Below are positions 1 to 64,000 of a stretch of 64,000 bases of DNA, piece by piece. Origin of the DNA: Escherichia phage ECO340P1; the sequence record OP172791, one strand, 5' to 3'. The notes beneath the pieces are model-generated. The model was not told the origin of the DNA and made no database searches. It saw nothing but the letters and a program-made list of their open reading frames with translations. The position numbers and the translations under genes were made by a program. The first letter of the stretch is position 1; every line of letters begins with the position of its first letter.

Positions 1-77
1 GGTTGATCTATAAGCTCAACATGCAAGCCGGATGATTCAGCGGTTTTAACGGCGGTTAATACTGTTGCAATACTCAT
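1..77 (-). CDS. hypothetical protein, partial (3-prime end beyond window start)
   Basis: ATG at 77 with SD AAAGGAAAAG; ORF runs off window; GC hairpin 98-113 upstream. Confidence 0.4.
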   Translation of the reverse strand, partial: MSIATVLTAVKTAESSGLHVELIDQ

Positions 78-97
78 AATCTTTTCCTTTCTGATGT

Positions 98-113
98 GGG
101 GCGTTGCCGCCCC
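98..113 (-). promoter_or_regulatory. GC hairpin in 5-prime UTR (cassette family, hairpin only)
   Basis: GGGGCG-TTGC-CGCCCC inverted repeat directly upstream of SD of gene 1-77. Confidence 0.4.
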
Positions 114-121
114 TTTGTTGA

Positions 122-421
122 TTAGATCGCTGTTTCCAGTAGTTCGGCTAACGTCTTACCGCCTGATAGTTGGTCTAACGTTTGCTCTTCTGGCAAGAAA
201 TTAGCTGATATTAATCCGACTTGATTTCCTTTGTGCCAATTAGCTTGACGGATGATTCCATCCTTTAAAGATTTTACCGCCATTGTGCAACCGTCGCCAA
301 ATGATTCATTTTTATGATCCATCACTTCATAAGCGCCCAGCTTGCTACTGTTAGGCACCATTAACGCGAATACATCACCAACAACCAGTTTTTCTACGGT
401 AATAATAGCGATAGTTTCCAT
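122..421 (-). CDS. hypothetical early protein (99 aa)
   Basis: ORF with SD GAGGAAAG directly after promoter-hairpin cassette. Confidence 0.6.
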   Translation of the reverse strand: METIAIITVEKLVVGDVFALMVPNSSKLGAYEVMDHKNESFGDGCTMAVKSLKDGIIRQANWHKGNQVGLISANFLPEEQTLDQLSGGKTLAELLETAI

Positions 422-439
422 TTTACTTTCCTCATTATC

Positions 440-496
440 GGCGGCACCATTGCCGCCCTACGTGGTAAATATTAGCACACTGGCGATCTGTGTCAA
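440..496 (-). promoter_or_regulatory. promoter-hairpin cassette for 122-421
   Basis: TTGACA 491-496, N16, TAATAT 469-474, hairpin GGCGGCA-CCAT-TGCCGCC 440-457. Confidence 0.6.
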
Positions 497-502
497 TACT
501 TT

Positions 503-889
503 TTATTCAATATAAATCAAATTATCTTCACCAATGTAAGCCGACACGTTCGGCATAAACTTAGCTGCATTGGTTAGGCGGTTGGCTGTGTTAGTGGTGT
601 ATATTTCAGGGCGATCCCAAAAGCCTACGCCGTGACCGTTACGGGTAAAATGTAAATCATTCCCGATCTGGTTGGCTGTTGCGCCGTCGCTCATTGCCTC
701 AGAGATAGCGGCAAGATTAGCATTAATAAAGGCTGTTACATCCTGGGCGATCCGTTGATCTGCGCTAGGAGAAAAATCATAATCGTCTAAGTTATCAATA
801 AAATTACCTTCATGATCCCTTGCTGATTCAGCAAAAATAAAGGCTTCTTTATAGCCGTTGATGATTTCAATAATGATTTCTGTTTTCAT
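503..889 (-). CDS. hypothetical protein (128 aa)
   Basis: ORF; ATGA start/stop overlap with upstream gene, co-transcribed. Confidence 0.6.
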   Translation of the reverse strand: MKTEIIIEIINGYKEAFIFAESARDHEGNFIDNLDDYDFSPSADQRIAQDVTAFINANLAAISEAMSDGATANQIGNDLHFTRNGHGVGFWDRPEIYTTNTANRLTNAAKFMPNVSAYIGEDNLIYIE

Positions 890-1110
890 GCTGTACGCTC
901 GACAATAATAATAGTTTGCGGGATCTCGTTTTCTACTACTAACAAGGCTTTTTTCTGTGTGATAGATATTTTAACACGTTGTAAAGTAGCGGTAAAATCT
1001 TTCATTTCATTATGCGCGGATTTAGTACAATGCCAGATCTCAGGCTTACCAACTTGTAAGCCGCGTAAAAATTCCGTTTTGCCTGTTTTGTTCGTGATCA
1101 TTTGTTTCAC
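886..1110 (-). CDS. hypothetical protein (74 aa)
   Basis: ORF with SD AAGGTGA. Confidence 0.55.
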   Translation of the reverse strand: MKQMITNKTGKTEFLRGLQVGKPEIWHCTKSAHNEMKDFTATLQRVKISITQKKALLVVENEIPQTIIIVERTA

Positions 1111-1111
1111 C

Positions 1112-1216
1112 TTAACCGATACCGTGGGAAGATAGGATCATATTAGCCATAGTTGCAACTACTCCAACCGATAACGCCAGGCCAACCACTGCAACCGTGA
1201 AAATTTTCTCTAACAT
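1112..1216 (-). CDS. small hydrophobic membrane peptide (34 aa)
   Basis: Track ORF trimmed to ATG 1216 after SD GAGGGT; longer track ORF would read through promoter and hairpin. Confidence 0.4.
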   Translation of the reverse strand: MLEKIFTVAVVGLALSVGVVATMANMILSSHGIG

Positions 1217-1235
1217 GATTCTACCCTCATTAATG

Positions 1236-1296
1236 GGCGTTGCACCATTGCCCCGCCCTACGTAATACACTTTACTAGATAACAAATTATTGTCAA
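1236..1296 (-). promoter_or_regulatory. promoter-hairpin cassette for 1112-1216 operon
   Basis: TTGACA 1291-1296, -10 TAAAGT, imperfect GC hairpin 1236-1258. Confidence 0.5.
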
Positions 1297-1299
1297 GCT

Positions 1300-1437
1300 T
1301 TATTTTACTTCCCAAACGGAAAATTCGCTGCCTGTTGGGATCATTTTTTTAATCTTGTTTGCTGCCGCTACCAGGTCAACGGCTTGTACTGTAATAATAT
1401 AACCAATTGTCGAGGCTGTTGCGTTGAAAGTTTTCAT
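1300..1437 (-). CDS. small hypothetical protein (45 aa)
   Basis: Unlisted short ORF with SD AAAGGG just after GC hairpin 1457-1474. Confidence 0.3.
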   Translation of the reverse strand: MKTFNATASTIGYIITVQAVDLVAAANKIKKMIPTGSEFSVWEVK

Positions 1438-1456
1438 TATATTGCCCTTTAATACA

Positions 1457-1474
1457 GGCGGGATTAATCCCGCC
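1457..1474 (-). promoter_or_regulatory. GC hairpin (cassette family, hairpin only)
   Basis: GGCGGGA-TTAA-TCCCGCC; no promoter hexamers adjacent. Confidence 0.4.
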
Positions 1475-1481
1475 TTTTTGA

Positions 1482-1652
1482 TTACTCTTCATTATCGCCG
1501 TTATAGTATTCAATGCCGTTTTCATCGGTTACGGTGATGTTAACGCCACCGATAGCAACACGATCACGGGCAAACGTCATAGCTTCATTTAAATCTTCAG
1601 ACCAAAAAATATTGTGACCTTTGCGCGATACATAAAACATAGTCGGGATCAT
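1482..1652 (-). CDS. hypothetical protein (56 aa)
   Basis: Track ORF trimmed; N-terminal YHIGRRNGPP is translation of the UTR hairpin. Confidence 0.5.
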   Translation of the reverse strand: MIPTMFYVSRKGHNIFWSEDLNEAMTFARDRVAIGGVNITVTDENGIEYYNGDNEE

Positions 1653-1674
1653 GATTTGTTTCTCTTCTGTTATG

Positions 1675-1736
1675 AGCGGTGGACCATTCCGCCGCCCTAT
1701 GTGGTAAACTTTACTACGTTGTTTGCCTGCTGTCAA
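1675..1736 (-). promoter_or_regulatory. promoter-hairpin cassette for 1482-1652
   Basis: TTGACA 1731-1736, N17, TAAAGT, GC hairpin 1675-1696. Confidence 0.55.
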
Positions 1737-1737
1737 A

Positions 1738-2022
1738 CTATTTTTTAATGTTTTGCCCTACAAAATCGATCACTTCCTTAAGCTGTCTCTCTGTCATGAT
1801 CGTACCTGGTAACTCTTCTTTAATTTCTTCCGGTAAATAGATATTACCGCGCCAGGTTAACAAACAACCGTTTTGATCTTCGCAGATAGAATAAGAAAAC
1901 ATCCACTCGCAATCATTTTCAAGCTCCCAAAAACACAAAAAGTCTTCTTTCCCTAAGTTTTCAACGGTTAAACATAATCCGCGACGTGCTGCATAATTAG
2001 TTAGGCTTTTTGTGATTTTCAT
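1738..2022 (-). CDS. hypothetical protein (94 aa)
   Basis: Track ORF trimmed to ATG after hairpin and GAGAG-type SD. Confidence 0.55.
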   Translation of the reverse strand: MKITKSLTNYAARRGLCLTVENLGKEDFLCFWELENDCEWMFSYSICEDQNGCLLTWRGNIYLPEEIKEELPGTIMTERQLKEVIDFVGQNIKK

Positions 2023-2043
2023 GATTTTTCTCTCTTCTTGTGA

Positions 2044-2099
2044 GCGGCACCATTGCCGCCCTACAAGATACATATTACCAGATTAAGCGGACTTGTCAA
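2044..2099 (-). promoter_or_regulatory. promoter-hairpin cassette for 1738-2022
   Basis: TTGACA 2094-2099, N16, TAATAT 2072-2077, hairpin 2044-2059. Confidence 0.6.
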
Positions 2100-2220
2100 A
2101 CTATTTTTTCTTTTTCTTTGCTTTCAATCGTCTAAGGTTACGGCTGGACTTATTGCGCAAGGCGCTTAGATCGTCGTACCCTTTCCATGCTTGCATATCT
2201 TTCGGATTCATGTTATCCCC

Positions 2221-2382
2221 TTACTTGTTAGCCGGATCATATACCAGGACCGCGCCGCTTGCTTTCACGCTTTCCGCTTCATAGTTGCGCAGATCGTTTT
2301 CTGTAAGATTGAGCGCGATCACTTCCTCGATCTCAACGCCAGCGGCAAGGGCGATCTCTTTGATAATATCTGTTGTTTTCAT
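2221..2382 (-). CDS. hypothetical protein (53 aa)
   Basis: ATG 2382 with SD AAGGTG. Confidence 0.45.
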   Translation of the reverse strand: MKTTDIIKEIALAAGVEIEEVIALNLTENDLRNYEAESVKASGAVLVYDPANK

Positions 2383-2392
2383 GGTGTGCACC

Positions 2393-2512
2393 TTATAAGA
2401 TGATTGATAAGATAGTGACAACGAAAGCGATTATACTGATGGCAAATGTCATCTTTTTACCTTCGGATACTGCCGGATTTTCTACCGTGTATTCTACTGT
2501 GTACTTGCTCAT
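2393..2512 (-). CDS. small membrane peptide (39 aa)
   Basis: Unlisted short ORF with SD GAGAGGA after cassette; hydrophobic C-terminus. Confidence 0.35.
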   Translation of the reverse strand: MSKYTVEYTVENPAVSEGKKMTFAISIIAFVVTILSIIL

Positions 2513-2535
2513 CGTGTAATCCTCTCGTTTGCTTT

Positions 2536-2592
2536 GGGAACTATTCCCGCCGCCCTATGAATTAAATATACACTATCTCAAAATGATTGCAA
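2536..2592 (-). promoter_or_regulatory. promoter-hairpin cassette for 2393-2512 and 2221-2382
   Basis: TTGCAA 2587-2592, N16, TATATT 2565-2570, hairpin GGGAA-CTA-TTCCC 2536-2548. Confidence 0.55.
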
Positions 2593-2610
2593 GCCTTTTT
2601 CTAAATTATT

Positions 2611-2895
2611 TTATTCAGTAAACAAACCATCATTTACAACGGCGGCGATGATCTCCCGTGCCATTGATTCAGGGAAAGGGGCGCTATAGTCCTGGCTTGT
2701 CTCATCGGTATCGGTGATCCAATGATAAGCTAACGAGTAAAAGCCTTTACTAACTGTTTTCAGTGAGATGATGATCACTCGGTCAAGCTTATTGGTGAAT
2801 GTTGCCGTTAATGTGTTACCCTCCTGCGTCATGTTGGACAAGTAAGCGAGATCATTAATCAGGGAAAACATTAGCACGGTGTTAGCTTTACTCAT
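2611..2895 (-). CDS. hypothetical protein (94 aa)
   Basis: Track ORF trimmed to ATG with SD GAGGATG after hairpin. Confidence 0.55.
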   Translation of the reverse strand: MSKANTVLMFSLINDLAYLSNMTQEGNTLTATFTNKLDRVIIISLKTVSKGFYSLAYHWITDTDETSQDYSAPFPESMAREIIAAVVNDGLFTE

Positions 2896-2915
2896 GATTG
2901 CATCCTCAAAGGGGC

Positions 2916-2970
2916 GCGGCACCATTGCCGCCCTACACGATAACTATAACACAATGTAAAACAGGGTCAA
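2916..2970 (-). promoter_or_regulatory. promoter-hairpin cassette for 2611-2895
   Basis: TTGACC 2965-2970, N16, TATAGT 2943-2948, hairpin 2916-2931. Confidence 0.6.
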
Positions 2971-3173
2971 CCTTTATTTTTCCACGGTGTCAGCTTGTTA
3001 ATCATTGGTGATAAATAGCGTTTACCAACGTAAAACAGTACGCCAACTGATGCAACGGCGGCGACCTCATGCATAGCCGACGGGAAACGGGTATCATAAT
3101 AAGATCCAATAATAGCAATAGCGGCAACGGCTGCAACGTCGATAATGATTTTCTCTTGTTTTGCGGTGATCAT
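2967..3173 (-). CDS. small membrane protein (68 aa)
   Basis: ORF with hydrophobic stretch; cassette upstream. Confidence 0.5.
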   Translation of the reverse strand: MITAKQEKIIIDVAAVAAIAIIGSYYDTRFPSAMHEVAAVASVGVLFYVGKRYLSPMINKLTPWKNKG

Positions 3174-3195
3174 AGTATTTACCTTTTTGTATGGT

Positions 3196-3252
3196 GGGGA
3201 ACTATTCCCCGCCTGATGTAATACAGTTTAACAGGTCCGGTTATGGTGTCAA
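3196..3252 (-). promoter_or_regulatory. promoter-hairpin cassette for 2967-3173
   Basis: TTGACA 3247-3252, N16, TAAACT 3225-3230, hairpin GGGGAA-CTA-TTCCCC. Confidence 0.6.
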
Positions 3253-3258
3253 CCACTT

Positions 3259-3444
3259 TTAAAGATATTTTATGCTAATGACGTTTTCAGGTTTTACCTT
3301 GTTATGATGTGCATCAACATAGATCAAACCATCGTCAGAAAAGCCCAGGATCACGCCCTGCGCGATAAAACCGTACTCGTCACGGTAACGCACGGCTATT
3401 TTTAATGTTGCGTTGTAGGCTGTTTTAAGCTCGTTTAAAGTCAT
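3259..3444 (-). CDS. hypothetical protein (61 aa)
   Basis: ORF with SD GAGGATAAA. Confidence 0.5.
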   Translation of the reverse strand: MTLNELKTAYNATLKIAVRYRDEYGFIAQGVILGFSDDGLIYVDAHHNKVKPENVISIKYL

Positions 3445-3463
3445 TTTTGTTTATCCTCTACAT

Positions 3464-3491
3464 GTAAAAAGAAAGGGCGCTTGATGCGCCC
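3464..3491 (-). terminator. rho-independent terminator (minus strand)
   Basis: GGGCGC-ATCAA-GCGCCC hairpin followed by TTTCTTTTT on minus strand. Confidence 0.6.
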
Positions 3492-3499
3492 TTGTTATG

Positions 3500-3646
3500 T
3501 TAATCCTCTAAATCCATCCAATTATATTTGTCACTCTTCCCGCGCTTTGTTTTATTACGCTTGTCACCTTTGCGGATCACTTCCTCGTTCCAGGCCTTGC
3601 GGATCTTGGAAGATTGAATTTTTTCTGCGCGATTAGATGTATTCAT
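3500..3646 (-). CDS. small basic protein (48 aa)
   Basis: Unlisted ORF with SD AAGAGGAAA after cassette; Lys/Arg-rich; followed by terminator. Confidence 0.4.
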   Translation of the reverse strand: MNTSNRAEKIQSSKIRKAWNEEVIRKGDKRNKTKRGKSDKYNWMDLED

Positions 3647-3666
3647 TTTGTTTCCTCTTTATATGA

Positions 3667-3719
3667 GCGGCACCATTGCCGCTATATTGTTAATTTAAAC
3701 TGTTTTGTAAAATTGTCAA
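3667..3719 (-). promoter_or_regulatory. promoter-hairpin cassette for 3500-3646
   Basis: TTGACA 3714-3719, N16, TAAATT 3692-3697, hairpin 3667-3682. Confidence 0.55.
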
Positions 3720-3725
3720 GGTTTA

Positions 3726-4079
3726 TCATTCATAAGAGCAAGCAAGGATCACGCCTGCAATATAAAGCCAATAATTTTCCCTTTCTCGTTGGATTTTATC
3801 ATCGCTGCTATTCTCTTTAATGTATCCCCAGGATGTTAACAAGCGATCAATTTCCCAATATTCGAAAGCTATATTAATATCTGATGGCAAACCTTGTAAC
3901 CATGATGCAAGTGCTTTAACAATACTATAATTAAAACGTGATTGATTATCAGGGTACCAGTACTCGGAATTAAAACGGCGCATCAATTCCGCGATCTTCT
4001 CTTTTTCGGTTGTAATACCGTAATCATTAAAATCGATAGCGGCAAGGATGTACTCTTTAATTGCATTTTGTGCTTTCAT
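3726..4079 (-). CDS. hypothetical protein (117 aa)
   Basis: ORF downstream of cassette. Confidence 0.6.
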   Translation of the reverse strand: MKAQNAIKEYILAAIDFNDYGITTEKEKIAELMRRFNSEYWYPDNQSRFNYSIVKALASWLQGLPSDINIAFEYWEIDRLLTSWGYIKENSSDDKIQRERENYWLYIAGVILACSYE

Positions 4080-4097
4080 GGTCTTTCTCTCTTTTTA

Positions 4098-4154
4098 GCG
4101 GGAACTATTCCCGCCCTACGTGTAACAGTTTACTGAAAATTAAATCCGTGTCAA
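4098..4154 (-). promoter_or_regulatory. promoter-hairpin cassette for 3726-4079
   Basis: TTGACA 4149-4154, N16, TAAACT 4127-4132, hairpin GCGGGAA-CTA-TTCCCGC 4098-4114. Confidence 0.6.
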
Positions 4155-4157
4155 GCT

Positions 4158-4379
4158 TTATTTTGTTACTACCATTTGGTACCCTGTTTCAATGTTAGTA
4201 AATACTGTTATCCCGTCCTGGCGTTCACTCATTAGCATACAAGGCGCTAACATCCTTTCTACTGCCTTGCACTCATTGTAAACGGCGGTTATGTCTCCTG
4301 CGGCCTTGTCTTCTGTGGTGAATGTATCGTTTATGTAAACTTGACTAGCGACAACGGCGACAATAGCGAAAGTGATCAT
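4158..4379 (-). CDS. hypothetical protein (73 aa)
   Basis: ORF; weak SD. Confidence 0.5.
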   Translation of the reverse strand: MITFAIVAVVASQVYINDTFTTEDKAAGDITAVYNECKAVERMLAPCMLMSERQDGITVFTNIETGYQMVVTK

Positions 4380-4452
4380 GATATTTTTCTCTTTATGTGT
4401 TTCTATTAGTTGATATTACAGCAATTCGCAGATTATTTTTTAGCAATTCGTG

Positions 4453-4671
4453 CTATTTACTCATAACAGTATCGAAAACAAATTTTTCTTTGTTGTCAAA
4501 GCTCACGTATCCGATTCTACCACGCAAGCCGCAAGTAGTGCCGTATTCGTAACCGTCAAGACCTTTAACCTTCCAATCCACGCCCATTAAAACCGCATTA
4601 TATTTCTGACCAACTACAAACGCGCCACCAGTTGATTCAATGCAAACAACTTTAATTTTACGGATTGCCAT
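4453..4671 (-). CDS. hypothetical protein (72 aa)
   Basis: ORF downstream of promoter TTGACT-N16-TACAAT. Confidence 0.55.
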   Translation of the reverse strand: MAIRKIKVVCIESTGGAFVVGQKYNAVLMGVDWKVKGLDGYEYGTTCGLRGRIGYVSFDNKEKFVFDTVMSK

Positions 4672-4708
4672 TTTCTTTCTCTCTTTCTGGTGATTGGTTT
4701 CTCTTCTC

Positions 4709-4746
4709 TATAGCGCCCATTGTAAGGCGCTATAACGAAAAGTCAA
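4709..4746 (-). promoter_or_regulatory. promoter with overlapping 9-bp inverted repeat, for 4453-4671
   Basis: TTGACT 4741-4746, N16, TACAAT inside TATAGCGCC-N8-GGCGCTATA dyad 4709-4734. Confidence 0.5.
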
Positions 4747-4749
4747 CGA

Positions 4750-4917
4750 TTATTTTTTAAGGCTTAAAGTACCTAACTTGTCAGCATGACGCAGACCAGG
4801 GAATATCCATTTGCCTGACTCATCTTTCACCGGGGCTTTAAGCGTAGCGCCCAGGTTGGCGGCGTTAACTTTACGTGCAACGTTGCGAGCGGCTTCACGG
4901 GTAGCGAAAGTGATCAT
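4750..4917 (-). CDS. small hypothetical protein (55 aa)
   Basis: Unlisted ORF with SD AGAGGAAAA after cassette. Confidence 0.45.
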   Translation of the reverse strand: MITFATREAARNVARKVNAANLGATLKAPVKDESGKWIFPGLRHADKLGTLSLKK

Positions 4918-4941
4918 GGTGTTTTCCTCTTCTCTTTGTTA

Positions 4942-5003
4942 GGCGGTGGACCATTCCGCCGCCTTGATGTAATACAGTTTACTTTATTTTATTAAGATTG
5001 CAA
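4942..5003 (-). promoter_or_regulatory. promoter-hairpin cassette for 4750-4917
   Basis: TTGCAA 4998-5003, N16, TAAACT 4976-4981, GC inverted repeat 4942-4963. Confidence 0.55.
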
Positions 5004-5009
5004 GCGGTT

Positions 5010-5225
5010 TTATGAAATAATTGTCAAAGTAAAATCATAAGACTGATTTAATTTATATTGTACTTTATTGCCGTAGTAGTCACCTTTACGTAAAGATCCG
5101 CGAATACCTATCACATCCTTTACATCTTTAAGATTTTTTACGCCTGTAATGTCTTTATTGAAATACTCGTCATCTGAAAATAAAACTTGACTTGCATTTT
5201 TTAACAGTGTACGGATATTAGCCAT
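5010..5225 (-). CDS. hypothetical protein (71 aa)
   Basis: ORF downstream of cassette. Confidence 0.55.
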   Translation of the reverse strand: MANIRTLLKNASQVLFSDDEYFNKDITGVKNLKDVKDVIGIRGSLRKGDYYGNKVQYKLNQSYDFTLTIIS

Positions 5226-5250
5226 CGTGATAATCTCTCTTCTGTTGTGA

Positions 5251-5306
5251 GCGGCACTATTGCCGCCCTACGTAATACAGTTTACTCTTTTTCTTTCCGG
5301 TGTCAA
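5251..5306 (-). promoter_or_regulatory. promoter-hairpin cassette for 5010-5225
   Basis: TTGACA 5301-5306, N16, TAAACT 5279-5284, hairpin 5251-5266. Confidence 0.6.
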
Positions 5307-5315
5307 CAATCTTTT

Positions 5316-5543
5316 TCAGATTAATTCATCCAGGCATAACAGGCGATCAACGTTGAGATCGGTTAGGCTGATGGTTGGCACCTGGTAGGATTCGATGTAC
5401 TCGACGCTTGCATATTCCCCAAAATTAGCAACAGCCCACTTATTCAAGATCTCACATACATCATTAATCTTTTTGTTTGTTACAACTGCAATGACCTGGG
5501 AAGTGCCAACGGTGCCGGATACGCGAACAATATTGATAGCCAT
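5316..5543 (-). CDS. hypothetical protein (75 aa)
   Basis: ORF downstream of cassette. Confidence 0.55.
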   Translation of the reverse strand: MAINIVRVSGTVGTSQVIAVVTNKKINDVCEILNKWAVANFGEYASVEYIESYQVPTISLTDLNVDRLLCLDELI

Positions 5544-5565
5544 AATCTTTAATCTCTCTGTTTTG

Positions 5566-5624
5566 GCGGGAAACCACTTCCCGCCCTATGTGATACATCT
5601 TACACTAATTTTAAACGTTGTCAA
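5566..5624 (-). promoter_or_regulatory. promoter-hairpin cassette for 5316-5543
   Basis: TTGACA 5619-5624, N16, TAAGAT, hairpin GGCGGGAA-N5-TTCCCGCC 5566-5586. Confidence 0.6.
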
Positions 5625-5633
5625 CTGTTTTTA

Positions 5634-5873
5634 TTACATTCCAACCATCGCGGCACGGATCGCAGTAGTGCTATATTTGAAACCGTCTGGCGTTTTATCT
5701 TGTCCAGTTTGTTCCAGAAAAAGCATCATATCCCGCGCCGCATCATTACGATTAGCATTAGCGTTAATAAAATCTTGGGCCAACCGGTATAACGATTCAT
5801 CGTTATTAATCCAAAGGCTTACATTCCAATGAGTTTTGTTTTTGTGACCGTTGTACATTTTAGATTTAGCCAT
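5634..5873 (-). CDS. hypothetical protein (79 aa)
   Basis: ORF downstream of cassette. Confidence 0.55.
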   Translation of the reverse strand: MAKSKMYNGHKNKTHWNVSLWINNDESLYRLAQDFINANANRNDAARDMMLFLEQTGQDKTPDGFKYSTTAIRAAMVGM

Positions 5874-5897
5874 GATTTTTCTCTCTTTTTCAGTGAG

Positions 5898-5956
5898 GCG
5901 GGAAGTGTTCCCGCTCTCTATGTAATACAGTTTACTCTTTTTATTCGTGCTGTCAA
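5898..5956 (-). promoter_or_regulatory. promoter-hairpin cassette for 5634-5873
   Basis: TTGACA 5951-5956, N16, TAAACT 5929-5934, hairpin 5898-5914. Confidence 0.6.
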
Positions 5957-5962
5957 TGCTTT

Positions 5963-6328
5963 TTATAAATCTTTTTTACGTTTTACATCGCTCGCATGAC
6001 TGTATACAGTGATCCCATTGTCACGGCAAAAACGGGAAAGATACGCGCCGCGTGAAAACTCTTTACCTTCCATATTAATAACCTTGCTAAATTCTTCCAG
6101 GGCGACGGTATCAAAATGATCACCATAGCCATATTGAAACGGAACGTTAACCACCTCGATCAGTTTACCGCCGATCTCAACGTCAACCATTAAAGAAAAA
6201 TATGTGTTACCGTAGGACTGTTGAAACCAGCGACGGGCGCTAATGTGCACCGCTTCAATGCTGGATAATTCAATTTTAGCCGTGTTAGCCAGGGTAGCAT
6301 AAGCGGAAACATTGATATTAATAGCCAT
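5963..6328 (-). CDS. hypothetical protein (121 aa)
   Basis: ORF downstream of cassette. Confidence 0.6.
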   Translation of the reverse strand: MAININVSAYATLANTAKIELSSIEAVHISARRWFQQSYGNTYFSLMVDVEIGGKLIEVVNVPFQYGYGDHFDTVALEEFSKVINMEGKEFSRGAYLSRFCRDNGITVYSHASDVKRKKDL

Positions 6329-6354
6329 GATGATAATCTCTCTTTTTGGTTAGT

Positions 6355-6406
6355 GGGAAGTATTCCCGATAAAAGTTATTATGCTTATACTATCACTCAT
6401 TGTCAA
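6355..6406 (-). promoter_or_regulatory. promoter-hairpin cassette for 5963-6328
   Basis: TTGACA 6401-6406, N17, CATAAT 6378-6383, hairpin GGGAA-GTA-TTCCC. Confidence 0.55.
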
Positions 6407-6425
6407 TAGTATAAGACTAAAACTT

Positions 6426-6605
6426 TTAACGATAATCGTTATAGGCTTTATTGACCTGGCGAATGTAACATTCGAAAGCAAGATCAATGTATTCGTATTC
6501 ACGCACATAATCACCATAGGTCACTACATACATTTTTAAAGTTTCCTCATAAGCCAGGAGGATCGAATCTAAACCTATAATCTCAGTTTTTGCAATGATA
6601 GCCAT
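6426..6605 (-). CDS. small hypothetical protein (59 aa)
   Basis: Unlisted ORF with SD AAAAGG after cassette. Confidence 0.45.
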   Translation of the reverse strand: MAIIAKTEIIGLDSILLAYEETLKMYVVTYGDYVREYEYIDLAFECYIRQVNKAYNDYR

Positions 6606-6625
6606 GATGTTAACCTTTTATTGTT

Positions 6626-6682
6626 GGCGGCACCATTGCCGCCCTACGTGATAAACTATACCAGAAGTTTAAACAGTGTCAA
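6626..6682 (-). promoter_or_regulatory. promoter-hairpin cassette for 6426-6605
   Basis: TTGACA 6677-6682, N16, TATAGT 6655-6660, hairpin 6626-6643. Confidence 0.6.
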
Positions 6683-6688
6683 CCGTTT

Positions 6689-7051
6689 TTATTCGTAAAT
6701 TTTACCGCTTTCGGCCCATACCATAACGCGGCGCATACTATCCCAAGTGTTTTGATCCAGGTTTAATCCGTGCAATTCTTCGGTACTTCCCAGACCAGGT
6801 ACCGCCTTGTTGTAAGTTGCATATAAGCGCCCTTGATACTCATACGCCAGGGTGAGATCCGTTTGAATCATCTTTTTAAGCATAGCATTAAGCATCATAT
6901 TAGCGGCATGTTGATCACGTTTTAGCGGTAACATATCAATAAGGGCGCGATAAGCTGAAACATGAATATCAACCGTTTCACGTGGTAAATTTTTCATCTC
7001 ATCGCGGAAAGATACCAGATTAAACATGATAGTATTGATTTGCTTGCTCAT
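6689..7051 (-). CDS. hypothetical protein (120 aa)
   Basis: Track ORF trimmed to ATG with SD AAAGGG after hairpin. Confidence 0.6.
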   Translation of the reverse strand: MSKQINTIMFNLVSFRDEMKNLPRETVDIHVSAYRALIDMLPLKRDQHAANMMLNAMLKKMIQTDLTLAYEYQGRLYATYNKAVPGLGSTEELHGLNLDQNTWDSMRRVMVWAESGKIYE

Positions 7052-7074
7052 TGTGTTACCCTTTTTTTGTTTTG

Positions 7075-7134
7075 GCGGGGAAGTATTCCGCCGCCCTATG
7101 TGATACATCTTATCAGATTAAAAAACGTTGTCAA
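7075..7134 (-). promoter_or_regulatory. promoter-hairpin cassette for 6689-7051
   Basis: TTGACA 7129-7134, N16, TAAGAT 7107-7112, GC inverted repeat 7075-7096. Confidence 0.6.
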
Positions 7135-7143
7135 GAATATTTT

Positions 7144-7239
7144 TTAGAAAATAATAGCCGCTACTACAACCCAAAATGGAACGGCGAAAATGAGAGCGTT
7201 AATCGTTCCAACCGTCAAGCTATTTTCTTTATTAATCAT
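7144..7239 (-). CDS. small hydrophobic peptide (31 aa)
   Basis: Unlisted ORF with SD AGAGGC after a full cassette. Confidence 0.3.
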   Translation of the reverse strand: MINKENSLTVGTINALIFAVPFWVVVAAIIF

Positions 7240-7268
7240 TGTAAGCCTCTTGCATAATTTCACTATGA

Positions 7269-7325
7269 GCGGCACCATTGCCGCCCTACGTGGTAAATAT
7301 TATGCCAGTGGCGGCGATATGTCAA
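7269..7325 (-). promoter_or_regulatory. promoter-hairpin cassette for 7144-7239
   Basis: TTGACA 7320-7325, N17, TAATAT 7297-7302, hairpin 7269-7284. Confidence 0.55.
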
Positions 7326-7879
7326 AGACTATTTTCAAAGTTTTCTAGTGCGATCCTTTTTTCTTCCTCTGTCGGCTGATAATCAGGAAAAGCATCAACA
7401 CACAACAACGGCGGGATCTCTTCGTACTCTTCCTCTTCCGTTGTCTCCTCGTCTTCCTCCTGGGCTATGGCTGCAATTTTGGCTAATTTTCTTTCGGCTT
7501 GAATCAATTTACCATCAAGTACGTTTTTTGCCATGTTGTAAGCGGTCCAGGTGATGCGCTTACTTTCCAGGGCTTGATCGAGCGCCGCTATCTTGCTGGG
7601 GTATTCATCCAGGACACGAAAAGCCGGATCAATTTTGTACAAAGGATTATCTTTCGCGCCGTCGCTCGCATCTTCCGCACTGGATAAATCAGCGTTACCA
7701 TTTGCCAGCCAGCCAGGGCGCACATAACGCGCTTTTACGTTGCCGTTACTACGTGCTAACCTGTTACCTATTTGCTCACCGCTATATCCCGTGGATTCAT
7801 CGATAAGATGATCGGGAATGATGCGCGGATCATCTGCTTCATGTTTTACCCAAGACTGGATCACATATTCGCGGCCCAT
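7322..7879 (-). CDS. hypothetical protein with acidic C-terminal region (185 aa)
   Basis: ATG 7879 with SD AAGGTGG (track start is GTG); Glu-rich stretch EEDEETTEEEEYEE. Confidence 0.6.
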   Translation of the reverse strand: MGREYVIQSWVKHEADDPRIIPDHLIDESTGYSGEQIGNRLARSNGNVKARYVRPGWLANGNADLSSAEDASDGAKDNPLYKIDPAFRVLDEYPSKIAALDQALESKRITWTAYNMAKNVLDGKLIQAERKLAKIAAIAQEEDEETTEEEEYEEIPPLLCVDAFPDYQPTEEEKRIALENFENSL

Positions 7880-7880
7880 A

Positions 7881-8138
7881 TTAACCACCTTTTTTCAACA
7901 ATTGGCATACTTTGAAAAGACTTGCTGAATCCTTGCAAGGGTAGAAAGATGTACGATAATCACGTACGCCAACCTTGCGGATCTCGATGTTTTCGCATGT
8001 TGTTTGATCAAAGATATTTATTTCATCACGCCCCCTTATATAAACATAGTGGGGATGTATTAACGCATATTTTGCTAATCTGTAAAAAGCGTTATCTTTG
8101 AACGCGATCACGTGACCTTTTAATTTGATGTAAAACAT
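7881..8138 (-). CDS. hypothetical protein (85 aa)
   Basis: ORF with SD AAGGTGG after cassette. Confidence 0.55.
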   Translation of the reverse strand: MFYIKLKGHVIAFKDNAFYRLAKYALIHPHYVYIRGRDEINIFDQTTCENIEIRKVGVRDYRTSFYPCKDSASLFKVCQLLKKGG

Positions 8139-8156
8139 TCTACCACCTTACAAATA

Positions 8157-8212
8157 GCGGGAACTATTCCCGCTTTATGTAACATATTAACAAATTATTC
8201 GTTAATGTCAAG
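8157..8212 (-). promoter_or_regulatory. promoter-hairpin cassette for 7881-8138 and 7322-7879
   Basis: TTGACA 8207-8212, N16, TAATAT 8185-8190, hairpin 8157-8175. Confidence 0.6.
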
Positions 8213-8214
8213 CT

Positions 8215-8487
8215 TTAAAGCAAAAACGCTACATCTTGCGCTTTTAGTGTAGTATCAACCATTTTTGGGCTTTTATAATCAACAAAGCGCGCGGTTTTTT
8301 CAATAGCAAAACCGAGATAATCTTGTTTATTGAATTTACATTCTTTCTTAAATGTTTCCCGCGCCACGGTGATCGCTGCGTCCAGGGATAAACGCCCGTC
8401 AATGTTGATATTTGCGAAAGATCCGCCACCGCTCATAGGTTTACCAGTGGTGCCAGCTACGATCATTGTTGCGCTATATGATGCCAT
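8215..8487 (-). CDS. hypothetical protein (90 aa)
   Basis: Track ORF trimmed to ATG after hairpin and SD AGAGAG. Confidence 0.55.
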   Translation of the reverse strand: MASYSATMIVAGTTGKPMSGGGSFANINIDGRLSLDAAITVARETFKKECKFNKQDYLGFAIEKTARFVDYKSPKMVDTTLKAQDVAFLL

Positions 8488-8509
8488 GATGATAATCTCT
8501 CTGTTGTGA

Positions 8510-8570
8510 GCGGCTGGACCATTCCGCCGCCCTATGTGGTACATCTTATCAGGTTGTTGTTTGTTGTCAA
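8510..8570 (-). promoter_or_regulatory. promoter-hairpin cassette for 8215-8487
   Basis: TTGACA 8565-8570, N16, TAAGAT 8543-8548, GC inverted repeat 8510-8530. Confidence 0.6.
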
Positions 8571-8576
8571 TACTTT

Positions 8577-8774
8577 TTATTCTATTCCTGCAATTTGATT
8601 AACGCGCTTGCATTTTGTAGCGTGCTGGTCTTCTGTAATGACTCCCATTTCTAACAGGGAATCAATGAAAGATAAAACCGTTTCATGATCATCCTGGGGA
8701 TGACTGAACTCAGTAAAACCGTTTACTATTACGTTGATTTGTCCAGCTTTCGCCACAATATGCAATGTTGCCAT
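8577..8774 (-). CDS. hypothetical protein (65 aa; start uncertain, may extend to 8903)
   Basis: ATG 8774 with SD GGAG; long GC-rich leader upstream. Confidence 0.45.
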   Translation of the reverse strand: MATLHIVAKAGQINVIVNGFTEFSHPQDDHETVLSFIDSLLEMGVITEDQHATKCKRVNQIAGIE

Positions 8775-8908
8775 GATCTTAACTCCAGGTGATAAATGAT
8801 GTTTTTTGTTGGTGGACGGTGGATTATGGAGATCCTCACCTTTGCCCGTCCTGCATTGCGCCCTCCTGTTGTTTATTGTCGTTGTGCCGCGCCCCCTCGA
8901 CAAGATGA

Positions 8909-8937
8909 ATACTACGCTACCAGGTGAGGAACGTCAA
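8909..8937 (-). promoter_or_regulatory. sigma70-type promoter for 8577-8774 with long GC-rich leader
   Basis: TTGACG 8932-8937, N17, TAGTAT 8909-8914; ~130 nt leader holds a 6-codon uORF at 8836-8856. Confidence 0.5.
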
Positions 8938-8954
8938 CCACTTTTTCAATCTTT

Positions 8955-8981
8955 TTTATTTTCTTTTTGCTTGCTATATAT
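8955..8981 (+). promoter_or_regulatory. extended -10 promoter for 9047-9313
   Basis: TGcTATATA at 8972-8980; GC hairpin GCGCC-N6-GGCGC 9008-9025 in leader. Confidence 0.35.
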
Positions 8982-9046
8982 AAAGGAAAGGGCTATCATC
9001 TTTCTACCGCGCCAACCAGGGCGCACAACAAAGAAAGGGCGACACC

Positions 9047-9313
9047 ATGACAAATACTACATTACACCTTATGCACTCATTGGGCTGGCAAGGCGGCACG
9101 GTGCACCAGGTAGCAAGCGCAACGGGCTTAAAGGTTGAAACAGTTCTCAACCTGGGCGATCATAAGGTGGAAGAGATAGATCATTTTGATACGTTCGCAA
9201 ATGGTTATCTATGGGCTTGCAGTGGCGGCGGGGAAAGCAAGATACCACCAGGGGCGCGGGGCGATATGTATTTTTGGTTAGGTGTCCTATCCTGGCAAGA
9301 AAACAAAAAATAA
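9047..9313 (+). CDS. hypothetical protein (88 aa)
   Basis: ORF with SD AAAGGG; extended -10 promoter and GC hairpin upstream. Confidence 0.5.
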   Translation: MTNTTLHLMHSLGWQGGTVHQVASATGLKVETVLNLGDHKVEEIDHFDTFANGYLWACSGGGESKIPPGARGDMYFWLGVLSWQENKK

Positions 9314-9314
9314 T

Positions 9315-9343
9315 CTTGACAAGCCCAGGGATCGGGCTTATAC
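9315..9343 (+). promoter_or_regulatory. strong sigma70-type promoter reading into non-coding region
   Basis: TTGACA 9315-9320, N17, TATACT 9338-9343; spacer is itself a dyad AGCCC..GGGCT. Confidence 0.6.
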
Positions 9344-9559
9344 TGTTTTACATACAGAAGAGGAAGCGCCACCCCACGGCGTAAAGGCGGGGCTAACATA
9401 CCAGGGGGCACTGGTTGGAAGGTTGATCGCCGGTAGGCTGGGCGCTATATATTTGTAAAGAAATGTAAAGATAAAATAATCGCTTGCTTTCCTGGCTGGA
9501 TCTGTTATTCTTATTACATGGCGAGGGGACACGGGAGCGCGAGACAAACACCGCCCCTG

Positions 9560-9945
9560 CGCGTCATTCTCTAAATGAGAATGATTATCATTTACCTTAT
9601 CAAATAAGAATCAATCTCATTTATAAACCTAAATGCGAATCATTATCATTTGCATTTCCATATGAGAACTCTTCTCATTCTCATCTGCATAAATTTTTGT
9701 AAACTTTAAATTTTGCTTTTGTACTTTCATTTTTGTAAAAGCAAAAAAACTTTAAATACTGTGGGCGCGCAAAATTTTTAAAATTTTCCTTGACTTTTGA
9801 GTTTTGTTTTGTATCTGACATTTTAAGATAATTTTCCTAAACTTTAAATTTTGGTTTTCAACTTTCACTTTTGTAAATTCTTAAAAAGTTTAAATAATTT
9901 GAGGGATTTTTGAGATAATAGGTAATGGGAATTTGAGATAACCTT
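9560..9945. repeat. AT-rich non-coding region with direct repeats (candidate replication origin)
   Basis: ~42 bp direct repeat at 9698-9741 and 9837-9880; ATGAGAATGATTATCATTT-like repeats at 9575-9685; TTTGAGATAA twice at 9909-9941. Confidence 0.45.
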
Positions 9946-10038
9946 TAATCTTATTGGCAGACCTTCAGGAACCCACTCAGATCGAATCCTAGTGATGCAA
10001 ACTGAAAAAGATAAGTGTTTGTATAAGACAAAATAACA

Positions 10039-10070
10039 GGCTCTCTACGGTGCTGTAGGAGCCTTATTTC
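10039..10070. terminator. bidirectional rho-independent terminator
   Basis: GGCTC..GAGCC stem with T-runs on both strands; ends leftward operon after NADAR gene. Confidence 0.55.
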
Positions 10071-10119
10071 TGTGCTACAAAGTGACACCTTTGTTCTAAA
10101 AATGAAAAAAGTTAAAATA

Positions 10120-10662
10120 TCACAAATATCGTCTTTGCGGTATTTTGTCTGGGAAAAGTATTTCGATCAGTTTGTTATGATATTTGCCTAAAAGATTCTG
10201 CCCTTTCCAGGTGGCAGGGTTTAGCACCCCTGGTTCATACATCCCCATTCCAATTCCGTAAACCTTATCGTAGGGGCTTGCTTCAACAAACGTTTTGTAT
10301 TGGTAAAGGTGTAAGTCTGCATACAAATCTGGATTCTGTACATATTTCAAGCATAAACCTCGCATAACAATACGCTCACGGTTCTCTTCCCATACGTTGT
10401 TATCAAAATCCGACACTGCCCTACCCATACGTTTGTAATAAGCTTGTTTCCTCTCGTTGTCACGTATAGTCGAGTGATCAAGGATAGCTGCTGCAATCGC
10501 ATGATCCTTGAACAGCAAAGCCTTACGCCACATCATATATTGCTCAACACAACAGAAAGTCTCATTGTAACCTGGTTCGGTTTCTGTAAAGGGTGCAATA
10601 TACCAATTACTAAAAACATCTTTATGTGAAAAGAAGAATACATAATCATCCGTTATTCGCAT
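10120..10662 (-). CDS. NADAR (DUF1768, YbiA-like) domain protein
   Basis: Motifs FSNW, CVEQYMMWRKALLF, MGR, SPYDKVYGIGMG, WKGQNLLG align with NADAR family pattern. Confidence 0.8.
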   Translation of the reverse strand: MRITDDYVFFFSHKDVFSNWYIAPFTETEPGYNETFCCVEQYMMWRKALLFKDHAIAAAILDHSTIRDNERKQAYYKRMGRAVSDFDNNVWEENRERIVMRGLCLKYVQNPDLYADLHLYQYKTFVEASPYDKVYGIGMGMYEPGVLNPATWKGQNLLGKYHNKLIEILFPDKIPQRRYL

Positions 10663-10837
10663 TTTTCACACTCTCCAAAATTTCACGTTGCCCTTTCTGA
10701 TAGGCTTTCATCAGGACCACTTTAAGGTTTGTCTCCAAAAGATCTTCATTGTAGTTATACCGCTCCACAACATATGTCAATTCATCATAAAGATCAAGAA
10801 CGGGGTAGAATACAGGGTTATCTGCTAAACGTGCCAT
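10646..10837 (-). CDS. hypothetical protein (63 aa)
   Basis: ATG 10837 with SD AAAGGAGAAA; first ATG at 10873 lies inside upstream gene. Confidence 0.45.
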   Translation of the reverse strand: MARLADNPVFYPVLDLYDELTYVVERYNYNEDLLETNLKVVLMKAYQKGQREILESVKNANNG

Positions 10838-10850
10838 AGTTTCTCCTTTG

Positions 10851-11216
10851 TTAATCCATCCACCAGTAGCCATAAACTGCGTCTGCGTCGATGAGTTTGT
10901 GTTTGTTGTTCCGCATGTAGTCTAAGATAAGTAGACGTTTATTGTATCTGGAGAGATTATGACCCTCTTTTCCGCCATAGTCAAAATATTTTGCAAGATC
11001 TTTGCACTCAAACAAAATTAGTTCAGGAGTTTCTTCACACTGGTCTGTCTGGTACACTTGACGAATGATCATGTATACATCGTCGTCTTCCGCTAAATGC
11101 TCTACTGGTCCACATCCAGCAGGAACAAATTCATAGTCCCATCGAATCAGATGTTTCTCTACTGCTTCAAAGAAATCCATCCTTTCGTTGCGCATAATTT
11201 GAACGTCAACTAACAT
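10851..11216 (-). CDS. hypothetical protein (121 aa)
   Basis: ORF with SD ACAGGAGAAAA. Confidence 0.55.
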   Translation of the reverse strand: MLVDVQIMRNERMDFFEAVEKHLIRWDYEFVPAGCGPVEHLAEDDDVYMIIRQVYQTDQCEETPELILFECKDLAKYFDYGGKEGHNLSRYNKRLLILDYMRNNKHKLIDADAVYGYWWMD

Positions 11217-12412
11217 GTTTTCTCCTGTAATGTTCCACCATAAAGTTTATAAATGTTTTGTATTGAGGCCATGCAAGATAACTCTACTGTTTCTGTGTAG
11301 CCATCTGGCATAGCATATTTGCTCACTGCTTCCGTGTGAAGGACACGCTTACAACGCTTCTCTGCATCTTTGCATTGCTTCACAGTAGGGAAGTGCCACA
11401 CTTGGACCTGTTTCATAGTAAACACATTACGACTATTTTGTTTTTTGATACGGCGATCACTATTATTGGCAATTCCAAATTTCAAAGCACAGAGAATACC
11501 TTGTTCATCATGAATGTGGTTAATGTAACATTGTTGTTGTGTCTGGTTAGCACATTGCGGACAACCAGTGCCATGATTTAACAAACCACTGGCACGTCCT
11601 ATTTGTACCCCATGTTTCTTACATCCATATTTAAACTTACCTAATCTTACAGACGGTTTCCCGATCCAACCTACCCAGATATACCCTTTCCTTTCTACTG
11701 CCTTTTTTACCCTATAGGTAATCTGTGCTTCTGTGTAATGACAATTAGTTGCACAACGGCAAGGAATCTTCCCTTGTTTAAGGTCATTCCCTGCGACATA
11801 AAACTTACCATCACACACCCCAGCTTGCACATACTCATCGTGAGAGCAGGCAGGACACTCTACACACCATAAAGAATCGCGGCCTCGTTTTTTATCTGTT
11901 TTAGTGAAGATTGTACCCTCTTTAAACTTTCCTGTATTAATGAAGTCTTGTATGTGCTGATCGTCTGGAAGTATTTTAGAATTCCTAGATCTTTTGTTAC
12001 CGCATTTAGGACAACCACTACCACCCTTAAGATTATGAAATGTTAATGTTCGCCATTCCCCGTGCTCAGGACAAAGGTTGATCATCTTTGTATGTACACC
12101 TATAAACTCTCCATTAATGCCTAAAATCTTGATTCCCTTAGCTTCAGCAATAGGTTTACATTCCGAAAGGTAATAATCTAGGTTTTTACTGTTGTCTTGT
12201 CTTGCTTTCTCATTTTTGCACCTAGGGCAACCAGACTTACCACGTTTAAAATTGGCAAATGTGGATGTTCTCCACTCCCCATGATTAGGGCAGAAGTTGA
12301 TCATCTTCGTGTGCACACCTTTAAATGGCTCTACAATCCCTATAATCTCATATCCTTTAGCTTCCGCTATTGGTTTACATTCTCCTATATACTGTTCTAA
12401 CGTCTTCGCCAT
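11210..12412 (-). CDS. Cys-rich protein with duplicated Zn-ribbon modules, possible homing-endonuclease-like
   Basis: Two repeats ECKPIAEAKG...CPxHGEWRT...GCPxC; C-terminal KFGIANNSDRR resembles T5orf172/GIY-YIG-like motif. Confidence 0.5.
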   Translation of the reverse strand: MAKTLEQYIGECKPIAEAKGYEIIGIVEPFKGVHTKMINFCPNHGEWRTSTFANFKRGKSGCPRCKNEKARQDNSKNLDYYLSECKPIAEAKGIKILGINGEFIGVHTKMINLCPEHGEWRTLTFHNLKGGSGCPKCGNKRSRNSKILPDDQHIQDFINTGKFKEGTIFTKTDKKRGRDSLWCVECPACSHDEYVQAGVCDGKFYVAGNDLKQGKIPCRCATNCHYTEAQITYRVKKAVERKGYIWVGWIGKPSVRLGKFKYGCKKHGVQIGRASGLLNHGTGCPQCANQTQQQCYINHIHDEQGILCALKFGIANNSDRRIKKQNSRNVFTMKQVQVWHFPTVKQCKDAEKRCKRVLHTEAVSKYAMPDGYTETVELSCMASIQNIYKLYGGTLQEKTC

Positions 12413-12456
12413 CTTTATCTATCCTCTCTCCCTATAAGTCTGAAGTCAATATAACA

Positions 12457-12476
12457 AAACCCGCCGAAGCGGGTTT
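12457..12476. terminator. terminator hairpin (internal to leftward operon)
   Basis: AAACCCGC-CGAA-GCGGGTTT followed by T-rich sequence on both strands. Confidence 0.55.
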
Positions 12477-12492
12477 AGTTATTTGTGCTGTA

Positions 12493-13632
12493 TCAGAACA
12501 CGCTACCCAGTGTAGTGGAACGTTGTGTTACAGGCTCCAGCACCACTCGCAGAGTGTTTCCTGGTGTAGTGCTCATCACCAGAATCTTACCACCTTCAAT
12601 CAGATCACAAGTTAGACCATCAGCAGTTGCACACAGATCAATATGTGGATCGCCATCTTCATCCAGGATAACATAACTGTTGGTTTCCATTGCTTCCACT
12701 TCATCATCTTTCAAACTTTGTAGATAGATGTTCAGGGAACAAGCACCCGACAAAAACTTAGTAGGGGTGAAGTCGTGCCAGTTATTGATCCAATTCACCT
12801 TCAAGGTTTTGCCATTAGCTACGATAGAAGCCACATTCCATTTAGCATCGTTCCCTAAAGAAATACCCATCATTTCAAGACATTCTTTAAAAGTCATTTT
12901 TGGATAGAAATTCAATTCTTCTACAATGCCTTGAATAACATCGAAAGACAACTCTGTGCTAACATCCCATAAACGTTGGAAGTTATCTACGTGCTTTTTA
13001 TTTACCAAGTTCTTATCCAAGTAATCTAACATAGTTTCACTAGATAGTTTATCGTAATTGAAACTGTAGTAGATACGACTAGGACGGTTTACAAAATATT
13101 CCGAGATATAGCCACTATTTTTAGTGAGGATGTAAAGTTTATTCCCACTTCCTGTTCCATCCAACAAGGTCAACAGTGCTTCCTGATCTTCTTTCTTAGC
13201 GTACACTTTATCAAATTCGTCAAATAAAACAACAGCACGATCTGTAATTTTACTCATAAATTCTAAGAAGCCAGCATCTGTGTAAGGCTGTGTAACCAAA
13301 ATGGTTGGAATACCTAAACCTTCTGTGGACATTAGAGACATGCTAATCAGTTTAGCTAACATCGTCTTACCACTGCCCTTTGTCCCTGTCAGTAACACCC
13401 CAGTATTTTTACCTTCTTTACTACGACGAGCAAATGTTTTAATAACATGTGCGGCGCGGTCTTTAGTTTCCCCATAAAGAGTGTTCGGAAGAGAGAAACT
13501 TTCGCCACGCACTAAAGAGTAGTTACCGTGCGGATCGCAGTTGACAACCCAAACTCCAGCAGGAAGTTTATTAGCTTCAACACCATATTCCTTATTTACA
13601 ACAGCCACATCTCCAAAAATAGTGTATTTCAT
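12493..13632 (-). CDS. AAA+ ATPase
   Basis: Walker A GTKGSGKT and Walker B VVLFDEFD; unknown C-terminal domain. Confidence 0.65.
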   Translation of the reverse strand: MKYTIFGDVAVVNKEYGVEANKLPAGVWVVNCDPHGNYSLVRGESFSLPNTLYGETKDRAAHVIKTFARRSKEGKNTGVLLTGTKGSGKTMLAKLISMSLMSTEGLGIPTILVTQPYTDAGFLEFMSKITDRAVVLFDEFDKVYAKKEDQEALLTLLDGTGSGNKLYILTKNSGYISEYFVNRPSRIYYSFNYDKLSSETMLDYLDKNLVNKKHVDNFQRLWDVSTELSFDVIQGIVEELNFYPKMTFKECLEMMGISLGNDAKWNVASIVANGKTLKVNWINNWHDFTPTKFLSGACSLNIYLQSLKDDEVEAMETNSYVILDEDGDPHIDLCATADGLTCDLIEGGKILVMSTTPGNTLRVVLEPVTQRSTTLGSVF

Positions 13633-13988
13633 TAGAACGTTTCTCCTTTTAAAATAATTACTGTAAACTTTGCAGTTTTTTCACTCTTAATATTCTTGAC
13701 TAATAAGTACTCTCCTCCAGGGGCATCTTTGTATTGTTTAATAGCTACTATTTCATTTTTGCAAGTAGCTATAATCGAATAAAAAGGACGTTCCGTGTTA
13801 TCTTCTTTTCCTGTATATGCCTCAACATCTTGGCACTCTTCCAGAACACCATTTCCAGGTGTATAGTAAAATTTGTTGCCTGTGATCACAACATCTTTAC
13901 CAATATCTGTTTTAACTGCTACAAATTTTTGAGCGTAAGTGGTGAAGCTTACGGTAGCCAGCAATGTGGCTAAGATTAGTTTTTTCAT
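13632..13988 (-). CDS. secreted or periplasmic protein (118 aa)
   Basis: ATG 13988 with SD GGAGGGAAG; signal peptide MKKLILATLLATVSFTTYA. Confidence 0.55.
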   Translation of the reverse strand: MKKLILATLLATVSFTTYAQKFVAVKTDIGKDVVITGNKFYYTPGNGVLEECQDVEAYTGKEDNTERPFYSIIATCKNEIVAIKQYKDAPGGEYLLVKNIKSEKTAKFTVIILKGETF

Positions 13989-13999
13989 AAACTTCCCTC

Positions 14000-14164
14000 C
14001 TATTCCCACAACATACAAATCGCAGCGATAAACATATTAGCAATAGCCGCACCAAGAACTATAAACATCGCCAGTTCTGAACAATATTCACCAACCAGAG
14101 GAGATACTATTGCACAAAGTAGTCCCAATGTCAAACACAAATTGATGATGAAGTTTAAAATCAT
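14000..14164 (-). CDS. small membrane protein (54 aa)
   Basis: Unlisted ORF with SD AAGGAGAGAAT; two hydrophobic segments. Confidence 0.4.
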   Translation of the reverse strand: MILNFIINLCLTLGLLCAIVSPLVGEYCSELAMFIVLGAAIANMFIAAICMLWE

Positions 14165-14173
14165 ATTCTCTCC

Positions 14174-14338
14174 TTACAACCAACCCTTTGCCTGGTAGCC
14201 TTTAGAAAATCCATTTTCCCATTCTTCGAATTCCTTTTTGTGTGTCATTGGACAGTATGGATTTACTTTATTAAACATACCAAACTTGAACCCTGCGGTA
14301 TACCCTTTCTTAAAAGCTATTGATTCTAAAGAGATCAT
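14174..14338 (-). CDS. hypothetical protein (54 aa)
   Basis: ATG 14338 with SD AAGAGGAGAAA (track start is TTG). Confidence 0.45.
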   Translation of the reverse strand: MISLESIAFKKGYTAGFKFGMFNKVNPYCPMTHKKEFEEWENGFSKGYQAKGWL

Positions 14339-14351
14339 ATTCTTTCTCCTC

Positions 14352-14603
14352 TTAGAACTCGACAATGATTTTGTCTAAGTGTTCTGCTTCAACTTGGGAT
14401 AATGTTAACACCTGCACCAAACCTCTGTCAATGCCTAATTTGATCACTTGCAAATAATCACCGAAAAGATCAGAGATTTCAATCTGGTGTTCAGTAACCA
14501 CCACGACCTCGTTACCCTTGGTATACTCTCTCCAGATTCGTCCACACTTGTAAATGAAATCTTTCTGGTCTTCACTGATCATCTTAGGCTTAACGCTTAA
14601 CAT
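14352..14603 (-). CDS. hypothetical protein (83 aa)
   Basis: ORF with SD GGGAG; TAATG overlap with upstream gene. Confidence 0.55.
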   Translation of the reverse strand: MLSVKPKMISEDQKDFIYKCGRIWREYTKGNEVVVVTEHQIEISDLFGDYLQVIKLGIDRGLVQVLTLSQVEAEHLDKIIVEF

Positions 14604-14941
14604 TACATACTCCCGTATTCTGGTTCAATATTATGTTTACGACAAATGGTATCCCAACGTTCATTACCAAAACTTCTTCCATGTAGAGCGTTAAATGCGA
14701 AATGCTCTGCCAACCACAATACTACATCATCAGGATCTGTGTCAAGAGGAATTCTAAACTCTCGATCATAACGCATACGCAGAATAAAATCCTTATCATC
14801 TTCAAGGAGATACATGTGACTTTTAGCCCGTGATGCCAAATCAAAGAAAGGAGGCTCATCTTTCCAAACGTGACGCTCAACTTCAACACCATGATCAACT
14901 ACCAGAGTAGCGATCACCTCTCTCATTTCTTTACTAAACAT
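14603..14941 (-). CDS. hypothetical protein (112 aa)
   Basis: ATG 14941 with SD GGAGGT (track start is TTG). Confidence 0.55.
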   Translation of the reverse strand: MFSKEMREVIATLVVDHGVEVERHVWKDEPPFFDLASRAKSHMYLLEDDKDFILRMRYDREFRIPLDTDPDDVVLWLAEHFAFNALHGRSFGNERWDTICRKHNIEPEYGSM

Positions 14942-14951
14942 ATTACCTCCA

Positions 14952-15128
14952 TTAACCAATTAGTTCAACTGCTTTGCAGATGTAGATCCAAACCGGAGTG
15001 AGCATAAGAGCTATACCGAATGCACAATTCCACTTAATTCCCATTTCCTCTATTAGAGACATGATTAAGCCAACAGCACTAATAATCAAATAGATCCCTA
15101 AGAAAGCCATTGTGAAGAATTCAGACAT
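14952..15128 (-). CDS. small membrane protein (58 aa)
   Basis: ATG 15128 with SD TGGAG; hydrophobic. Confidence 0.45.
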   Translation of the reverse strand: MSEFFTMAFLGIYLIISAVGLIMSLIEEMGIKWNCAFGIALMLTPVWIYICKAVELIG

Positions 15129-15130
15129 AT

Positions 15131-15487
15131 TTAACTCCAAAGATTATCAAAATAACTAGCGAATAAAAGACGGCCCTCTAATCGTGCCTTCCTTTGATCT
15201 TCAGCATACACGATTTCTGGATTACCACTATCAATAAAAGCATTCTCCATCTTTTCTAAAATATTTAACCACTCTCTTCTACCTGTCTCCTCTTCTTCAT
15301 CTGTATACGGCGCACTTCTATTTGGATACAAAACACGCATCAGTTTAGTGGGGATCATGACAAACGTGCTATTGTTTGCCTTCTCACGGAAGGCTTTAAT
15401 TCCTGCATAGATTACCTTCCCCAAAGCTGCATCCAAATCCATCAGGTCACTTTCTTCTATTTGAATTTCATCGTGTACAATTTTCAT
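15131..15487 (-). CDS. hypothetical protein (118 aa)
   Basis: ORF with SD GGGAGAAGG; ATGA overlap upstream. Confidence 0.55.
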   Translation of the reverse strand: MKIVHDEIQIEESDLMDLDAALGKVIYAGIKAFREKANNSTFVMIPTKLMRVLYPNRSAPYTDEEEETGRREWLNILEKMENAFIDSGNPEIVYAEDQRKARLEGRLLFASYFDNLWS

Positions 15488-15771
15488 CGTGCCTTCTCCC
15501 GATCTGCATCTAATTTCAACAAGAAAGCTGTATACTCTTCCGAACCTTGGTGTAAAAACATGTGATAAGAGCTTACCAGTTTCTTCGTTGTCGTATAACG
15601 TTCCATTTCCCCAACAACACCTCCACCTAGTGTGTAGAGCACAATACCTTCAACTCCAACATGTGTTACTACTTCAACCAAATCTGTGTTATCCCAATAG
15701 TAGTTAGGTGACACAATAAGATCGCCCACTGCCAGTTTAATGTTTGCTACTTCATCTTGTGAATAATACAT
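15484..15771 (-). CDS. hypothetical protein (95 aa)
   Basis: ATG 15771 with SD AGAGAGGAGAA. Confidence 0.5.
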   Translation of the reverse strand: MYYSQDEVANIKLAVGDLIVSPNYYWDNTDLVEVVTHVGVEGIVLYTLGGGVVGEMERYTTTKKLVSSYHMFLHQGSEEYTAFLLKLDADREKAR

Positions 15772-15808
15772 TTGGTTCTCCTCTCTTAATTGATGGAAAT
15801 AGTATACC

Positions 15809-16300
15809 TTACCACATAATCTCGCGCAACTCTTTTTCTTCTTTAAAATTACGTAAGTTTTCCAGTGCACGATTTAGGTCTTCTTCCGTCTCTGCTTTCT
15901 GGACTTTTTCCATTATTTTCGCAACAATATTTTTCTTAACTTGCAAATCTGGAACAGGCATACGTTTTTCCATTTCATAAGCTTCTCGTTTATGACGTTC
16001 CTCCATCTCTGCTTTTTCTTTCACCCAATCCGCCTCGTCCATTGCACCTTTGCAGACACAAGTGTAACCTTTAATAGTATAATCCCCATGTTCAATACCA
16101 GGTTGAAGAGCTAAGGCTTCATTACCACAATACGCGCACAACGGACGACCTGGCATTTTCAAAGTTTTGGTAGCCTTAGCGCCACATTGACTATCCCAGC
16201 TTGTTTTATAACTGGAACCGTTGTCTCCGTGAGAACGACCAACCAAGAAGTTACGGAAGAAACCCATAGCACGTTCGTCAATGTAATCAGGGTAAGCCAT
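15809..16300 (-). CDS. hypothetical Cys-containing protein (163 aa)
   Basis: ORF with SD AAAGGAGAA; CAYCG and CVCKG motifs. Confidence 0.55.
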   Translation of the reverse strand: MAYPDYIDERAMGFFRNFLVGRSHGDNGSSYKTSWDSQCGAKATKTLKMPGRPLCAYCGNEALALQPGIEHGDYTIKGYTCVCKGAMDEADWVKEKAEMEERHKREAYEMEKRMPVPDLQVKKNIVAKIMEKVQKAETEEDLNRALENLRNFKEEKELREIMW

Positions 16301-16312
16301 TATATTCTCCTT

Positions 16313-16606
16313 TCACATTAAGACACGTTTTGTGTCGATGGGTGCATTATCAAACATGTTAAGAACATTGTCAAGCAGTTTTACTAATTCCTTTGTAATT
16401 TGTTCTTTTGAACGGGAGGAAGTGAGCACTTTGCTTTCACCAACGATATGCATAACTTTTATAGGAGCGTCTAAAATGATGTTGTGTTGACGATCCTCTT
16501 CAAAAGAAGCCAACCATTTCTCATTGTTACCGTGCAAGGCTACAATCACACCAAAACCGTTAATTGTTTCGGAAATATTTTTAGTTGCTAAAGTAATGTT
16601 CATCAT
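16313..16606 (-). CDS. hypothetical protein (first gene of leftward operon; start 16606 or 16603)
   Basis: ORF with SD AGAGAGG; promoter TTGATC-N16-TATCAT upstream. Confidence 0.5.
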   Translation of the reverse strand: MMNITLATKNISETINGFGVIVALHGNNEKWLASFEEDRQHNIILDAPIKVMHIVGESKVLTSSRSKEQITKELVKLLDNVLNMFDNAPIDTKRVLM

Positions 16607-16631
16607 CTACCTCTCTTGTTAATGTTCATAC

Positions 16632-16659
16632 ATGATACCTGAAAATAATTTCAGATCAA
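16632..16659 (-). promoter_or_regulatory. sigma70-type promoter for leftward operon 16606 to 10120
   Basis: TTGATC, N16, TATCAT on minus strand. Confidence 0.5.
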
Positions 16660-16662
16660 GTA

Positions 16663-16690
16663 TTGACATACTTTTTAATCTTGTTAAGAT
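16663..16690 (+). promoter_or_regulatory. sigma70-type promoter for rightward block starting 16721
   Basis: TTGACA 16663-16668, N16, TAAGAT 16685-16690; divergent from minus promoter. Confidence 0.6.
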
Positions 16691-16720
16691 CAACTCCTAC
16701 CAAACAAAAGGAGAAAACAA

Positions 16721-17164
16721 ATGCAAAACATCCAAAACATCAAACTGACTTGGCCCGAAGCTAAAGAAGCAATGAAGGAAGGTAGACGTGTTGAGCACCG
16801 CCATTTTTGTGGTGGCGAATGGTTTGAGATGCGAGATGGTGTTATTCTCGACGAACAAGGTTATAACATGGAAACTTGGTTCAGAGGGGAAGCTTGGCAG
16901 GAAGAGGGTTGGTCTGTAATTGAAAAAGAAGACAGTAAGGAAGAAGGCGTGTTGTCTAATGTAGAACGCGAGATGAGGGAAACAAAGATACCTGCTTTGG
17001 ATTTTGTATACCTGGAAGAACTTGTGGCAGCATCTTTTGTAGCAGGAAATCTTTGGAATACACCTGTTAGCCGACTGGAGAACCAAAATAACCCATCTGC
17101 TCGTAATCACAAGCTTTATAAGGGTAAAGGTCACAACAAATTAAAGAAAGGAAAGAAGAAATGA
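16721..17164 (+). CDS. protein with N-terminal DUF2829-like (Tad2-like) motif and basic tail
   Basis: SD AAAAGGAGAAAA; N-terminus LTWPEAKEAMKEGRRVEHRHF..GEW resembles DUF2829 pattern; Lys-rich C-terminus. Confidence 0.5.
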   Translation: MQNIQNIKLTWPEAKEAMKEGRRVEHRHFCGGEWFEMRDGVILDEQGYNMETWFRGEAWQEEGWSVIEKEDSKEEGVLSNVEREMRETKIPALDFVYLEELVAASFVAGNLWNTPVSRLENQNNPSARNHKLYKGKGHNKLKKGKKK

Positions 17165-17307
17165 TCTACAAAAACAAGTTCACTGGTTGTCTCCGTAAAT
17201 TTATCGATAAGAAAGGGTATGTTTCTCTTGACAACGGGGCTACATGGATAGAGAATGGTGCTTCAGAACAATTGATCAAAGCTTTGCCTTACTACGAGGA
17301 GGTTTAA
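17161..17307 (+). CDS. small hypothetical protein (48 aa)
   Basis: Unlisted ORF with SD AAGGAAAG; ATGA overlap; ends 1 nt before next ATG. Confidence 0.4.
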   Translation: MIYKNKFTGCLRKFIDKKGYVSLDNGATWIENGASEQLIKALPYYEEV

Positions 17308-17631
17308 ATGTCAAACAGCCTGTTTAGCGTGTCAATTGCACCACGTGTCAACATCCGTTGTCAGTTTGTTACTTTACCTGGTGTAACGCATATCACATTA
17401 GAATACGATCCTCGTTCACGAGAGAACCCAATTACAGGTAAGATTGATTCAGCCTACGGCGACTTCCTGATGGATCACCAAGCGATCTTATGTTGTGTGC
17501 AACGCTTACAGGCAGGGTCTTTATACATCTTTAAGAAGTCTGTGTTCCAAGAAATTGCTCAAGCAGTTGAAAGCGGTATGGAGACTCTTAACGCTATGAT
17601 TGAAGCAGCCAACAAGAAGGAGGTTTTATGA
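17308..17631 (+). CDS. hypothetical protein (107 aa)
   Basis: ORF with SD GAGGAGG. Confidence 0.55.
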   Translation: MSNSLFSVSIAPRVNIRCQFVTLPGVTHITLEYDPRSRENPITGKIDSAYGDFLMDHQAILCCVQRLQAGSLYIFKKSVFQEIAQAVESGMETLNAMIEAANKKEVL

Positions 17632-17888
17632 CACTTTATCACGTAACTACAGAAGGCGACTGTGAAGGCCGCACTACAAAAGATTTGGGGTATGTTGAAG
17701 CAGATTCACCTGAACATGCTATCAAATACCTGCATTCCATCGGGAAGTATGCGGGTTATGAGTATACTATCTACGAGGTTGAAATTATTAACCTTATACA
17801 AGTGGCAACTCCTATGGCAGAGTTGAAACATCTTAAGGCAAAAGTAAGACCTGGTATAGTGTCCGATTACAAAGGGGAAGTAAAATGA
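17628..17888 (+). CDS. hypothetical protein (86 aa)
   Basis: ORF with SD AAGGAGG. Confidence 0.55.
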   Translation: MTLYHVTTEGDCEGRTTKDLGYVEADSPEHAIKYLHSIGKYAGYEYTIYEVEIINLIQVATPMAELKHLKAKVRPGIVSDYKGEVK

Positions 17889-18097
17889 GTGGATGGATTA
17901 AAGTATCTGGTACCGAGGATGTTCCTATCGGAGAGTGGCTTGTAATCATGGCAAACGGCAAGAAGGGATTCTGTGAAGTTAACAAAACACGCAATGGCAC
18001 GATAGCTGTTATCAATGGTCATTTTTATTTTGACTTGGCACCTGTGATCGCATACCATGCACTACCAACATATGAAGAGGAGATTAACAATGGCTAA
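17885..18097 (+). CDS. hypothetical protein (70 aa)
   Basis: ORF with SD AAAGGGGAAG. Confidence 0.55.
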   Translation: MSGWIKVSGTEDVPIGEWLVIMANGKKGFCEVNKTRNGTIAVINGHFYFDLAPVIAYHALPTYEEEINNG

Positions 18098-18407
18098 CAA
18101 AGAACCACATGTATATACTGCACTGGTAAAGCACTTGAACAAAGAACGTAACAGGATCATTGCAGATTATCGTAAATTTAAACGTAGTAGTCTAAATCGT
18201 AAATACATGCCACATGCAGCTTTTGACGCTACACGTGCAGTATTTCGTGCAAAGATTGCGGAAATGGATAATCTGCTTAAGCTTGCACGATTATCTATTC
18301 ATGCATCCAAAGTAACAGGAGTCACTCACTTCTTTGACTTCGATACTAAAGCACTATATGCACCAGAAGCAGGTGAACAATTGATTTATCTACTTACCAA
18401 AAAATAA
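18090..18407 (+). CDS. hypothetical basic protein (105 aa)
   Basis: ATG 18090 with SD GAGGAG. Confidence 0.5.
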   Translation: MANKEPHVYTALVKHLNKERNRIIADYRKFKRSSLNRKYMPHAAFDATRAVFRAKIAEMDNLLKLARLSIHASKVTGVTHFFDFDTKALYAPEAGEQLIYLLTKK

Positions 18408-18583
18408 GTGTTGACTTTTTTCAAAAAATATGCTACCCTAACCCCGAAGGGTCGAGCGATAGCGAGTATAGATTATGTAATAGATTAATCTCTATCGTTA
18501 GATGTTCGAAGAACAGAGATTTAAGTACTTGTTCTTATCGGTAGATGATCGTAAGATCAAGAACAATAATAGGAGAGTGTGTT

Positions 18584-18781
18584 ATGTTAGTCAGTGAAAT
18601 ACTACCTGACTCTAATGGTAATCAGATCACTATTGATTGGTTTCCTGGTACTGGTACACTAGATCTAACTGCTGAATGGTCTGGTGATATTTATGGAGAA
18701 GGTGTATTATCATTGTCTACAGAACAAATGATCATCCTTCGTGACTTCTTAATTAGTTTAGATCTAGGAGAAAACAAATGA
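18584..18781 (+). CDS. hypothetical protein (65 aa)
   Basis: ATG 18584 with SD AGGAGAG. Confidence 0.5.
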   Translation: MLVSEILPDSNGNQITIDWFPGTGTLDLTAEWSGDIYGEGVLSLSTEQMIILRDFLISLDLGENK

Positions 18782-19047
18782 GTAAAACTTCTATCGAGTT
18801 TATCGAGAAATCCCCTGTTCCAAAGTTATACCGTTTATCTGAAATTGAACCTATGTCTGTTTTCTACTACTACGATTCAGAAGTAAGTGAACAAGAACGG
18901 GACTACTACTTAGCTACAGATACAGGTGCAGTGTGCTTAACAGGTTCTCGTGCAGGAGAATACATTGTGACTAGTCGTTTTAATGAAGCAGATTACTGTT
19001 GGGCTAAGGTTGAAACTAAGATTGTCATCAACATCACTAATCATTAA
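18778..19047 (+). CDS. hypothetical protein (89 aa)
   Basis: ORF with SD AGGAGAAAA. Confidence 0.55.
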   Translation: MSKTSIEFIEKSPVPKLYRLSEIEPMSVFYYYDSEVSEQERDYYLATDTGAVCLTGSRAGEYIVTSRFNEADYCWAKVETKIVINITNH

Positions 19048-19057
19048 GACTAATCTG

Positions 19058-19099
19058 ACAAAGAGTTACTTGACATGTGCAAAGCTCTTTGTGTAGAAT
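19058..19099 (+). promoter_or_regulatory. promoter bracketed by 8-bp inverted repeat (operator-like)
   Basis: TTGACA 19070-19075, N18, TAGAAT 19094-19099; ACAAAGAG 19058-19065 and CTCTTTGT 19085-19092 flank the -35. Confidence 0.5.
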
Positions 19100-19129
19100 A
19101 AAGATTCACTTACTAAGGAGATTTTATAA

Positions 19130-19327
19130 ATGGCTACAAAGAAACAGAAAATGAAATGTCTTACTCTCACTGAACTGGGTCAAGCTTCCAACTGCGTTAC
19201 TGTTGGTAAGATTTATTCTACAGTTCTTGATAAAGACAACAACAGTTTTACTTTCAAAGATGATAACGGAAACCCTCAAGTTGGAATCTACCCTTCCTGT
19301 GCTTTTGGTACTTGGGAAAAAGTGTAA
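19130..19327 (+). CDS. hypothetical protein (65 aa)
   Basis: ORF with SD AAGGAG; promoter with flanking inverted repeat upstream. Confidence 0.55.
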   Translation: MATKKQKMKCLTLTELGQASNCVTVGKIYSTVLDKDNNSFTFKDDNGNPQVGIYPSCAFGTWEKV

Positions 19328-19370
19328 CTAATTAGAGGGTATACTTGTAAACAAGATTAAGGAGGCATTT

Positions 19371-19544
19371 ATGGGAGATAAACAAAGTAACATCCGTTAC
19401 GCGCTTTATGGAAGAATGGGTGCAGATTGTGAATGGATGCTTCTGTCGCAACGTATACCCTCTTACAAAGAGGCTCTTGAAAAAAGAGACTATTATAAAC
19501 AAACATGGCGTTTTGTCATTTGTAAACACTATTTGGAGGCGTGA
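19371..19544 (+). CDS. small hypothetical protein (57 aa)
   Basis: Unlisted ORF with SD TAAGGAGG; overlapping track ORFs 19408-19632 and 19332-19559 judged spurious. Confidence 0.45.
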   Translation: MGDKQSNIRYALYGRMGADCEWMLLSQRIPSYKEALEKRDYYKQTWRFVICKHYLEA

Positions 19545-19852
19545 TGAGTACATTATCATTAGCAGTTACGGTGCACCAGTATTACGAAGAAGCTGTAAAA
19601 GATTCAGAAAACCCATCTACATTGGTGTTTGAAGATCGGACTGGTCTTAAATGGGTAGAATCTGGGGATGAACTCTACTTTTGGTATCCACAAGGTTGCA
19701 CAAGTAATTCTAATTTGTATAGTTATGAACTGGAGTATCGTGCGCCTGTAGACGAAGATGACAATTACATCATGTATTATGTTAATAATGGTTGCGGTGA
19801 AACGTTTAATGTAGTATTCTCTAAAGCCTTGAAGTCCGACGAGGAGATGTAA
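19544..19852 (+). CDS. hypothetical protein, tandem paralog A (102 aa)
   Basis: ATG 19544 with SD GGAGG; similar to the next gene. Confidence 0.55.
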   Translation: MSTLSLAVTVHQYYEEAVKDSENPSTLVFEDRTGLKWVESGDELYFWYPQGCTSNSNLYSYELEYRAPVDEDDNYIMYYVNNGCGETFNVVFSKALKSDEEM

Positions 19853-20157
19853 TGCGGCACAATACGACTTTAAGTTTGGCAGTTGCAGCCCACATGCTGT
19901 ACAATGATTCTGTGAAGAATGAGTTGTCGCCTGTGAGTTTAGCTTTCTATCTGATAGACAGGGATTGGATGTTCTCTGGTGAGGATGAAATCTACTACGT
20001 AAATTCACGCGGTTTTATTGAAAGTTTTGAACTTGAACATCGTGCACCAACAGCAGAAGATGATCGTTTTATTATGTTTTGTGTAAAAGATGGTTACGGA
20101 GAGGTATATGACGTAGTATTCTTCAAAAATCGACAGAAGACTGAAGAGGAATTCTAA
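19852..20157 (+). CDS. hypothetical protein, tandem paralog B (101 aa)
   Basis: ORF with SD GAGGAG; shares LSLAV..H..Y, ELE(Y/H)RAP, (F/Y)NVVF motifs with previous gene. Confidence 0.55.
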   Translation: MRHNTTLSLAVAAHMLYNDSVKNELSPVSLAFYLIDRDWMFSGEDEIYYVNSRGFIESFELEHRAPTAEDDRFIMFCVKDGYGEVYDVVFFKNRQKTEEEF

Positions 20158-20520
20158 ATGAAAAGGCTACTTTGTGTCCTGATATTGATGATTACCACCA
20201 ATGCTACAGCCGCCCGTGATGGTTTCAAGATTGGGGTGGAAGGTAGCCAATTCTTCACTTGGTATGGTGGTGAAGCTGTCTACCAAGTGGATGATAAAAA
20301 GTATAACTGCAAGTTTGATCGTATAGATCGTGGAGTGGATAATTGGGGTGACGCTTACAAAGCCACAGGTTTCTATTGCACAAAAGATTTATATATTACA
20401 GTCAAAGAACCACAAGACAACAGAAAGGTGTTGTTCATTGTGGTAAACCCTGCTAAATTTGAAGAACGTAAAGCTTACTATGCAGATATGTTCATTGAAT
20501 ACAAAAAGGAGGAAAAATGA
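20158..20520 (+). CDS. secreted protein (120 aa)
   Basis: Signal peptide MKRLLCVLILMITTNATAA. Confidence 0.55.
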   Translation: MKRLLCVLILMITTNATAARDGFKIGVEGSQFFTWYGGEAVYQVDDKKYNCKFDRIDRGVDNWGDAYKATGFYCTKDLYITVKEPQDNRKVLFIVVNPAKFEERKAYYADMFIEYKKEEK

Positions 20521-20879
20521 GAGAAACAATCGTAGATGTTGTTATTAATGGTCAACGTTATGTGCCTGTTGTAGAGAAAGCTGAACCAGATGCTTTAGAT
20601 GTTGTTTTTGAAGACGATGATCTTGGCACTGTTACTGTGCGTGAATATTTCAGACGACTGCTCTCTACGCTTTGGGAAGAAGAAGATAGTTTCAGTGGAA
20701 AACGCCCTTTCGGTAACTCTTGCTGGCAGTTCGATTTGATTATTGGTTTGATCGATGCTGGGTACCTGGAAGGTAAAGTTTATCGTGACGAAGATGGTGG
20801 TATAGAAGATACCGACTATGATCGGGAAGAAGCAGATAAACTCATCCAGGGTCTGATCGCACGTATGTGTTTAGGTTAA
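20517..20879 (+). CDS. hypothetical protein (120 aa)
   Basis: ORF with SD AAGGAGGAAAA. Confidence 0.55.
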   Translation: MRETIVDVVINGQRYVPVVEKAEPDALDVVFEDDDLGTVTVREYFRRLLSTLWEEEDSFSGKRPFGNSCWQFDLIIGLIDAGYLEGKVYRDEDGGIEDTDYDREEADKLIQGLIARMCLG

Positions 20880-20880
20880 T

Positions 20881-21249
20881 ATGAAGGTATTAAACTTTTA
20901 CCATTTAGGCAAAACAATCCCAGAAGGTGCTGTTTATATTGGTAGAGCAATGCCACACATGGAATTAAAAGCCTCTAAGTTTGCAAACCCTTTTAAGTTA
21001 AAAGATGATGAACCACGAGGATCAACTATACAAAGGTATAAAGAGTGGTTGTGGGAGCAAATTCGTTGTGGTAAGATCACTCTTGAAGATTTATTAGAGT
21101 TAGAAGGGAAAGATTTAGTTTGCTTCTGCTCCCCTCAACCTTGTCATGGAGATGTATTGGTAGCAGCCGTGACTTGGGCTAGAAAAGAGTGGGACAAAAG
21201 GCATCCTACTTATGTAGACAATTATTGGATTTGGGAGGAGAATTTTTGA
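20881..21249 (+). CDS. DUF4326-like protein
   Basis: Motif LVCFCSPQPCHGDVL. Confidence 0.5.
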   Translation: MKVLNFYHLGKTIPEGAVYIGRAMPHMELKASKFANPFKLKDDEPRGSTIQRYKEWLWEQIRCGKITLEDLLELEGKDLVCFCSPQPCHGDVLVAAVTWARKEWDKRHPTYVDNYWIWEENF

Positions 21250-21605
21250 AAAATATTATTGATGTAGATGTGTTTGGTATCACAGCACTACAAGACAAAC
21301 AAGCAACATTATACTACCATAAAAAAGAGGATAAGGCTTACATCTACATCTACCTAGGAGCAGAAAAATTTGGTGTTGGAGATATGGCTCTAAATGTAGA
21401 AGGGGATCTTCCTTTAGAACAAAAGTTGAAAGTTTTTCGTTTCACAAGAGATGTTAAACTAGACGGCGTTATCGCAATCCTACAAGAAGACCATTATTAT
21501 ATGGTAACTTTCGTTACTCCTGCTTTCTCTGGTCTTAATGGAGAAGAAGCTCTTAACGATGTTATTATCTTAAAGATTGGTAATGCTTTAAACGATGTAA
21601 ACTAA
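21246..21605 (+). CDS. hypothetical protein (TTG start, 119 aa)
   Basis: TTG 21246 five nt after SD GGGAGGAG. Confidence 0.45.
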   Translation: MKNIIDVDVFGITALQDKQATLYYHKKEDKAYIYIYLGAEKFGVGDMALNVEGDLPLEQKLKVFRFTRDVKLDGVIAILQEDHYYMVTFVTPAFSGLNGEEALNDVIILKIGNALNDVN

Positions 21606-21619
21606 AGGAGGGAGTGTGT

Positions 21620-22129
21620 ATGTTCTTTGATGCAAATTCTCTTTTTGTATCTACAGCAGGGCAGTCTGCTGTTAATGCAGAATTTGAGGAAAGAGAAGAA
21701 TGGATTGATAATCACAACTATGATCCAAGTAATCTAAACTGGTGCAGTTTGGATGTTGGTAATCTTAGTAGAGATAATGCACTTAGAGCATACTACTCTG
21801 TATATACTGTTGACAATCTTTATCAATACTACGTGTTTCGTAGTCTTATTGTTAATCTTAATTTAGCTGGACGTTTAAAGAACAATAAGGCATTCACATT
21901 GGGACATTATATTCCCTTCCGTAAAGGTGGTGTGCATTTTCCATGTAATTGGATCATTCAAACACGAAAAGAAAACAGTTTAGCAGGAGACACCATGCCA
22001 AGATTTAAAGATAAGTGGACATGGGAAAAACAAATGGGGTACATTAATGCACATTTGCCACCTAATCTAAAAGAACCTTATGCCAGCAGAGCTAAGGAAA
22101 TGATGAGGATTGTCAAGAGTTTTTATTAA
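21620..22129 (+). CDS. HNH endonuclease-like protein
   Basis: ATG 21620 with SD AAAGGAGGGAG; motif GHYIPFRKGGVH..CNW..ENS. Confidence 0.5.
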   Translation: MFFDANSLFVSTAGQSAVNAEFEEREEWIDNHNYDPSNLNWCSLDVGNLSRDNALRAYYSVYTVDNLYQYYVFRSLIVNLNLAGRLKNNKAFTLGHYIPFRKGGVHFPCNWIIQTRKENSLAGDTMPRFKDKWTWEKQMGYINAHLPPNLKEPYASRAKEMMRIVKSFY

Positions 22130-22143
22130 GAGAGGAGAAATAC

Positions 22144-23736
22144 GTGTCTACACAATTGAGTTTTACACCTACCGAGGAACAATACGCTATTGAAAGCGGG
22201 TATAAAGAAAATCGTTTCGTTACAATTCAAGCTAAATCTGGATCAGGTAAAACGTCAACACTGTATATGTTGGCTAATGGCACAAATGATAGTATTCTAT
22301 ACTTGGCGTTTAACAAAAGTATGGCAGAGGAAGCTCGACGTAAAATGCCGCCTAACGTTATGTGCCGAACGCTACATTCAATCTGTTACCAGCGTCTTCC
22401 ACAAAACCTTCGACACAAATTGTCTCGTCCAGAAGGTCAATATGTTAACGTAGCTGGAACTGGTAGTGAGATTGCCAAAAAATTCAAGATTCAGAACTTG
22501 ATTGATAAGAATGGTAAAGTGCTACTGACTCGTGCAATGATCGGGTTAATGGTAAAACAAACTTTAGCTAAATATGAGTTTTCTGACGATGAACATATTG
22601 GACATAAACATTTTCCTAAAGTGCATATGTCAGATCTTAAACGTAAGAACATCAACGAACAAAAACTTATTAACGAAGTTGTTAAATATGCGAAGCAACT
22701 TTGGCGTGAGCGTATTGATCCTAAATCAGAAACCATTATGACTCATGACACCTATGTGAAACTCTTTGAATTGAGCAAAGAAGACTTAGGATATGATATT
22801 ATTTTTGGAGATGAATTCCAGGATGTTAACCCTGCATTCCTGTCTATCCTTCGCAATGCTAAATCGGCTAAACGTATTGTTGTTGTGGGTGATGAATTTC
22901 AGAGTATTTATCAGTTCCGTGGAAGCCAGAACATGATGAAGCAAACGGCTACATATGGGATTGAGTTGCCTCTGACAACTTGTTTTCGCTTTGGTCCTAA
23001 AGTTGCGGATATTGCTAATGCGATCCTTTCTGATCGCTCACCTCTGAAGCATCCGCTGGTAGGCAAAGGTTATGATACTGTCACTGGAAGTTTTCATTCT
23101 GATGTGGTAGATTATAGTAAACCTTACACCATTATTTTCCGTAAGAATTTGACTCTGTTGCTCGAAGCTATGGACCGAATCGCTAACGGAGAAGAGATTA
23201 TTATTAACGTAGATACCAAAGATTTCATTTCTATGGTTGATAGTGTTAATGCTTTACGTAGAGGTGATTTGGACAAAGTTAAGCATGAGACAGTCTTACC
23301 TTACACTTCTTGGGAAGAATTTGTAGAGTGTGCAGAATCAGATCCTGATGCAAAACGACTTTTAAACATCGTTGTTTCTGGTAAAGCTAATAATATTGCA
23401 TACACTTTACGTATGCACCGTAACTCTCCAACGGCTAAAGTTACTTTAACTACAGCCCACAAATCAAAAGGTTTGGAGTGGGATCAGGTTATTGTTGCAA
23501 ATGACTTCCCTTCCAATTATGATAAGAAGGGTGAGTGGGTAGGTCTTGAAGAATCAGAACGAAATCTTCTGTATGTTGCACATACACGTTGTATTAAATG
23601 TCTGCAATGGAACCGGACTGTTCAAGAGATTTTAGACATGCATCGTTTAGGTAAGAGCACGGCTCCTGTATCTGAAGAAGATAAGCTTATAGCTGCCCTT
23701 GCTCGTAAGATTAATCAAATCAGAGAGGATCGTTAA
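22144..23736 (+). CDS. UvrD/PcrA-like superfamily 1 DNA helicase
   Basis: GTG start after SD AGAGGAGAAA; Walker A AKSGSGKT, motif II DEFQDVN, motif III VGDEFQSIYQFRG. Confidence 0.8.
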   Translation: MSTQLSFTPTEEQYAIESGYKENRFVTIQAKSGSGKTSTLYMLANGTNDSILYLAFNKSMAEEARRKMPPNVMCRTLHSICYQRLPQNLRHKLSRPEGQYVNVAGTGSEIAKKFKIQNLIDKNGKVLLTRAMIGLMVKQTLAKYEFSDDEHIGHKHFPKVHMSDLKRKNINEQKLINEVVKYAKQLWRERIDPKSETIMTHDTYVKLFELSKEDLGYDIIFGDEFQDVNPAFLSILRNAKSAKRIVVVGDEFQSIYQFRGSQNMMKQTATYGIELPLTTCFRFGPKVADIANAILSDRSPLKHPLVGKGYDTVTGSFHSDVVDYSKPYTIIFRKNLTLLLEAMDRIANGEEIIINVDTKDFISMVDSVNALRRGDLDKVKHETVLPYTSWEEFVECAESDPDAKRLLNIVVSGKANNIAYTLRMHRNSPTAKVTLTTAHKSKGLEWDQVIVANDFPSNYDKKGEWVGLEESERNLLYVAHTRCIKCLQWNRTVQEILDMHRLGKSTAPVSEEDKLIAALARKINQIREDR

Positions 23737-23988
23737 ATGGCGGGGTATCACATAACAGACATTAAGAAACAACCTTATGGCAGCATAGAAAAGATTAAAG
23801 AGGAAGTAGAAGAACTTTTTGATGCTGTTGAACAGGATTGCAAAATAATGCAACTTGTTGAATTATCAGATATTATAGGTGCTGTTGAGGGAGTTTTAGA
23901 ACAACAGTTCCCAGATATGACTTTACAAGATTTAATCATTATGTCCAGCATTACTAAACGCGCTTTCCGCACAGGAGGGAGATCATGA
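23737..23988 (+). CDS. MazG-like nucleotide pyrophosphohydrolase (tentative)
   Basis: Small helical protein with EKIKEEVEELFDAVE and LVELSDIIGAVEGVLEQ motifs. Confidence 0.5.
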   Translation: MAGYHITDIKKQPYGSIEKIKEEVEELFDAVEQDCKIMQLVELSDIIGAVEGVLEQQFPDMTLQDLIIMSSITKRAFRTGGRS

Positions 23989-24539
23989 ACGTAGCTGTTA
24001 TTGCTCAAGCTATTGATTACTATGGGCGATTTGCGGAGATGTTGGAAGTCCCTTATCTTGTAGATGCGGATATCCTTGCATATACATTACCAGAAGGTAA
24101 AGAGGATCGCCCCTTGGGGCATCCTAATGGTAAGTTCTACGTAGCCAGTGCAGAGCAGTCTTTCCTCCAGATGGAGAAAGACGGGTTTGAATTTTCAACA
24201 GACCATCCTTATATGGCTCTAACACCTTGCTACCGAACAGAAGAAGAGTTAGATGATGTTCATTTTAACATTTTCTTGAAGTTGGAAATTATTGAGTTTT
24301 ATCCAGGAGCATCCATCAAAGAATATGCCGAAACTATGCGCTATTTCTTTTGGACGTATTACAAAGTTCAAACTCAAATCATAGAGACAGATATTGGTCT
24401 TGACGTGGAAGATATGTATGGGTTAGAATTAGGTTCGTTTGGGATGAGAACTTCTCCACAAGGTCATCCGTATTTATACGCCACTGGTATCGCAGAGCCT
24501 AGGGCATCTATTGCAATAAAACGAGGAGGGTTATTATGA
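23985..24539 (+). CDS. hypothetical protein (184 aa)
   Basis: ORF with SD; no confident motif. Confidence 0.55.
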   Translation: MNVAVIAQAIDYYGRFAEMLEVPYLVDADILAYTLPEGKEDRPLGHPNGKFYVASAEQSFLQMEKDGFEFSTDHPYMALTPCYRTEEELDDVHFNIFLKLEIIEFYPGASIKEYAETMRYFFWTYYKVQTQIIETDIGLDVEDMYGLELGSFGMRTSPQGHPYLYATGIAEPRASIAIKRGGLL

Positions 24540-25882
24540 ATGTATATACACATAAGCAAGATTTGGTAACAGCGGCAAACAATCGGGGCTTGTTCGATAG
24601 GCTTTGCAAAGCTATTGAAATTGCATATGGTTGGACTAAAGAGACAGATCCTAAACTTACAGGACAATATGCTCTTTTACACGGTTGCACAAATTTTCCA
24701 TACATCTGTCACACAGTCGGGACCAATGAATTTTCTGGAGAGCCGACAGTAGGAGATAATGAGCTACGTTTTACAGGAGATGCAATGCTAGATTTAATTC
24801 TTAAGAAAACTAAAATGCTAAAAATTGAAGATGTTTACACAGACACTAGTAACCTTTCTGAAGAAGAAATTGGAGAAATGATTACTACTTTCAATAATAC
24901 AACAGGGAAGAGTTTTTGGACTAAAAGCGATGCTTCCCGTCTTAAACGAGTAGACCCTGCTATTCCAGAAGACGGTAAGAAGTATCGAAAAGTTATCTTT
25001 TACGATAAAATGGCAGGTCTGGATGCTCTCCATCTTGAGTGTGGAAGCCTTGTGCCTCCGGCTGTTAGAGAACATGAATTTGCAGTTGAGGTTGAAGCAC
25101 AGGAGTTTAAAGATATGTTTTATACTAAACATGTAAGAAAAGTGGAAGATGTGGAACAACAAAAAGAGACTTTTGAACCAGAAGACACAGAGCCTACCTA
25201 TATTCCTAATACAGGTATTCAACCTTGCGAGGACTTTGTTCAAGTCCGTTACAAAAATGGTGTTTTAGAAGTATGCAAAGCCAACCACTTCGAATGGGAG
25301 AAATACGACAGTGAATGGCAGATTGAAGAATATTTTGTTCTCCCAAGAACAGCAAAATACCAAGCCCACATCGGAGGTAGACGCCCTTGTGATGGTCCTG
25401 TTAATGTTCTTTTTCGAAATGGGGACCAAGGAAAAGGGTTGGCAGAGACGTTTTATTGGAGCCACTCTGGAGATGGATCAGATATTGTAGGTTATATTAA
25501 ACTTAACCCGTCTCCCCGTTACCGCAAGCGTCGTCAGAAGCCTCCAGTAGGTAAGAAGAGTGTCGTTCGTGTCCTTTACACTACACAGCAGACATACACA
25601 TTTAAAAATGTGGTAGACGTGCAAGTGACCGAGGAGCGAGTTTATATCCAATATGATCGTGAAGTTACAGAGGGTATTAAAGAATCGGTTACTACCGAAA
25701 TTGAAAATAAGCTTGTTATGGCAATCATTGTGGAAGAAAGTAAAGTAGAGAACGGTAAAGCCTACACTGTTCGTGATAGTTTCTTGCGTAACATTGATGG
25801 AACTTGGGATTATAATGGACACGATGGGACCGCTGTAAAGAACGGTAAGATCATGGGAAGACAATTCCTCTCCAAACGATAA
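24536..25882 (+). CDS. hypothetical protein (448 aa)
   Basis: Long ORF followed by terminator. Confidence 0.6.
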   Translation: MNVYTHKQDLVTAANNRGLFDRLCKAIEIAYGWTKETDPKLTGQYALLHGCTNFPYICHTVGTNEFSGEPTVGDNELRFTGDAMLDLILKKTKMLKIEDVYTDTSNLSEEEIGEMITTFNNTTGKSFWTKSDASRLKRVDPAIPEDGKKYRKVIFYDKMAGLDALHLECGSLVPPAVREHEFAVEVEAQEFKDMFYTKHVRKVEDVEQQKETFEPEDTEPTYIPNTGIQPCEDFVQVRYKNGVLEVCKANHFEWEKYDSEWQIEEYFVLPRTAKYQAHIGGRRPCDGPVNVLFRNGDQGKGLAETFYWSHSGDGSDIVGYIKLNPSPRYRKRRQKPPVGKKSVVRVLYTTQQTYTFKNVVDVQVTEERVYIQYDREVTEGIKESVTTEIENKLVMAIIVEESKVENGKAYTVRDSFLRNIDGTWDYNGHDGTAVKNGKIMGRQFLSKR

Positions 25883-25887
25883 AACTT

Positions 25888-25912
25888 AAAGGCGCACTTT
25901 GCGCCTTTTTTG
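25888..25912 (+). terminator. rho-independent terminator
   Basis: AAAGGCGC-ACTTT-GCGCCTTT followed by TTTTTGATTTT. Confidence 0.7.
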
Positions 25913-25982
25913 ATTTTCCTCAAAGCTTTTTTCGGTTGGAAGAGGTAGAATAATAGTTCTACTCACAAAATAAGGATTAATA

Positions 25983-27809
25983 ATGAAAGATTTGTACCAA
26001 GATGTTTTTTCTTTTTTAGATCGCACTTCAGAAACATACACTAGAGAGAATGCAAACAAACCTTCCCACCTCGTTAACACACACAGGGATCTCTTGGCGG
26101 GGATTTTAAGCAAACATATGGCAATGACACAGATACTGCCAAAAAACTTGTCAGAATGGCATACAGAAGGTTTTGGACATATTCACGACTTGGATTATCT
26201 GCTCTCTCCTCTTACAAACTGTTGTCTTGTTAATTACCAAGATATGTTAGAAAATGGTTTTAAGATCGGTGCTGCACAGATAGAAAAACCAAAATCTATT
26301 GGAGTAGCTACCACAGTGCTAACTCAAATCATCCAAGCTGTAGCATCGAGCCAGTATGGTGGACAGACTTGTGCGCATATTGACGAGGGATTAAAACAAT
26401 ACGTAGAAAAAAGCTACAACAAAATCTTTAATAATCTCAGCAAAAATTATCGTGGTCCTAATACAGAGGACTTAGAGAAAAGGGCGATGGAAGTGGTGGA
26501 CAGTCTTGTTTATGACGCAATGCAAACACTTCTGTATCAAGTTAATACCTTGATGAGTGTGAATGGTCAATCACCATTCATCACTATCAGCCTCGGCTTG
26601 GACACCTCTGTTTTTGGACGAATGATCACTAAGAACTATTTAAAGGTTCATACAGGAGGTCTTGGGAAGGATCGCGTGACCCCAGTATTCCCGAAAGTCG
26701 TGTTCTTCCTGAAAGACGGGGTGAATATGAAACCGGGTGACCCGAATTACGATCTCAAGCAACTGGCAATGGAATGTTGTGCAGAAAGGATTTACCCTGA
26801 TTTCATCTCTGTTCCACTGAACATGGAAGTCACAGGATCTTCAGATGGCAAGGTTACAAGCATGGGTTGCAGAAGCTTCCTTTCTCACTATGCCACCGAA
26901 CAAGGAGAAAAATACGACGGACGATTCAACCTTGGAGTAGTTTCTATCAACTTACCTCTGATCGCTGCGGAAGCGAGAAGTAAAGGAGAATCTTTCACCG
27001 ATCTTCTTAATAAACATATGGAGATAGCCTACGATGCTCACATGCTACGTGTAAACCGTATCAGACATACCAAAGCATCTGAAAACCCTATTCTTTTCAT
27101 GGAAGGGGCTTTAGCTCGTTTAAATGCCAACGATGAAATTGGTGTTTTGTTTGAAGGTGGTTATGCTTCTATTAGTATTGGTTATGTAGGTCTTGCCGAA
27201 GCTTTGGAAATCCTTTATCCAGAAGAAAAAGATAAAAAGGAACTTGGTAAAAACATTCTGCAACATATGAAAGATGTGTGTGCTGTGTTTAAAGAACGAT
27301 CTAATTTGGCGTTTAGTCTCTATGGAACTCCAGCAGAATCTTTGTGCTATAAGTTTGCAACAGCTTTAAATGAAAAATACCCAGGTTTGGTAGAAAGAGA
27401 CTATCTTACTAACTCTTTTCATCAACCTGTGTGGTTGGTAACAAACCCTTTTGAAAAATGGGATTATGAAGCAGGTTTTGCACAGATTAGTAATGGTGGT
27501 AACATAAGTTATGTCGAAACACCAAACTTAAAGAATAACTTAGAAGCTTTGGAGACTTTAGTAGACTACGCTTATGAACATATTCACTATTTTGGTATTA
27601 ATCAGCCCGTGGATCAATGCTTTAAGTGTGGTTTTCATGGGGAATTTAAGGCAACGGCTAAAGGGTTTGAGTGTCCTGATTGTGGCAACCATGAAGAAGA
27701 AACTATTTCTGTAGTTAGACGTGTGTCAGGGTATCTTTCTGCCCCTAACTCACGCCCTTACAACAAAGGTAAAATGCAGGAAGTTTTGCAAAGGGAGAAA
27801 CATCTTTGA
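25983..27809 (+). CDS. nrdD: anaerobic ribonucleoside-triphosphate reductase (class III)
   Basis: C-terminal Zn-ribbon CFKCGF..CPDCG and glycyl-radical motif RVSGYL; adjacent radical SAM activase. Confidence 0.9.
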   Translation: MKDLYQDVFSFLDRTSETYTRENANKPSHLVNTHRDLLAGILSKHMAMTQILPKNLSEWHTEGFGHIHDLDYLLSPLTNCCLVNYQDMLENGFKIGAAQIEKPKSIGVATTVLTQIIQAVASSQYGGQTCAHIDEGLKQYVEKSYNKIFNNLSKNYRGPNTEDLEKRAMEVVDSLVYDAMQTLLYQVNTLMSVNGQSPFITISLGLDTSVFGRMITKNYLKVHTGGLGKDRVTPVFPKVVFFLKDGVNMKPGDPNYDLKQLAMECCAERIYPDFISVPLNMEVTGSSDGKVTSMGCRSFLSHYATEQGEKYDGRFNLGVVSINLPLIAAEARSKGESFTDLLNKHMEIAYDAHMLRVNRIRHTKASENPILFMEGALARLNANDEIGVLFEGGYASISIGYVGLAEALEILYPEEKDKKELGKNILQHMKDVCAVFKERSNLAFSLYGTPAESLCYKFATALNEKYPGLVERDYLTNSFHQPVWLVTNPFEKWDYEAGFAQISNGGNISYVETPNLKNNLEALETLVDYAYEHIHYFGINQPVDQCFKCGFHGEFKATAKGFECPDCGNHEEETISVVRRVSGYLSAPNSRPYNKGKMQEVLQREKHL

Positions 27810-28276
27810 ATTTTGCAGGATATGAACCTGTAGATCTTATTAATGGCGAGGGAGTTAGGTGCTCCCTCTGGGTTAGTGGTTGTAGCCACGGTTGTCGTGG
27901 CTGTTTTAACCAAAAAGCCTGGTCTTATTCTTATGGGAAACCGTTCACTCACGAAAATGTAGAGCAAGTTTTAAAAGATTTGTCAAGACCGTTTGTAAAA
28001 GGCTTAACAATTTTAGGAGGAGAGCCATTAGATCCACAGAATATTTACAATGTTAAAAACCTTATAGAAAAGGTTAGAGACGTTTATGGGTCAAGCAAAG
28101 ATATAATGGTGTATACAGGGTATACTTTTGAGGAAGTGCCTTTGTATATTAAAAATCTTGTTGACATTATTGTAGACGGAAAGTATGAAATAAACAATCC
28201 AACTACAAAACCTTTCAGAGGGTCAGATAATCAAAGATTATGGACCAAAACGGCAAGTGGTTGGCAATCAGATTAA
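27806..28276 (+). CDS. nrdG: anaerobic RNR activating protein (radical SAM)
   Basis: TTG start overlapping nrdD stop; CSHGCRGC cluster. Confidence 0.85.
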   Translation: MNFAGYEPVDLINGEGVRCSLWVSGCSHGCRGCFNQKAWSYSYGKPFTHENVEQVLKDLSRPFVKGLTILGGEPLDPQNIYNVKNLIEKVRDVYGSSKDIMVYTGYTFEEVPLYIKNLVDIIVDGKYEINNPTTKPFRGSDNQRLWTKTASGWQSD

Positions 28277-28289
28277 CTTAGGAGGTTTC

Positions 28290-28481
28290 ATGGTTACATA
28301 TTTTGCTGTAGGAGATAGAGTAGGGACGGCAGGAGAACTTTTGAAGAACAGTGATCGGGACGTTAAGGACATTCTTGCAACCCTTGTGGATATTTTACAA
28401 AGAAAAGAGTTGCTTTCTGATCGAGATGTTGCTAAATTACTTGATATCGGAGGAGATGAACTTCAAAGACTTCCATTTTAA
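28290..28481 (+). CDS. hypothetical protein (63 aa)
   Basis: ATG 28290 with SD TAGGAGG. Confidence 0.45.
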   Translation: MVTYFAVGDRVGTAGELLKNSDRDVKDILATLVDILQRKELLSDRDVAKLLDIGGDELQRLPF

Positions 28482-28496
28482 GTGAGGAGATAAGTA

Positions 28497-29102
28497 ATGC
28501 AACATAGTGTAGTAGTCAACATGCCGAATAGTGGGGATAAATCTTTTGGTGTCCCTGCTAAAAAAGTGTGGAAAGCCCATTTTCATCTTACTTTATCTAA
28601 CGTTAGTTCTGAAGAGTTGATGAAAGCAGCTAAGATTATTGGTGCCAAATGCACAACAATTGATTTACATCGGGATACAAAGTCTCAACGTGATCGTATG
28701 TTAACAAAGTATCAAAGCGATCTCGACACTACTTTAATGTTGCAGTGTGTAGAAAAACTTGAGAATGCAGGTTTCAATGTTGTTCGTTACAAACTGGAAC
28801 GAATGTTTAAACATGTTGCCTGTGTTCTTTTCATGGATCTAAGTAAAGAAAATTACGGAGAAGTTCACATTAAGACTTCAGCAAGTGATCCCGAAGTAGA
28901 AACAAACTTCTTCCGTATTTCTTCTAATGCTGAAGAAGTTGATTACCGATTTTATAATGCTCGCTTATATTCCGCAGAAGATAAGTTGCGTTTCAATGAA
29001 GCGTATGATATGCTCTTGAACAGTGGGATACAGATAAAAGGCTACCACATAGAACAAGTGGTAGTGGACAGTAATCTTAACTTAGACGCATGGTGGGCTT
29101 AA
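28497..29102 (+). CDS. hypothetical protein (201 aa)
   Basis: ORF with SD GAGGAGA; first gene of Ter-like module. Confidence 0.55.
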   Translation: MQHSVVVNMPNSGDKSFGVPAKKVWKAHFHLTLSNVSSEELMKAAKIIGAKCTTIDLHRDTKSQRDRMLTKYQSDLDTTLMLQCVEKLENAGFNVVRYKLERMFKHVACVLFMDLSKENYGEVHIKTSASDPEVETNFFRISSNAEEVDYRFYNARLYSAEDKLRFNEAYDMLLNSGIQIKGYHIEQVVVDSNLNLDAWWA

Positions 29103-29103
29103 T

Positions 29104-29760
29104 ATGACTATTAAACATATCTCTTTTGATGTATGGAACACACTGATCACAGCAAACTCCAATTACGCAGACATGCGAGCCTGGACTATCGCAAAATATG
29201 GAGATATTACGGAAGTGGAAGCAAGAGCAGCTTATAAAAAGATCAAAAAGGAACTGGATAATGCAGCACTTCAAGGCAAAGCCGAGTGTGCAGCATACGC
29301 CTGGGAAAGACTTGGTTCTGAACTTGGGATAACACCTTGGAAGTCTGCAAAGCTTCGTTTCGAGTGTGAACAGTGGTTCCTTAAGTTTCCACCACACGTA
29401 GCCGTGGATCTGCCGATGTACTTGTTGTATCTTTCGGGGCGTTATGATTTGAGTATTAAGAGTAATACCAACTTCATATCAGGGGATATCCTGCGTCGTG
29501 CTTGTAAGTTTGATAGTTGGAATTGTTTTGAGTTCACCCATTTCTCGGATGAAGCTTTACTTTGTAAACCAGATCCGCGATTCTTTGCTCGCACGCTCAC
29601 GTATTCTCCGATCCCTCTGTTAGGGCACGAAGTATTGCACGTAGGAGATAGTGAAGAATATGATGGGAAATGTGTTGACTTAGGATTTAACTTCTGTCAT
29701 ATTAAGAACCCTAACGACTTACTAGAGAAACTTAAAAGAGGAGAAATTGTAAATGCGTAA
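29104..29760 (+). CDS. HAD-superfamily hydrolase-like protein
   Basis: N-terminal ISFDVWNTL (HAD motif I variant) and C-terminal LHVGDSEEYDGKCVDLG. Confidence 0.6.
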   Translation: MTIKHISFDVWNTLITANSNYADMRAWTIAKYGDITEVEARAAYKKIKKELDNAALQGKAECAAYAWERLGSELGITPWKSAKLRFECEQWFLKFPPHVAVDLPMYLLYLSGRYDLSIKSNTNFISGDILRRACKFDSWNCFEFTHFSDEALLCKPDPRFFARTLTYSPIPLLGHEVLHVGDSEEYDGKCVDLGFNFCHIKNPNDLLEKLKRGEIVNA

Positions 29761-30580
29761 TCAAACTCAAATTTTTGCAAATAAATTTGATGACCTGGAA
29801 GCTGCTACTTTTGATATCCAAGATTATTCAAAATTGAAATTTGGTAGTAACCAAGCTGCGCGTCGTATGGGTAAAGAATTGGCACTTCAGTTTTTTGCTC
29901 AAGTGGCAATGAAACATATTGGGGAACAATTTGTTATCATTCCTTCTCCTTACAACCATGTGCATAATGCTGCAACAATGATGACAGATCATTTTATTAA
30001 TTACTTTAATATGTTGCAATCACAATATGATCAAGGTCGTTCAGCAGAACTGGATATTATTCATCGTAAAGTTAGCTATATCAACGATTATGGTTTCTTG
30101 GATAAAGCTAGTCGTAAGAAACTTATTGATGGGGATACATTCTACTGCAACAAAGAATTCTGGGGTGATAAGAAGCTTGTGTTTATTGATGATGTAAATA
30201 TCACTGGAACTCATGAAGACAAACTGATTGAGATCCTTGATGAAAATCAAGTTAAAAATGATGTTTACTTCCTGTATTTTGCAAAATATGAAGGTAATCA
30301 AGCAGATACCGAAGCTAAACTGAATTTTAACTACATTAATACACCGGAAGCGTTTGTTAAAATGATTAATGAAGAACGTGATGCACAGTGTCTTGTTCGT
30401 CCTATTAAGTATCTTATGGGCCAAAATCATGAAGACTTCAAAATCATTCTTAGCCAATTGCCACATTACTATGTAGAGCAACTTTTCTTTGGATGCTTGG
30501 GAGAAGGTTACAACCGAATTTCAAAGTATGCTGAAAACTTTGAATTCTTGGATCGTTACACAAAACAACACATTCTGTAA
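29753..30580 (+). CDS. phosphoribosyltransferase (PRTase type I fold) protein
   Basis: PRPP-binding signature KLVFIDDVNITGTHE. Confidence 0.65.
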   Translation: MRNQTQIFANKFDDLEAATFDIQDYSKLKFGSNQAARRMGKELALQFFAQVAMKHIGEQFVIIPSPYNHVHNAATMMTDHFINYFNMLQSQYDQGRSAELDIIHRKVSYINDYGFLDKASRKKLIDGDTFYCNKEFWGDKKLVFIDDVNITGTHEDKLIEILDENQVKNDVYFLYFAKYEGNQADTEAKLNFNYINTPEAFVKMINEERDAQCLVRPIKYLMGQNHEDFKIILSQLPHYYVEQLFFGCLGEGYNRISKYAENFEFLDRYTKQHIL

Positions 30581-30593
30581 TAAGGAGCTAAAA

Positions 30594-31067
30594 ATGCTTA
30601 AAATGAAAACAGGTAATCTTATTGATGCCGCTAAAGCAGGTGAAGTAACTGTTATTGCTCATTGTTGCAACTGTATGTGTAATATGGGGGCAGGTATTGC
30701 CCCACAAATCAAACAAGCATTTCCTTACGCATATGCAGCAGACTTAGACACAATGGCTGGTGATCAAAGTAAACTAGGTTGTTTTAGTTTAGGGGTGCCA
30801 GACGAACAATCAGACCCTTTGGTATATAATCTATACGGGCAATACCGTTACGGATACAATGCTAAAGGTCGTCAGTTGGACTATGATGCACTTTACGATG
30901 CACTAATAGCTATGGCTAACGATTTGCTTCTCCGTGACCAAAAATGTAAGATCGGCTTACCTATGATTGGCGCTGGATATGCTGGAGGTAATTGGGCTAT
31001 CATCCAAGTGATGATTGAAGAAACTTTAGTAAAAACAGGTCACGATGTGACTATTTATAAACTTTAA
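30594..31067 (+). CDS. macro domain (ADP-ribose binding/processing) protein
   Basis: ATG 30594 with SD TAAGGAG; motifs VIAHCCNCMCNMGAGIA and LPMIGAGYAGGNW. Confidence 0.6.
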   Translation: MLKMKTGNLIDAAKAGEVTVIAHCCNCMCNMGAGIAPQIKQAFPYAYAADLDTMAGDQSKLGCFSLGVPDEQSDPLVYNLYGQYRYGYNAKGRQLDYDALYDALIAMANDLLLRDQKCKIGLPMIGAGYAGGNWAIIQVMIEETLVKTGHDVTIYKL

Positions 31068-31079
31068 GAGGAGATTAGT

Positions 31080-31301
31080 ATGGGTGTTTTTGCAGGTATT
31101 GTTGCAGTGGTAAGCTTTTTTGTTATTGCTTTTATGCTTAGTTTGATTCCAGCTTGGTTACTGTTGCTGGCTTACAACTATGTTGCTGAAGTTATGGGTC
31201 ATGCAGATATCACTGTCCCAGTAACCTTCTGGACCGTGGTTTGTGTTTCGTTTATTCTGGCTGTATTACGAGGAATCTTTTCCTCTCATTCAACAAAATA
31301 A
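31080..31301 (+). CDS. small membrane protein (73 aa)
   Basis: SD AAGAGGAG; two predicted transmembrane segments. Confidence 0.5.
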   Translation: MGVFAGIVAVVSFFVIAFMLSLIPAWLLLLAYNYVAEVMGHADITVPVTFWTVVCVSFILAVLRGIFSSHSTK

Positions 31302-31304
31302 GTG

Positions 31305-31363
31305 TTGACATAGTTCTTAAAAAGAGTAAGATATATCACATGAAGCGGGGAATAGTTCCCCGC
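31305..31363 (+). promoter_or_regulatory. promoter-hairpin cassette (plus-strand copy) for TerC gene
   Basis: TTGACA 31305-31310, N16, TAAGAT 31327-31332, hairpin GCGGGGAA-TAG-TTCCCCGC 31345-31363, then SD GAGAGGAGAAAAG. Confidence 0.6.
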
Positions 31364-31380
31364 AAAGAGAGGAGAAAAGA

Positions 31381-32355
31381 ATGCAACTTGGTTTCCCAAT
31401 TATTGATGTAGTTGTTTTAGTTGGTATTTTAGCATTGTCTATTGGTATTGATTTCTTTGGTCACAAAGAAAATAAAGAAATTTCATTCAAATCCGCAGTT
31501 GGTTGGTCGATCTTTTGGATTGGTGTATCATTAGCTTATTATGGTTTTGTATACTTCCAACATGGTGCCGATTTTGCTAACTTGTTTTTAAGTGGATATG
31601 TGTTGGAAAAATCTTTGTCGGTAGATAACTTGGTAGTATTTGTAGCAGTATTCGCAAGTTTTGGTATTAAAAGCACACACTTGCAGCACAAAATTCTACT
31701 TTGGGGTATTGCAGGTGCGATTGTCTTCCGAGGTGTGTTTGTAGCAGTAGGCACTTACTTGTTAAGTTTGGGCTGGTATGTTAATATCTTCTTCGGTGCG
31801 GTCATCCTTTTCTGTGCAGCTAAAATGGTATTTGCTGGAGATAATGACGCAGAAGTTGATTACTCTAAACACTGGGCTACCCGTATTGTTCGTAAACTGT
31901 TCCCTGTATCTAATAAAATGGATGGGGAGAAGTTCTTCACAATCGAAAATGGTGTTCGTGTAGCAACTCCAGCTTTGGTTTGCGTATTCGTGATGGAAAT
32001 GGTTGATGTAATCTTTGCAGTAGATTCTGTTCCGGCAGTGATCGCAGTAACACAAGAACCTCTGCTTGTATTCTCTTCGATGTTATGTGCAATCTTAGGT
32101 CTACGTGCTCTGTTCTTTGTTCTTAGTGTTGCACTGAAGTATCTGGTTCACTTGGAGAAAGCAGTTATTGTGGTTCTGGTGTTTGTAGGTGTTAAACTAA
32201 TGTATCACCCGTTTGCAGAAACGTTACATGAAAAAATGAGCTTCCTGCCAGCGCACATTGATCCAACTATTAGTATGTATATTGTCCTGGGCACATTAGC
32301 TCTTGGTGTTATTGCAAGCTTTATCTTCCCTGAAAAAGAAGAAGCTACTGTTTAA
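31381..32355 (+). CDS. TerC-family integral membrane protein
   Basis: Multiple TM segments; motifs VLEKSLSVDNLVVF and EMVDVIFAVDSVPAVIAV; own promoter-hairpin cassette; terminator downstream. Confidence 0.8.
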   Translation: MQLGFPIIDVVVLVGILALSIGIDFFGHKENKEISFKSAVGWSIFWIGVSLAYYGFVYFQHGADFANLFLSGYVLEKSLSVDNLVVFVAVFASFGIKSTHLQHKILLWGIAGAIVFRGVFVAVGTYLLSLGWYVNIFFGAVILFCAAKMVFAGDNDAEVDYSKHWATRIVRKLFPVSNKMDGEKFFTIENGVRVATPALVCVFVMEMVDVIFAVDSVPAVIAVTQEPLLVFSSMLCAILGLRALFFVLSVALKYLVHLEKAVIVVLVFVGVKLMYHPFAETLHEKMSFLPAHIDPTISMYIVLGTLALGVIASFIFPEKEEATV

Positions 32356-32361
32356 TAAATG

Positions 32362-32386
32362 AGCCTCCTTCGGGAGGCTATTTTAT
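32362..32386 (+). terminator. rho-independent terminator after TerC gene
   Basis: AGCCTCC-TTCG-GGAGGCT followed by ATTTTAT. Confidence 0.7.
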
Positions 32387-32397
32387 AGGAGAGATTT

Positions 32398-32748
32398 ATG
32401 AGTAATTTTGATGAAATTCAAGAACTTGTTTGGGATTTATCTGGTGATGTGGATTACATTTCAGATTATCTTTCAAAAGTTTACCCTGGGGTAAGCGTTA
32501 TGATTGTGACCAAAGATCCAATTAATTTGCCTCCTAATGTTGTAGCTTGTTGTGGAAGTGGTTCAGGAGAAGTAGAGCCTGTATCTCGTTGGGAATTAAC
32601 TAAAGCTGTTTCAAAACGAAACGGTGAAGTTTTGAATATTGATATTGAGCAAATATGGACTTCTCCAGCAGCCAAATGGAATGATCCAAATGGTTGGGAT
32701 TTGTTCTTCTGGGATAATGAGACTGATGATGAGGTGTTTTTAAAATGA
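32398..32748 (+). CDS. hypothetical protein (116 aa)
   Basis: ORF with SD AGGAGAG. Confidence 0.55.
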   Translation: MSNFDEIQELVWDLSGDVDYISDYLSKVYPGVSVMIVTKDPINLPPNVVACCGSGSGEVEPVSRWELTKAVSKRNGEVLNIDIEQIWTSPAAKWNDPNGWDLFFWDNETDDEVFLK

Positions 32749-32990
32749 AATACTTGTTGGTTGTGTTTGAAAATATCTGTTTTGCAATAGGGTTGTTTGT
32801 TGTAATTTTTGTATTGACAAGCGTAATCAACGGCAGTAAAGTGAGTTTATACCGAGATGGAGAGCAACTTTATTGCTTCTCTGGAGATTTCAAACACAGA
32901 TGTATTAATAGCCAAAACGAGGAAAGCAAATATGAAAAAACTAGCCCTGATTTTAATTGGTTGTATCTTTTTAACAGCTTGCGAGGATGA
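32745..32990 (+). CDS. possible small membrane protein (overlaps next gene by 59 nt)
   Basis: ORF with SD GAGGTG and hydrophobic segment; overlap makes it doubtful. Confidence 0.3.
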   Translation: MKYLLVVFENICFAIGLFVVIFVLTSVINGSKVSLYRDGEQLYCFSGDFKHRCINSQNEESKYEKTSPDFNWLYLFNSLRG

Positions 32991-33369
32991 AACAAATCCT
33001 GCACAATACCAACAACCTCCTCAACAATACGCTCAACAAGGATCTGACGGAGATACAACTATTATCAACAATGGTGGCGGTTCTAGTAGTAGCGGTGTTG
33101 GTGAGTTTGCTACAGGTATGTTGTTAGGGCATATGATGAGTGGCGGTAGTAATCGTAGCAGTGGGGATTATAACGATAACAGAACGATTATTAATAAGCA
33201 TTATAATACACCTAAACCGAAAACTAATTTTTATGGTAAGCCTAAACAAGAGATAAAAACTTATGAAAAGCCGAGACAAACTTTTAAAACAAATAGTAGC
33301 TATACAACTCGTAAATCTTACAATAGCCCTTTAAGTAAAAAGAGTTCATCTCGTAGCAAGCGACGTTAA
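32932..33369 (+). CDS. lipoprotein with Gly/Ser-rich region
   Basis: ATG 32932 with SD GAGGAAAG; signal peptide plus lipobox LTAC; glycine-zipper-like GEFATGMLLGHMMSGG. Confidence 0.6.
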   Translation: MKKLALILIGCIFLTACEDETNPAQYQQPPQQYAQQGSDGDTTIINNGGGSSSSGVGEFATGMLLGHMMSGGSNRSSGDYNDNRTIINKHYNTPKPKTNFYGKPKQEIKTYEKPRQTFKTNSSYTTRKSYNSPLSKKSSSRSKRR

Positions 33370-33383
33370 TAAGGAGAAAAACA

Positions 33384-33977
33384 ATGACAATTTCTATTCG
33401 TACTTCCATTACAGGTGTTAAAAGTTTGCCTAATGCTTTGCAAATCACACGTGCTTTGAGGGATACGTTCTCTGCTGTGGATGAGCATAAGATGCTCGAT
33501 AATCTCTCAAATTGGCCCTATTTTCATTATTTTAAAAATGAAGACGACGAGTTTATAGACGCTGTTTCTTACGGTTATGATTTCGGTAAGGAGGTTTCTC
33601 CTGAAGAATTTGTAGCTATGGTGTTCCCAAACGGTTTGCCTACTCGCAGTAAACGTAAAAAAGGACCAAAAAACAAGAAACGTGCTACTAATAAAGCTAC
33701 CATTTTCTTTACTGATGGCACACAATATACGATTAAAGATTTTGAAGAGGTATCTTATACAGCAGGTGGGAGTCTTTCTTTCTACACCATCAAAAAACAA
33801 AACTATACGTTCAGCCATGTTTCTAACATGATTGAAATGTTAGTAGAAGATATTGAAAGCGTGGCTGTGTTAGGTATGCATAAAAGCTTTTTAATTACAA
33901 ATATTTCAGATTTCAGTGCAAGTTTATCTGGCCCTGATTTTGAAGCCACGACCACGCATTTCGCTTTTAAGGTGTAA
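33384..33977 (+). CDS. hypothetical protein (197 aa)
   Basis: ORF with SD TAAGGAGAAAA; basic stretch RSKRKKGPKNKKR. Confidence 0.55.
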   Translation: MTISIRTSITGVKSLPNALQITRALRDTFSAVDEHKMLDNLSNWPYFHYFKNEDDEFIDAVSYGYDFGKEVSPEEFVAMVFPNGLPTRSKRKKGPKNKKRATNKATIFFTDGTQYTIKDFEEVSYTAGGSLSFYTIKKQNYTFSHVSNMIEMLVEDIESVAVLGMHKSFLITNISDFSASLSGPDFEATTTHFAFKV

Positions 33978-33980
33978 GTT

Positions 33981-34571
33981 ATGCATACCGAGAGAGACTT
34001 GCAACTCTTGTGGTGGGAAGTGATGCAGGAAATAAAAGAAGATTTTCCTGTTTACTACAACATGTTACGTGAAGCAGGATATAAAGCTTGTGTTAGAAAC
34101 AAAGTGAATAACTCTTTCGGTTGGTGCAACTACCGAGATAAAATTGTTGTTGTAAATTGGCACTTGCATAAGAACTCCACAAGAGATATGATCGTGGATA
34201 CAATGAAGCACGAAATTGCTCATGCTATTGATGGTTGTATGGGTAAGTTTAGTAGGCACGGTGCTCATTGGCAAAAACTGGCAGCAGAATTAGGGGCTAA
34301 TCCTAAAGCCACTTCCAAAGAGCCGTTGAACCACGAATATAAATATGTTCTTGTTCTGGTAGATAGGTTTGCGACAAGATGTGTTAGAGGTTATAATCGT
34401 AAACCTAATCGCATGTACCCAGGTAAGCAACCTAATATGTGGTTGAAATCAGATAAAGAAGGGACCGAAGGAAAATTATGGTTGTATAAATGGGACGATT
34501 GGGTTAAAGTAGCTAAAGAGTACGGTGTTTCACCATATATAAGAGATGCAGAAGAGGAGAATGAAGAATGA
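33981..34571 (+). CDS. SprT-like zinc metallopeptidase domain protein
   Basis: HExxH motif in context MKHEIAHAIDG. Confidence 0.6.
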   Translation: MHTERDLQLLWWEVMQEIKEDFPVYYNMLREAGYKACVRNKVNNSFGWCNYRDKIVVVNWHLHKNSTRDMIVDTMKHEIAHAIDGCMGKFSRHGAHWQKLAAELGANPKATSKEPLNHEYKYVLVLVDRFATRCVRGYNRKPNRMYPGKQPNMWLKSDKEGTEGKLWLYKWDDWVKVAKEYGVSPYIRDAEEENEE

Positions 34572-35680
34572 CAAGTCCATTTTTAAAAGCAGCTACTGGT
34601 GGTCAGAAGAAGCCTGAAATGAGCGTATTTGCTGCAACAACAGATGCAAGTAAATCTGTATTCGCTCCAAGCGTGTTAGATGCCAGTCCTGTTTATGCAC
34701 CAGCGGCACCGCAAGAAGTTCCAGTTTTGCCTTCTATGACCCGACAAGAGATTGAAGAGATTGGGGCAGAGGCAGGAACAACCTTGCGTTCCTTGAATGC
34801 CGAGGTGTTAAAACATCAACGTAGTAATCAAGGCGATCAGATGAGTGAACGACTCACAGCTTTGATTAAACAGGCAAAACAACTTGATCCAAACTCTATT
34901 AAACAAAGCAAGGGTATTACTAAACTCATTAAAAAAGTTATGGGTATGAAAGAAGACCTGTTCGGGGAGTTTGATAATGTTAATAACCGTATTGAAGAGT
35001 TGGTAAAGAACCTTCAAATGGATATTCGCAAAGAAGAAGATTCCTTGGTATATCTTGAAAAGCTGCATCAAGCTATTGGACAATATGCTGCAAGTTTGAA
35101 CCGAGATATGCAGCTTCTAACAGCAACCTATGAAAAAGAAGAACAAGCTTTGGCTGCTCTTCCAGAAGATGCAGTAGAACAGCGACAAGTGATCCGAGAT
35201 ACTTTGGATCTTCTGGAGATTCGTATTGCAGATTTAAAAGCATTGCGCCTACTGTGTGTCCAAATGGGACCGCGTGTACAAGGTATGCAAAAAGTTTCTG
35301 CAAGCTTAATGCGATCTGCGCGTAACATAGTAAATAATGTTATTCCTGCTTACTCTGCTAACTTCTCAATGTATATCGAGAGCTTACGTCAAATGAAAGC
35401 AGCAGAGACGCAGAATAACGTTCTTGATGAATTTAACCTGGCAATTAAACTGGGTAGCGATCTTGCCACACAGAATCAGATCGAAGCAGCAGCACTGGCT
35501 AACCGTCAAGTGTTGGATATTGAAACTCTGCGTCACGATCAGGAAAACTTGGTTAAGATGCTGGAAGAAACTAACCGCATCAATACGGAAGCCCGTGCTG
35601 CTCGTGTTGATTATATTAATGAAGTTCAATCTCTGGAAGACGGGATGGTAGCTGCTGTGAAACGAGGGCTTGGTAAATGA
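34568..35680 (+). CDS. coiled-coil protein, TelA/KlaA-like (tentative)
   Basis: Long helical Leu/Glu/Gln-rich protein; family assignment is from memory of TelA pattern and genomic context. Confidence 0.55.
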   Translation: MTSPFLKAATGGQKKPEMSVFAATTDASKSVFAPSVLDASPVYAPAAPQEVPVLPSMTRQEIEEIGAEAGTTLRSLNAEVLKHQRSNQGDQMSERLTALIKQAKQLDPNSIKQSKGITKLIKKVMGMKEDLFGEFDNVNNRIEELVKNLQMDIRKEEDSLVYLEKLHQAIGQYAASLNRDMQLLTATYEKEEQALAALPEDAVEQRQVIRDTLDLLEIRIADLKALRLLCVQMGPRVQGMQKVSASLMRSARNIVNNVIPAYSANFSMYIESLRQMKAAETQNNVLDEFNLAIKLGSDLATQNQIEAAALANRQVLDIETLRHDQENLVKMLEETNRINTEARAARVDYINEVQSLEDGMVAAVKRGLGK

Positions 35681-35874
35681 GAATCCGTATCTATATAATT
35701 GATGAAGACATTGGTGTCCGTTATGATGACGAAAAACGATTCGCACCGATGGGAGGCATATATCCCCCAAGTGTTCTAGCAGTTTGTCGTGATTGTTATA
35801 TTTATGAAGGTTGTCGTAACTTCCGTAAATTCGAACTCCTTGCAGATATTGACTTCAATGAGGAGGAGGAGTAA
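35677..35874 (+). CDS. hypothetical protein (65 aa)
   Basis: ORF with ATGA overlap. Confidence 0.5.
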   Translation: MRIRIYIIDEDIGVRYDDEKRFAPMGGIYPPSVLAVCRDCYIYEGCRNFRKFELLADIDFNEEEE

Positions 35875-36047
35875 TGAAAATATTACGAGTGAATATTGAA
35901 ACTGCTTGGTGTGGATGCAATGAGGTTGTTGATATTGAGATTGAAGAGGATATGTCTCAAGAAGATATCGAAGATCTTGCAAAAGAAACATTCCAGGATT
36001 ATTGTAACTACGGGTTCCATATTTTAGAGGAGGGAGAAGATGTTTAA
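35874..36047 (+). CDS. small acidic protein (57 aa)
   Basis: Unlisted ORF with SD GAGGAGGAGGAG. Confidence 0.4.
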   Translation: MKILRVNIETAWCGCNEVVDIEIEEDMSQEDIEDLAKETFQDYCNYGFHILEEGEDV

Positions 36048-36243
36048 CTACGAGAACGACCCTAACATTATCCAGTTAACTCGACAAGAACTGATCACAA
36101 TCATGGAAGATGCTTTTATCGATGGGTGGAAGACTCAAAACTATGATTGGAGTGGCCCAGAAGACTTTCTGCGTCTTCATAAAGAGTATGACGAGTCCAG
36201 TGAGACGACTATTGCCATTGACGATCTTAAGGCAGGTGTATAA
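36040..36243 (+). CDS. hypothetical protein (67 aa)
   Basis: ORF with SD AGAGGAGGGAG. Confidence 0.5.
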   Translation: MFNYENDPNIIQLTRQELITIMEDAFIDGWKTQNYDWSGPEDFLRLHKEYDESSETTIAIDDLKAGV

Positions 36244-36812
36244 TGGGTTGCTTTAGTTTTCTGTGTAAGGAGTCGGGCAAAGCTGCCCTCTCCACCTCTT
36301 TCGATGGATCTCCTTGTTATCTCTTTCTACTGAAAGATGGAAAGGTTATCGAAGAGATGCACGGCAATTATGATAGTTATGGGCGTGTCTTCTCCAGTAA
36401 GCAGGATGCTCACGGGAACAGAGAAAGCTTTAAATGGACTATACCTTGGAGCGACGTTTGTGATCTTATGTTCTCTGTAAACCGTGGAGACGGTATTGCT
36501 ATGGTTTTAGCAGAACACTTTACAGGAGAAGCCCCCACAGAACGATCCGAGGATGATCCTAATCAAGGTTGGGGAGACGGAGACGGAGAAGAAGAAGAGG
36601 ATTATTTCTACAGCACCGAAAATAATATTTTCAAACGTGTTGACAACCCTTATCATAAAGTGCATAATGTCCTCACTGAAACAGAAGACGACAAAATGGA
36701 AATTGAAGAAGATGATCCTCTTGTAACACTTCCTATAAGTGAGTTACAAAAGATCACTAAGGAAGCTTACGATTTGGGCTTCAAAATTGGTAGAGGAGGT
36801 ATGCGTGTTTAG
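36243..36812 (+). CDS. acidic hypothetical protein (189 aa)
   Basis: ORF; acidic stretch GDGDGEEEEDY. Confidence 0.55.
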   Translation: MGCFSFLCKESGKAALSTSFDGSPCYLFLLKDGKVIEEMHGNYDSYGRVFSSKQDAHGNRESFKWTIPWSDVCDLMFSVNRGDGIAMVLAEHFTGEAPTERSEDDPNQGWGDGDGEEEEDYFYSTENNIFKRVDNPYHKVHNVLTETEDDKMEIEEDDPLVTLPISELQKITKEAYDLGFKIGRGGMRV

Positions 36813-37083
36813 ATTCAATATTCAAGAAGAAAAAAGTCAAGATTTACCTATTGCTTTCGAAGATCTTGACGTAGGGGCAACATTCATGTATTATGATGCC
36901 TATGAAGACGCAGGGTTGGATACCTACCGTAACTTGGTGTTCATTAAAAATTCCACAAACAGTGCGATTTGTATTAATGGATCACTAGCACAACGAGGCT
37001 ATACTCATTGCATCCCACCAGATACAAATATGGTGGAAGTAGATTTAGAAGTTACCAATATTACACTTAAGAAGGAGAAATAA
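36805..37083 (+). CDS. small protein, paralog of 38105-38374 (GTG start)
   Basis: GTG five nt after SD GAGGAGG; shared motif DLDVG.TF.Y..A..E.GLD. Confidence 0.45.
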   Translation: MFRFNIQEEKSQDLPIAFEDLDVGATFMYYDAYEDAGLDTYRNLVFIKNSTNSAICINGSLAQRGYTHCIPPDTNMVEVDLEVTNITLKKEK

Positions 37084-37084
37084 T

Positions 37085-37879
37085 ATGTCCGAGAAAATCA
37101 GCCTGAAAAAACGTCAAGAAAACCTTGCTTTCTCTCTGAAAAAGAATAAGAACCTGAATGAAGGTAAGATTGTTCTTCGTGTAGCATGTGCTCTAGATAT
37201 TTCTGGTAGTATGCATGGTCTATATTCTAGTGGGGTAGTGAGTGATTTTGTAGGTAAACTGCTTCCTTTTGGTATGCTGTTCGACGATAATCAACAAATT
37301 GATATGTGGGCCTTCAATACGAGTTCCCAAGAGCTTACTCCAGCAACAGCAGACGTTTACGATGACTATGTTGGTAAATGTATGCGTAATGTTCGTATCG
37401 GAGGTGGAACAAATTACGCCCCTGTAATGGCAGATATCTACGATGAGTATTTTGGCACTGTTACCAAATATATTACCACTAAACAAGTGGTACAAGAGGA
37501 GGCTCCAAAGAAAGGCTTCTTTAATCGTCTGCTTGGTAAAACTGAAACAGTGTCTGTAGAGCGTGAAAAAGTTGTAGCTGTATCTGAACCAGGTGCTGAC
37601 GTTACCCCTGGTGTTGTATTCTTCCAGACGGATGGTGAGAATGGTGATCCTAGTGCTGTTCGTCGTCTTATTGAAGAGAATAAGAATAAACCTATTTATT
37701 GGTTCATGGTTGGCGTTGGTAATGAGAAGTTTGGGTTCCTGAAAGAACTGGCAAATGCTTATGATAATGTTGGTTTTATTGGCATTAAAGATTTAGACTT
37801 GACAGATTCAGAGCTTTATGACAAACTCTTATCTGAGGAGTTCGGAGAGTGGGTTGTTAAAGTAGGTGCTAAAAAATGA
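37085..37879 (+). CDS. von Willebrand factor type A (vWA) domain protein, TerY-like
   Basis: MIDAS motif LDISGSMHG, GGTNYAP, FFQTDGENGD; N-terminal KISLKK repeat like TerD N-terminus. Confidence 0.7.
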   Translation: MSEKISLKKRQENLAFSLKKNKNLNEGKIVLRVACALDISGSMHGLYSSGVVSDFVGKLLPFGMLFDDNQQIDMWAFNTSSQELTPATADVYDDYVGKCMRNVRIGGGTNYAPVMADIYDEYFGTVTKYITTKQVVQEEAPKKGFFNRLLGKTETVSVEREKVVAVSEPGADVTPGVVFFQTDGENGDPSAVRRLIEENKNKPIYWFMVGVGNEKFGFLKELANAYDNVGFIGIKDLDLTDSELYDKLLSEEFGEWVVKVGAKK

Positions 37880-38124
37880 TCGACGAGCTTGCCTCTCAAG
37901 TCATAGAAAATTATTGGCGCGAGAGAGAAGCTTTCATTATGCGCAGTCTCAAAGAGTATTTCATTGGGACTGTGCGAATGGAAGATATTGTAAGTAGAGT
38001 GGAGATTCATGTATGGCCCGATTATGAAGAATGGGTTGACAAAGAAAATGAAAATGCTATAATTCTTCGTATATACAAACCGGAGATAACATTAGGAGGA
38101 AGAAGTGTTAAACTTCGAAATTGA
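37876..38124 (+). CDS. hypothetical protein (82 aa)
   Basis: ORF with ATGA overlap. Confidence 0.45.
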   Translation: MIDELASQVIENYWREREAFIMRSLKEYFIGTVRMEDIVSRVEIHVWPDYEEWVDKENENAIILRIYKPEITLGGRSVKLRN

Positions 38125-38374
38125 TGAGCAAAAAGTAAATAAACGATGCCTTACCATTAAAGATTTGGATGTAGGAGATACTTTCGTCTATGAAAATGCA
38201 TTTGACGAAAATGGTTTAGACCTTAGTGAAATCATTGTTTATTTAAAAGTAGATGATGGGGAAAATGATTATTCTGCTGTAGAACTAAACCATCATGCAC
38301 AATTAGTATCAATCCAAAACACATCTAAGCTTTTGGAAGTAGAATTGACTGTAACTGGTATTACACTTAAATAA
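38105..38374 (+). CDS. small protein, paralog of 36805-37083 (GTG start)
   Basis: GTG after SD GGAGGAAG; paralogous sequence. Confidence 0.45.
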   Translation: MLNFEIDEQKVNKRCLTIKDLDVGDTFVYENAFDENGLDLSEIIVYLKVDDGENDYSAVELNHHAQLVSIQNTSKLLEVELTVTGITLK

Positions 38375-38389
38375 TAGAGGAGACAAAAG

Positions 38390-38992
38390 ATGACTGATAA
38401 AATTTCCCTGAAAAAAGGCTCTAGCGAAAAAATTTCCCTGAAGAAAGTTGCTCCGGCTCTGAAAGAACTGCGCCTGGAATTCTCTTGGAAATCTGATTCT
38501 AAACTGGATCTGGATGTAAGTGCACTGGTTTGTCGTCACAATGCCGCTGGTAATCCTGAAATGCTGTCTGCACGTCATCTGGTTTGCTATGCTAACAAGT
38601 TTGATCCTGAACGTTCTACCTTCGCTGGTGACGATGTTCGTGATGGAACTGGCAGCATGGAGCAGATTGATATTACTCTGGCTAAAATCTCTCCTGATGC
38701 ACAAGAGATTGCCTTTGTTCTGACCATTGATGATGATACAGGTCTGAAACGTTTTGGTCATGCTTCTGAAGGTATGCTTAAAATCTTCGACTCCGAGCGC
38801 AATGTGGAAATTCTGGATTTTGACTTCCTGGCTCCTGAAGTAGCTGGCAACACAATCTGCCACGTGGCTTCCTTGGTTCGTGAAGATGGGGAATGGAAGC
38901 TGAAAGCATATGGTGTAGGTAAAGCTGGTCTGGATATTTGTGATGTGGTGATGGCCTTCGGTGGTAAAAAAGAATGGTATGAATGTCCATAA
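38390..38992 (+). CDS. TerD-domain protein
   Basis: N-terminal KISLKKGSSEKISLKK, DLDVSALV, acidic-loop GDDVRDGTGSMEQIDI, C-terminal WKLKAYGVG match TerD family pattern. Confidence 0.8.
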   Translation: MTDKISLKKGSSEKISLKKVAPALKELRLEFSWKSDSKLDLDVSALVCRHNAAGNPEMLSARHLVCYANKFDPERSTFAGDDVRDGTGSMEQIDITLAKISPDAQEIAFVLTIDDDTGLKRFGHASEGMLKIFDSERNVEILDFDFLAPEVAGNTICHVASLVREDGEWKLKAYGVGKAGLDICDVVMAFGGKKEWYECP

Positions 38993-39010
38993 TAATTAAC
39001 AAATGATTTT

Positions 39011-39033
39011 GAGGGGGAGAAATCCCCCTCTTG
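39011..39033 (+). terminator. possible terminator hairpin after TerD gene
   Basis: GAGGGGGA-GAAA-TCCCCCTC stem with only a short T tail. Confidence 0.4.
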
Positions 39034-39059
39034 CAATAAAGCCTCTATCGTGTTATACT
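39031..39059 (+). promoter_or_regulatory. sigma70-type promoter for hydrolase gene 39092
   Basis: TTGCAA 39031-39036, N17, TATACT 39054-39059. Confidence 0.55.
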
Positions 39060-39091
39060 AGAAATTCGTTAACTTAAAAAGGAGGCAAAAT

Positions 39092-39613
39092 TTGCTGATA
39101 AAAAACTTTGTAACAGTTGCGTTACTATCCTTAACTGCTTTTACATTTACACCTGTTGTGGCGAAAGCCGAAGCTGCAAACGTAAAAACCGCTAAAGTAG
39201 TTCACAAATGTACAAAGCAATATAATGATAAAATTCTATTAGCTTGTGCAATTTACGCAGAAGGTCGCGGTCTGGGTAAAAAAGGAATGAATGCCGTTGG
39301 GAATGTGGTAATCAACAGAAGAAATGATACCTACTTCCCTAACACAGTCAGAGGAGTCTTGTTCCAGAAAGGACAATTCTCATATGCGAAAACTTTTAAC
39401 GTAACAGAGAAAGATAAGTGGCAGGAAGCAAAAGCAATAGCGGAACGTTTACTTTATTTAGAGAAACATTTTCCTGAATTGCGGTCTGTTTTAGATGTTA
39501 CTAAAGGTGCTCTATACTTCAAGAAACGGAATATAAGGACAAACTGGGAACGTGATATGCGTCTTGTTTATCGAGATAAAGTGCATGGTTTCTATCTACC
39601 AAAGGGGAGTTAA
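39092..39613 (+). CDS. secreted cell-wall hydrolase, SleB-like (candidate endolysin)
   Basis: TTG start after SD AAGGAGG; signal peptide; motifs LLACAIYAEGRG and NTVRGVLFQKGQFSY. Confidence 0.65.
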   Translation: MLIKNFVTVALLSLTAFTFTPVVAKAEAANVKTAKVVHKCTKQYNDKILLACAIYAEGRGLGKKGMNAVGNVVINRRNDTYFPNTVRGVLFQKGQFSYAKTFNVTEKDKWQEAKAIAERLLYLEKHFPELRSVLDVTKGALYFKKRNIRTNWERDMRLVYRDKVHGFYLPKGS

Positions 39614-39614
39614 A

Positions 39615-39899
39615 ATGCAAGAAGATAATACTGTTGTTGTAGCAAGTTACCTGGTTGTCGGTCTTACCGAAGAGGACGTATACTACACCCGTAAGCATTT
39701 GGAAGCATACGCTACTTTGTTTATGGAAGATGAAAAGGATGTAGATAAATATAGCATTGATATGATCAACGACAGTATTTATCCTTGTATGGTTCTTAAA
39801 GTAGATGCTGTGTTGTGGGAGCGTTTTGCAAGGACTCATGATGCTGTAGAATGCTCCGCAGTAATGTCTCAAAACAACATTTTAGGGGAGATTCATTGA
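39615..39899 (+). CDS. hypothetical protein (94 aa)
   Basis: ATG 39615 with SD AAGGGGAG. Confidence 0.5.
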   Translation: MQEDNTVVVASYLVVGLTEEDVYYTRKHLEAYATLFMEDEKDVDKYSIDMINDSIYPCMVLKVDAVLWERFARTHDAVECSAVMSQNNILGEIH

Positions 39900-40129
39900 T
39901 GGGAGAAGTCATTGAAGTCAATTTTCGCACTAAACAGAAAGTGCAAAAATATGTCGTTATTAAAAACATTTGCGTTGTCTGCTTCAATACAGTAATATAC
40001 GACTCACGACGCGGAGAAAACGAAAATGAACCTTACATTGAAATTTCTAAGAACAAAGGTCAATGTATTTGTAAGAACTGTGCAGTAGCTATTAAGGAGG
40101 TTGTAAATGAAAACGCTTGGGACCAATGA
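39899..40129 (+). CDS. small Zn-ribbon protein (76 aa)
   Basis: ATG 39899 (TGATG overlap); CVVCF and CKNC motifs. Confidence 0.45.
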   Translation: MGEVIEVNFRTKQKVQKYVVIKNICVVCFNTVIYDSRRGENENEPYIEISKNKGQCICKNCAVAIKEVVNENAWDQ

Positions 40130-40298
40130 AACTGGCGAAATCTCTCTTCAAGAAGTGACAAACGACAAGCTGATTAAACTACGGGATGTAGCTCGTGACC
40201 ATCTCCAAGAATCTTTTAAAGAATATATGGAAGCACGAGATCGTGTGATCCAGATTCAACAAGAAATGATTAAACGTGGGATTGTAGCTGACAGTTAA
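40107..40298 (+). CDS. hypothetical protein (63 aa)
   Basis: ORF with SD AAGGAGG. Confidence 0.5.
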   Translation: MKTLGTNETGEISLQEVTNDKLIKLRDVARDHLQESFKEYMEARDRVIQIQQEMIKRGIVADS

Positions 40299-40314
40299 TA
40301 TAACGGAGGGGAGA

Positions 40315-40878
40315 ATGATTTATTATATTACTCCCTATCTGACAGGAAATATCGGCAAGGCTATCAATGAAGCCATTGCCGTTCTTCCAGATGATAGTTG
40401 GGTGTGTTTAAGAGATACCGATACAATGTTCCTCCTACCTGATCAACCATCTATGCTTGAAGAGCTTGTTATGTCAAATCCGCCTTTTGATGTAATAGGT
40501 GCAACTTGTAACAGGTTAGGCAGTGGTTATCAGCTTTTCTCTAACCAAATTAACGATGATCCAGATATTCTAAACCATATAGAATATGCTAAGATTGCAA
40601 GAGAATATCATAAAGTGAGTGTTGAAGAAGTTCCTTTCGGAACACCTCTAGCAGGTTTCTTCTTGCTTTTTAGAAAATCATTGTGGAATGAAATTCCTTT
40701 CGAAGAAAAATCTATCCAATTCGACTTAATTTTCTCTCGCACTTTACATGAAAAAGGAAAGAGGTTAGGATTGATGCGGGGAATGTATCTGTTTCACATT
40801 TACAGATTAGGTCAAACAAATCCTCAACGGTCTATACATCATTTATTACACTGTCATGATCACAGTAAAACTATTTAG
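40315..40878 (+). CDS. hypothetical protein, possible glycosyltransferase-associated
   Basis: ORF with SD GGAGGGGAG; DTDTMF motif; in glycosyltransferase cluster. Confidence 0.55.
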   Translation: MIYYITPYLTGNIGKAINEAIAVLPDDSWVCLRDTDTMFLLPDQPSMLEELVMSNPPFDVIGATCNRLGSGYQLFSNQINDDPDILNHIEYAKIAREYHKVSVEEVPFGTPLAGFFLLFRKSLWNEIPFEEKSIQFDLIFSRTLHEKGKRLGLMRGMYLFHIYRLGQTNPQRSIHHLLHCHDHSKTI

Positions 40879-40886
40879 GAGAGAAA

Positions 40887-41570
40887 ATGGAAAATATTAA
40901 AATTGGAGTGGGTGTTATCACTGTAGGTGTCCGTCCACTTAAAGACTACCTTGTAACAGATCCACGTGCAGATTTTCGAGTATTCAACGATCCAGATCGT
41001 AAAGGTGTAGCTTATGCCAGGAATGAACTTATGCACCAGTTTTATGAAGAAGGTTATGATTATTGGTTTATTTTTGACGACGATTGCTACCCAGTCATGG
41101 AGGGATGGGAAACATACTTTGTAGGTCAAGCTGTCTCTGGAGGATGGGATTTCTTTGGTATGCCGGAGTATTTCAAAGATAAAGTTGTTGGAAGCAAAGG
41201 AGAAGTTATTCTCTGGGAACTTGCAATGTGTCAATTTGCAATGTATTCTCGTGCCGTTGTTGAGAAGATGGGTTATTTCCGTCCTTACACTCACGGCTAT
41301 GGTTTTGAAGATGCTGAATGGGGACACCGTTTGCAAGCTGCTGGTTTGAATCATGGTATTCAGGCAACACCTTGTCCACTTCGTATCATGGCTTATATCC
41401 ACCCAGACGATGTTTTTGGAAACAATCCTATGCCTTTTGCTAATCTGACAAAAGAAGAGAAAGAAGCTGCTATCGGGATTAACTGGGAAGAATATAAAGC
41501 ATCTTTAGAGGATATTAAAAATGGGAAAATCCGAATTTCCTATGAGGAGGCACTGGCACATGTCAAATAA
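40887..41570 (+). CDS. glycosyltransferase family 2-like protein
   Basis: DxD motif IFDDDC and GYGFEDAEWGHR motif. Confidence 0.6.
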   Translation: MENIKIGVGVITVGVRPLKDYLVTDPRADFRVFNDPDRKGVAYARNELMHQFYEEGYDYWFIFDDDCYPVMEGWETYFVGQAVSGGWDFFGMPEYFKDKVVGSKGEVILWELAMCQFAMYSRAVVEKMGYFRPYTHGYGFEDAEWGHRLQAAGLNHGIQATPCPLRIMAYIHPDDVFGNNPMPFANLTKEEKEAAIGINWEEYKASLEDIKNGKIRISYEEALAHVK

Positions 41571-42507
41571 AAAATGGTCTAAACTAAAAATTGATGCAAA
41601 ACCTCATAGCGGTTGTGACTATCATCGTATTGTTATGCCATTTAACAACAATAATTTTCAACCTAAGAAAGATATTGTTGTGTTTAACCGTATCCACTCT
41701 AAAGGTGCAGAATACGTTTTATCTTTGAAACGTCAAGGTGTTAAGGTTGTTGTAGATTTAGATGATTTTTACCAACTTAATCCAGAGCATTATTTAGCAA
41801 GTCTATACGAGTCAAACACTCATGCTATTGTAGCTATGGTTAAGCTTGCTGATGTGGTTATTGTGACTACAGAATATTTGGCATATAAGATCCGTCACTT
41901 AAATAGAAATGTCGTTGTGATCCGAAATGCACTTCCTTTTGATAGCGGACAATTCACTTTGTCAAATGATCGTTCATCCGGTACCCCTGTTGTATGGGCT
42001 GGCGGTGCTAGTCACGAACCAGATTTACGACTAGTCTCTAATACTTTCGATGATGAACTTCTTACTATTGCGGGATATGAAGCATCACAAAGCATCACGG
42101 GACAAGAGTGGATTAAGATTCGCAGAAATTTACCAAATGCCAAATATAAAGCTGCTGTAAAAGATTTAGATAATTACATGAGTGTTTACGAAAGTCATGC
42201 TATTGCTATAGCTCCTTTGGTAGACAATGATTTTAATAATTGTAAAAGTAATCTCAAAATCCTGGAAGCTGGAGCAAAAGGTATTCCGATTATTTGTTCT
42301 AAGGTATTACCTTATTTTAACCCTGTAGATGCTCGCGCTGTTGCTTACGCAGAGAATAAAGCAGAATGGCATTACGAAATTGTTAAGCTTCTTCGCAATC
42401 CAAACTATCGGGAAGATCGTGGCTTGTTCTTGGCTGAACATGTTCGAACACATTATAATCTGGCAGATGCAAACGAGTTGCGACGCCAGGTTATTGAAAG
42501 TTTGTAG
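41560..42507 (+). CDS. glycosyltransferase-like protein, tandem paralog A
   Basis: ATG 41560; C-terminal KSNLKILEAGAKGIPIICS resembles GT-B nucleotide-sugar motif. Confidence 0.55.
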   Translation: MSNKKWSKLKIDAKPHSGCDYHRIVMPFNNNNFQPKKDIVVFNRIHSKGAEYVLSLKRQGVKVVVDLDDFYQLNPEHYLASLYESNTHAIVAMVKLADVVIVTTEYLAYKIRHLNRNVVVIRNALPFDSGQFTLSNDRSSGTPVVWAGGASHEPDLRLVSNTFDDELLTIAGYEASQSITGQEWIKIRRNLPNAKYKAAVKDLDNYMSVYESHAIAIAPLVDNDFNNCKSNLKILEAGAKGIPIICSKVLPYFNPVDARAVAYAENKAEWHYEIVKLLRNPNYREDRGLFLAEHVRTHYNLADANELRRQVIESL

Positions 42508-42514
42508 GTGAAGT

Positions 42515-43459
42515 ATGGGACAAATAATTCTTGACAATCGTAACGGAATCAATTATAGTGTCTGCGATTTCCATAGGGTAGTGCTGCCTTACTCAAGGCA
42601 GTTCTCTTCACAACCTAAATACAACGTTTTCGTTTTTAACGGAGTGCCAACAAAAGGTAAAGAGGGCTTTTTAGCCCTTAAAAACCTAGGCTTTAAAATG
42701 GTTATGGATTTGGATGACTCTTTAGTTATTCCAAAAGGACACATGTTAGAAGGTATTTTTGAATCAGGTATTCGTGAACATTTAAAATGGTTTTTAGAGC
42801 ACAGTGATCTTGTTACAACTACGACACCTGCCTTGCAAGTTGAACTTTCACAATACAATGATAATGTGCACATAATCCCTAATGGACTTCCTTATGACGA
42901 AGGTCAATTTGTGTTGACCCGTGATCGCTACTCCAAAACTCCATTAGTCTGGGCTGGAAGTGAAACACATAAGCAAGATTTGGCTATCTTGCCCGATTTT
43001 GGTAAAGATCTTACAATATGTGGTTTTCGTAGGGATTCTGAAGTTTTAAGTAGTCGTGAATGGTCTGTAATCAGAGAAAATGTAGCACCAACTTGTGTTT
43101 ATGAAGGTGTAAGACCATATGCCAACTACATGGAATCTTACGATGGTCATCAAATCAGTCTTGCGCCACTGATTGATAACGTGTTTAATAATGCAAAAAG
43201 CAATCTTAAAATTCTTGAGGCAGGTGCTAAGGGTTTACCTTTGATCTGTTCTCCTCGTGAGAATTATCATACACAAGAGTTTAAAGATCTGTTGTTCTTT
43301 GCTGAAACACCTTCCGAGTGGAAAGATATTACGGAATACTTATTAAGTGCTCCCGATGTTTGCATGGAGAAAGGATTAGCATTAGCTAAGTATGTCAGGA
43401 CTCATTATCACATTGATGTGTTGAATGAGCGTCGTAGACTTTTATTTGAGGAGCTATAA
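42515..43459 (+). CDS. glycosyltransferase-like protein, tandem paralog B
   Basis: Paralog of previous gene (CD(Y/F)HR, DLDD, KSNLKILEAGAKG(I/L)P(I/L)ICS). Confidence 0.55.
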   Translation: MGQIILDNRNGINYSVCDFHRVVLPYSRQFSSQPKYNVFVFNGVPTKGKEGFLALKNLGFKMVMDLDDSLVIPKGHMLEGIFESGIREHLKWFLEHSDLVTTTTPALQVELSQYNDNVHIIPNGLPYDEGQFVLTRDRYSKTPLVWAGSETHKQDLAILPDFGKDLTICGFRRDSEVLSSREWSVIRENVAPTCVYEGVRPYANYMESYDGHQISLAPLIDNVFNNAKSNLKILEAGAKGLPLICSPRENYHTQEFKDLLFFAETPSEWKDITEYLLSAPDVCMEKGLALAKYVRTHYHIDVLNERRRLLFEEL

Positions 43460-43737
43460 TGATTAACACTTTTGATTTTGAATACACCACTCGTAACGGG
43501 AAAGCCTTAGTTGTGGAGGTGGATTACTATTATGAAGAGCCTAACCCGCTTTCTCGTGAAAGTGATTGGGATTACCACGGAGGGCTTTTAATTGACGGTA
43601 TTCGTTTTTATGAAGGCTCTACAGAAGTTTTTGAAAAAGATTTAAATGTAACTGTAGCAGAAATTGCTTTCCAATTTAGAAAGCATATGGAAGAACTAGA
43701 AGCAGAATATATGATGGAGACTAACGAACCATTTTAA
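43459..43737 (+). CDS. hypothetical protein (92 aa)
   Basis: ORF with SD. Confidence 0.55.
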   Translation: MINTFDFEYTTRNGKALVVEVDYYYEEPNPLSRESDWDYHGGLLIDGIRFYEGSTEVFEKDLNVTVAEIAFQFRKHMEELEAEYMMETNEPF

Positions 43738-43749
43738 CAGGAGAACAAA

Positions 43750-45528
43750 GTGTCGCACATTATAACTAAATATGGATTTGATGTTGATCTTAGCAAGGAA
43801 GGGCATACAGGTTGTCCGCGCTGCATGAAAAATGGCAAGGATCGCTCTCGTAATAACCTGATGGTTTATGGATTAGATTCTAATGGAGAGCATAAAGGTG
43901 CTAAGTGCTTTGCGTGTGAATACACTATTCCTAGCGTAGAATGGTTACGAGAAAATGGTGAAGTTTTAGAAGAAGAGGAGGAGATTGTGGGTTCGGAATT
44001 TAATAAACAGATTCATCGTAAAATTGTTCAAGAAACATCAACCAACCCACGTGGTTATCGAGGAATTAAAGAAAAAGTTTCATCTTTCTATGGTGTTCGT
44101 TATGAATACCGTCAGGAAGGGGATCAGATGGTAGTAGAAAGTTGTTTATATCCGACTACTATCGGTAAAGAATTGGTTGGTTTTAAGCGTCGTATTCATC
44201 CTAAAGATTTCAGTAAACCTATTGGTCAAGTAGGTAAAGATGTAGATCTTTTTGGACAAATTCGTTTTGCAGACCGTTCTCATACTGTGGTAATTACAGG
44301 TGGTGAACACGATGCTCTGGCAGCTTATCAAATGCTATCTGAAAACTTGGACAACAAGTATGAACTTCCAGCAGTAGTTAGTGGCACAACTGGTGAAACC
44401 AGTATGTATAAACAAGTTCAGGCACAATATCCTTTCTTTGAAAAATTTAAGAAGATTATTGTTTGCATGGATAATGACAAAGCAGGTAATGAAGCATTTG
44501 AAAATATTGTTAAGGTGCTGCCTCGTAACAAAGTCTACCGTATGCAGATGGATCTTAAGGATGCCAATCAGTATCTGGAAGAAGGTCGTGCAAAAGATTT
44601 CGTAAAAGCTTTTTGGAGTGCTCGTCTATACACCCCAGCAGGTGTTTATGCTTCTAATGTCTTGTATGAAGCTGCATTAGAATGCTTGGAATCCAAGATG
44701 ATTACCTTGCCTCCTTTTATGCGTGTAGCTGCAAACATGCTGGGTGGTGGTTTAGTAGAGGAAGAGATTACAGTCATCCTGGCAAAGACCAGTATCGGTA
44801 AAACTTTAATGGTGAACGAGATCACCAAACATATTATTGTTGCGCACCCAGAACATACCCTAGGTATCCTGTCCTTGGAAGCAACTTATAAGAAATATTC
44901 TCGTAACCTGTTGTCCTCGTTCCTGCATATTCCTCTACACAGGAAAACACCGGAAGAGAAATTTCAAATCTTGGAAGAGAATAAAGAAAAAATCCTAGAT
45001 TTTTACGAAAGAGAAGATGGATCACCACGTTTTTATGTGTGTGATGATCGTGGAGCAGATGTGGAGTCTATCAAAGAAAAAGTTTTGGAGATGATCATCT
45101 ATTTTGGAGTAACAATTCTTGTTATCGACCCTTATTCTGATTTGCTTTCTGGTATGGATGTTCAAGCCCAGGAAGAGTTAGCAACATGGTTGAAGCGCAT
45201 CATGAAAGAGTATGCTATAACTATTATCGTCATCTCACACGTTAAGAAATCGGCTAATGGTGGCAATGAACACTTAACAGAGGACGATGCAATGGGTAGT
45301 AGTTTCTTGGCTAAAGGTGCTGGTATTACCTTGGCTTTGGAACGAGATAAAGCCGCTGAAGACCCTGTAGAACGCAATACGACTCATTGCTTTATCCTAA
45401 AAAACCGTGAGTTCTCGGAAACTGGTCCGGCAGGGCAGTTTTACTATGACATTAGAACTGCAACTCTGCATGACAAAGAGCAGTATTTCAACAATCCTGC
45501 TAATTTGCCTACGGATAGCAACTATTAA
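43750..45528 (+). CDS. DNA primase/helicase (T7 gp4-like)
   Basis: GTG start after SD AGGAGAA; Zn-binding CPRC..CFAC, TOPRIM (GGEHDA, MDNDKAGNEA), Walker A AKTSIGKT. Confidence 0.85.
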   Translation: MSHIITKYGFDVDLSKEGHTGCPRCMKNGKDRSRNNLMVYGLDSNGEHKGAKCFACEYTIPSVEWLRENGEVLEEEEEIVGSEFNKQIHRKIVQETSTNPRGYRGIKEKVSSFYGVRYEYRQEGDQMVVESCLYPTTIGKELVGFKRRIHPKDFSKPIGQVGKDVDLFGQIRFADRSHTVVITGGEHDALAAYQMLSENLDNKYELPAVVSGTTGETSMYKQVQAQYPFFEKFKKIIVCMDNDKAGNEAFENIVKVLPRNKVYRMQMDLKDANQYLEEGRAKDFVKAFWSARLYTPAGVYASNVLYEAALECLESKMITLPPFMRVAANMLGGGLVEEEITVILAKTSIGKTLMVNEITKHIIVAHPEHTLGILSLEATYKKYSRNLLSSFLHIPLHRKTPEEKFQILEENKEKILDFYEREDGSPRFYVCDDRGADVESIKEKVLEMIIYFGVTILVIDPYSDLLSGMDVQAQEELATWLKRIMKEYAITIIVISHVKKSANGGNEHLTEDDAMGSSFLAKGAGITLALERDKAAEDPVERNTTHCFILKNREFSETGPAGQFYYDIRTATLHDKEQYFNNPANLPTDSNY

Positions 45529-45547
45529 GGGCTTCGGCCCTTTTATT
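45529..45547 (+). terminator. rho-independent terminator after primase-helicase
   Basis: GGGCTTCGGCCC followed by TTTTATT. Confidence 0.7.
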
Positions 45548-45558
45548 AAAAATACCTG

Positions 45559-45587
45559 TTGACAACTTTGCGGAAGGGACTTATACT
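45559..45587 (+). promoter_or_regulatory. strong sigma70-type promoter for 45621 / MTase / DNA polymerase
   Basis: TTGACA 45559-45564, N17, TATACT 45582-45587; same hexamers as promoter at 9315. Confidence 0.6.
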
Positions 45588-45620
45588 TGTCTCATCAACC
45601 AAACAAGAGGAGAAGTAAAA

Positions 45621-46052
45621 ATGCGTATGACAATCGATCTGAATGCAAAAGTTAAAGCTGCTGGTGCTCTGGGTGCTGGTGTTATTAAACACAAACAAGC
45701 GTTGGCATTTGCCATCCCACATATGATTGTTGAGGATCATCCTGAAGAGTTTGCTGTAAAAGTTGTTGAGAACAATGTCTCTGTTATTGAACATCTTCCA
45801 ACTGGACGTTCTTACCGTGTTGTTTCTTCTAAAGGTTTCCGTTTCGATGTAAGCCCTTCTTTCACAAAAGGTGCTGGTCGTAGTAAAGTGGGTATTCTTT
45901 CTTACAAATATTATATCGATAAAGTTGCAGATGGTGTTGCATTCTGTCGTGTAAGTGAAGGTAAAGTAGATATCATCTTTAAAAATACTAAAAACATGGT
46001 TATTTCTGATGATGGTAAAGTTGACCTCACTATTGAGTTCGCTAACAACTAA
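45621..46052 (+). CDS. hypothetical protein (143 aa)
   Basis: ORF with SD AAGAGGAGAAG directly after strong promoter. Confidence 0.55.
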   Translation: MRMTIDLNAKVKAAGALGAGVIKHKQALAFAIPHMIVEDHPEEFAVKVVENNVSVIEHLPTGRSYRVVSSKGFRFDVSPSFTKGAGRSKVGILSYKYYIDKVADGVAFCRVSEGKVDIIFKNTKNMVISDDGKVDLTIEFANN

Positions 46053-46061
46053 GGAGGACTA

Positions 46062-46856
46062 TTGAGCAAGTTGAACACACTTGATCAATATTACACTAAC
46101 CCCGCTTATGCGGGGTTCTTATGTGATAAGATCAAAGAAATTTTTGGAGAGGAAGCTAACTACGTAGAACCATCTGCGGGAGAAGGAGCTTTCTCTTCTT
46201 GTTTTAAAAACATAACTTCTTTTGATATTGACCCTAAGTTTGAAGATTGTATTGAGGCAGATTTTTTAGCTCAATCTGTTGAGTCTGTTGGTAGTGTAAC
46301 TGCTTTTGTCGGTAATCCTCCATTTGGAAAAAATGCTAGTCTTGCCATTAAATTCTTTAACCATTGTGCTGAAATGCTGGATAACGAAGGTGGTATTTGT
46401 TTTATCTTGCCTCGCACATTTCAAAAAATCTTTTTTGCACACAAGCTAAATCCCCATATGCATCTTCTTTACGAAGAAGAATGTCCAAAAGGATCTTTTA
46501 TTCTTCATGGAGAACCTTGGGATGTTCCTTGTGTATTCCAGGTATGGATTAAACGCAACGAGAAGCGTTCTCCCGTTGTTTTAGGAGAGAATCGACTATT
46601 CGTATTAGGTAACAGTAAAGACTACGATATAGCCGTTAGGAGAGCGGGAGCAAGTGCAGGTAAAGTGTTATCAGAAGAAGATTCTTTATCTGAAGCATCT
46701 ACCTATTTTTTAAAAGCCTTGACTTCTGATCTTAAAACGCGTATCATTGAGGCTTACCCGTTACTTAAAGCTGAAGCTAGTAAAACTGCGGGAGTAAGAA
46801 GTTTAAGTTTAAAAGAACTTCAGTGGGTTCTGGAGAACATTAGAAAGGAGGAATAG
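46062..46856 (+). CDS. DNA N6-adenine or N4-cytosine methyltransferase (gamma-class-like)
   Basis: TTG start after SD AAGGAGG; motif order QYYTNP, EPSAGEGAF, VGNPPFG. Confidence 0.75.
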   Translation: MSKLNTLDQYYTNPAYAGFLCDKIKEIFGEEANYVEPSAGEGAFSSCFKNITSFDIDPKFEDCIEADFLAQSVESVGSVTAFVGNPPFGKNASLAIKFFNHCAEMLDNEGGICFILPRTFQKIFFAHKLNPHMHLLYEEECPKGSFILHGEPWDVPCVFQVWIKRNEKRSPVVLGENRLFVLGNSKDYDIAVRRAGASAGKVLSEEDSLSEASTYFLKALTSDLKTRIIEAYPLLKAEASKTAGVRSLSLKELQWVLENIRKEE

Positions 46857-49453
46857 TGAGTAAGTTTACATGGGATATTGAAGCAAACGGATTGTTGAAT
46901 AATGACACTATTGATTATTTAGCTAGTCCTTATCGTCTCAAAGACACATTTCAAATGCACTGTATTGTCTTAGAGAACCATGAAACAGGAGAAATAGTAG
47001 CTTTCCACGATGGCCCTAAATACATCTTTGATGGGCGTCCTTACGAAGAGTCAGATGGTAAATACACATATGTTCTTAAAGAGTATGTGGCGCAAGATTA
47101 CACACATTTTCAACTAAAAGATTTCCCAGATTTTATTAATCATGAAGGTTATTTTAAAGACAAGCCTGAATATCTAGTTGAAATGGCTGTGGCTCACAAC
47201 GGTATCAACTACGACTGGTTGGCTACAAAACTGTTTTATGGATTAGATTACAGTGTTAAATATAATACGTGGGGCAAAAATAAGGTAAAACTTATTGACT
47301 CCTTGATTTTGAGTAAAGTGTTAAACCCAGATCGAAAGATTGAGGGCAAATCAGGACATAGCTTGGCAGCACTTTCTCGAAAAGCAGGTGGTGATGTAAA
47401 AATAGATTTCCGTAAAGAGATTCCAGAAGAAGATCGATTTAAGACTTTTGCTGCGGATATGCTTTATTACTGTATCTATGACAACAAAGCCAATACGAGC
47501 GTATATAATTACCTTATGGAAGAATGGGGTGATTATGATAAATGGGAAGGTCCATTTGAACTTGAACAACGTGTAGCAGACATTATTACACGCCAGGAAC
47601 ACCGTGGGTTTGCTTTTAACATGAAACAAGCAGAAGAGAACCTTGCTTTTTTGGATGCAGAAATGGAGCGTCTTCGTTTACTCGTTGAGCCTATTTTGCC
47701 ACCTAAACCAGCAACAAAAGGTTATCTTAAGGCTTTTATTCCACCTAAGTTGCAAATTAAAAAGAACTTAGAGCCAACTAACCATATGATCAATTTTGCT
47801 AAGAAACATGATGGTCATTTGGAAGAGAGGGATGGCGATTGGTGGTTAGTTATGTTGGGGAAAGAGTGGAAACTGCCAGTTGCAGCAGATGAGCCTCTAT
47901 GTGATCCTAACATTCCTGCAACATTGAACGATACAACCCATATTAAAAACTGGCTTGTAGGATTAGGTTGGGTACCGTCTGAATATAAAGATAAAGACTT
48001 GACGCTTAAATCTGGCACCAAAATTAAAAAGAGCGAGGAAGAACTTCAGAAAGGTATTAGAGCTTACGTTGAGCAAACTCTATCTTCTAATTTTTGTCAG
48101 GATCGTTGTGATCATCTGGAGTGCACACCGGAAACTTTGGAAAGGAAGATTCAAGAGCGTATAGCAAAAGGTAAAGGTCGCGGTCTTAAAGTATTGACTA
48201 ACCCATGTTTTACCAAAGGTCAGGAAAAAGAAATTTGTCCTAACCTGCAAGCTTTGGGTGAGAAATTTCCTTATGCTACACAGATTGTAGAATACTTAAC
48301 GTATAAGCATCGTAGGAACTCTATTTTAGGTGGCGGTGCTGATTGGGAAGAAGATGAAGAAGATCAAGAATACGATAAAGGTTTCTTAGCCGCAGTAAGG
48401 GCGGATGGGCGTATTCCTACACCAGCCGCTACATGTGATGCTGCAACCTCTCGTATGAAACATAGATCTGTAGCTAATATTCCTCGTGTCACATCTTTGT
48501 TTGGATGGGAGATGCGTAACTTGTTTGGTGTAGAGGTTCCTAAATACTTCCAGATCGGCTACGACTTCGACTCTTTGGAAGCAAAAATTGAATCACATTA
48601 CTGTTGGCGGTACGAGCCGGAGCCACACGAGTATTGTAACGCTCTGTTGTTAGAGAAACCTAATGATGTTCACACAATGATGGCAAAACGTATCACTGAA
48701 ACTATTGGACGTAAATTTGAACGTAGTCCTGCTAAATCTGTTAAGTATGGTATTACCTATGGTGCACAAGCCGACAAGGTTGCTAAAACAATTGGTAGCG
48801 ACAAGTTTACAGGTCAATTGGTGTTCGATGCTTTCTGGGAAGCTGCATTCCCATTGGCGCGTCTTAAAGAACGTTTAAACGATTTCTGGGTTAAGACTGG
48901 TAAACAATATGTTTTGGGTATTGACGGTCGTAAGGTTCCTACTCGTTCTGCTCACGCGATTCTTAACTCTCTGTTCCAAAGCGGTGGGGTTATCTGTGCT
49001 AAACGTGCAATGGTTATTTATGATGACATGATCGAAGAAGAAGGGCTAAGTGTTGACTTCTTTAAAGATGACTGGAAGAATAAAGACTTCGTGCAACAAA
49101 TGATTGCATATCACGATGAAGCCCAGCTTGAAGTTTCTCGTAACCTTGTAGAATTCAAATGGTTTTCACCTGAATCATTAGGTTGGAAGAAAGTAGACGA
49201 TCCTGAAGAACAAAAGAAAATTGATAAAGAATGCCTTGCTAAAGTCGAAGAATGGAAGCATAATAAGGAAAAAGAGACAGGGCAAATTTGGGCTAACATT
49301 CATGAATCTCCCAAAGGTGGATGGTTTACAGCCTATAGTCGGGCAGGTGAACTTGCTGCTTTAGCTGTTACTAAAGCTGGAGAATTTTACAATCTTAATG
49401 TTCAGCTTACTGCTGGATATGACGTGGGGAATTCCTGGGCCAGTTGTCACTAA
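46856..49453 (+). CDS. family A DNA polymerase with 3-prime to 5-prime exonuclease
   Basis: GTG start after SD AAAGGAGGAA; Exo I WDIEANGL; motif A GYDFDSLEAKI; motif B RSPAKSVKYGITYGA; motif C YHDEAQ. Confidence 0.9.
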   Translation: MSKFTWDIEANGLLNNDTIDYLASPYRLKDTFQMHCIVLENHETGEIVAFHDGPKYIFDGRPYEESDGKYTYVLKEYVAQDYTHFQLKDFPDFINHEGYFKDKPEYLVEMAVAHNGINYDWLATKLFYGLDYSVKYNTWGKNKVKLIDSLILSKVLNPDRKIEGKSGHSLAALSRKAGGDVKIDFRKEIPEEDRFKTFAADMLYYCIYDNKANTSVYNYLMEEWGDYDKWEGPFELEQRVADIITRQEHRGFAFNMKQAEENLAFLDAEMERLRLLVEPILPPKPATKGYLKAFIPPKLQIKKNLEPTNHMINFAKKHDGHLEERDGDWWLVMLGKEWKLPVAADEPLCDPNIPATLNDTTHIKNWLVGLGWVPSEYKDKDLTLKSGTKIKKSEEELQKGIRAYVEQTLSSNFCQDRCDHLECTPETLERKIQERIAKGKGRGLKVLTNPCFTKGQEKEICPNLQALGEKFPYATQIVEYLTYKHRRNSILGGGADWEEDEEDQEYDKGFLAAVRADGRIPTPAATCDAATSRMKHRSVANIPRVTSLFGWEMRNLFGVEVPKYFQIGYDFDSLEAKIESHYCWRYEPEPHEYCNALLLEKPNDVHTMMAKRITETIGRKFERSPAKSVKYGITYGAQADKVAKTIGSDKFTGQLVFDAFWEAAFPLARLKERLNDFWVKTGKQYVLGIDGRKVPTRSAHAILNSLFQSGGVICAKRAMVIYDDMIEEEGLSVDFFKDDWKNKDFVQQMIAYHDEAQLEVSRNLVEFKWFSPESLGWKKVDDPEEQKKIDKECLAKVEEWKHNKEKETGQIWANIHESPKGGWFTAYSRAGELAALAVTKAGEFYNLNVQLTAGYDVGNSWASCH

Positions 49454-49471
49454 TCTAACGTATTGTTTTAT

Positions 49472-49492
49472 AAGGGGCTTCTGCCCCTTTAT
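49472..49492 (+). terminator. possible terminator after DNA polymerase
   Basis: AAGGGGC-TTCT-GCCCCTT with short T tail. Confidence 0.45.
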
Positions 49493-49502
49493 AGGAGAAG
49501 AT

Positions 49503-49694
49503 ATGAGTTACGATTTAGATTGTTTTGGTATGCCTTACCTACCAGATGAATTTGAAGGTAAAGAAGAACGTGAATGGGACGATGGGGATATCCGTTGTTG
49601 GTCTTGTGGTAAAGATATGTCTTATGAACAACATATGCACAATGATGGTTTCTGCATACATTGCTATAATGAAATTGATCTGGAGGAAGATTAA
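49503..49694 (+). CDS. small Cys-rich protein (63 aa)
   Basis: ATG 49503 with SD AGGAGAAG; CWSCG and CIHC motifs. Confidence 0.45.
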   Translation: MSYDLDCFGMPYLPDEFEGKEEREWDDGDIRCWSCGKDMSYEQHMHNDGFCIHCYNEIDLEED

Positions 49695-49861
49695 TGGGAA
49701 ATGGTATCATGATTTGCTATAAAATTGTGCGTATTGTCGGAGACGAAATTACCACTCGGTATTTTATGATAGAGTCTCAAGCCGATGAGGTTTACAATGA
49801 CTGGCTTGAAAAAGGTGGATACGATTTTGTATCTAAAGAAACTTTCCGTTTAGAAGTATAA
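49694..49861 (+). CDS. small hypothetical protein (55 aa)
   Basis: Unlisted ORF with SD TGGAGGAAGA; TAATG overlap. Confidence 0.4.
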   Translation: MGNGIMICYKIVRIVGDEITTRYFMIESQADEVYNDWLEKGGYDFVSKETFRLEV

Positions 49862-49871
49862 GGAGAAAACA

Positions 49872-50090
49872 ATGCGTAAATTAGTGAGCTTTAATGTTTC
49901 AATTCTTGTTGATGAACAAAATGAAGATGTTATTAAAGGTCTTGCAAATAAGATTGCAGGTGGAATGACGGAAGCTGAAGTGTGGGAAGAATGTGCTCGA
50001 CTTTATGAGGAAGGTGTTATTGAGGTCTTGGGGGATGAGATTAATATGGACGATGTTGTAAAAGTAACTGTGGAGCGTATCAATGACTAA
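49872..50090 (+). CDS. hypothetical protein (72 aa)
   Basis: ORF with SD AAGGAGAAAA. Confidence 0.5.
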   Translation: MRKLVSFNVSILVDEQNEDVIKGLANKIAGGMTEAEVWEECARLYEEGVIEVLGDEINMDDVVKVTVERIND

Positions 50091-50676
50091 ATCAAAACAA
50101 ATCAATATTGCCAAAGAAATTCTTACCGTATTAAAGATCGCTGATCCTAATTCTGTCTTGGCTGGCGGTGCTGTTCGTGATTGGCGTATTCTTGATATTG
50201 CTGGACGTGATCTGGATTTCTATACATCCCTTCCTGCACATCGGACTGAAGAACAAATACAAGGATTAATTGCATCTGCTTTAATGGGAACCAATATTCG
50301 TAAACTAGGAAACAAAGAGGCTTCTGACAATTATGAAGGTGTTACTGGTCTTAAACACGTTTTTGAGTTTGAACGTGATGGTCAGCTTTGCAACCTTATG
50401 ATTATGGAACCAAGCGTAATGACAACCTTTCTAAATGAGTTCGATCTGTCCATCTGCCAGGCTGCATTTGATGGGAAGGATTGTTATTATTCTAAAGATT
50501 TTGAAACAACCTTGGAAACAGGGATCTGCTTCTTGCACAAAGACGTTAGAGAAGATGCCAAACACGTTATTAAAATTGCTACACGTTTCCCATATCTTCG
50601 TTTTGTGAAAGAGGTTAAGGTTCCACGTCCACCTCAAGTAGATACCAGATTGGAAGAAGATGATATTCCTTGGTAA
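50083..50676 (+). CDS. minimal nucleotidyltransferase (Pol beta superfamily, CCA-adding/poly(A) polymerase head-like)
   Basis: Motif LAGGAVRDW..LDIAGRDLDF matches CCA-type head domain GGAVRD...D.D. Confidence 0.6.
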   Translation: MTKSKQINIAKEILTVLKIADPNSVLAGGAVRDWRILDIAGRDLDFYTSLPAHRTEEQIQGLIASALMGTNIRKLGNKEASDNYEGVTGLKHVFEFERDGQLCNLMIMEPSVMTTFLNEFDLSICQAAFDGKDCYYSKDFETTLETGICFLHKDVREDAKHVIKIATRFPYLRFVKEVKVPRPPQVDTRLEEDDIPW

Positions 50677-50683
50677 TTAAAGC

Positions 50684-50713
50684 TTGACAATATTAAACAT
50701 TTTATGATAGGAT
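50684..50713 (+). promoter_or_regulatory. sigma70-type promoter for 50722
   Basis: TTGACA 50684-50689, N18, TAGGAT. Confidence 0.45.
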
Positions 50714-50721
50714 AGCATTCA

Positions 50722-51114
50722 ATGACTGAACGTTCTAAGATAGCTGTTGAAACTGTTTATGGAAACTATACCAGTTTGACACTAGTTGAGAAAAATGTTG
50801 TAGGTCTTGACAACTCTTTTTATTTTCAAATTTTGGTTATTCAAGGTGGAAACAAGAAGCTAACTGCTCGTGTTGAAACATCTGAAATAATTGAAACCAC
50901 TGTTACAAACAAAGAATTCATTTCACTGCAAGATACAATCCGAAACGTTATAGACGAAGAAGGCAAAGCTGCCACAATTAAACTCGGAGGTTTCCCAGTG
51001 CAAATAGTTCATTTTCCTAATGGTGAAATTGGAGTTGGAATAGGTAAAGGTAAATACCTGTTAGAGCAAGATGATATGGAAAGACTCCGTTCTTTCTGTG
51101 CAAAATTAATGTAA
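50722..51114 (+). CDS. hypothetical protein (130 aa)
   Basis: ORF after promoter TTGACA-N18-TAGGAT; weak SD. Confidence 0.5.
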   Translation: MTERSKIAVETVYGNYTSLTLVEKNVVGLDNSFYFQILVIQGGNKKLTARVETSEIIETTVTNKEFISLQDTIRNVIDEEGKAATIKLGGFPVQIVHFPNGEIGVGIGKGKYLLEQDDMERLRSFCAKLM

Positions 51115-51130
51115 TGTAGAGGAGATAATA

Positions 51131-52018
51131 ATGTCCGTAATTAATACTGAAACTGATCGTAAAGGCAAAACCGTAACTTATGCAACTGGTATCGTAGACT
51201 ACGTTAAACTGGATAAATTCGCTGAACCTAAAACTTTTCATTGGGAAGGAAAAACGATTGTTTCAACTCACCGAGCTTCTCTTGTTCTGAAAGAGAAAGG
51301 TGCTAAACCAGATGAGAAAGGTGTTTGGATTTCTCTTGGTGACATTGAACTGAAAGAAGGTTATGAAAACCTGCAAGTCAAAGAAGGTGATAATTGGATC
51401 ACTATTGAAAAAGGTGTAGAAGTAAGTATTGATATTGATCGCGTTGATAATAAAGGCGGTAAAACTTACTACAATACTAAAAAATCTCGTATTACAGTAT
51501 TGTCTACCGATGGTGTTCAGAAGTCTAACAAATCTTCTGGCAATAAAGGTTCCAACGATGCTGCTCCTAAGCAATCCTATAAAAAACGTGATACTGTAGG
51601 TCTGGAAACTGGTCACGCAGTAAATGGTGCACTGGAACTGATTCGTAATGGTGTTAAAGGCGATGCTTTCGATATCGCTGGGGTTGTTCAATCTGCAACT
51701 GTCACGCTGAAATCGGAAATTGCTGAATCTCGTGGCGTTGATATTAATGATTATGATCTTGGGGCATCTGTTGGTCACGCTATTCTTAATGCTTGTAAAG
51801 ACCATACCATTAAGACTGTATCTGTAGAAGATCTGATTGACTCTGCTCGTAAAGTTCTAGCTCTGTCTGATAAAGTTGCTGCTGCCATTCGTGGTTCCGC
51901 AGAACAACCTAAGAAAGAAGAGAAGAAAGAAGTTAAAAAGCCTGAACCACAACCAGAACCAACTCCAAGCAATCAAGAAGAACCTCCAATGGACTTCGAT
52001 GATGATATTCCATTCTGA
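51131..52018 (+). CDS. single-stranded DNA-binding-like protein with SSB-type acidic C-terminal tail
   Basis: C-terminus PPMDFDDDIPF matches E. coli SSB tail; Lys/Pro/Glu-rich linker before it. Confidence 0.6.
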   Translation: MSVINTETDRKGKTVTYATGIVDYVKLDKFAEPKTFHWEGKTIVSTHRASLVLKEKGAKPDEKGVWISLGDIELKEGYENLQVKEGDNWITIEKGVEVSIDIDRVDNKGGKTYYNTKKSRITVLSTDGVQKSNKSSGNKGSNDAAPKQSYKKRDTVGLETGHAVNGALELIRNGVKGDAFDIAGVVQSATVTLKSEIAESRGVDINDYDLGASVGHAILNACKDHTIKTVSVEDLIDSARKVLALSDKVAAAIRGSAEQPKKEEKKEVKKPEPQPEPTPSNQEEPPMDFDDDIPF

Positions 52019-52051
52019 TCTTATTGATTTATAAAGAGTTTTTATAAAAGA

Positions 52052-52081
52052 AAAGGGAACCTTTGCGGGTTCCCTTTTTTA
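52052..52081. terminator. bidirectional terminator between convergent SSB-like and tail fiber genes
   Basis: AAAGGGAACC-TTTGC-GGGTTCCCTTT with A/T runs on both sides. Confidence 0.7.
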
Positions 52082-54757
52082 TTAGTCGTAATATTTCAAA
52101 CCTGTAATGAACTTCGATCCCCAATCCGCACTTGCGGCGGTGAACGTCAACATCCAAGTTGTAGCTGTACCAGTGAAGACCTCTCGTTGCACAGTACCAT
52201 CAGTGTGGTAAATGTCCACGCCAGTATGTCCATTCTTAGGAATAGTGAAGGTAACAGCACTGGTAGTGTCTCGTGCATAAGAACAAACAAATGGTGTCCC
52301 CGCCCAAACTGGATTTGTCATATCACCCATCTCAAGCTGTGGAACCCAAGCAATAAGACCTGCCGTACCATCTCCTGCGAAAGTGTCTGATCCACTTGCA
52401 TTCAAAGCTATAATCTCATAGGTTATAGATGCTTGTTTGGCAACTGTCACTTTGTGTAGAATTACACGATACCAACCGTTCCCCATATCGATTATGTTTG
52501 CATCTGCACCTGTAAATGTTCCAGCTACAAGATCATAAGTCCCTTCGTTAATCTCATCTCCTGAAGTCAATTTGAGTTTCACTTTAGTGATCCCGTCTGG
52601 CTTCAAGAATACGGATGCCGCCCAGTGCTTACCTGCTGTAATATCAGAAGCTGTATTCACTGCTGATAAAATATGTTGTCCTGAAGTTGTAGAAGGTGTT
52701 AACTTGTAAGTGTTAGCCGTAGTTCCAACCGGAGAGTTGATTGTTGATGCTGTGACTGTCAAGTTCGTCTTCAACCACGGGGAAGCTGTTGTCAAGTTAT
52801 TGTTGATAAAGATATGTGTACGGTTGGCTGCTACAACACGTCTACCTTGTGGAGTTGTACCAACATATTCTAAAGGTGCTACGGGAGCAGAACTCTCTGT
52901 AGGTACAAGGATATCTCCAGAAGCCCTGGCATAACGGTTACTCCTGTTGACCTTTACATCCGCCGGAATAGTTTCTTGCGTCAAATCATAGTCCATCACA
53001 ATGACCACAGCATTCACTGTGAGATAAGAACTATCTTCGGCAGTTACCACACCTTGATAAGTTGCTCTACAACCGATACGACAACCTCCATCAGCAACCG
53101 CTGTAATAACGCCTGTAACGGGGTCAACTGTTGCTACCGTAGGGTCATTAGAGAAATACTCAACAACCACACCAGGTAAGCTTGCTGCTCCTGTTGGCGT
53201 TATTTCTGCTACCATTGTTTGTGTTGTTCCTACATCCATCGCAGATAAGCTAGGAGTGTAAACGCTCAATGTTGAAGCATATCCTCCAGAGGTATCTGAT
53301 AAAGTTGTTCCTTCAGCGTTTAAGGCTGTCATACCTGCATCAAAACCACCTTCTGCATGGAAAGTCATTAAACCAGTAGATGATATTGTCATGTTTGCAG
53401 GGGCAGAAGAAGTGTATTTAATATTGAAAAGTTTACCTCCTTCTGGGCTAACAGAATGTGTCAACTGTTTAGTTCCACCTACAATACAAATTCCTAAAGA
53501 ATCTGTAGTTAAGCCAGTTGCCAGAATATCACCCGTAATCACGGAGCTTGCTATTGGTGTGAATTTATTATAGTTTAGACCACTATTGAACAGATACGAG
53601 GCTTTCCCATCTTTCCAAATACCGGAATAATACATATCCCCGTTATAAACGAAAAAGGTTCCTTGATAACCTAATTGGTTAGTAATATCCATATTCAGCG
53701 TATGAACGCTTGTGAGCTTGTTTATATCCCAGGAACCCACTCCTTCAGGTTTAACTGGTTTTCCCACTTGGAGTGGATCTCCGCTCGCAGAATCATACCC
53801 CAAACCTAAGTTTGCAGTGTAGTTCTTACCAATAGCCCACAAGGAATTGTTGATCCCAACGAAAAAAGAGTGGCGGCTTGGTGGAAATTTCCATGTTGAG
53901 AAACCTGCTGCAAAGGTATCCAGTTTAGTGTAGGTTGTTTCTGTATTAGACCTGACATATAAGTAGTTTACCGTGCCCGTACCACCGGAGGTATCTCCTA
54001 CAACTATTGTCTGGGAAACTGTATTGATGTAATCTTTGACATACACTGTTTCAGTAGCGGATATCGTGGCATTGACAAAAGCGGTTGTTGTGTTATTATT
54101 ACCTGCTAAACCTTTACTAGCTCCACAAACACGCAAGGTTCCCACATTGTTGACATAAGAGCATTGGTTGTAACCTGCATCAAAAGCAACTGCTGAACTT
54201 GTTATCTGACGAGGAGTAGAAACTTCGTTAGTAGTGCTTGCACCTAAACTACCTACTGTGTTTTGACCCGATCCATAAAGAACACCACTATTCATTAACC
54301 AGAGAGTATTGTTATACCCTCCTTTAACCTCTTTAAGATTGGCTAAAGAAATAGTCCCTGTTATTACAGATGGAAAGCTGGTCCAAGTAGTTACACATGC
54401 ATCCGTACCACCTGCTGCTATAGATCCTACCAACCCTGCTGTCAATCCTGAATATTGCCATCCCCCACTGTTAGTTTTAATAACAAAACAACGATCTGCG
54501 GTAAACACATCCGCTACTACAGTAGAAGCTAAGTGGAAATTATTGAATCGTGCACTACGAGTTCCATCTGCAATCTCACCAAAGAGGTTTGCGCCTTGAG
54601 TAAACAATCTACCATCATTAAGCAAAATTGCCAAACTGCTGTTAGAATTACCAGCGTTATCTGGGTAATCTAAAGTAATTACTTTTTTAACAATACCTGC
54701 TGGCAGAGGAACGACACCAGTGCTGGTCATAATAGTAAATATTGGAATTGGAAACAT
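52082..54757 (-). CDS. large tail fiber / host-specificity protein with Ig-like (Big_2-like) domain
   Basis: 891 aa Gly/Thr/Ser-rich protein; SD GGAGGG; Ig-like segment VATVDPVTGVITAVADG. Confidence 0.7.
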   Translation of the reverse strand: MFPIPIFTIMTSTGVVPLPAGIVKKVITLDYPDNAGNSNSSLAILLNDGRLFTQGANLFGEIADGTRSARFNNFHLASTVVADVFTADRCFVIKTNSGGWQYSGLTAGLVGSIAAGGTDACVTTWTSFPSVITGTISLANLKEVKGGYNNTLWLMNSGVLYGSGQNTVGSLGASTTNEVSTPRQITSSAVAFDAGYNQCSYVNNVGTLRVCGASKGLAGNNNTTTAFVNATISATETVYVKDYINTVSQTIVVGDTSGGTGTVNYLYVRSNTETTYTKLDTFAAGFSTWKFPPSRHSFFVGINNSLWAIGKNYTANLGLGYDSASGDPLQVGKPVKPEGVGSWDINKLTSVHTLNMDITNQLGYQGTFFVYNGDMYYSGIWKDGKASYLFNSGLNYNKFTPIASSVITGDILATGLTTDSLGICIVGGTKQLTHSVSPEGGKLFNIKYTSSAPANMTISSTGLMTFHAEGGFDAGMTALNAEGTTLSDTSGGYASTLSVYTPSLSAMDVGTTQTMVAEITPTGAASLPGVVVEYFSNDPTVATVDPVTGVITAVADGGCRIGCRATYQGVVTAEDSSYLTVNAVVIVMDYDLTQETIPADVKVNRSNRYARASGDILVPTESSAPVAPLEYVGTTPQGRRVVAANRTHIFINNNLTTASPWLKTNLTVTASTINSPVGTTANTYKLTPSTTSGQHILSAVNTASDITAGKHWAASVFLKPDGITKVKLKLTSGDEINEGTYDLVAGTFTGADANIIDMGNGWYRVILHKVTVAKQASITYEIIALNASGSDTFAGDGTAGLIAWVPQLEMGDMTNPVWAGTPFVCSYARDTTSAVTFTIPKNGHTGVDIYHTDGTVQREVFTGTATTWMLTFTAASADWGSKFITGLKYYD

Positions 54758-54765
54758 TTAAACCC

Positions 54766-54794
54766 TCCATAAAAAGAAAGCCCCTTTCGGGGCT
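54766..54794 (-). terminator. terminator-like hairpin between the two tail fiber genes
   Basis: AGCCCC-GAAA-GGGGCT then TTTCTTTTTAT on minus strand, overlapping the SD of the downstream fiber gene. Confidence 0.45.
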
Positions 54795-54798
54795 TCTG

Positions 54799-56823
54799 TT
54801 ATCGTGTTACAACAACCATGTCCACGATATTACCCACACCAGGATACGTTAATTGCAAAATTGTTACTGCGTTAGCAGTAGTTGCTATTTCTGTATCATT
54901 CAGTGCTCCATAAGACGCATCTAGTGTAACCGTGTGTCCCGTTGTATCTTGAATCAAATAAATCATTGCTGAAAATGCTTTAGGTTTTGTAGATCCAGTG
55001 ACACCAGGCCATGCTCCAACTGTCAGAGCGTCAGTTACTGTAACAACATACATATTGGAAGTTCCAGAAGGAGTCCAAGATGCTCCAGAGTTGGCAGTAG
55101 TTGTTTCAAGTTCCATGAAACCTGCTGTAACTTTAGTTGGTGTTATAGCTTCTGTAGGATCTGATCCTGATATTTCGATCCAGTTCCCATCAGAACGACC
55201 ATACGTCAAGCCGTCTTGAGGTGCTTCTGGTATACTAGGAAGAGTTCCTATAAGTGTCCACGTAGAAGAATCTGTTTTCTTGAACACTGCTCCAGTGGTA
55301 GTATTGAAGGCGTAATCATTGATAACACCATCTCCTGCGACTGGATTAGTTGTTGCTACAAACCACTGTGCGCCGTCCTTACCGTTGGTCCCATCTGTAC
55401 CGTTGGTTCCGTTTGTTCCAGGATCACCCTTATCTCCTTTATCCCCTTTTTCACCTTTGTCGCCTTTAATACTTCCCATGTCAACAAAAGATGCGGAATT
55501 GGTGTCTTGATCGTAGGTATAGATATAAAGATTACTAGTATCTTCAGTTAAGTAGGCATCACCATAGTTATTATAAACAGGGAGAGCTTCACTGTTCGGA
55601 ACATGACCTTTAGCTGTAATTGATGTTCCTCCAAGACTGCCAACATTCATCCATTCTGTAGCATCTTGAACCCAAACATACAAATCATTATTAATTTTAT
55701 ATGCATCACCTACTTCTCCAGTAGGAGGAAGTTCAGCTTCACTGTTCAGAACCCCGATAATCTCTAAGCCTGATCCTGTTGCACCCACTGGTCCTTGTGG
55801 ACCTAGTTCACCTTGTGGACCTCGCTCTCCTTGATCACCCTTGTCTCCTTTTGGACCTTTAAGTGAGTCAATAAAATCTACTTCTGTCCCTTCATTACCA
55901 GCATCCAGCCAACTTTGATATGCAGATTTCCCTTCATCTCCATCTGTTCCATCAAGACCGTCTTTACCTGCCTCACCTTGTGGACCTTGAGGACCAACAA
56001 TATTACCCATGTTGACCCAAGCTGTCCCATTAGAGACATAAAGATTACCATTGATAGAATAAGCTTGGCTTACGTTTTCAGAGTTAGGTTGTGGTAAGTT
56101 ACTTGTAGAAGGTAAATCCCCACGATAATCAAAACCGTTGGCGTTAACACCAGGTGCTCCCTGTGGCCCTGTAGGACCAACATCACCTTTATCACCTTTT
56201 ATAGAGGTAAGAAAGTCATAAACAGATCCTGTATTACCATCTGCCAACCATACCTCATAAGCTGATTTCCCTTCTGGTCCAAGAGAAGAAATAAGTTTCC
56301 AAACAGAACCATCCCAAGCATAGATTACATCGCCTACGATATAACCGTCCCCTGCAACGTTACCTGTAGATGGTAGCTCACTAGTGCTTGCTAATGATCC
56401 TTTAATATTAAGTTGAGCACCAGTATCTCCTTTCAAAGAAGCAAGCCATTGTGCTTCTGTTCCAACAAAACCATTATCAAGTGCGATCTGATAAGCTGAT
56501 TTACCAGCTTCAGGTATTGTTTCCGACAGATCATCGATCTGTTGCTGCACTGCCGTAAACTTGGCATTGATAATTGCTATATCATCAGCGGTCCCAACAT
56601 TTTGCCATGCAAGGGAAGAAATACCACCTGTGGTGGCTGGTGTAGAGTTTGCTGGAACTACTTTAGGAAAAGTTCCTTTCCATTGGTAATAATTCCCTTC
56701 TGCTGCTAACAGCAAAACTTCACGGGAATTACGTAATGTAAAACCTGCCTCAAAACTGCGACGTTTTCGATAAGTAGCTTCTACCAGATCGGCTATCGCA
56801 CTATTAGGTCTTGTTAAATTCAT
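54799..56823 (-). CDS. tail fiber protein with collagen-like Gly-X-Y repeats
   Basis: Gly-X-Y runs (GDKGDVGPTGPQGAPG, GPQGPQGEAGKDG, GDKGEKGDKGDKGDPG) and three GKSAY..WL..G...(W/F).(A/S/T)(S/L)(I/L)KG repeats. Confidence 0.75.
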   Translation of the reverse strand: MNLTRPNSAIADLVEATYRKRRSFEAGFTLRNSREVLLLAAEGNYYQWKGTFPKVVPANSTPATTGGISSLAWQNVGTADDIAIINAKFTAVQQQIDDLSETIPEAGKSAYQIALDNGFVGTEAQWLASLKGDTGAQLNIKGSLASTSELPSTGNVAGDGYIVGDVIYAWDGSVWKLISSLGPEGKSAYEVWLADGNTGSVYDFLTSIKGDKGDVGPTGPQGAPGVNANGFDYRGDLPSTSNLPQPNSENVSQAYSINGNLYVSNGTAWVNMGNIVGPQGPQGEAGKDGLDGTDGDEGKSAYQSWLDAGNEGTEVDFIDSLKGPKGDKGDQGERGPQGELGPQGPVGATGSGLEIIGVLNSEAELPPTGEVGDAYKINNDLYVWVQDATEWMNVGSLGGTSITAKGHVPNSEALPVYNNYGDAYLTEDTSNLYIYTYDQDTNSASFVDMGSIKGDKGEKGDKGDKGDPGTNGTNGTDGTNGKDGAQWFVATTNPVAGDGVINDYAFNTTTGAVFKKTDSSTWTLIGTLPSIPEAPQDGLTYGRSDGNWIEISGSDPTEAITPTKVTAGFMELETTTANSGASWTPSGTSNMYVVTVTDALTVGAWPGVTGSTKPKAFSAMIYLIQDTTGHTVTLDASYGALNDTEIATTANAVTILQLTYPGVGNIVDMVVVTR

Positions 56824-56850
56824 TTATCTCTCCTATCATTAGACCATTCT

Positions 56851-56880
56851 ATTGGAAGAAGAGGGGGAATCCCCCCCTCT
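56851..56880 (-). terminator. possible terminator after tailspike gene
   Basis: AGAGGGGG-AAT-CCCCCTCT hairpin followed by TTCTTCC on minus strand. Confidence 0.45.
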
Positions 56881-56886
56881 ATTCCA

Positions 56887-59800
56887 TTAGGTTGTTGGCA
56901 CATCTACTACTGGCGTTGGGCGAATAACTGCAGTATTACCTACAGAAACATTACTGGAATCATTAGGTATGGTTTTAATTCTAACTCCAGCACTTGTAGG
57001 CGTTACAATTGGATCTGCAATGTCTATTTTAACTGGGTTAGTCCACGTATCATTATCTTGATAAGGTGCACGAGTAATAACTGTGTCCAAATCTGCTCCA
57101 CCTACGCCAGCACCAGGAATACGGATACGTGTCCCTGCTGACAGAGGGTAATGATACAACCAAGAAGCATTTGTTGCTGTCCCGTTAGGAGTCAAGTTCT
57201 GTGTCAGGAAGGTATCTCCTGCCTGTGTAGCTCGAATACCGAAAGCTGGGATATCTGGAATATATGCCCCACTTGTTGTTACAAGGAAGAACGTATTATC
57301 CGCCTTGACTATCATATCACCTTTGTCAAACTCTTTCCCTGTTGGGAAATGCATTCCATCAATGTTTCGACTAGGATTAGGCTCTAAGTAATAAACTTTG
57401 CCCGTTGTCCCTACAATAGCTCCAATACCACCTGCGATATTGGTATACATATTAGCTTCAACATTACAGTTGACACGATGAATATCCGAGTAACGGCAAC
57501 GGCTCCACTGTGGACGACCAGTAACCATCGTCTTGCCATCTGGGTAACAGTTTACGTTAACCATTTCAAGAACAGATTTTTCTCTACGGAAGAATCCATC
57601 ATAAAATGTCCCTGGACCAGATTCAGGTTGACCAACACAATCGAAGATATTACAGGTGATGTTAGACATTGAAAGCCAAGAAGCTATACCGAACAACTGC
57701 AATGCAGCGCAACGAATATTTTCAAAGCTAACTCTGTTTTCATAACCTGGCCCAGCGGAAACTCCCGCAAAAACACGCCCAGTTTTGGTGTGAATGTTAC
57801 GAACAGAATAGTTAAAACATGGATTTGAAGGTCTGCCCTGTGCCGGAACTACCGGATTACCCTCTTCGTCCAGAACTGCGTTAGTTCCCCACTCCAAATA
57901 AATCATACGGATATTACTTGCAAGTGTGCTACCGTCTGTTTTAGGCTCTCCATAAACACCGTCAATCGTAAAATCTTTACTTCCGTACATTACAACTGCG
58001 CCAGTTGCCAAACCTGTCCCAACAGATACAGTCTGATCTGGATCGCCATGAATGTTTTCGATAGAGATATTACGACCAACTTCTACGTGGACAATCTGAC
58101 GACAACGTTTTGCAAAAACGTTACGAATTGTAATATTCTTGCAATATTGATCATCAGGGATTCCGTAACCATATGGTCCTTTACCAGCTACACCGATACC
58201 GATACCCCAGTTGGACAGAGGAATAGGAGCGTTAGTCCCATCGATATTAGACAGGTAAATATTCTCAATCACACAACCATCGTCATAATGTTTATTGATG
58301 ACGTTCAGTTCTATTGCATCACCTTGCATGTCCATGAAGGTAAGGTTACGGAAGACACCACGTGTTACTGGTTCCCCTGTTCCTTGTTGAAGGATGCCAT
58401 ACAACCCGTTTTTAAAAGTACAGTTATCAATTTCAAAAGTACCTGATATTGGGTTGCCTTGGAATACCAAGCTACCAACTTGACCTGCGCGAGGAGCACC
58501 GTCCCACAAACAATCGAACATGCGCACAGCACCACCCCAATACATAACACGAGAGTTACGGAAAGTTGTGCCTTCTACTGTAGCATTTTGCACACGATAG
58601 TCGCGTTGACCACGGAACACACCCCCACGCAAAGTGATACCTTGAATATCAAAAGAGCTTGTCGTGAAAGTCATATCGCAACCGTAAGCATCGAGAATCT
58701 TGCTTTTCGAAGATTTTGCTGCTAACAGTGCCGCTTGGAAAGCTGCTTCTGGTGTGGTATAGGTAGTTGTATTGTTAGCAAATTCGGACAAGTAGACAAC
58801 ATCGAATAAATCGTTGTATGTTCCACCACGAGGGGTTAACAGTCCTTCTGTATTAGTCAGAACCCATGCATTTGGACCTAATCCTCCGCTCGTCTCCAAG
58901 GTATCGGAAGCCAAAATACTTTTTGGTAAACTTCCAGCCCAACGATAACGACCAGCGCCACGTCCAATCGTCTGATTTTTAGCTGTCAGAGTTACATTAT
59001 TACCAAAGCTTGTAGGCAAATGAACAAACTGTCCACGCTCAACAGCCAGTGCAGAAAGGTCTACAGATCCTCCAGAATAAGTCATTACTCCAGAAACAGA
59101 CAAGGATGTTAAAGTGCCTGTAATGTTAGGAGGTAATGTGTAGGAAGACTGCGCTACCGGATCATACAGAGCTTTAATCCCTGTTAACGATTGACCTGCT
59201 GTTGCGTAAGCCACCTCATCATCTAACAAACCATACTTACGAGCAATAGTTTGCAGAGGGACTTTATCCATGCTTTCTGTTAGTTCTTCCGTTTTTGTTT
59301 CTAAACTAACAAGACGGTTCTCTAGATTAGGATCTGTATCTGCTGAAGCTACGATTTTGCCAATATAAGCAAAAAGTTTGTTTGGCAGTCCTGTTGCAGG
59401 ATCGTGTCCCAAAGGTTCAGATAAGATGATCTTACTATCTTCTATACGGAAAGCTTCCCCCAGAACCTGAATAACACCATTGATCGTAACAATAGCACTA
59501 TCAAAGATGTAAGGAGGACTAATTACTGTTTCATAACCAGTTGCACCAGAATATACCCAAGGGGTGACTTCTGTTGCCAATTGTTCTGTCTTCAGTCCCC
59601 ACAATACCCAGTTGTTATCTCCTACTGGAGTCCCTTGCATAGGGATTGGGTTAACCAATGTAGCGTTAGGGGCATAGTAATAACCGCTCAATACTCCATT
59701 CTGGAAATAACGAAGTTGGTTAAAAACTGTTTCGTTTGTGCCTTGCGCCCAATCCAATGGGCTTTTAAAGAAAAAGTTGTCAACAAGGGCTTTTCTCAGG

Positions 59801-59940
59801 GTTGGTATCAACCCTGATTCTGTTTCAATACTCTCTGTAGCACTTCCATTAATAACATCATGGAGTTGGTTAGATGAGAAAATAACCAGGTCTACGCCCT
59901 GTTCGAGAGACGTTGCTGGATATGTTGGGAATGTTGCCAT
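56887..59940 (-). CDS. tailspike protein with right-handed beta-helix (pectate-lyase-like) putative depolymerase domain
   Basis: 1017 aa; repetitive Asn/Gly/Thr-rich beta-helix-like central region; SD AAGGGG. Confidence 0.75.
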   Translation of the reverse strand: MATFPTYPATSLEQGVDLVIFSSNQLHDVINGSATESIETESGLIPTLRKALVDNFFFKSPLDWAQGTNETVFNQLRYFQNGVLSGYYYAPNATLVNPIPMQGTPVGDNNWVLWGLKTEQLATEVTPWVYSGATGYETVISPPYIFDSAIVTINGVIQVLGEAFRIEDSKIILSEPLGHDPATGLPNKLFAYIGKIVASADTDPNLENRLVSLETKTEELTESMDKVPLQTIARKYGLLDDEVAYATAGQSLTGIKALYDPVAQSSYTLPPNITGTLTSLSVSGVMTYSGGSVDLSALAVERGQFVHLPTSFGNNVTLTAKNQTIGRGAGRYRWAGSLPKSILASDTLETSGGLGPNAWVLTNTEGLLTPRGGTYNDLFDVVYLSEFANNTTTYTTPEAAFQAALLAAKSSKSKILDAYGCDMTFTTSSFDIQGITLRGGVFRGQRDYRVQNATVEGTTFRNSRVMYWGGAVRMFDCLWDGAPRAGQVGSLVFQGNPISGTFEIDNCTFKNGLYGILQQGTGEPVTRGVFRNLTFMDMQGDAIELNVINKHYDDGCVIENIYLSNIDGTNAPIPLSNWGIGIGVAGKGPYGYGIPDDQYCKNITIRNVFAKRCRQIVHVEVGRNISIENIHGDPDQTVSVGTGLATGAVVMYGSKDFTIDGVYGEPKTDGSTLASNIRMIYLEWGTNAVLDEEGNPVVPAQGRPSNPCFNYSVRNIHTKTGRVFAGVSAGPGYENRVSFENIRCAALQLFGIASWLSMSNITCNIFDCVGQPESGPGTFYDGFFRREKSVLEMVNVNCYPDGKTMVTGRPQWSRCRYSDIHRVNCNVEANMYTNIAGGIGAIVGTTGKVYYLEPNPSRNIDGMHFPTGKEFDKGDMIVKADNTFFLVTTSGAYIPDIPAFGIRATQAGDTFLTQNLTPNGTATNASWLYHYPLSAGTRIRIPGAGVGGADLDTVITRAPYQDNDTWTNPVKIDIADPIVTPTSAGVRIKTIPNDSSNVSVGNTAVIRPTPVVDVPTT

Positions 59941-59943
59941 TAA

Positions 59944-60279
59944 TTACCCCTTATTCTGTGTACGTTTAACTATGTCATCTAGCATCATTTGGATAGTCGC
60001 ATTCTTGAGGTCCATAATCTTTTCAATTTTTTGCTCAAGGGTGTTATTATTTGCCATTAATGTAGAGTTAATTTGATTTAGCATCTGGGTAAGTTCGGCT
60101 TTAGTTGCATAAGTTGATTCAACAAAGACCAACTTCTTCTCTAGCTCTCGACTTTTCTCCTCCATTTCCTCAAGATCAGAGCCGAATTTATCCATTTTTT
60201 GTTTGAAAAAGAACCAGATGACTCCGATTAAAGGGATTATTGCATCCTTTGCAAGTCCCCATGCTTCTTGAAATTCCAT
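59944..60279 (-). CDS. membrane-anchored coiled-coil protein (111 aa)
   Basis: N-terminal TM segment IIPLIGVIWFFF; helical remainder. Confidence 0.5.
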   Translation of the reverse strand: MEFQEAWGLAKDAIIPLIGVIWFFFKQKMDKFGSDLEEMEEKSRELEKKLVFVESTYATKAELTQMLNQINSTLMANNNTLEQKIEKIMDLKNATIQMMLDDIVKRTQNKG

Positions 60280-60288
60280 AGTGATCCC

Positions 60289-60834
60289 TTATTCTGTCGG
60301 TAATGTAGGCCAATCTATAGCGTAAGGATAGTCTTTTTGAAGCGGAACACGATTTAGTTTAACTACATAAACTTGAAGATTTTTAAGATAAGCTAATTCG
60401 TCTTCAGTAGCCATTTCTAAATCTTTAGCATACTGTAAAGGTGTTATAAGTGCTACCGCTGTTTCTTGTAAAGAGCGAATTTTTGCACTAGCTTGTGTCA
60501 TCAACTCTTCACGGGAATACTCTTTATCCTTAAGAGTTAAGGTTTCTAAATCCAGAACCTTGTTCCTAATATCCTCAAAAGTATCTATATTAAAGTCTAC
60601 TTGTGCTATAGAAAGATCTTCAGGGCAAAGTAGTGTAGGATCAGTATTCCAAAACACAATACGATTTTGATCATCAAAAACGACTTTCATTTTATCGTTA
60701 TTGAATTCTGTGCTACGTAAATCATACCAATCGTAACCTTGATCGCAACGAAGAAAAAGAATGTTCTCTGCTTCTACCAATTCTTTTAGTTCAGGGTCTT
60801 CAGGAATATATTTTTTAAAGTTTGTAAATATCAT
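60289..60834 (-). CDS. tail fiber assembly protein (Tfa-like chaperone)
   Basis: Directly downstream of tail fiber gene; C-terminus VPLQKDYPYAIDWPTLP resembles conserved Tfa C-terminus. Confidence 0.65.
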   Translation of the reverse strand: MIFTNFKKYIPEDPELKELVEAENILFLRCDQGYDWYDLRSTEFNNDKMKVVFDDQNRIVFWNTDPTLLCPEDLSIAQVDFNIDTFEDIRNKVLDLETLTLKDKEYSREELMTQASAKIRSLQETAVALITPLQYAKDLEMATEDELAYLKNLQVYVVKLNRVPLQKDYPYAIDWPTLPTE

Positions 60835-61896
60835 TTAGCCTCCAATATCGTACCAGTTTCCGTTAACGTTGCGCTGGAGGCGTTTGAAGTAAACCCCACC
60901 GATGTTATCCGCAGAGCTACGTCCTGTTTCCTGTACGATAATACCAGAAAGAACATAACCAGAAGAACAGATATAAGTCCAAGAAACCTCGTTCCCTGGT
61001 GGATAATACACACCTTGGCTAGTATAACGAATATCTCTTACAAAGGTTCCGTTAGCATAATTGTAGTTATTTGTAATCTGACTTTGATGATTACTTTCTA
61101 CATTGTTTATACGGGAAGAAAGGTTGCTGTTAACATTATTCAAGTTATTTTGAACAGTGTTAATATTCGTCTGCAATGTGTTCTGAAGGGAAGTCAAACG
61201 AGAGTTCAGATAATCTAAACGAACTAAAGCATTTCCGTTAGAAGTATCTTGTCCACTGTTTGATCTTGGATTATCTATTAGAACATAACCTGCATCATAT
61301 AAACGAACACCTGCCGATACACTACCTGTGCTAGGATTTCTACGATAAATATAAAGCTGACCTCCGCTTTGATACTCGGCAGAAATCTCACCATTTGTTT
61401 GTCCTGCAAAGTTTTTGAAGAACAGTGTTGCAGGATCTGTTGTGGAAGTACCGTTAACATAAACATCGCCACCATAAATAGCACCACCCGCATCACGTTT
61501 TACCAGCACGTTTGGTGTTACTGTTGAACTAGTGGCATCTGTAATGTTTGCCGACAAGTGATTATGACTGTTATCTTGAACCTGGATAGATAAAGTAACT
61601 TCTTTGTTACCGTTCCAAGTGGCCTCACCAGTAGCATCACCTGCCATTGTAATCTTAGTTCCCACTAAAGGCAAGTAGGTATTAGGTAAAGTTGGAAGAA
61701 AATCATCCACCAAATAGCGAATCCATAAACCGATATTATTAAGAATCCAGTTCATTTCTTCGCAAGTCATGATTTGACCATAATCCATACCAACTGTGCG
61801 GATGGTTTCTTTAGGTCTAATTTTGTTTGTGTTTAAAGTTCCTGGGAGCGTTACAGTTTGTGTAGCCCAGTCAGGATAATATATTGGCTTCGCCAT
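60835..61896 (-). CDS. tail fiber protein
   Basis: 353 aa Asn/Ser/Thr-rich fiber-like protein between baseplate genes and Tfa; SD AAGGAG. Confidence 0.7.
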   Translation of the reverse strand: MAKPIYYPDWATQTVTLPGTLNTNKIRPKETIRTVGMDYGQIMTCEEMNWILNNIGLWIRYLVDDFLPTLPNTYLPLVGTKITMAGDATGEATWNGNKEVTLSIQVQDNSHNHLSANITDATSSTVTPNVLVKRDAGGAIYGGDVYVNGTSTTDPATLFFKNFAGQTNGEISAEYQSGGQLYIYRRNPSTGSVSAGVRLYDAGYVLIDNPRSNSGQDTSNGNALVRLDYLNSRLTSLQNTLQTNINTVQNNLNNVNSNLSSRINNVESNHQSQITNNYNYANGTFVRDIRYTSQGVYYPPGNEVSWTYICSSGYVLSGIIVQETGRSSADNIGGVYFKRLQRNVNGNWYDIGG

Positions 61897-61905
61897 TTAA
61901 ACTCC

Positions 61906-62535
61906 TTAATCTATTTGCTTGAGAAGCGTACACATGCGTCCTGTTTCATCCCCAGTAGATTCCATGTACAGGGAACCTAAACCACCAATACCATGAGGCG
62001 GTTTGGTAGCATAATAAGAACTAAAACCAAAAGCTGATCCTGCTTTTGCTCCAAGACGGTAGCTACTAATAATAGGGAAAACACTTAGCAACTGCTCTAA
62101 AGCTTGATCAGATTGAAGACACAGGTTGTAGAAAAACACATCAAAGGTTTTATTCAAACCTACGTAAGTATTAAGCGTTTCACGCTCTGTTCCTGTGAAA
62201 CGGGCGAAGATATCAATTATGTCGCCACGAGTCCCCGATGAGGCTACGCGGTAAGCCCTGATTTTTAATATTGTTCTATACTCTTCATCATCAGAGCCAT
62301 TACGTTCGATCCCCATTTCTTCCCCTAGAATATCTAGGTATTTGCCTGTGGCTGTAGAGATCAAGCGGTGTTTAGCAAGATAGATCATTGCCTGATCTAT
62401 CTTTTGCTTTTCACTGGATACGATGTAGAGGAGCTTGACAATGTTAGGAGAAGATTTAAAATCTTCAATCAGAAGGTTTTTAACATCTTCATTGATACTG
62501 GCCCAAGTTGTTACATGGTCAACACTCACTGCCAT
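61906..62535 (-). CDS. baseplate protein (P2 gpI-like position)
   Basis: Position between baseplate J and tail fiber, as in P2 J-I-H-G order; no confident motif. Confidence 0.5.
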   Translation of the reverse strand: MAVSVDHVTTWASINEDVKNLLIEDFKSSPNIVKLLYIVSSEKQKIDQAMIYLAKHRLISTATGKYLDILGEEMGIERNGSDDEEYRTILKIRAYRVASSGTRGDIIDIFARFTGTERETLNTYVGLNKTFDVFFYNLCLQSDQALEQLLSVFPIISSYRLGAKAGSAFGFSSYYATKPPHGIGGLGSLYMESTGDETGRMCTLLKQID

Positions 62536-62537
62536 TT

Positions 62538-63956
62538 TTACACTCCATACTCGTAAGAAATGTTATCAAGGTCAAAAGAAGGGACAACATTATAAGCAGG
62601 AACTATATTATTCTCTGTATATTTACTGTCATCCTCAGTATTAAGTTTAACATAAACACGAAGAGAAGTCAAGCGTCCAAAAGCAAGTGCTGCATAAATA
62701 ACACCTTTGATTTGATCGTTCGTTACTGAAGAACCTAACTCAAAGTAAGCTTGCAGGTTTTGCAAAGCTTCTACGATGTTTTGTTTTTCTGTTCCACTTA
62801 AAGTTGTTCCGTTGACAGTTTGATAAACAAGTTTTACGGAATACATAGCAGAAGCACCAGGAGAGAAGCGAATAATTTCTTGTCCTCCATCTTCTGTTGT
62901 AACTGTTATGTTAGTTGTTCCGTGTGTCAAAGTGTTGATTGGTTTGGTTTTATAGATAACATTTGCAATTTCTTCTGCACTGCCACCATAAACTATAGTC
63001 TGGAAAGTCATAGCTGGAGCATGTTCTTGATCGTGTAATGTGGGGTTATCGTAGATTTTCACTTTGGTAACACCATCTGTAAGCAGCAGTGCTTTCACAA
63101 TAGCTGCTCGTGTCCCCGCATTAGCTTCATCCACATTATCATTGAAACGAGAGCGGAATTCTGCATCTGTCTCAACATCTCGACCAGGAGAAAACGAATA
63201 GAAGTTACCACTATCAAGATAACCTGTAAAGGTAGAAGATATCCCTGTAATAGACTCCACACCCACCGGATTGTATCCTTTCTCTGCTGCAACTACCGGA
63301 ATTTCACTCCATTTGGTTCCAACTGGAACACTAGCATAAAATTTGATAGGAGTTACTAGTCCCACTGGAGTATCGCTGGTTAAAGAAGTAAAACCAATTG
63401 ACAAGTTACCAGAATCAGAAAATACAAGACTACGATCAGCTTCTGTTAAATTCGCCTTGATAAAAGTTTCAAGATCGGTTATAAATGTAGAAGAACCAGG
63501 TGCAAGTGTTTTACTGTTTAGTCCTCCATCCACCGCACTTTGTGCATAAAAAGTAATATTTGGAACACCTGTAGCAGTTGCATTAGCACGGGAGATTTGA
63601 TAAGCTGCAATCTTAGCATTCAACATAGTTGGTGTGCTAACATAGTAGTTCATATCACTATCAGAGTTGAAATAAATATCTGTGCCTAGCTCATAAGTCC
63701 AAGCTGCTTTGTTATTACTCTTAACATATGCATAACCTGTACTTGCTGCTGCACCTGCTCGATAGAAACCGCGTTTAGAAAAGATTTCATCAAGATAAAT
63801 ACCTTCTGCACCATCCAGTGTTTGAGTATTATAAACACCTTGCATACCTTCCCACAATGTGTAATCTGTGTATGCAATTATTCTAAACAGTTGTCCGATC
63901 ACAGTATCTTCCGAAGTGGCTGCATCTGCACCAAATGTGTTTTTTACTGCTGTCAT
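62538..63956 (-). CDS. baseplate J-like protein (may extend 5-prime beyond window)
   Basis: 472 aa with baseplate J family character; reading frame stays open upstream of ATG 63956 to window end. Confidence 0.75.
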   Translation of the reverse strand: MTAVKNTFGADAATSEDTVIGQLFRIIAYTDYTLWEGMQGVYNTQTLDGAEGIYLDEIFSKRGFYRAGAAASTGYAYVKSNNKAAWTYELGTDIYFNSDSDMNYYVSTPTMLNAKIAAYQISRANATATGVPNITFYAQSAVDGGLNSKTLAPGSSTFITDLETFIKANLTEADRSLVFSDSGNLSIGFTSLTSDTPVGLVTPIKFYASVPVGTKWSEIPVVAAEKGYNPVGVESITGISSTFTGYLDSGNFYSFSPGRDVETDAEFRSRFNDNVDEANAGTRAAIVKALLLTDGVTKVKIYDNPTLHDQEHAPAMTFQTIVYGGSAEEIANVIYKTKPINTLTHGTTNITVTTEDGGQEIIRFSPGASAMYSVKLVYQTVNGTTLSGTEKQNIVEALQNLQAYFELGSSVTNDQIKGVIYAALAFGRLTSLRVYVKLNTEDDSKYTENNIVPAYNVVPSFDLDNISYEYGV

Positions 63957-64000
63957 GTAGTTGTTTAAAACATCGTCAAAAGTCGGGATTACAAATCCCG

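Follow-up and report, generated by a model that had tools for sequence, protein, structure and literature searches.

A putative orphan N6-adenine DNA methyltransferase beside the DNA polymerase gene of Escherichia phage ECO340P1 and its restriction–modification-like bacterial relatives

We analysed a 64,000 nt stretch of DNA from Escherichia phage ECO340P1 (sequence record OP172791; hereafter the window), in which an ORF of 264 codons lies directly upstream of a gene for a family A DNA polymerase (Table 1). A 1.6-kb region is at least 99% identical with 35 deposited genomes, and the phage is a Phapecoctavirus (phAPEC8-like, Stephanstirmvirinae) of E. coli. An earlier note, made from the sequence alone, had described this ORF as a DNA amino-methyltransferase carrying the motifs QYYTNP, EPSAGEGAF and VGNPPFG in that order, and the translation does contain all three. 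The position immediately upstream of the polymerase is also borne out, since the TAG stop codon at 46854–46856 shares its last base with the first base of the polymerase GTG, a 1-nt overlap. The ORF is not a chance one, given the 2427 homologs found at E≤1e-3, mostly of 250–290 aa, and the match to PHROG 5172 (E 3.5e-110).

Table 1. Features of the methyltransferase locus, with positions in the window
Feature	Position	Strand	Evidence
Primase/helicase, 592 aa; upstream neighbour, ends the preceding transcription unit	43750..45528	+	DnaB_C and Toprim domains; phrog_239, E 2.4e-164
Terminator-like hairpin AAGGGC-UUCG-GCCCUU (45527-45542) with UUAUU tail, directly after the primase/helicase stop	45527..45547	+	-9.3 kcal/mol, z -2.2 vs shuffles
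Candidate sigma-70-like promoter TTGACA-17-TATACT	45559..45587	+	Consensus match: 11/12 positions, best in 43000-50500
143-aa ORF, phrog_9938; first gene after the promoter	45621..46052	+	PHROG, E 9.8e-63
Shine–Dalgarno AGGAGG, 4 nt 5' of TTG	46052..46057	+	Read from the sequence
Methyltransferase CDS, 264 aa; TTG start, TAG stop	46062..46856	+	ORF listing, profile matches, alignment, AlphaFold model
Motif X-like DQYYTNP, residues 8-14	46083..46103	+	D8 and T12 at least 90% conserved in 48 homologs
Motif I EPSAGEGAF, residues 36-44; AdoMet-binding loop	46167..46193	+	E36, P37, A39, G40, G42 invariant
Motif IV VGNPPFG, residues 83-89; predicted catalytic NPPF	46308..46328	+	N85, P86, P87, G89 invariant; F88 at least 90%
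C-terminal ~100 residues (165-264) with RRxG..AGKV and TAGVRS motifs; presumed small DNA-recognition region	46554..46853	+	R194, G196, G200, G244, S247 invariant; pLDDT >90
Family A DNA polymerase, 865 aa; GTG start	46856..49453	+	PF00476, E 1.4e-13; phrog_17, E 2.7e-111

The hairpin that follows the primase/helicase gene was missed by a consensus terminator scan because the T-run rule is not satisfied. With respect to the promoter, the earlier note had placed the methyltransferase under a strong promoter at 45559, and this site is indeed the best sigma-70 consensus match (11/12) between 43000 and 50500; however, the 143-aa ORF lies between the two, which puts the methyltransferase second in the apparent operon. 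The window has three exact matches to TTGACA-N16-18-TATAMT where 0.15 would be expected by chance; all three (9316–9344, 38036–38063 and 45559–45587) lie on the plus strand and are candidate host-polymerase promoters. A further promoter-like site (TTGACT-17-TATCAT, 46719–46747; 10/12 consensus positions) lies within the methyltransferase gene, at its 3' end and ahead of the start of the polymerase gene, and could allow the polymerase to be transcribed independently.

The 143-aa ORF has no match in Pfam, NCBIfam or PADLOC, and its phrog_9938 family is very narrow (five protein clusters). It shares 30% identity over 94 aa (50 bits) with a homologous 152-aa ORF of the rV5-like phage LL12 (locus L002, 5782–6237), which lies directly 3' of the methyltransferase homolog, whereas the window ORF lies directly 5', so that the adjacency has been kept and the order swapped. 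In Phapecoctavirus and in Klebsiella phage 05F01 the genes run primase/helicase, phrog_9938 ORF, methyltransferase, polymerase, whereas LL12 has the polymerase/exonuclease first, then the methyltransferase and the phrog_9938 homolog. The polymerase itself has an ESCO5 orthologue of 1110 aa (locus L087, 12216–15545), which is 99–100% identical with the 865-aa window protein apart from a 245-aa insertion that follows ...ESHYC583, with the shared sequence resuming at CWRYE; this insertion is absent from the window phage and looks like an intein.

The TTG start codon proposed previously is well supported: the AGGAGG Shine–Dalgarno sequence lies 4 nt upstream, no in-frame ATG occurs close to the N-terminus, and the N-termini of homologs in a 48-member alignment (MSKK..LDQYYT) coincide with the TTG-started N-terminus. 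Moreover, both the TTG and the Shine–Dalgarno sequence are kept in 05F01 and LL12, whose proteins are 54–59% identical with that of the window. The annotated 'DNA methyltransferase' CDS of 05F01 (603 nt; locus L088, 4419–5189) appears to be 5'-truncated, as tblastn finds a full 257-aa homolog whose TTG start directly follows the phrog_9938 gene and which overlaps a small annotated ORF. At 0.38, the GC content of the methyltransferase gene is the same as in the neighbouring genes, and where its codons differ between close relatives, the ratios of synonymous to nonsynonymous changes are 5:1, 8:1 and 8:0. As the GC content matches, the differences are mainly synonymous and the TTG is kept across genera, the gene was not acquired recently; it looks maintained and, from these sequence comparisons, appears to behave as an old core gene of the replication module.

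The translation and the alignment of 48 homologs show the gamma-type order of the amino-methyltransferases, i.e. motif X, motif I and motif IV followed by a conserved C-terminal region, in agreement with the class that had been proposed, and the catalytic tetrapeptide (N/D)PP(Y/F) is present as NPPF. In addition to the residues given in Table 1, D55 is invariant in the alignment. At the level of profiles, the protein matches phrog_799, annotated as 'DNA methyltransferase', with an E value of 1e-10, and the PADLOC model MTase_II PDLC03255 with an E value of 3.6e-36 over residues 21–254, nearly the full length of this 269-position model; three more PADLOC MTase_II models match at E≤5e-21. No NCBIfam model matched and no Pfam model did so above threshold, the Eco57I family reaching 15.6 bits where its cut-off requires 25.3. 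PF26055, which is listed for some homologs, was not matched when those homologs were scanned against Pfam, and we found no mention of it in the literature.

Although a search of the PDB with the single methyltransferase sequence gave nothing significant, the profile of the family matched Ta1320 (E 1.7e-4), METTL5 (E 0.003) and, more weakly, M.TaqI (E 0.3), with the DQYYTNP segment aligning with LEQYPT of Ta1320 and METTL5; several homologs are labelled 'predicted RNA methylase' by JGI. The AlphaFold model (pLDDT 94) has a class I, Rossmann-like methyltransferase fold, and its full-length structural neighbours are DNA adenine methyltransferases: only gamma-class N6-adenine enzymes (M.BseCI, MmeI, CamA and M.TaqI) align over most of its length. 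These DNA methyltransferases align over 223–249 of the 264 residues, against about 137–173 for RNA methyltransferases. Matches in BFVD were confined to uncharacterized phage proteins and generic adenine methyltransferases.

A second ORF of 264 aa in the window (37085..37879) was considered as a paralog and rejected, as it encodes a vWA/TerF-like protein. A Ter-type gene cluster at approx. 29100–37900 comprises this vWA/TerF-like gene (37085–37876), TelA (34568–35677) and ORFs with ESCO5 counterparts annotated as TerC membrane protein, phosphoribosyltransferase, phosphatase and hydrolase. Elsewhere in the window, four consecutive glycosyltransferase-like ORFs (40315–43459), which may act either on DNA or on surface glycans, lie just upstream of the primase/helicase gene; one of them (40887–41567) has a weak, sub-threshold match to a TET-associated glycosyltransferase family (PF20691, E 0.001).

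The methyltransferase family also has members outside these phages, and we scanned bacterial genomes, taking one genome per species, which yielded 280 relatives, for which 79 loci were examined. At 21 of the 79 loci a methyltransferase homolog, with 33–43% identity over the full length, adjoins a conserved ORF of approx. 215 aa. This restriction-enzyme-like partner is mostly downstream on the same strand and usually overlaps the methyltransferase stop by 4–20 nt, and is convergent in two loci. It matches the PADLOC profile REase_II PDLC03460 (E 2e-13), and its invariant residues E15, D41 and S55-x-K57 would fit a PD-(D/E)XK-type site; it is that one profile match and the D...SxK pattern in the sequence that suggest a nuclease. 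The partner family is small, comprising 206 proteins, mostly from environmental proteobacteria, all of which are labelled hypothetical with no named member among them, and no relative was found in the PDB. In two Burkholderia-group genomes, Burkholderia anthina and a Paraburkholderia sp. (L029, 4968–8456, and L036, 4953–7430), the methyltransferase domain is fused to an Eco57I/N6_Mtase domain, forming the N-terminal part of proteins of 825–1162 aa, an arrangement of two methyltransferase domains that recalls enzymes acting on asymmetric sites. Because of the partner operons and these fusions, we conclude that the family includes methyltransferases of restriction–modification-like systems. Neither of the two enterobacterial loci examined showed the partner; both methyltransferase homologs are solitary there, and at least the one from Leclercia lies near phage-like genes.

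The claim that no cognate nuclease lies near the phage gene withstood these comparisons. An HMM search of the six-frame translation of all 64 kb of the window found no member of the partner family, and the annotation of the corresponding 60 kb of ESCO5 lists neither a restriction enzyme nor a second methyltransferase. The upstream 143-aa ORF was considered as the missing nuclease and rejected, since hhalign gave a probability of 0.3% against the partner family and there was no PADLOC match. The 'orphan' label therefore holds, given the absence of the partner from the window, the unrelated 143-aa ORF and an ESCO5 region without a restriction enzyme.

Several observations were made on the wider occurrence of the gene. 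The jumbo Cronobacter phage GAP32 (locus L089, 1641–4334) carries a 37% identical homolog beside a DUF262 protein and an HNH endonuclease, away from the replication genes. Approximately 20 records labelled 'Campylobacter phage' (135–143 kb; MG065644, MG065666 and others) contain an rV5-type gene at the identity level seen for E. coli Vequintavirus phages, and these labels may be wrong or the records contaminated. A DNA-level search of 5,426 complete E. coli genomes gave no match to the methyltransferase gene, and a plasmid collection contained one E. coli record with an rV5-type gene (53.6% identity) in addition to distant environmental homologs.

With regard to the substrate of the protein, Ta1320 and METTL5 are the best matches of the sequence profile in the PDB, so that the motifs by themselves do not tell DNA from RNA m6A enzymes, and an rRNA or tRNA N6-adenosine methyltransferase of the METTL5/Ta1320/COG2263 type, acting on host or phage RNA, would fit that result. 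It is nevertheless an improbable identity for this protein: its sequence similarity to Ta1320 and METTL5 is marginal; the RNA enzymes align over only some 137–173 residues and the C-terminal 100 residues have counterparts in DNA methyltransferases only; four PADLOC profiles for type II methyltransferases give strong matches; and METTL5-type enzymes are single domains of approx. 200 aa that act on rRNA, lack a C-terminal extension and, in eukaryotes and archaea, require a TRMT112-type partner, whereas the phage protein has 264 aa and a conserved C-terminal region. It is above all the restriction–modification-like operons of the bacterial homologs (and the fusions with Eco57I/N6_Mtase domains), together with the extent of the structural alignments, from which we infer that DNA is the substrate. 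As to the base, N6-adenine and N4-cytosine amino-methyltransferases have a common fold and overall motif set, and the earlier note had left both open. N4-cytosine enzymes typically carry SPP(Y/F) as motif IV, but here motif IV is an invariant NPPF and every long structural match is an N6-adenine enzyme. Since motif IV is NPPF, we regard an N4-cytosine DNA methyltransferase as very improbable; the invariant NPPF and the neighbours of the predicted structure point to N6-adenine, which is the half of that claim that stands, and the protein is most likely an adenine DNA methyltransferase.

One GenBank record (phAPEC8_ev052) names the methyltransferase 'DarB-like anti-restriction', which would make it a virion-packaged anti-restriction protein, and a weak match to phrog_9133 (E 1e-7), confined to the methyltransferase region, could be taken in the same sense. 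However, P1 DarB has several domains and exceeds 2000 aa, the phrog_9133 similarity covers only positions 732–859 of a 1259-position profile, and the phage protein is a single domain of 264 aa without a helicase or other domains. As only the methyltransferase core is common to both, the methyltransferase is not DarB-like, and of all the readings that we considered this one is the hardest to credit.

In this context, it is relevant how such phages fare against restriction. In the window, several palindromes are strongly avoided, with observed/expected ratios of 0.34 for GTAC (z = -12), 0.34 for GGCC, 0.45 for CCGG and 0.50 for CTAG. Many 6-bp palindromes are absent, including GGATCC, CGATCG, CCATGG, CAGCTG and TCCGGA (no sites against 7–13 expected for each, e.g. 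12.7 for GGATCC and 11.5 for CGATCG), and CTGCAG occurs once against 13 expected. This avoidance indicates that the phage is under restriction pressure, which it counters by the loss of sites. There is no avoidance of GATC, TGCA, AGCT or ATAT in the window, although the retention of GATC is equally well explained by host Dam. The rV5-like Vequintavirinae have been described as 'exceptionally susceptible' to EcoKI, EcoCFT_I, EcoRI, EcoRV, EcoCFT_II and EcoP1_I, all six of the systems tested (PMC8594841). The Vequintavirus phages RudolfGeigy, WalterGehring, EduardKellenberger and HeinrichReichert of the BASEL collection, which belong to this restriction-susceptible group, carry a homolog with 54% identity, and since they remain sensitive the enzyme is not a broad protector and the sites of those six systems are not covered by it. 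Our search of the literature on the methyltransferases of Phapecoctavirus, Vequintavirus, rV5 and Stephanstirmvirinae found generic statements only and no methylome or biochemical characterization.

We propose that the gene encodes an active, compact, AdoMet-dependent N6-adenine DNA methyltransferase of the gamma arrangement, which would work without a partner nuclease. It would be transcribed from the promoter at 45559 in a three-gene unit consisting of the 143-aa ORF, the methyltransferase and the DNA polymerase, and translated from its weak but conserved TTG start in coupling with the polymerase; being coupled in this way, it would be made during phage DNA replication. The target adenine would be flipped into the NPPF pocket and methylated at N6 within a short sequence, presumably read by the conserved C-terminal region of approx. 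100 residues. The benefit would most likely be that progeny DNA is shielded from one class of type II restriction enzyme, namely the family found beside the bacterial homologs, so that protection would be narrow rather than a general anti-restriction function. This reading, of an orphan enzyme of narrow specificity that probably protects against one nuclease class, ranks first and we consider it probable. In its favour are the intact motifs, the PADLOC matches, the partner operons of bacterial relatives, the lack of the partner in the window, the maintenance of the gene and the signs of restriction pressure; the sub-threshold Pfam score, the profile matches to RNA enzymes, the restriction sensitivity of rV5-like phages and the small, mostly environmental partner family count against it. 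An anti-restriction role, which the earlier note had also envisaged in the form of self-methylation, is plausible, and a broad one is unlikely.

Ranked second, and in our view rather unlikely, is that the same N6-adenine DNA methyltransferase has been selected for a role other than anti-restriction, in the phage's own DNA transactions, for example to mark replicated phage DNA as distinct from host DNA for phage nucleases, to time replication or packaging, or to regulate genes. Dam at the P1 pac site and the CcrM-type orphan enzymes are precedents for such marks. In keeping with it, the gene belongs to the core replication module in two phage subfamilies whose proteins are 54–59% identical, beside the DNA polymerase (exonuclease) in both; the weak TTG start is conserved, the adjacency to phrog_9938 survives the swapped gene order and the GC content matches the genome, unlike that of a recent capture; the relatives are still highly restriction-sensitive, and the two enterobacterial loci showed no cognate nuclease. 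Against this, the conserved synteny may reflect nothing but common descent, and the bacterial relatives sit in restriction–modification-like operons. A more specific proposal, which we hold to be somewhat more doubtful again, is that the methyltransferase and the phrog_9938 protein together serve rV5/phAPEC8-like phages as a core function of the replication module rather than as an accessory for evading defences, with an enzyme expressed at a low level from its TTG that marks nascent DNA for replication, packaging or self/non-self nuclease decisions (or, less likely, methylates RNA). If true, this would explain why the gene is retained in phages that are highly sensitive to restriction, and that otherwise unexplained conservation is the only room for something more interesting here. 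The narrowly protective orphan methyltransferase remains the reading that we prefer.

The identification as such is not new, because GenBank and UniRef already name the exact protein a putative DNA N6-adenine methyltransferase (it is also deposited, in NCBI and UniRef, as 'hypothetical protein'). The same protein is so annotated in dozens of Phapecoctavirus genomes, and as an ordinary phage orphan methyltransferase it matters little beyond its correct annotation. What the present analysis adds is an assignment to DNA that draws on the restriction–modification-like operons of bacterial relatives and on structure, rather than on motifs that are common to RNA m6A enzymes, and the conclusions that the 'DarB-like' label is unfounded and a broad anti-restriction role unlikely. 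Because of their broad host range, Phapecoctavirus phages have found use in cocktails for therapy and biocontrol (PMC10844046), and knowing the protected site would therefore help to predict which host restriction systems are limiting.

Compared with known systems, the window protein resembles M.TaqI, M.BseCI, CamA and the methyltransferase domain of MmeI in the order of motifs X, I and IV (NPPY/F) and in its class I fold. However, it has only 12–19% identity with the gamma-class enzymes of solved structure, falls below threshold with the Pfam models of their families, and has only a C-terminal region of approx. 100 residues where those enzymes, of 420–920 aa, possess a large separate target-recognition domain. 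The bacterial restriction–modification-like pairs from Alpha- and Gammaproteobacteria, Verrucomicrobia, Poseidonibacter and Gracilibacteria (loci L010, L024, L027, L072 and others) belong to the same family and have the same C-terminal motifs, but they have the overlapping downstream gene for the ~215-aa restriction-enzyme-like protein, a partner that the phage methyltransferase lacks. In METTL5, Ta1320 and PH1948 (COG2263), which are of approx. 200 aa, only the Rossmann core can be aligned (137–153 residues) and the conserved C-terminal region is missing, and their genes, unlike those of the bacterial homologs of the window protein, have no link to restriction-enzyme-like genes.

Among phage enzymes, T4 and T2 Dam, P1 Dam and the methyltransferases of Drexlerviridae are solitary N6-adenine methyltransferases, the type predicted for the window protein. 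Such classical phage orphan methyltransferases are thought to protect phage DNA or to regulate packaging. That they have no simple link with resistance to restriction is discussed in PMC8594841. T4 Dam belongs to the alpha class, with another motif order and GATC specificity, whereas the window protein is of the gamma type, and with P1 DarB, a giant multidomain virion protein with an N6-adenine methyltransferase-like domain, it has only the methyltransferase core in common. Judged by its sequence, the window protein appears to represent a compact family that would act in the gamma-class, M.TaqI-like mode and whose core is closest in sequence to METTL5 and Ta1320.

Follow-up and report, generated by a model that had tools for sequence, protein, structure and literature searches.

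In Escherichia coli, the C-terminal tail of the single-stranded DNA (ssDNA)-binding protein SSB is a docking site for a variety of proteins, which include Pol III chi, PriA, RecQ, ExoI, RecO, RNase HI and Ung, and the known SSB-Ct pockets require a free carboxylate on the terminal Phe. Tails of a similar kind also occur in phage T7, in which gp2.5 and gp4 dock on the T7 DNA polymerase through acidic tails with a terminal Phe. A canonical phage SSB with a host-like tail is represented by that of HK620 (PMC5928155). N4 SSB and the DUF669 group have been described as phage SSBs with a "highly evolved OB-fold" (Kazlauskas et al., 2016; PMC4889955), an assignment argued from an acidic tail, genomes without any other SSB, and an OB fold that is difficult to recognise (PMC4889955).

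Where among these systems does the SSB-like protein encoded at 51131..52018 in Escherichia phage ECO340P1 (OP172791; the 64,000-nucleotide stretch analysed here is called the window) stand? With E. coli SSB and the canonical phage and plasmid SSBs (PF00436) it shares a predicted OB fold at the N-terminus, a disordered linker of low complexity and an acidic tip, whereas neither sequence nor profile comparison detects any similarity of its OB domain to theirs, and a basic linker and a highly conserved four-helix domain are added between the OB fold and the tail. Like T7 gp2.5, it is phage-encoded, has an OB fold (predicted here) and an acidic tail with an aromatic end, and its gene accompanies those for a fused primase-helicase and a family A polymerase; no sequence, profile or closest-fold similarity between the two proteins was found. 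Likeness to the OB folds of RPA32/Stn1-type proteins and of mitochondrial or bacterial SSBs exists at the fold level only, with 7-13% sequence identity, and those proteins have other architectures, being subunits of heterotrimers or homotetramers. With N4 SSB and the DUF669 group it has in common the acidic C-terminal tail, an OB fold that eludes sequence comparison and a genome without another SSB, and the same line of argument can be followed here; unlike that group, the present family gives no match to Pfam DUF669 in any of 37 members, and it adds the helical domain and a host-identical tip. With moderate confidence, we favour the reading that the gene product is the phage's own replicative ssDNA-binding protein, built differently from bacterial SSB.

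The gene and its place in the replication block

The coding sequence (51131..52018, plus strand) starts with ATG and, stop codon included, specifies a protein of 295 aa, 32 kDa and pI 5.7, whose C-terminal end, as translated from this ORF, reads ...TPSNQEEPPMDFDDDIPF. The initial annotation had placed an ORF with the tail of E. coli SSB here; its coordinates are exact, and the last 12 residues are indeed identical to the host tail. A Shine-Dalgarno sequence, GAGGAG, can be read directly at 51119..51124 (+) with a spacing of 6 nt to the ATG, and the ribosome-binding site is strong. Downstream, a GC-rich hairpin with A and T runs on either side (52051..52078), a bidirectional intrinsic terminator, stands between the gene and a tail-protein gene that converges on it from the minus strand (52082..54757).

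Co-oriented replication genes form a block that ends with the SSB-like gene; before it come the genes for a Toprim/DnaB primase-helicase, a Dam-like methylase and a family A DNA polymerase, then four small ORFs, a nucleotidyltransferase gene and a 130-aa ORF. The genome also encodes a ligase beside the polymerase and the primase-helicase. The 130-aa protein (50722..51114, +; phrog_16560), whose function is unknown, is encoded immediately upstream of the SSB-like gene. A homolog of it (28% identity, E 2e-10) likewise precedes the SSB-like gene in the divergent relative L007, whose SSB-like protein is only 55% identical to that of the window, and it is possible that the 130-aa protein is a functional partner. 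Upstream of this two-gene unit lies a sigma-70-like promoter candidate (50684..50713, +), TTGACA-18-TAGGAT with an extended TG, which is a consensus match only, in a region where the count of such sites is not above the shuffled expectation; the two genes may be co-transcribed from it.

Two side observations concern the polymerase gene. Just after it, a small ORF of 63 aa (49503-49691, +; phrog_25582) carries a zinc-ribbon-like motif, CWSCG...CIHC. In the 99%-identical relative L005, the polymerase gene product has 1189 aa (1-740 of that locus) versus 865 aa in the window (46856-49453), and an extra 198-aa ORF comes next; this difference is possibly another mobile insertion, an intein or an endonuclease.

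The window belongs to a Phapecoctavirus (phAPEC8-like, Stephanstirmvirinae) and is 98-99.9% identical to many deposited genomes, and among phAPEC8-type phages the SSB-like protein is identical or 98-100% identical. GenBank entries label the gene as "single-stranded DNA-binding protein" in several cases and as "hypothetical protein" in the majority, and our literature searches found no paper on its family. No other annotated SSB is present in the complete 150-kb genome of a 99.1%-identical relative, and tblastn searches with E. coli SSB and T7 gp2.5 matched only the tail of the SSB-like protein and no other SSB.

Domain architecture and the family

By sequence alone, the folded part of the protein is not connected to any SSB. 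Neither the protein nor 37 diverse family members gave a meaningful Pfam match even at E<=10, and the canonical SSB OB-domain profile PF00436 matched none of them at that threshold. The full-length profile match is to PHROG 4477 (phrog_4477; E 2.7e-97), annotated as "unknown function", while SSB PHROGs are touched only by residues from about 250 to 295. Similarly, when the family profile was compared with all PDB sequences, SSB entries were matched through the last 25 residues alone; an OB-only profile found nothing significant in PDB, and a helical-domain-only profile likewise found nothing significant there, without any solved relative. When the family OB profile was aligned by hhalign with E. 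coli SSB and with T7 gp2.5, both comparisons were negative, and this counts against the phage-SSB reading as far as profiles can tell, the E. coli SSB profile being shallow; in a repeat, that profile was built from sequences at least 92% identical, and the repeat is hence uninformative. Family members with different N-termini were also searched for a canonical SSB domain, and none was found, shorter beta domains being present there instead.

The AlphaFold2 model, for which an alignment of 37 sequences was used, has a mean pLDDT of 80 and a pTM of 0.43, such that the packing of the two folded domains against each other is not confident. The first of these domains (aa 1-127; 51131..51511, +) is predicted as a beta domain with an OB fold, a putative ssDNA-binding module, with pLDDT of 79-91 per 10-residue block. 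Its best structural matches are ssDNA-binding OB proteins of the RPA32/Stn1 type and mitochondrial or bacterial SSBs. In 259 family sequences, aromatic positions (H47, W66, W89, Y113 and Y114) and basic positions (K34, K84 and K111) of this domain are conserved, the pattern that would be expected for base stacking and phosphate contacts. The initial annotation had remarked that the N-terminal region does not look like a standard OB-fold SSB. At the level of sequence this holds, with no Pfam SSB match in the 37 members, but at the level of fold it does not; the structure prediction that the annotation had proposed as a check returned an OB fold for aa 1-127, and not the absence of any OB-like fold.

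A basic Gly/Ser/Asn/Lys-rich linker follows (aa 128-153; 51512..51589, +), with pI 10.4, predicted to be disordered (pLDDT <50 at aa 131-149). It leads to the four-helix domain (aa 154-255; 51590..51895, +), whose helices span residues 156-172, 179-201, 208-223 and 232-253 in the model, with pLDDT of 88-95 over most of the domain. This domain is an internal duplication, as its first and second halves align with each other by hhalign at a probability of 93.6% (E 2e-7), and it contains two D-x-x-G-x-x-x-G-H-A-x-x-N-A motifs (GxxxGHAxxNA). No specific structural relative was found for it, the structural matches being generic helical bundles only. It is the most conserved folded part across the family, and that the best-kept part should be an uncharacterised helical domain counts against the phage-SSB reading. 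The remaining parts are a second linker, SAEQPKKEEKKEVKKPEPQPEPTPSNQE (aa 256-283; 51896..51979, +), disordered with pLDDT <50 at aa 262-284 and variable in sequence and length across the family, and the acidic tip of the SSB-Ct type (aa 284-295; 51980..52015, +). The long Lys/Pro/Glu linker noticed in the initial annotation thus corresponds to aa 256-283.

A full HMMER scan of 1.84 billion representatives recovered the family as 331 clusters at 50% identity, 219 of them with E<1e-10 (at 90% identity, 137 clusters were obtained), and by tblastn the protein is present in 319 phage records of the phAPEC8, phi92 and rV5 groups, mainly phages of Escherichia, Klebsiella, Salmonella, Cronobacter, Pectobacterium, Enterobacter and Serratia. 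The architecture is constant: a beta domain, a low-complexity linker, the GHA-helical domain, an acidic linker and an aromatic-terminated tip. Long forms of about 370-425 aa (e.g., rV5 gp209) have an extra segment of about 70 aa between the OB fold and the helical domain, of the form (K/R)[IV](F/Y)G...GGR...SGFK.Y, which may be a second small beta-barrel, and short forms have a minimal beta domain of about 75 aa. Wherever the host of a family member is known, it belongs to the Enterobacterales; the members with variant tails come from metagenomes. About 20 records labelled "Campylobacter phage" (host C. jejuni; among them MG065645, MG065658 and MG065666) carry phAPEC8- or rV5-type copies that are as similar to the query (62.0% and 34.5% identity) as those of E. 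coli phages, and these host labels look doubtful.

The initial annotation had offered a phage ssDNA-binding protein as one possibility. Support for this part comes by inference, from the predicted OB fold with its best matches among ssDNA-binding proteins, the conserved aromatic and basic positions, the place in the replication module and the lack of another SSB. OB folds bind RNA, proteins and sugars too, a point that counts against the phage-SSB reading. Could the protein then be some other OB-fold factor with a tail of the SSB type, such as a PriB-like factor for the primosome or helicase loading, a recombination mediator or annealing protein, or an RNA-binding partner of the nucleotidyltransferase? 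We regard this as improbable, since no sequence or profile link to such families was found, the combination of an OB fold, a disordered linker and an SSB-Ct tip is the signature of SSBs, and the genome would be left without any other SSB candidate.

The host-type tip, a second tailed protein and the endonuclease at the stop codon

In the alignment with 1eqq_A, the protein and E. coli SSB end with the same 12 residues, EPPMDFDDDIPF, and an identity of 11 or 12 residues cannot be due to chance. In the family alignment (A1), D290, P294 and F295 are invariant. The pattern [DE]..[ILV]PF closes 199 of 258 family proteins, 83 of the 258 having exactly DDDIPF, and the 9-mer MDFDDDIPF is kept even in members whose folded domains are only 24-34% identical. 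More distant members have other acidic aromatic tails, e.g., DDLPW, DDGLDF and DDDVF, and some end with IPW or LPW. At the DNA level, similarity to E. coli ssb genes, the matched ones being mostly plasmid-borne, is confined to the last 39-56 nt, with 81-92% identity and synonymous differences throughout, and a recent capture of the tail from a host ssb gene is therefore unsupported. The tail codons also differ at synonymous sites between loci. Taken together with the conservation of the tip at 24-34% identity of the rest, these differences point to long-term purifying selection on the host-identical peptide; by the alignments, the tip is under stronger constraint than everything else in the protein. 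It is this identity to the host tip that makes host SSB-interacting proteins the likely intended partners.

Is such a tip confined to the SSB-like protein? Two genes upstream lies the gene of a 197-aa Pol-beta-type nucleotidyltransferase (50083..50676, +; phrog_10174), which has the motif GGAVRD...DLDF and a weak match to the PolyA_pol head. Its C-terminus reads ...PRPPQVDTRLEEDDIPW (EEDDIPW; tail codons 50659-50673) and is preceded by a Pro-rich linker. Homologs of the nucleotidyltransferase with as little as 59% identity retain the DDIPW tip, behind a linker that is variable. When all six reading frames of the window and 150 kb of a relative's genome were scanned, only three acidic, aromatic-terminated C-termini came up, and only two ending with DDIP[FW], namely those of the SSB-like protein and the nucleotidyltransferase. 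Some members of the SSB family themselves end with IPW or LPW. These observations suggest that the two tails have one shared docking receptor. The initial annotation had passed over this second tail, as well as the helical domain and the SSB labels already given to the gene in GenBank.

A second tip-bearing protein in the same block, together with a tip that is host-identical and strongly conserved and folded domains that sequence does not connect with any SSB family, might be taken to mean that the SSB-like protein does not coat ssDNA at all and is instead a decoy, the other possibility offered in the initial annotation, or an adaptor, which sequesters or redirects host SSB-interacting proteins for host takeover or anti-defence. 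The chance of this seems small to us. Such a decoy would not need an OB fold with conserved aromatic and basic positions; the gene is part of the replication module, in a genome that has its own polymerase, primase-helicase and ligase and would otherwise be without SSB; and a PADLOC scan of the protein matched no defence or anti-defence model.

The allele in the window has the host-type tip free, without any extension. In about 8-12% of family members, 14-17 extra residues of the form [AS]P[ILV]GLQY... follow IPF, an example of such a natural C-terminal extension being APIGLQYGRNFLHCF. The relative L005 discloses how they arise: its divergence from the window starts exactly at the Phe codon and the stop codon, and the inserted DNA is a gene for a 164-aa HNH-type endonuclease (phrog_2340), whose ATG lies inside the extension. 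The insertion thus replaces the stop codon of the SSB-like gene, and the extension overlaps the endonuclease start. An artefact of gene calling and a functional motif were both considered for the extension and rejected, as it is real DNA, accounted for by the left border of the inserted endonuclease gene and its start region. Insertions are found at 3886-4399 of L005, 3671-4213 of L008 and 3744-4367 of L011 (rV5), a truncated endonuclease relic after the extension at 3414-3761 of L007, and only a scar at 3730-3778 of L006; the equivalent of the putative homing site in the window is at 52010-52020, where no insertion is present. The endonuclease has an N-terminal zinc finger, CFKC...CKEC, and, in L005 and L008, a C-terminal part with the HNH motif, whereas the rV5 copy, gp208 after gp209, shares the N-terminus and has a different C-terminal part. 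The positions of these insertions suggest that the endonuclease homes to the conserved tail-coding DNA.

With about 15 residues added after IPF, the carboxylate of the terminal Phe is not free in the extended alleles. As these alleles occur in relatives, among them the cultured phage rV5, a free host-type tip is not indispensable to the growth of such phages. Masking of the terminal Phe in the endonuclease alleles, including rV5, is the main evidence against the host-docking step of the phage-SSB reading in the form of an indispensable free tip. It might then be that the protein is a phage SSB whose tail serves phage-internal roles only, by docking the polymerase or the primase-helicase or by electrostatic autoinhibition of the OB cleft, and that the likeness to the host tail is a by-product. 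In favour of this, the replisome is T7-like, with a fused Toprim/DnaB primase-helicase and a family A polymerase; the DDIPW on the nucleotidyltransferase would fit a common receptor encoded by the phage; the C-terminally extended alleles, e.g., that of rV5, are viable; and distant members manage with DDLPW, DDGLDF or DDDVF. We nevertheless hold it to be rather unlikely, as purely internal roles do not call for an identity of 9-12 residues to the enterobacterial SSB tip amid a drift of the rest to 24-34%.

A proposed role in replication and what it would mean

How, then, would a replicative SSB of this architecture work? We infer ssDNA binding, oligomerisation and docking of host partners for the SSB-like protein. 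The N-terminal OB fold would coat ssDNA exposed by the phage primase-helicase and the family A polymerase, possibly with help from the basic linker next to it. The duplicated four-helix domain could serve self-association or contact with a partner in the phage replisome. The flexible Lys/Pro/Glu linker would present the tip that is identical to the host SSB C-terminus, and through this tip phage ssDNA might recruit, or compete for, those E. coli proteins for which the SSB tail is a docking site.

A wider and more speculative idea, which we put forward only tentatively, is that the host SSB-Ct peptide is a portable docking tag in rV5/phAPEC8-type phages. It would be carried by at least two unrelated proteins, the non-canonical SSB with its duplicated GHA-motif domain and the nucleotidyltransferase, both of them wired into the host SSB interactome, and homing endonucleases would land on the tail-coding DNA and mask the tag. 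The DDIPW tail of the nucleotidyltransferase suggests that the SSB tip is transplantable as a recruitment tag, and the endonuclease alleles are natural "masked-tail" variants that can be directly compared with free-tail alleles.

The most economical reading places the SSB-like protein, from a sizeable uncharacterised family, among the phage SSBs with a host-type tail, as a variant with a new architecture. The rV5, phi92 and phAPEC8 groups are common phages of E. coli, Klebsiella and Salmonella and are candidates for therapy. If the reading is true, the missing SSB slot in the replisome of these groups would be filled, and an SSB architecture that sequence methods miss, composed of an OB fold, a duplicated helical domain and a host-identical tip, would be added to those described. 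It would also provide a clean system in which to ask which host SSB partners a lytic phage needs or neutralises.
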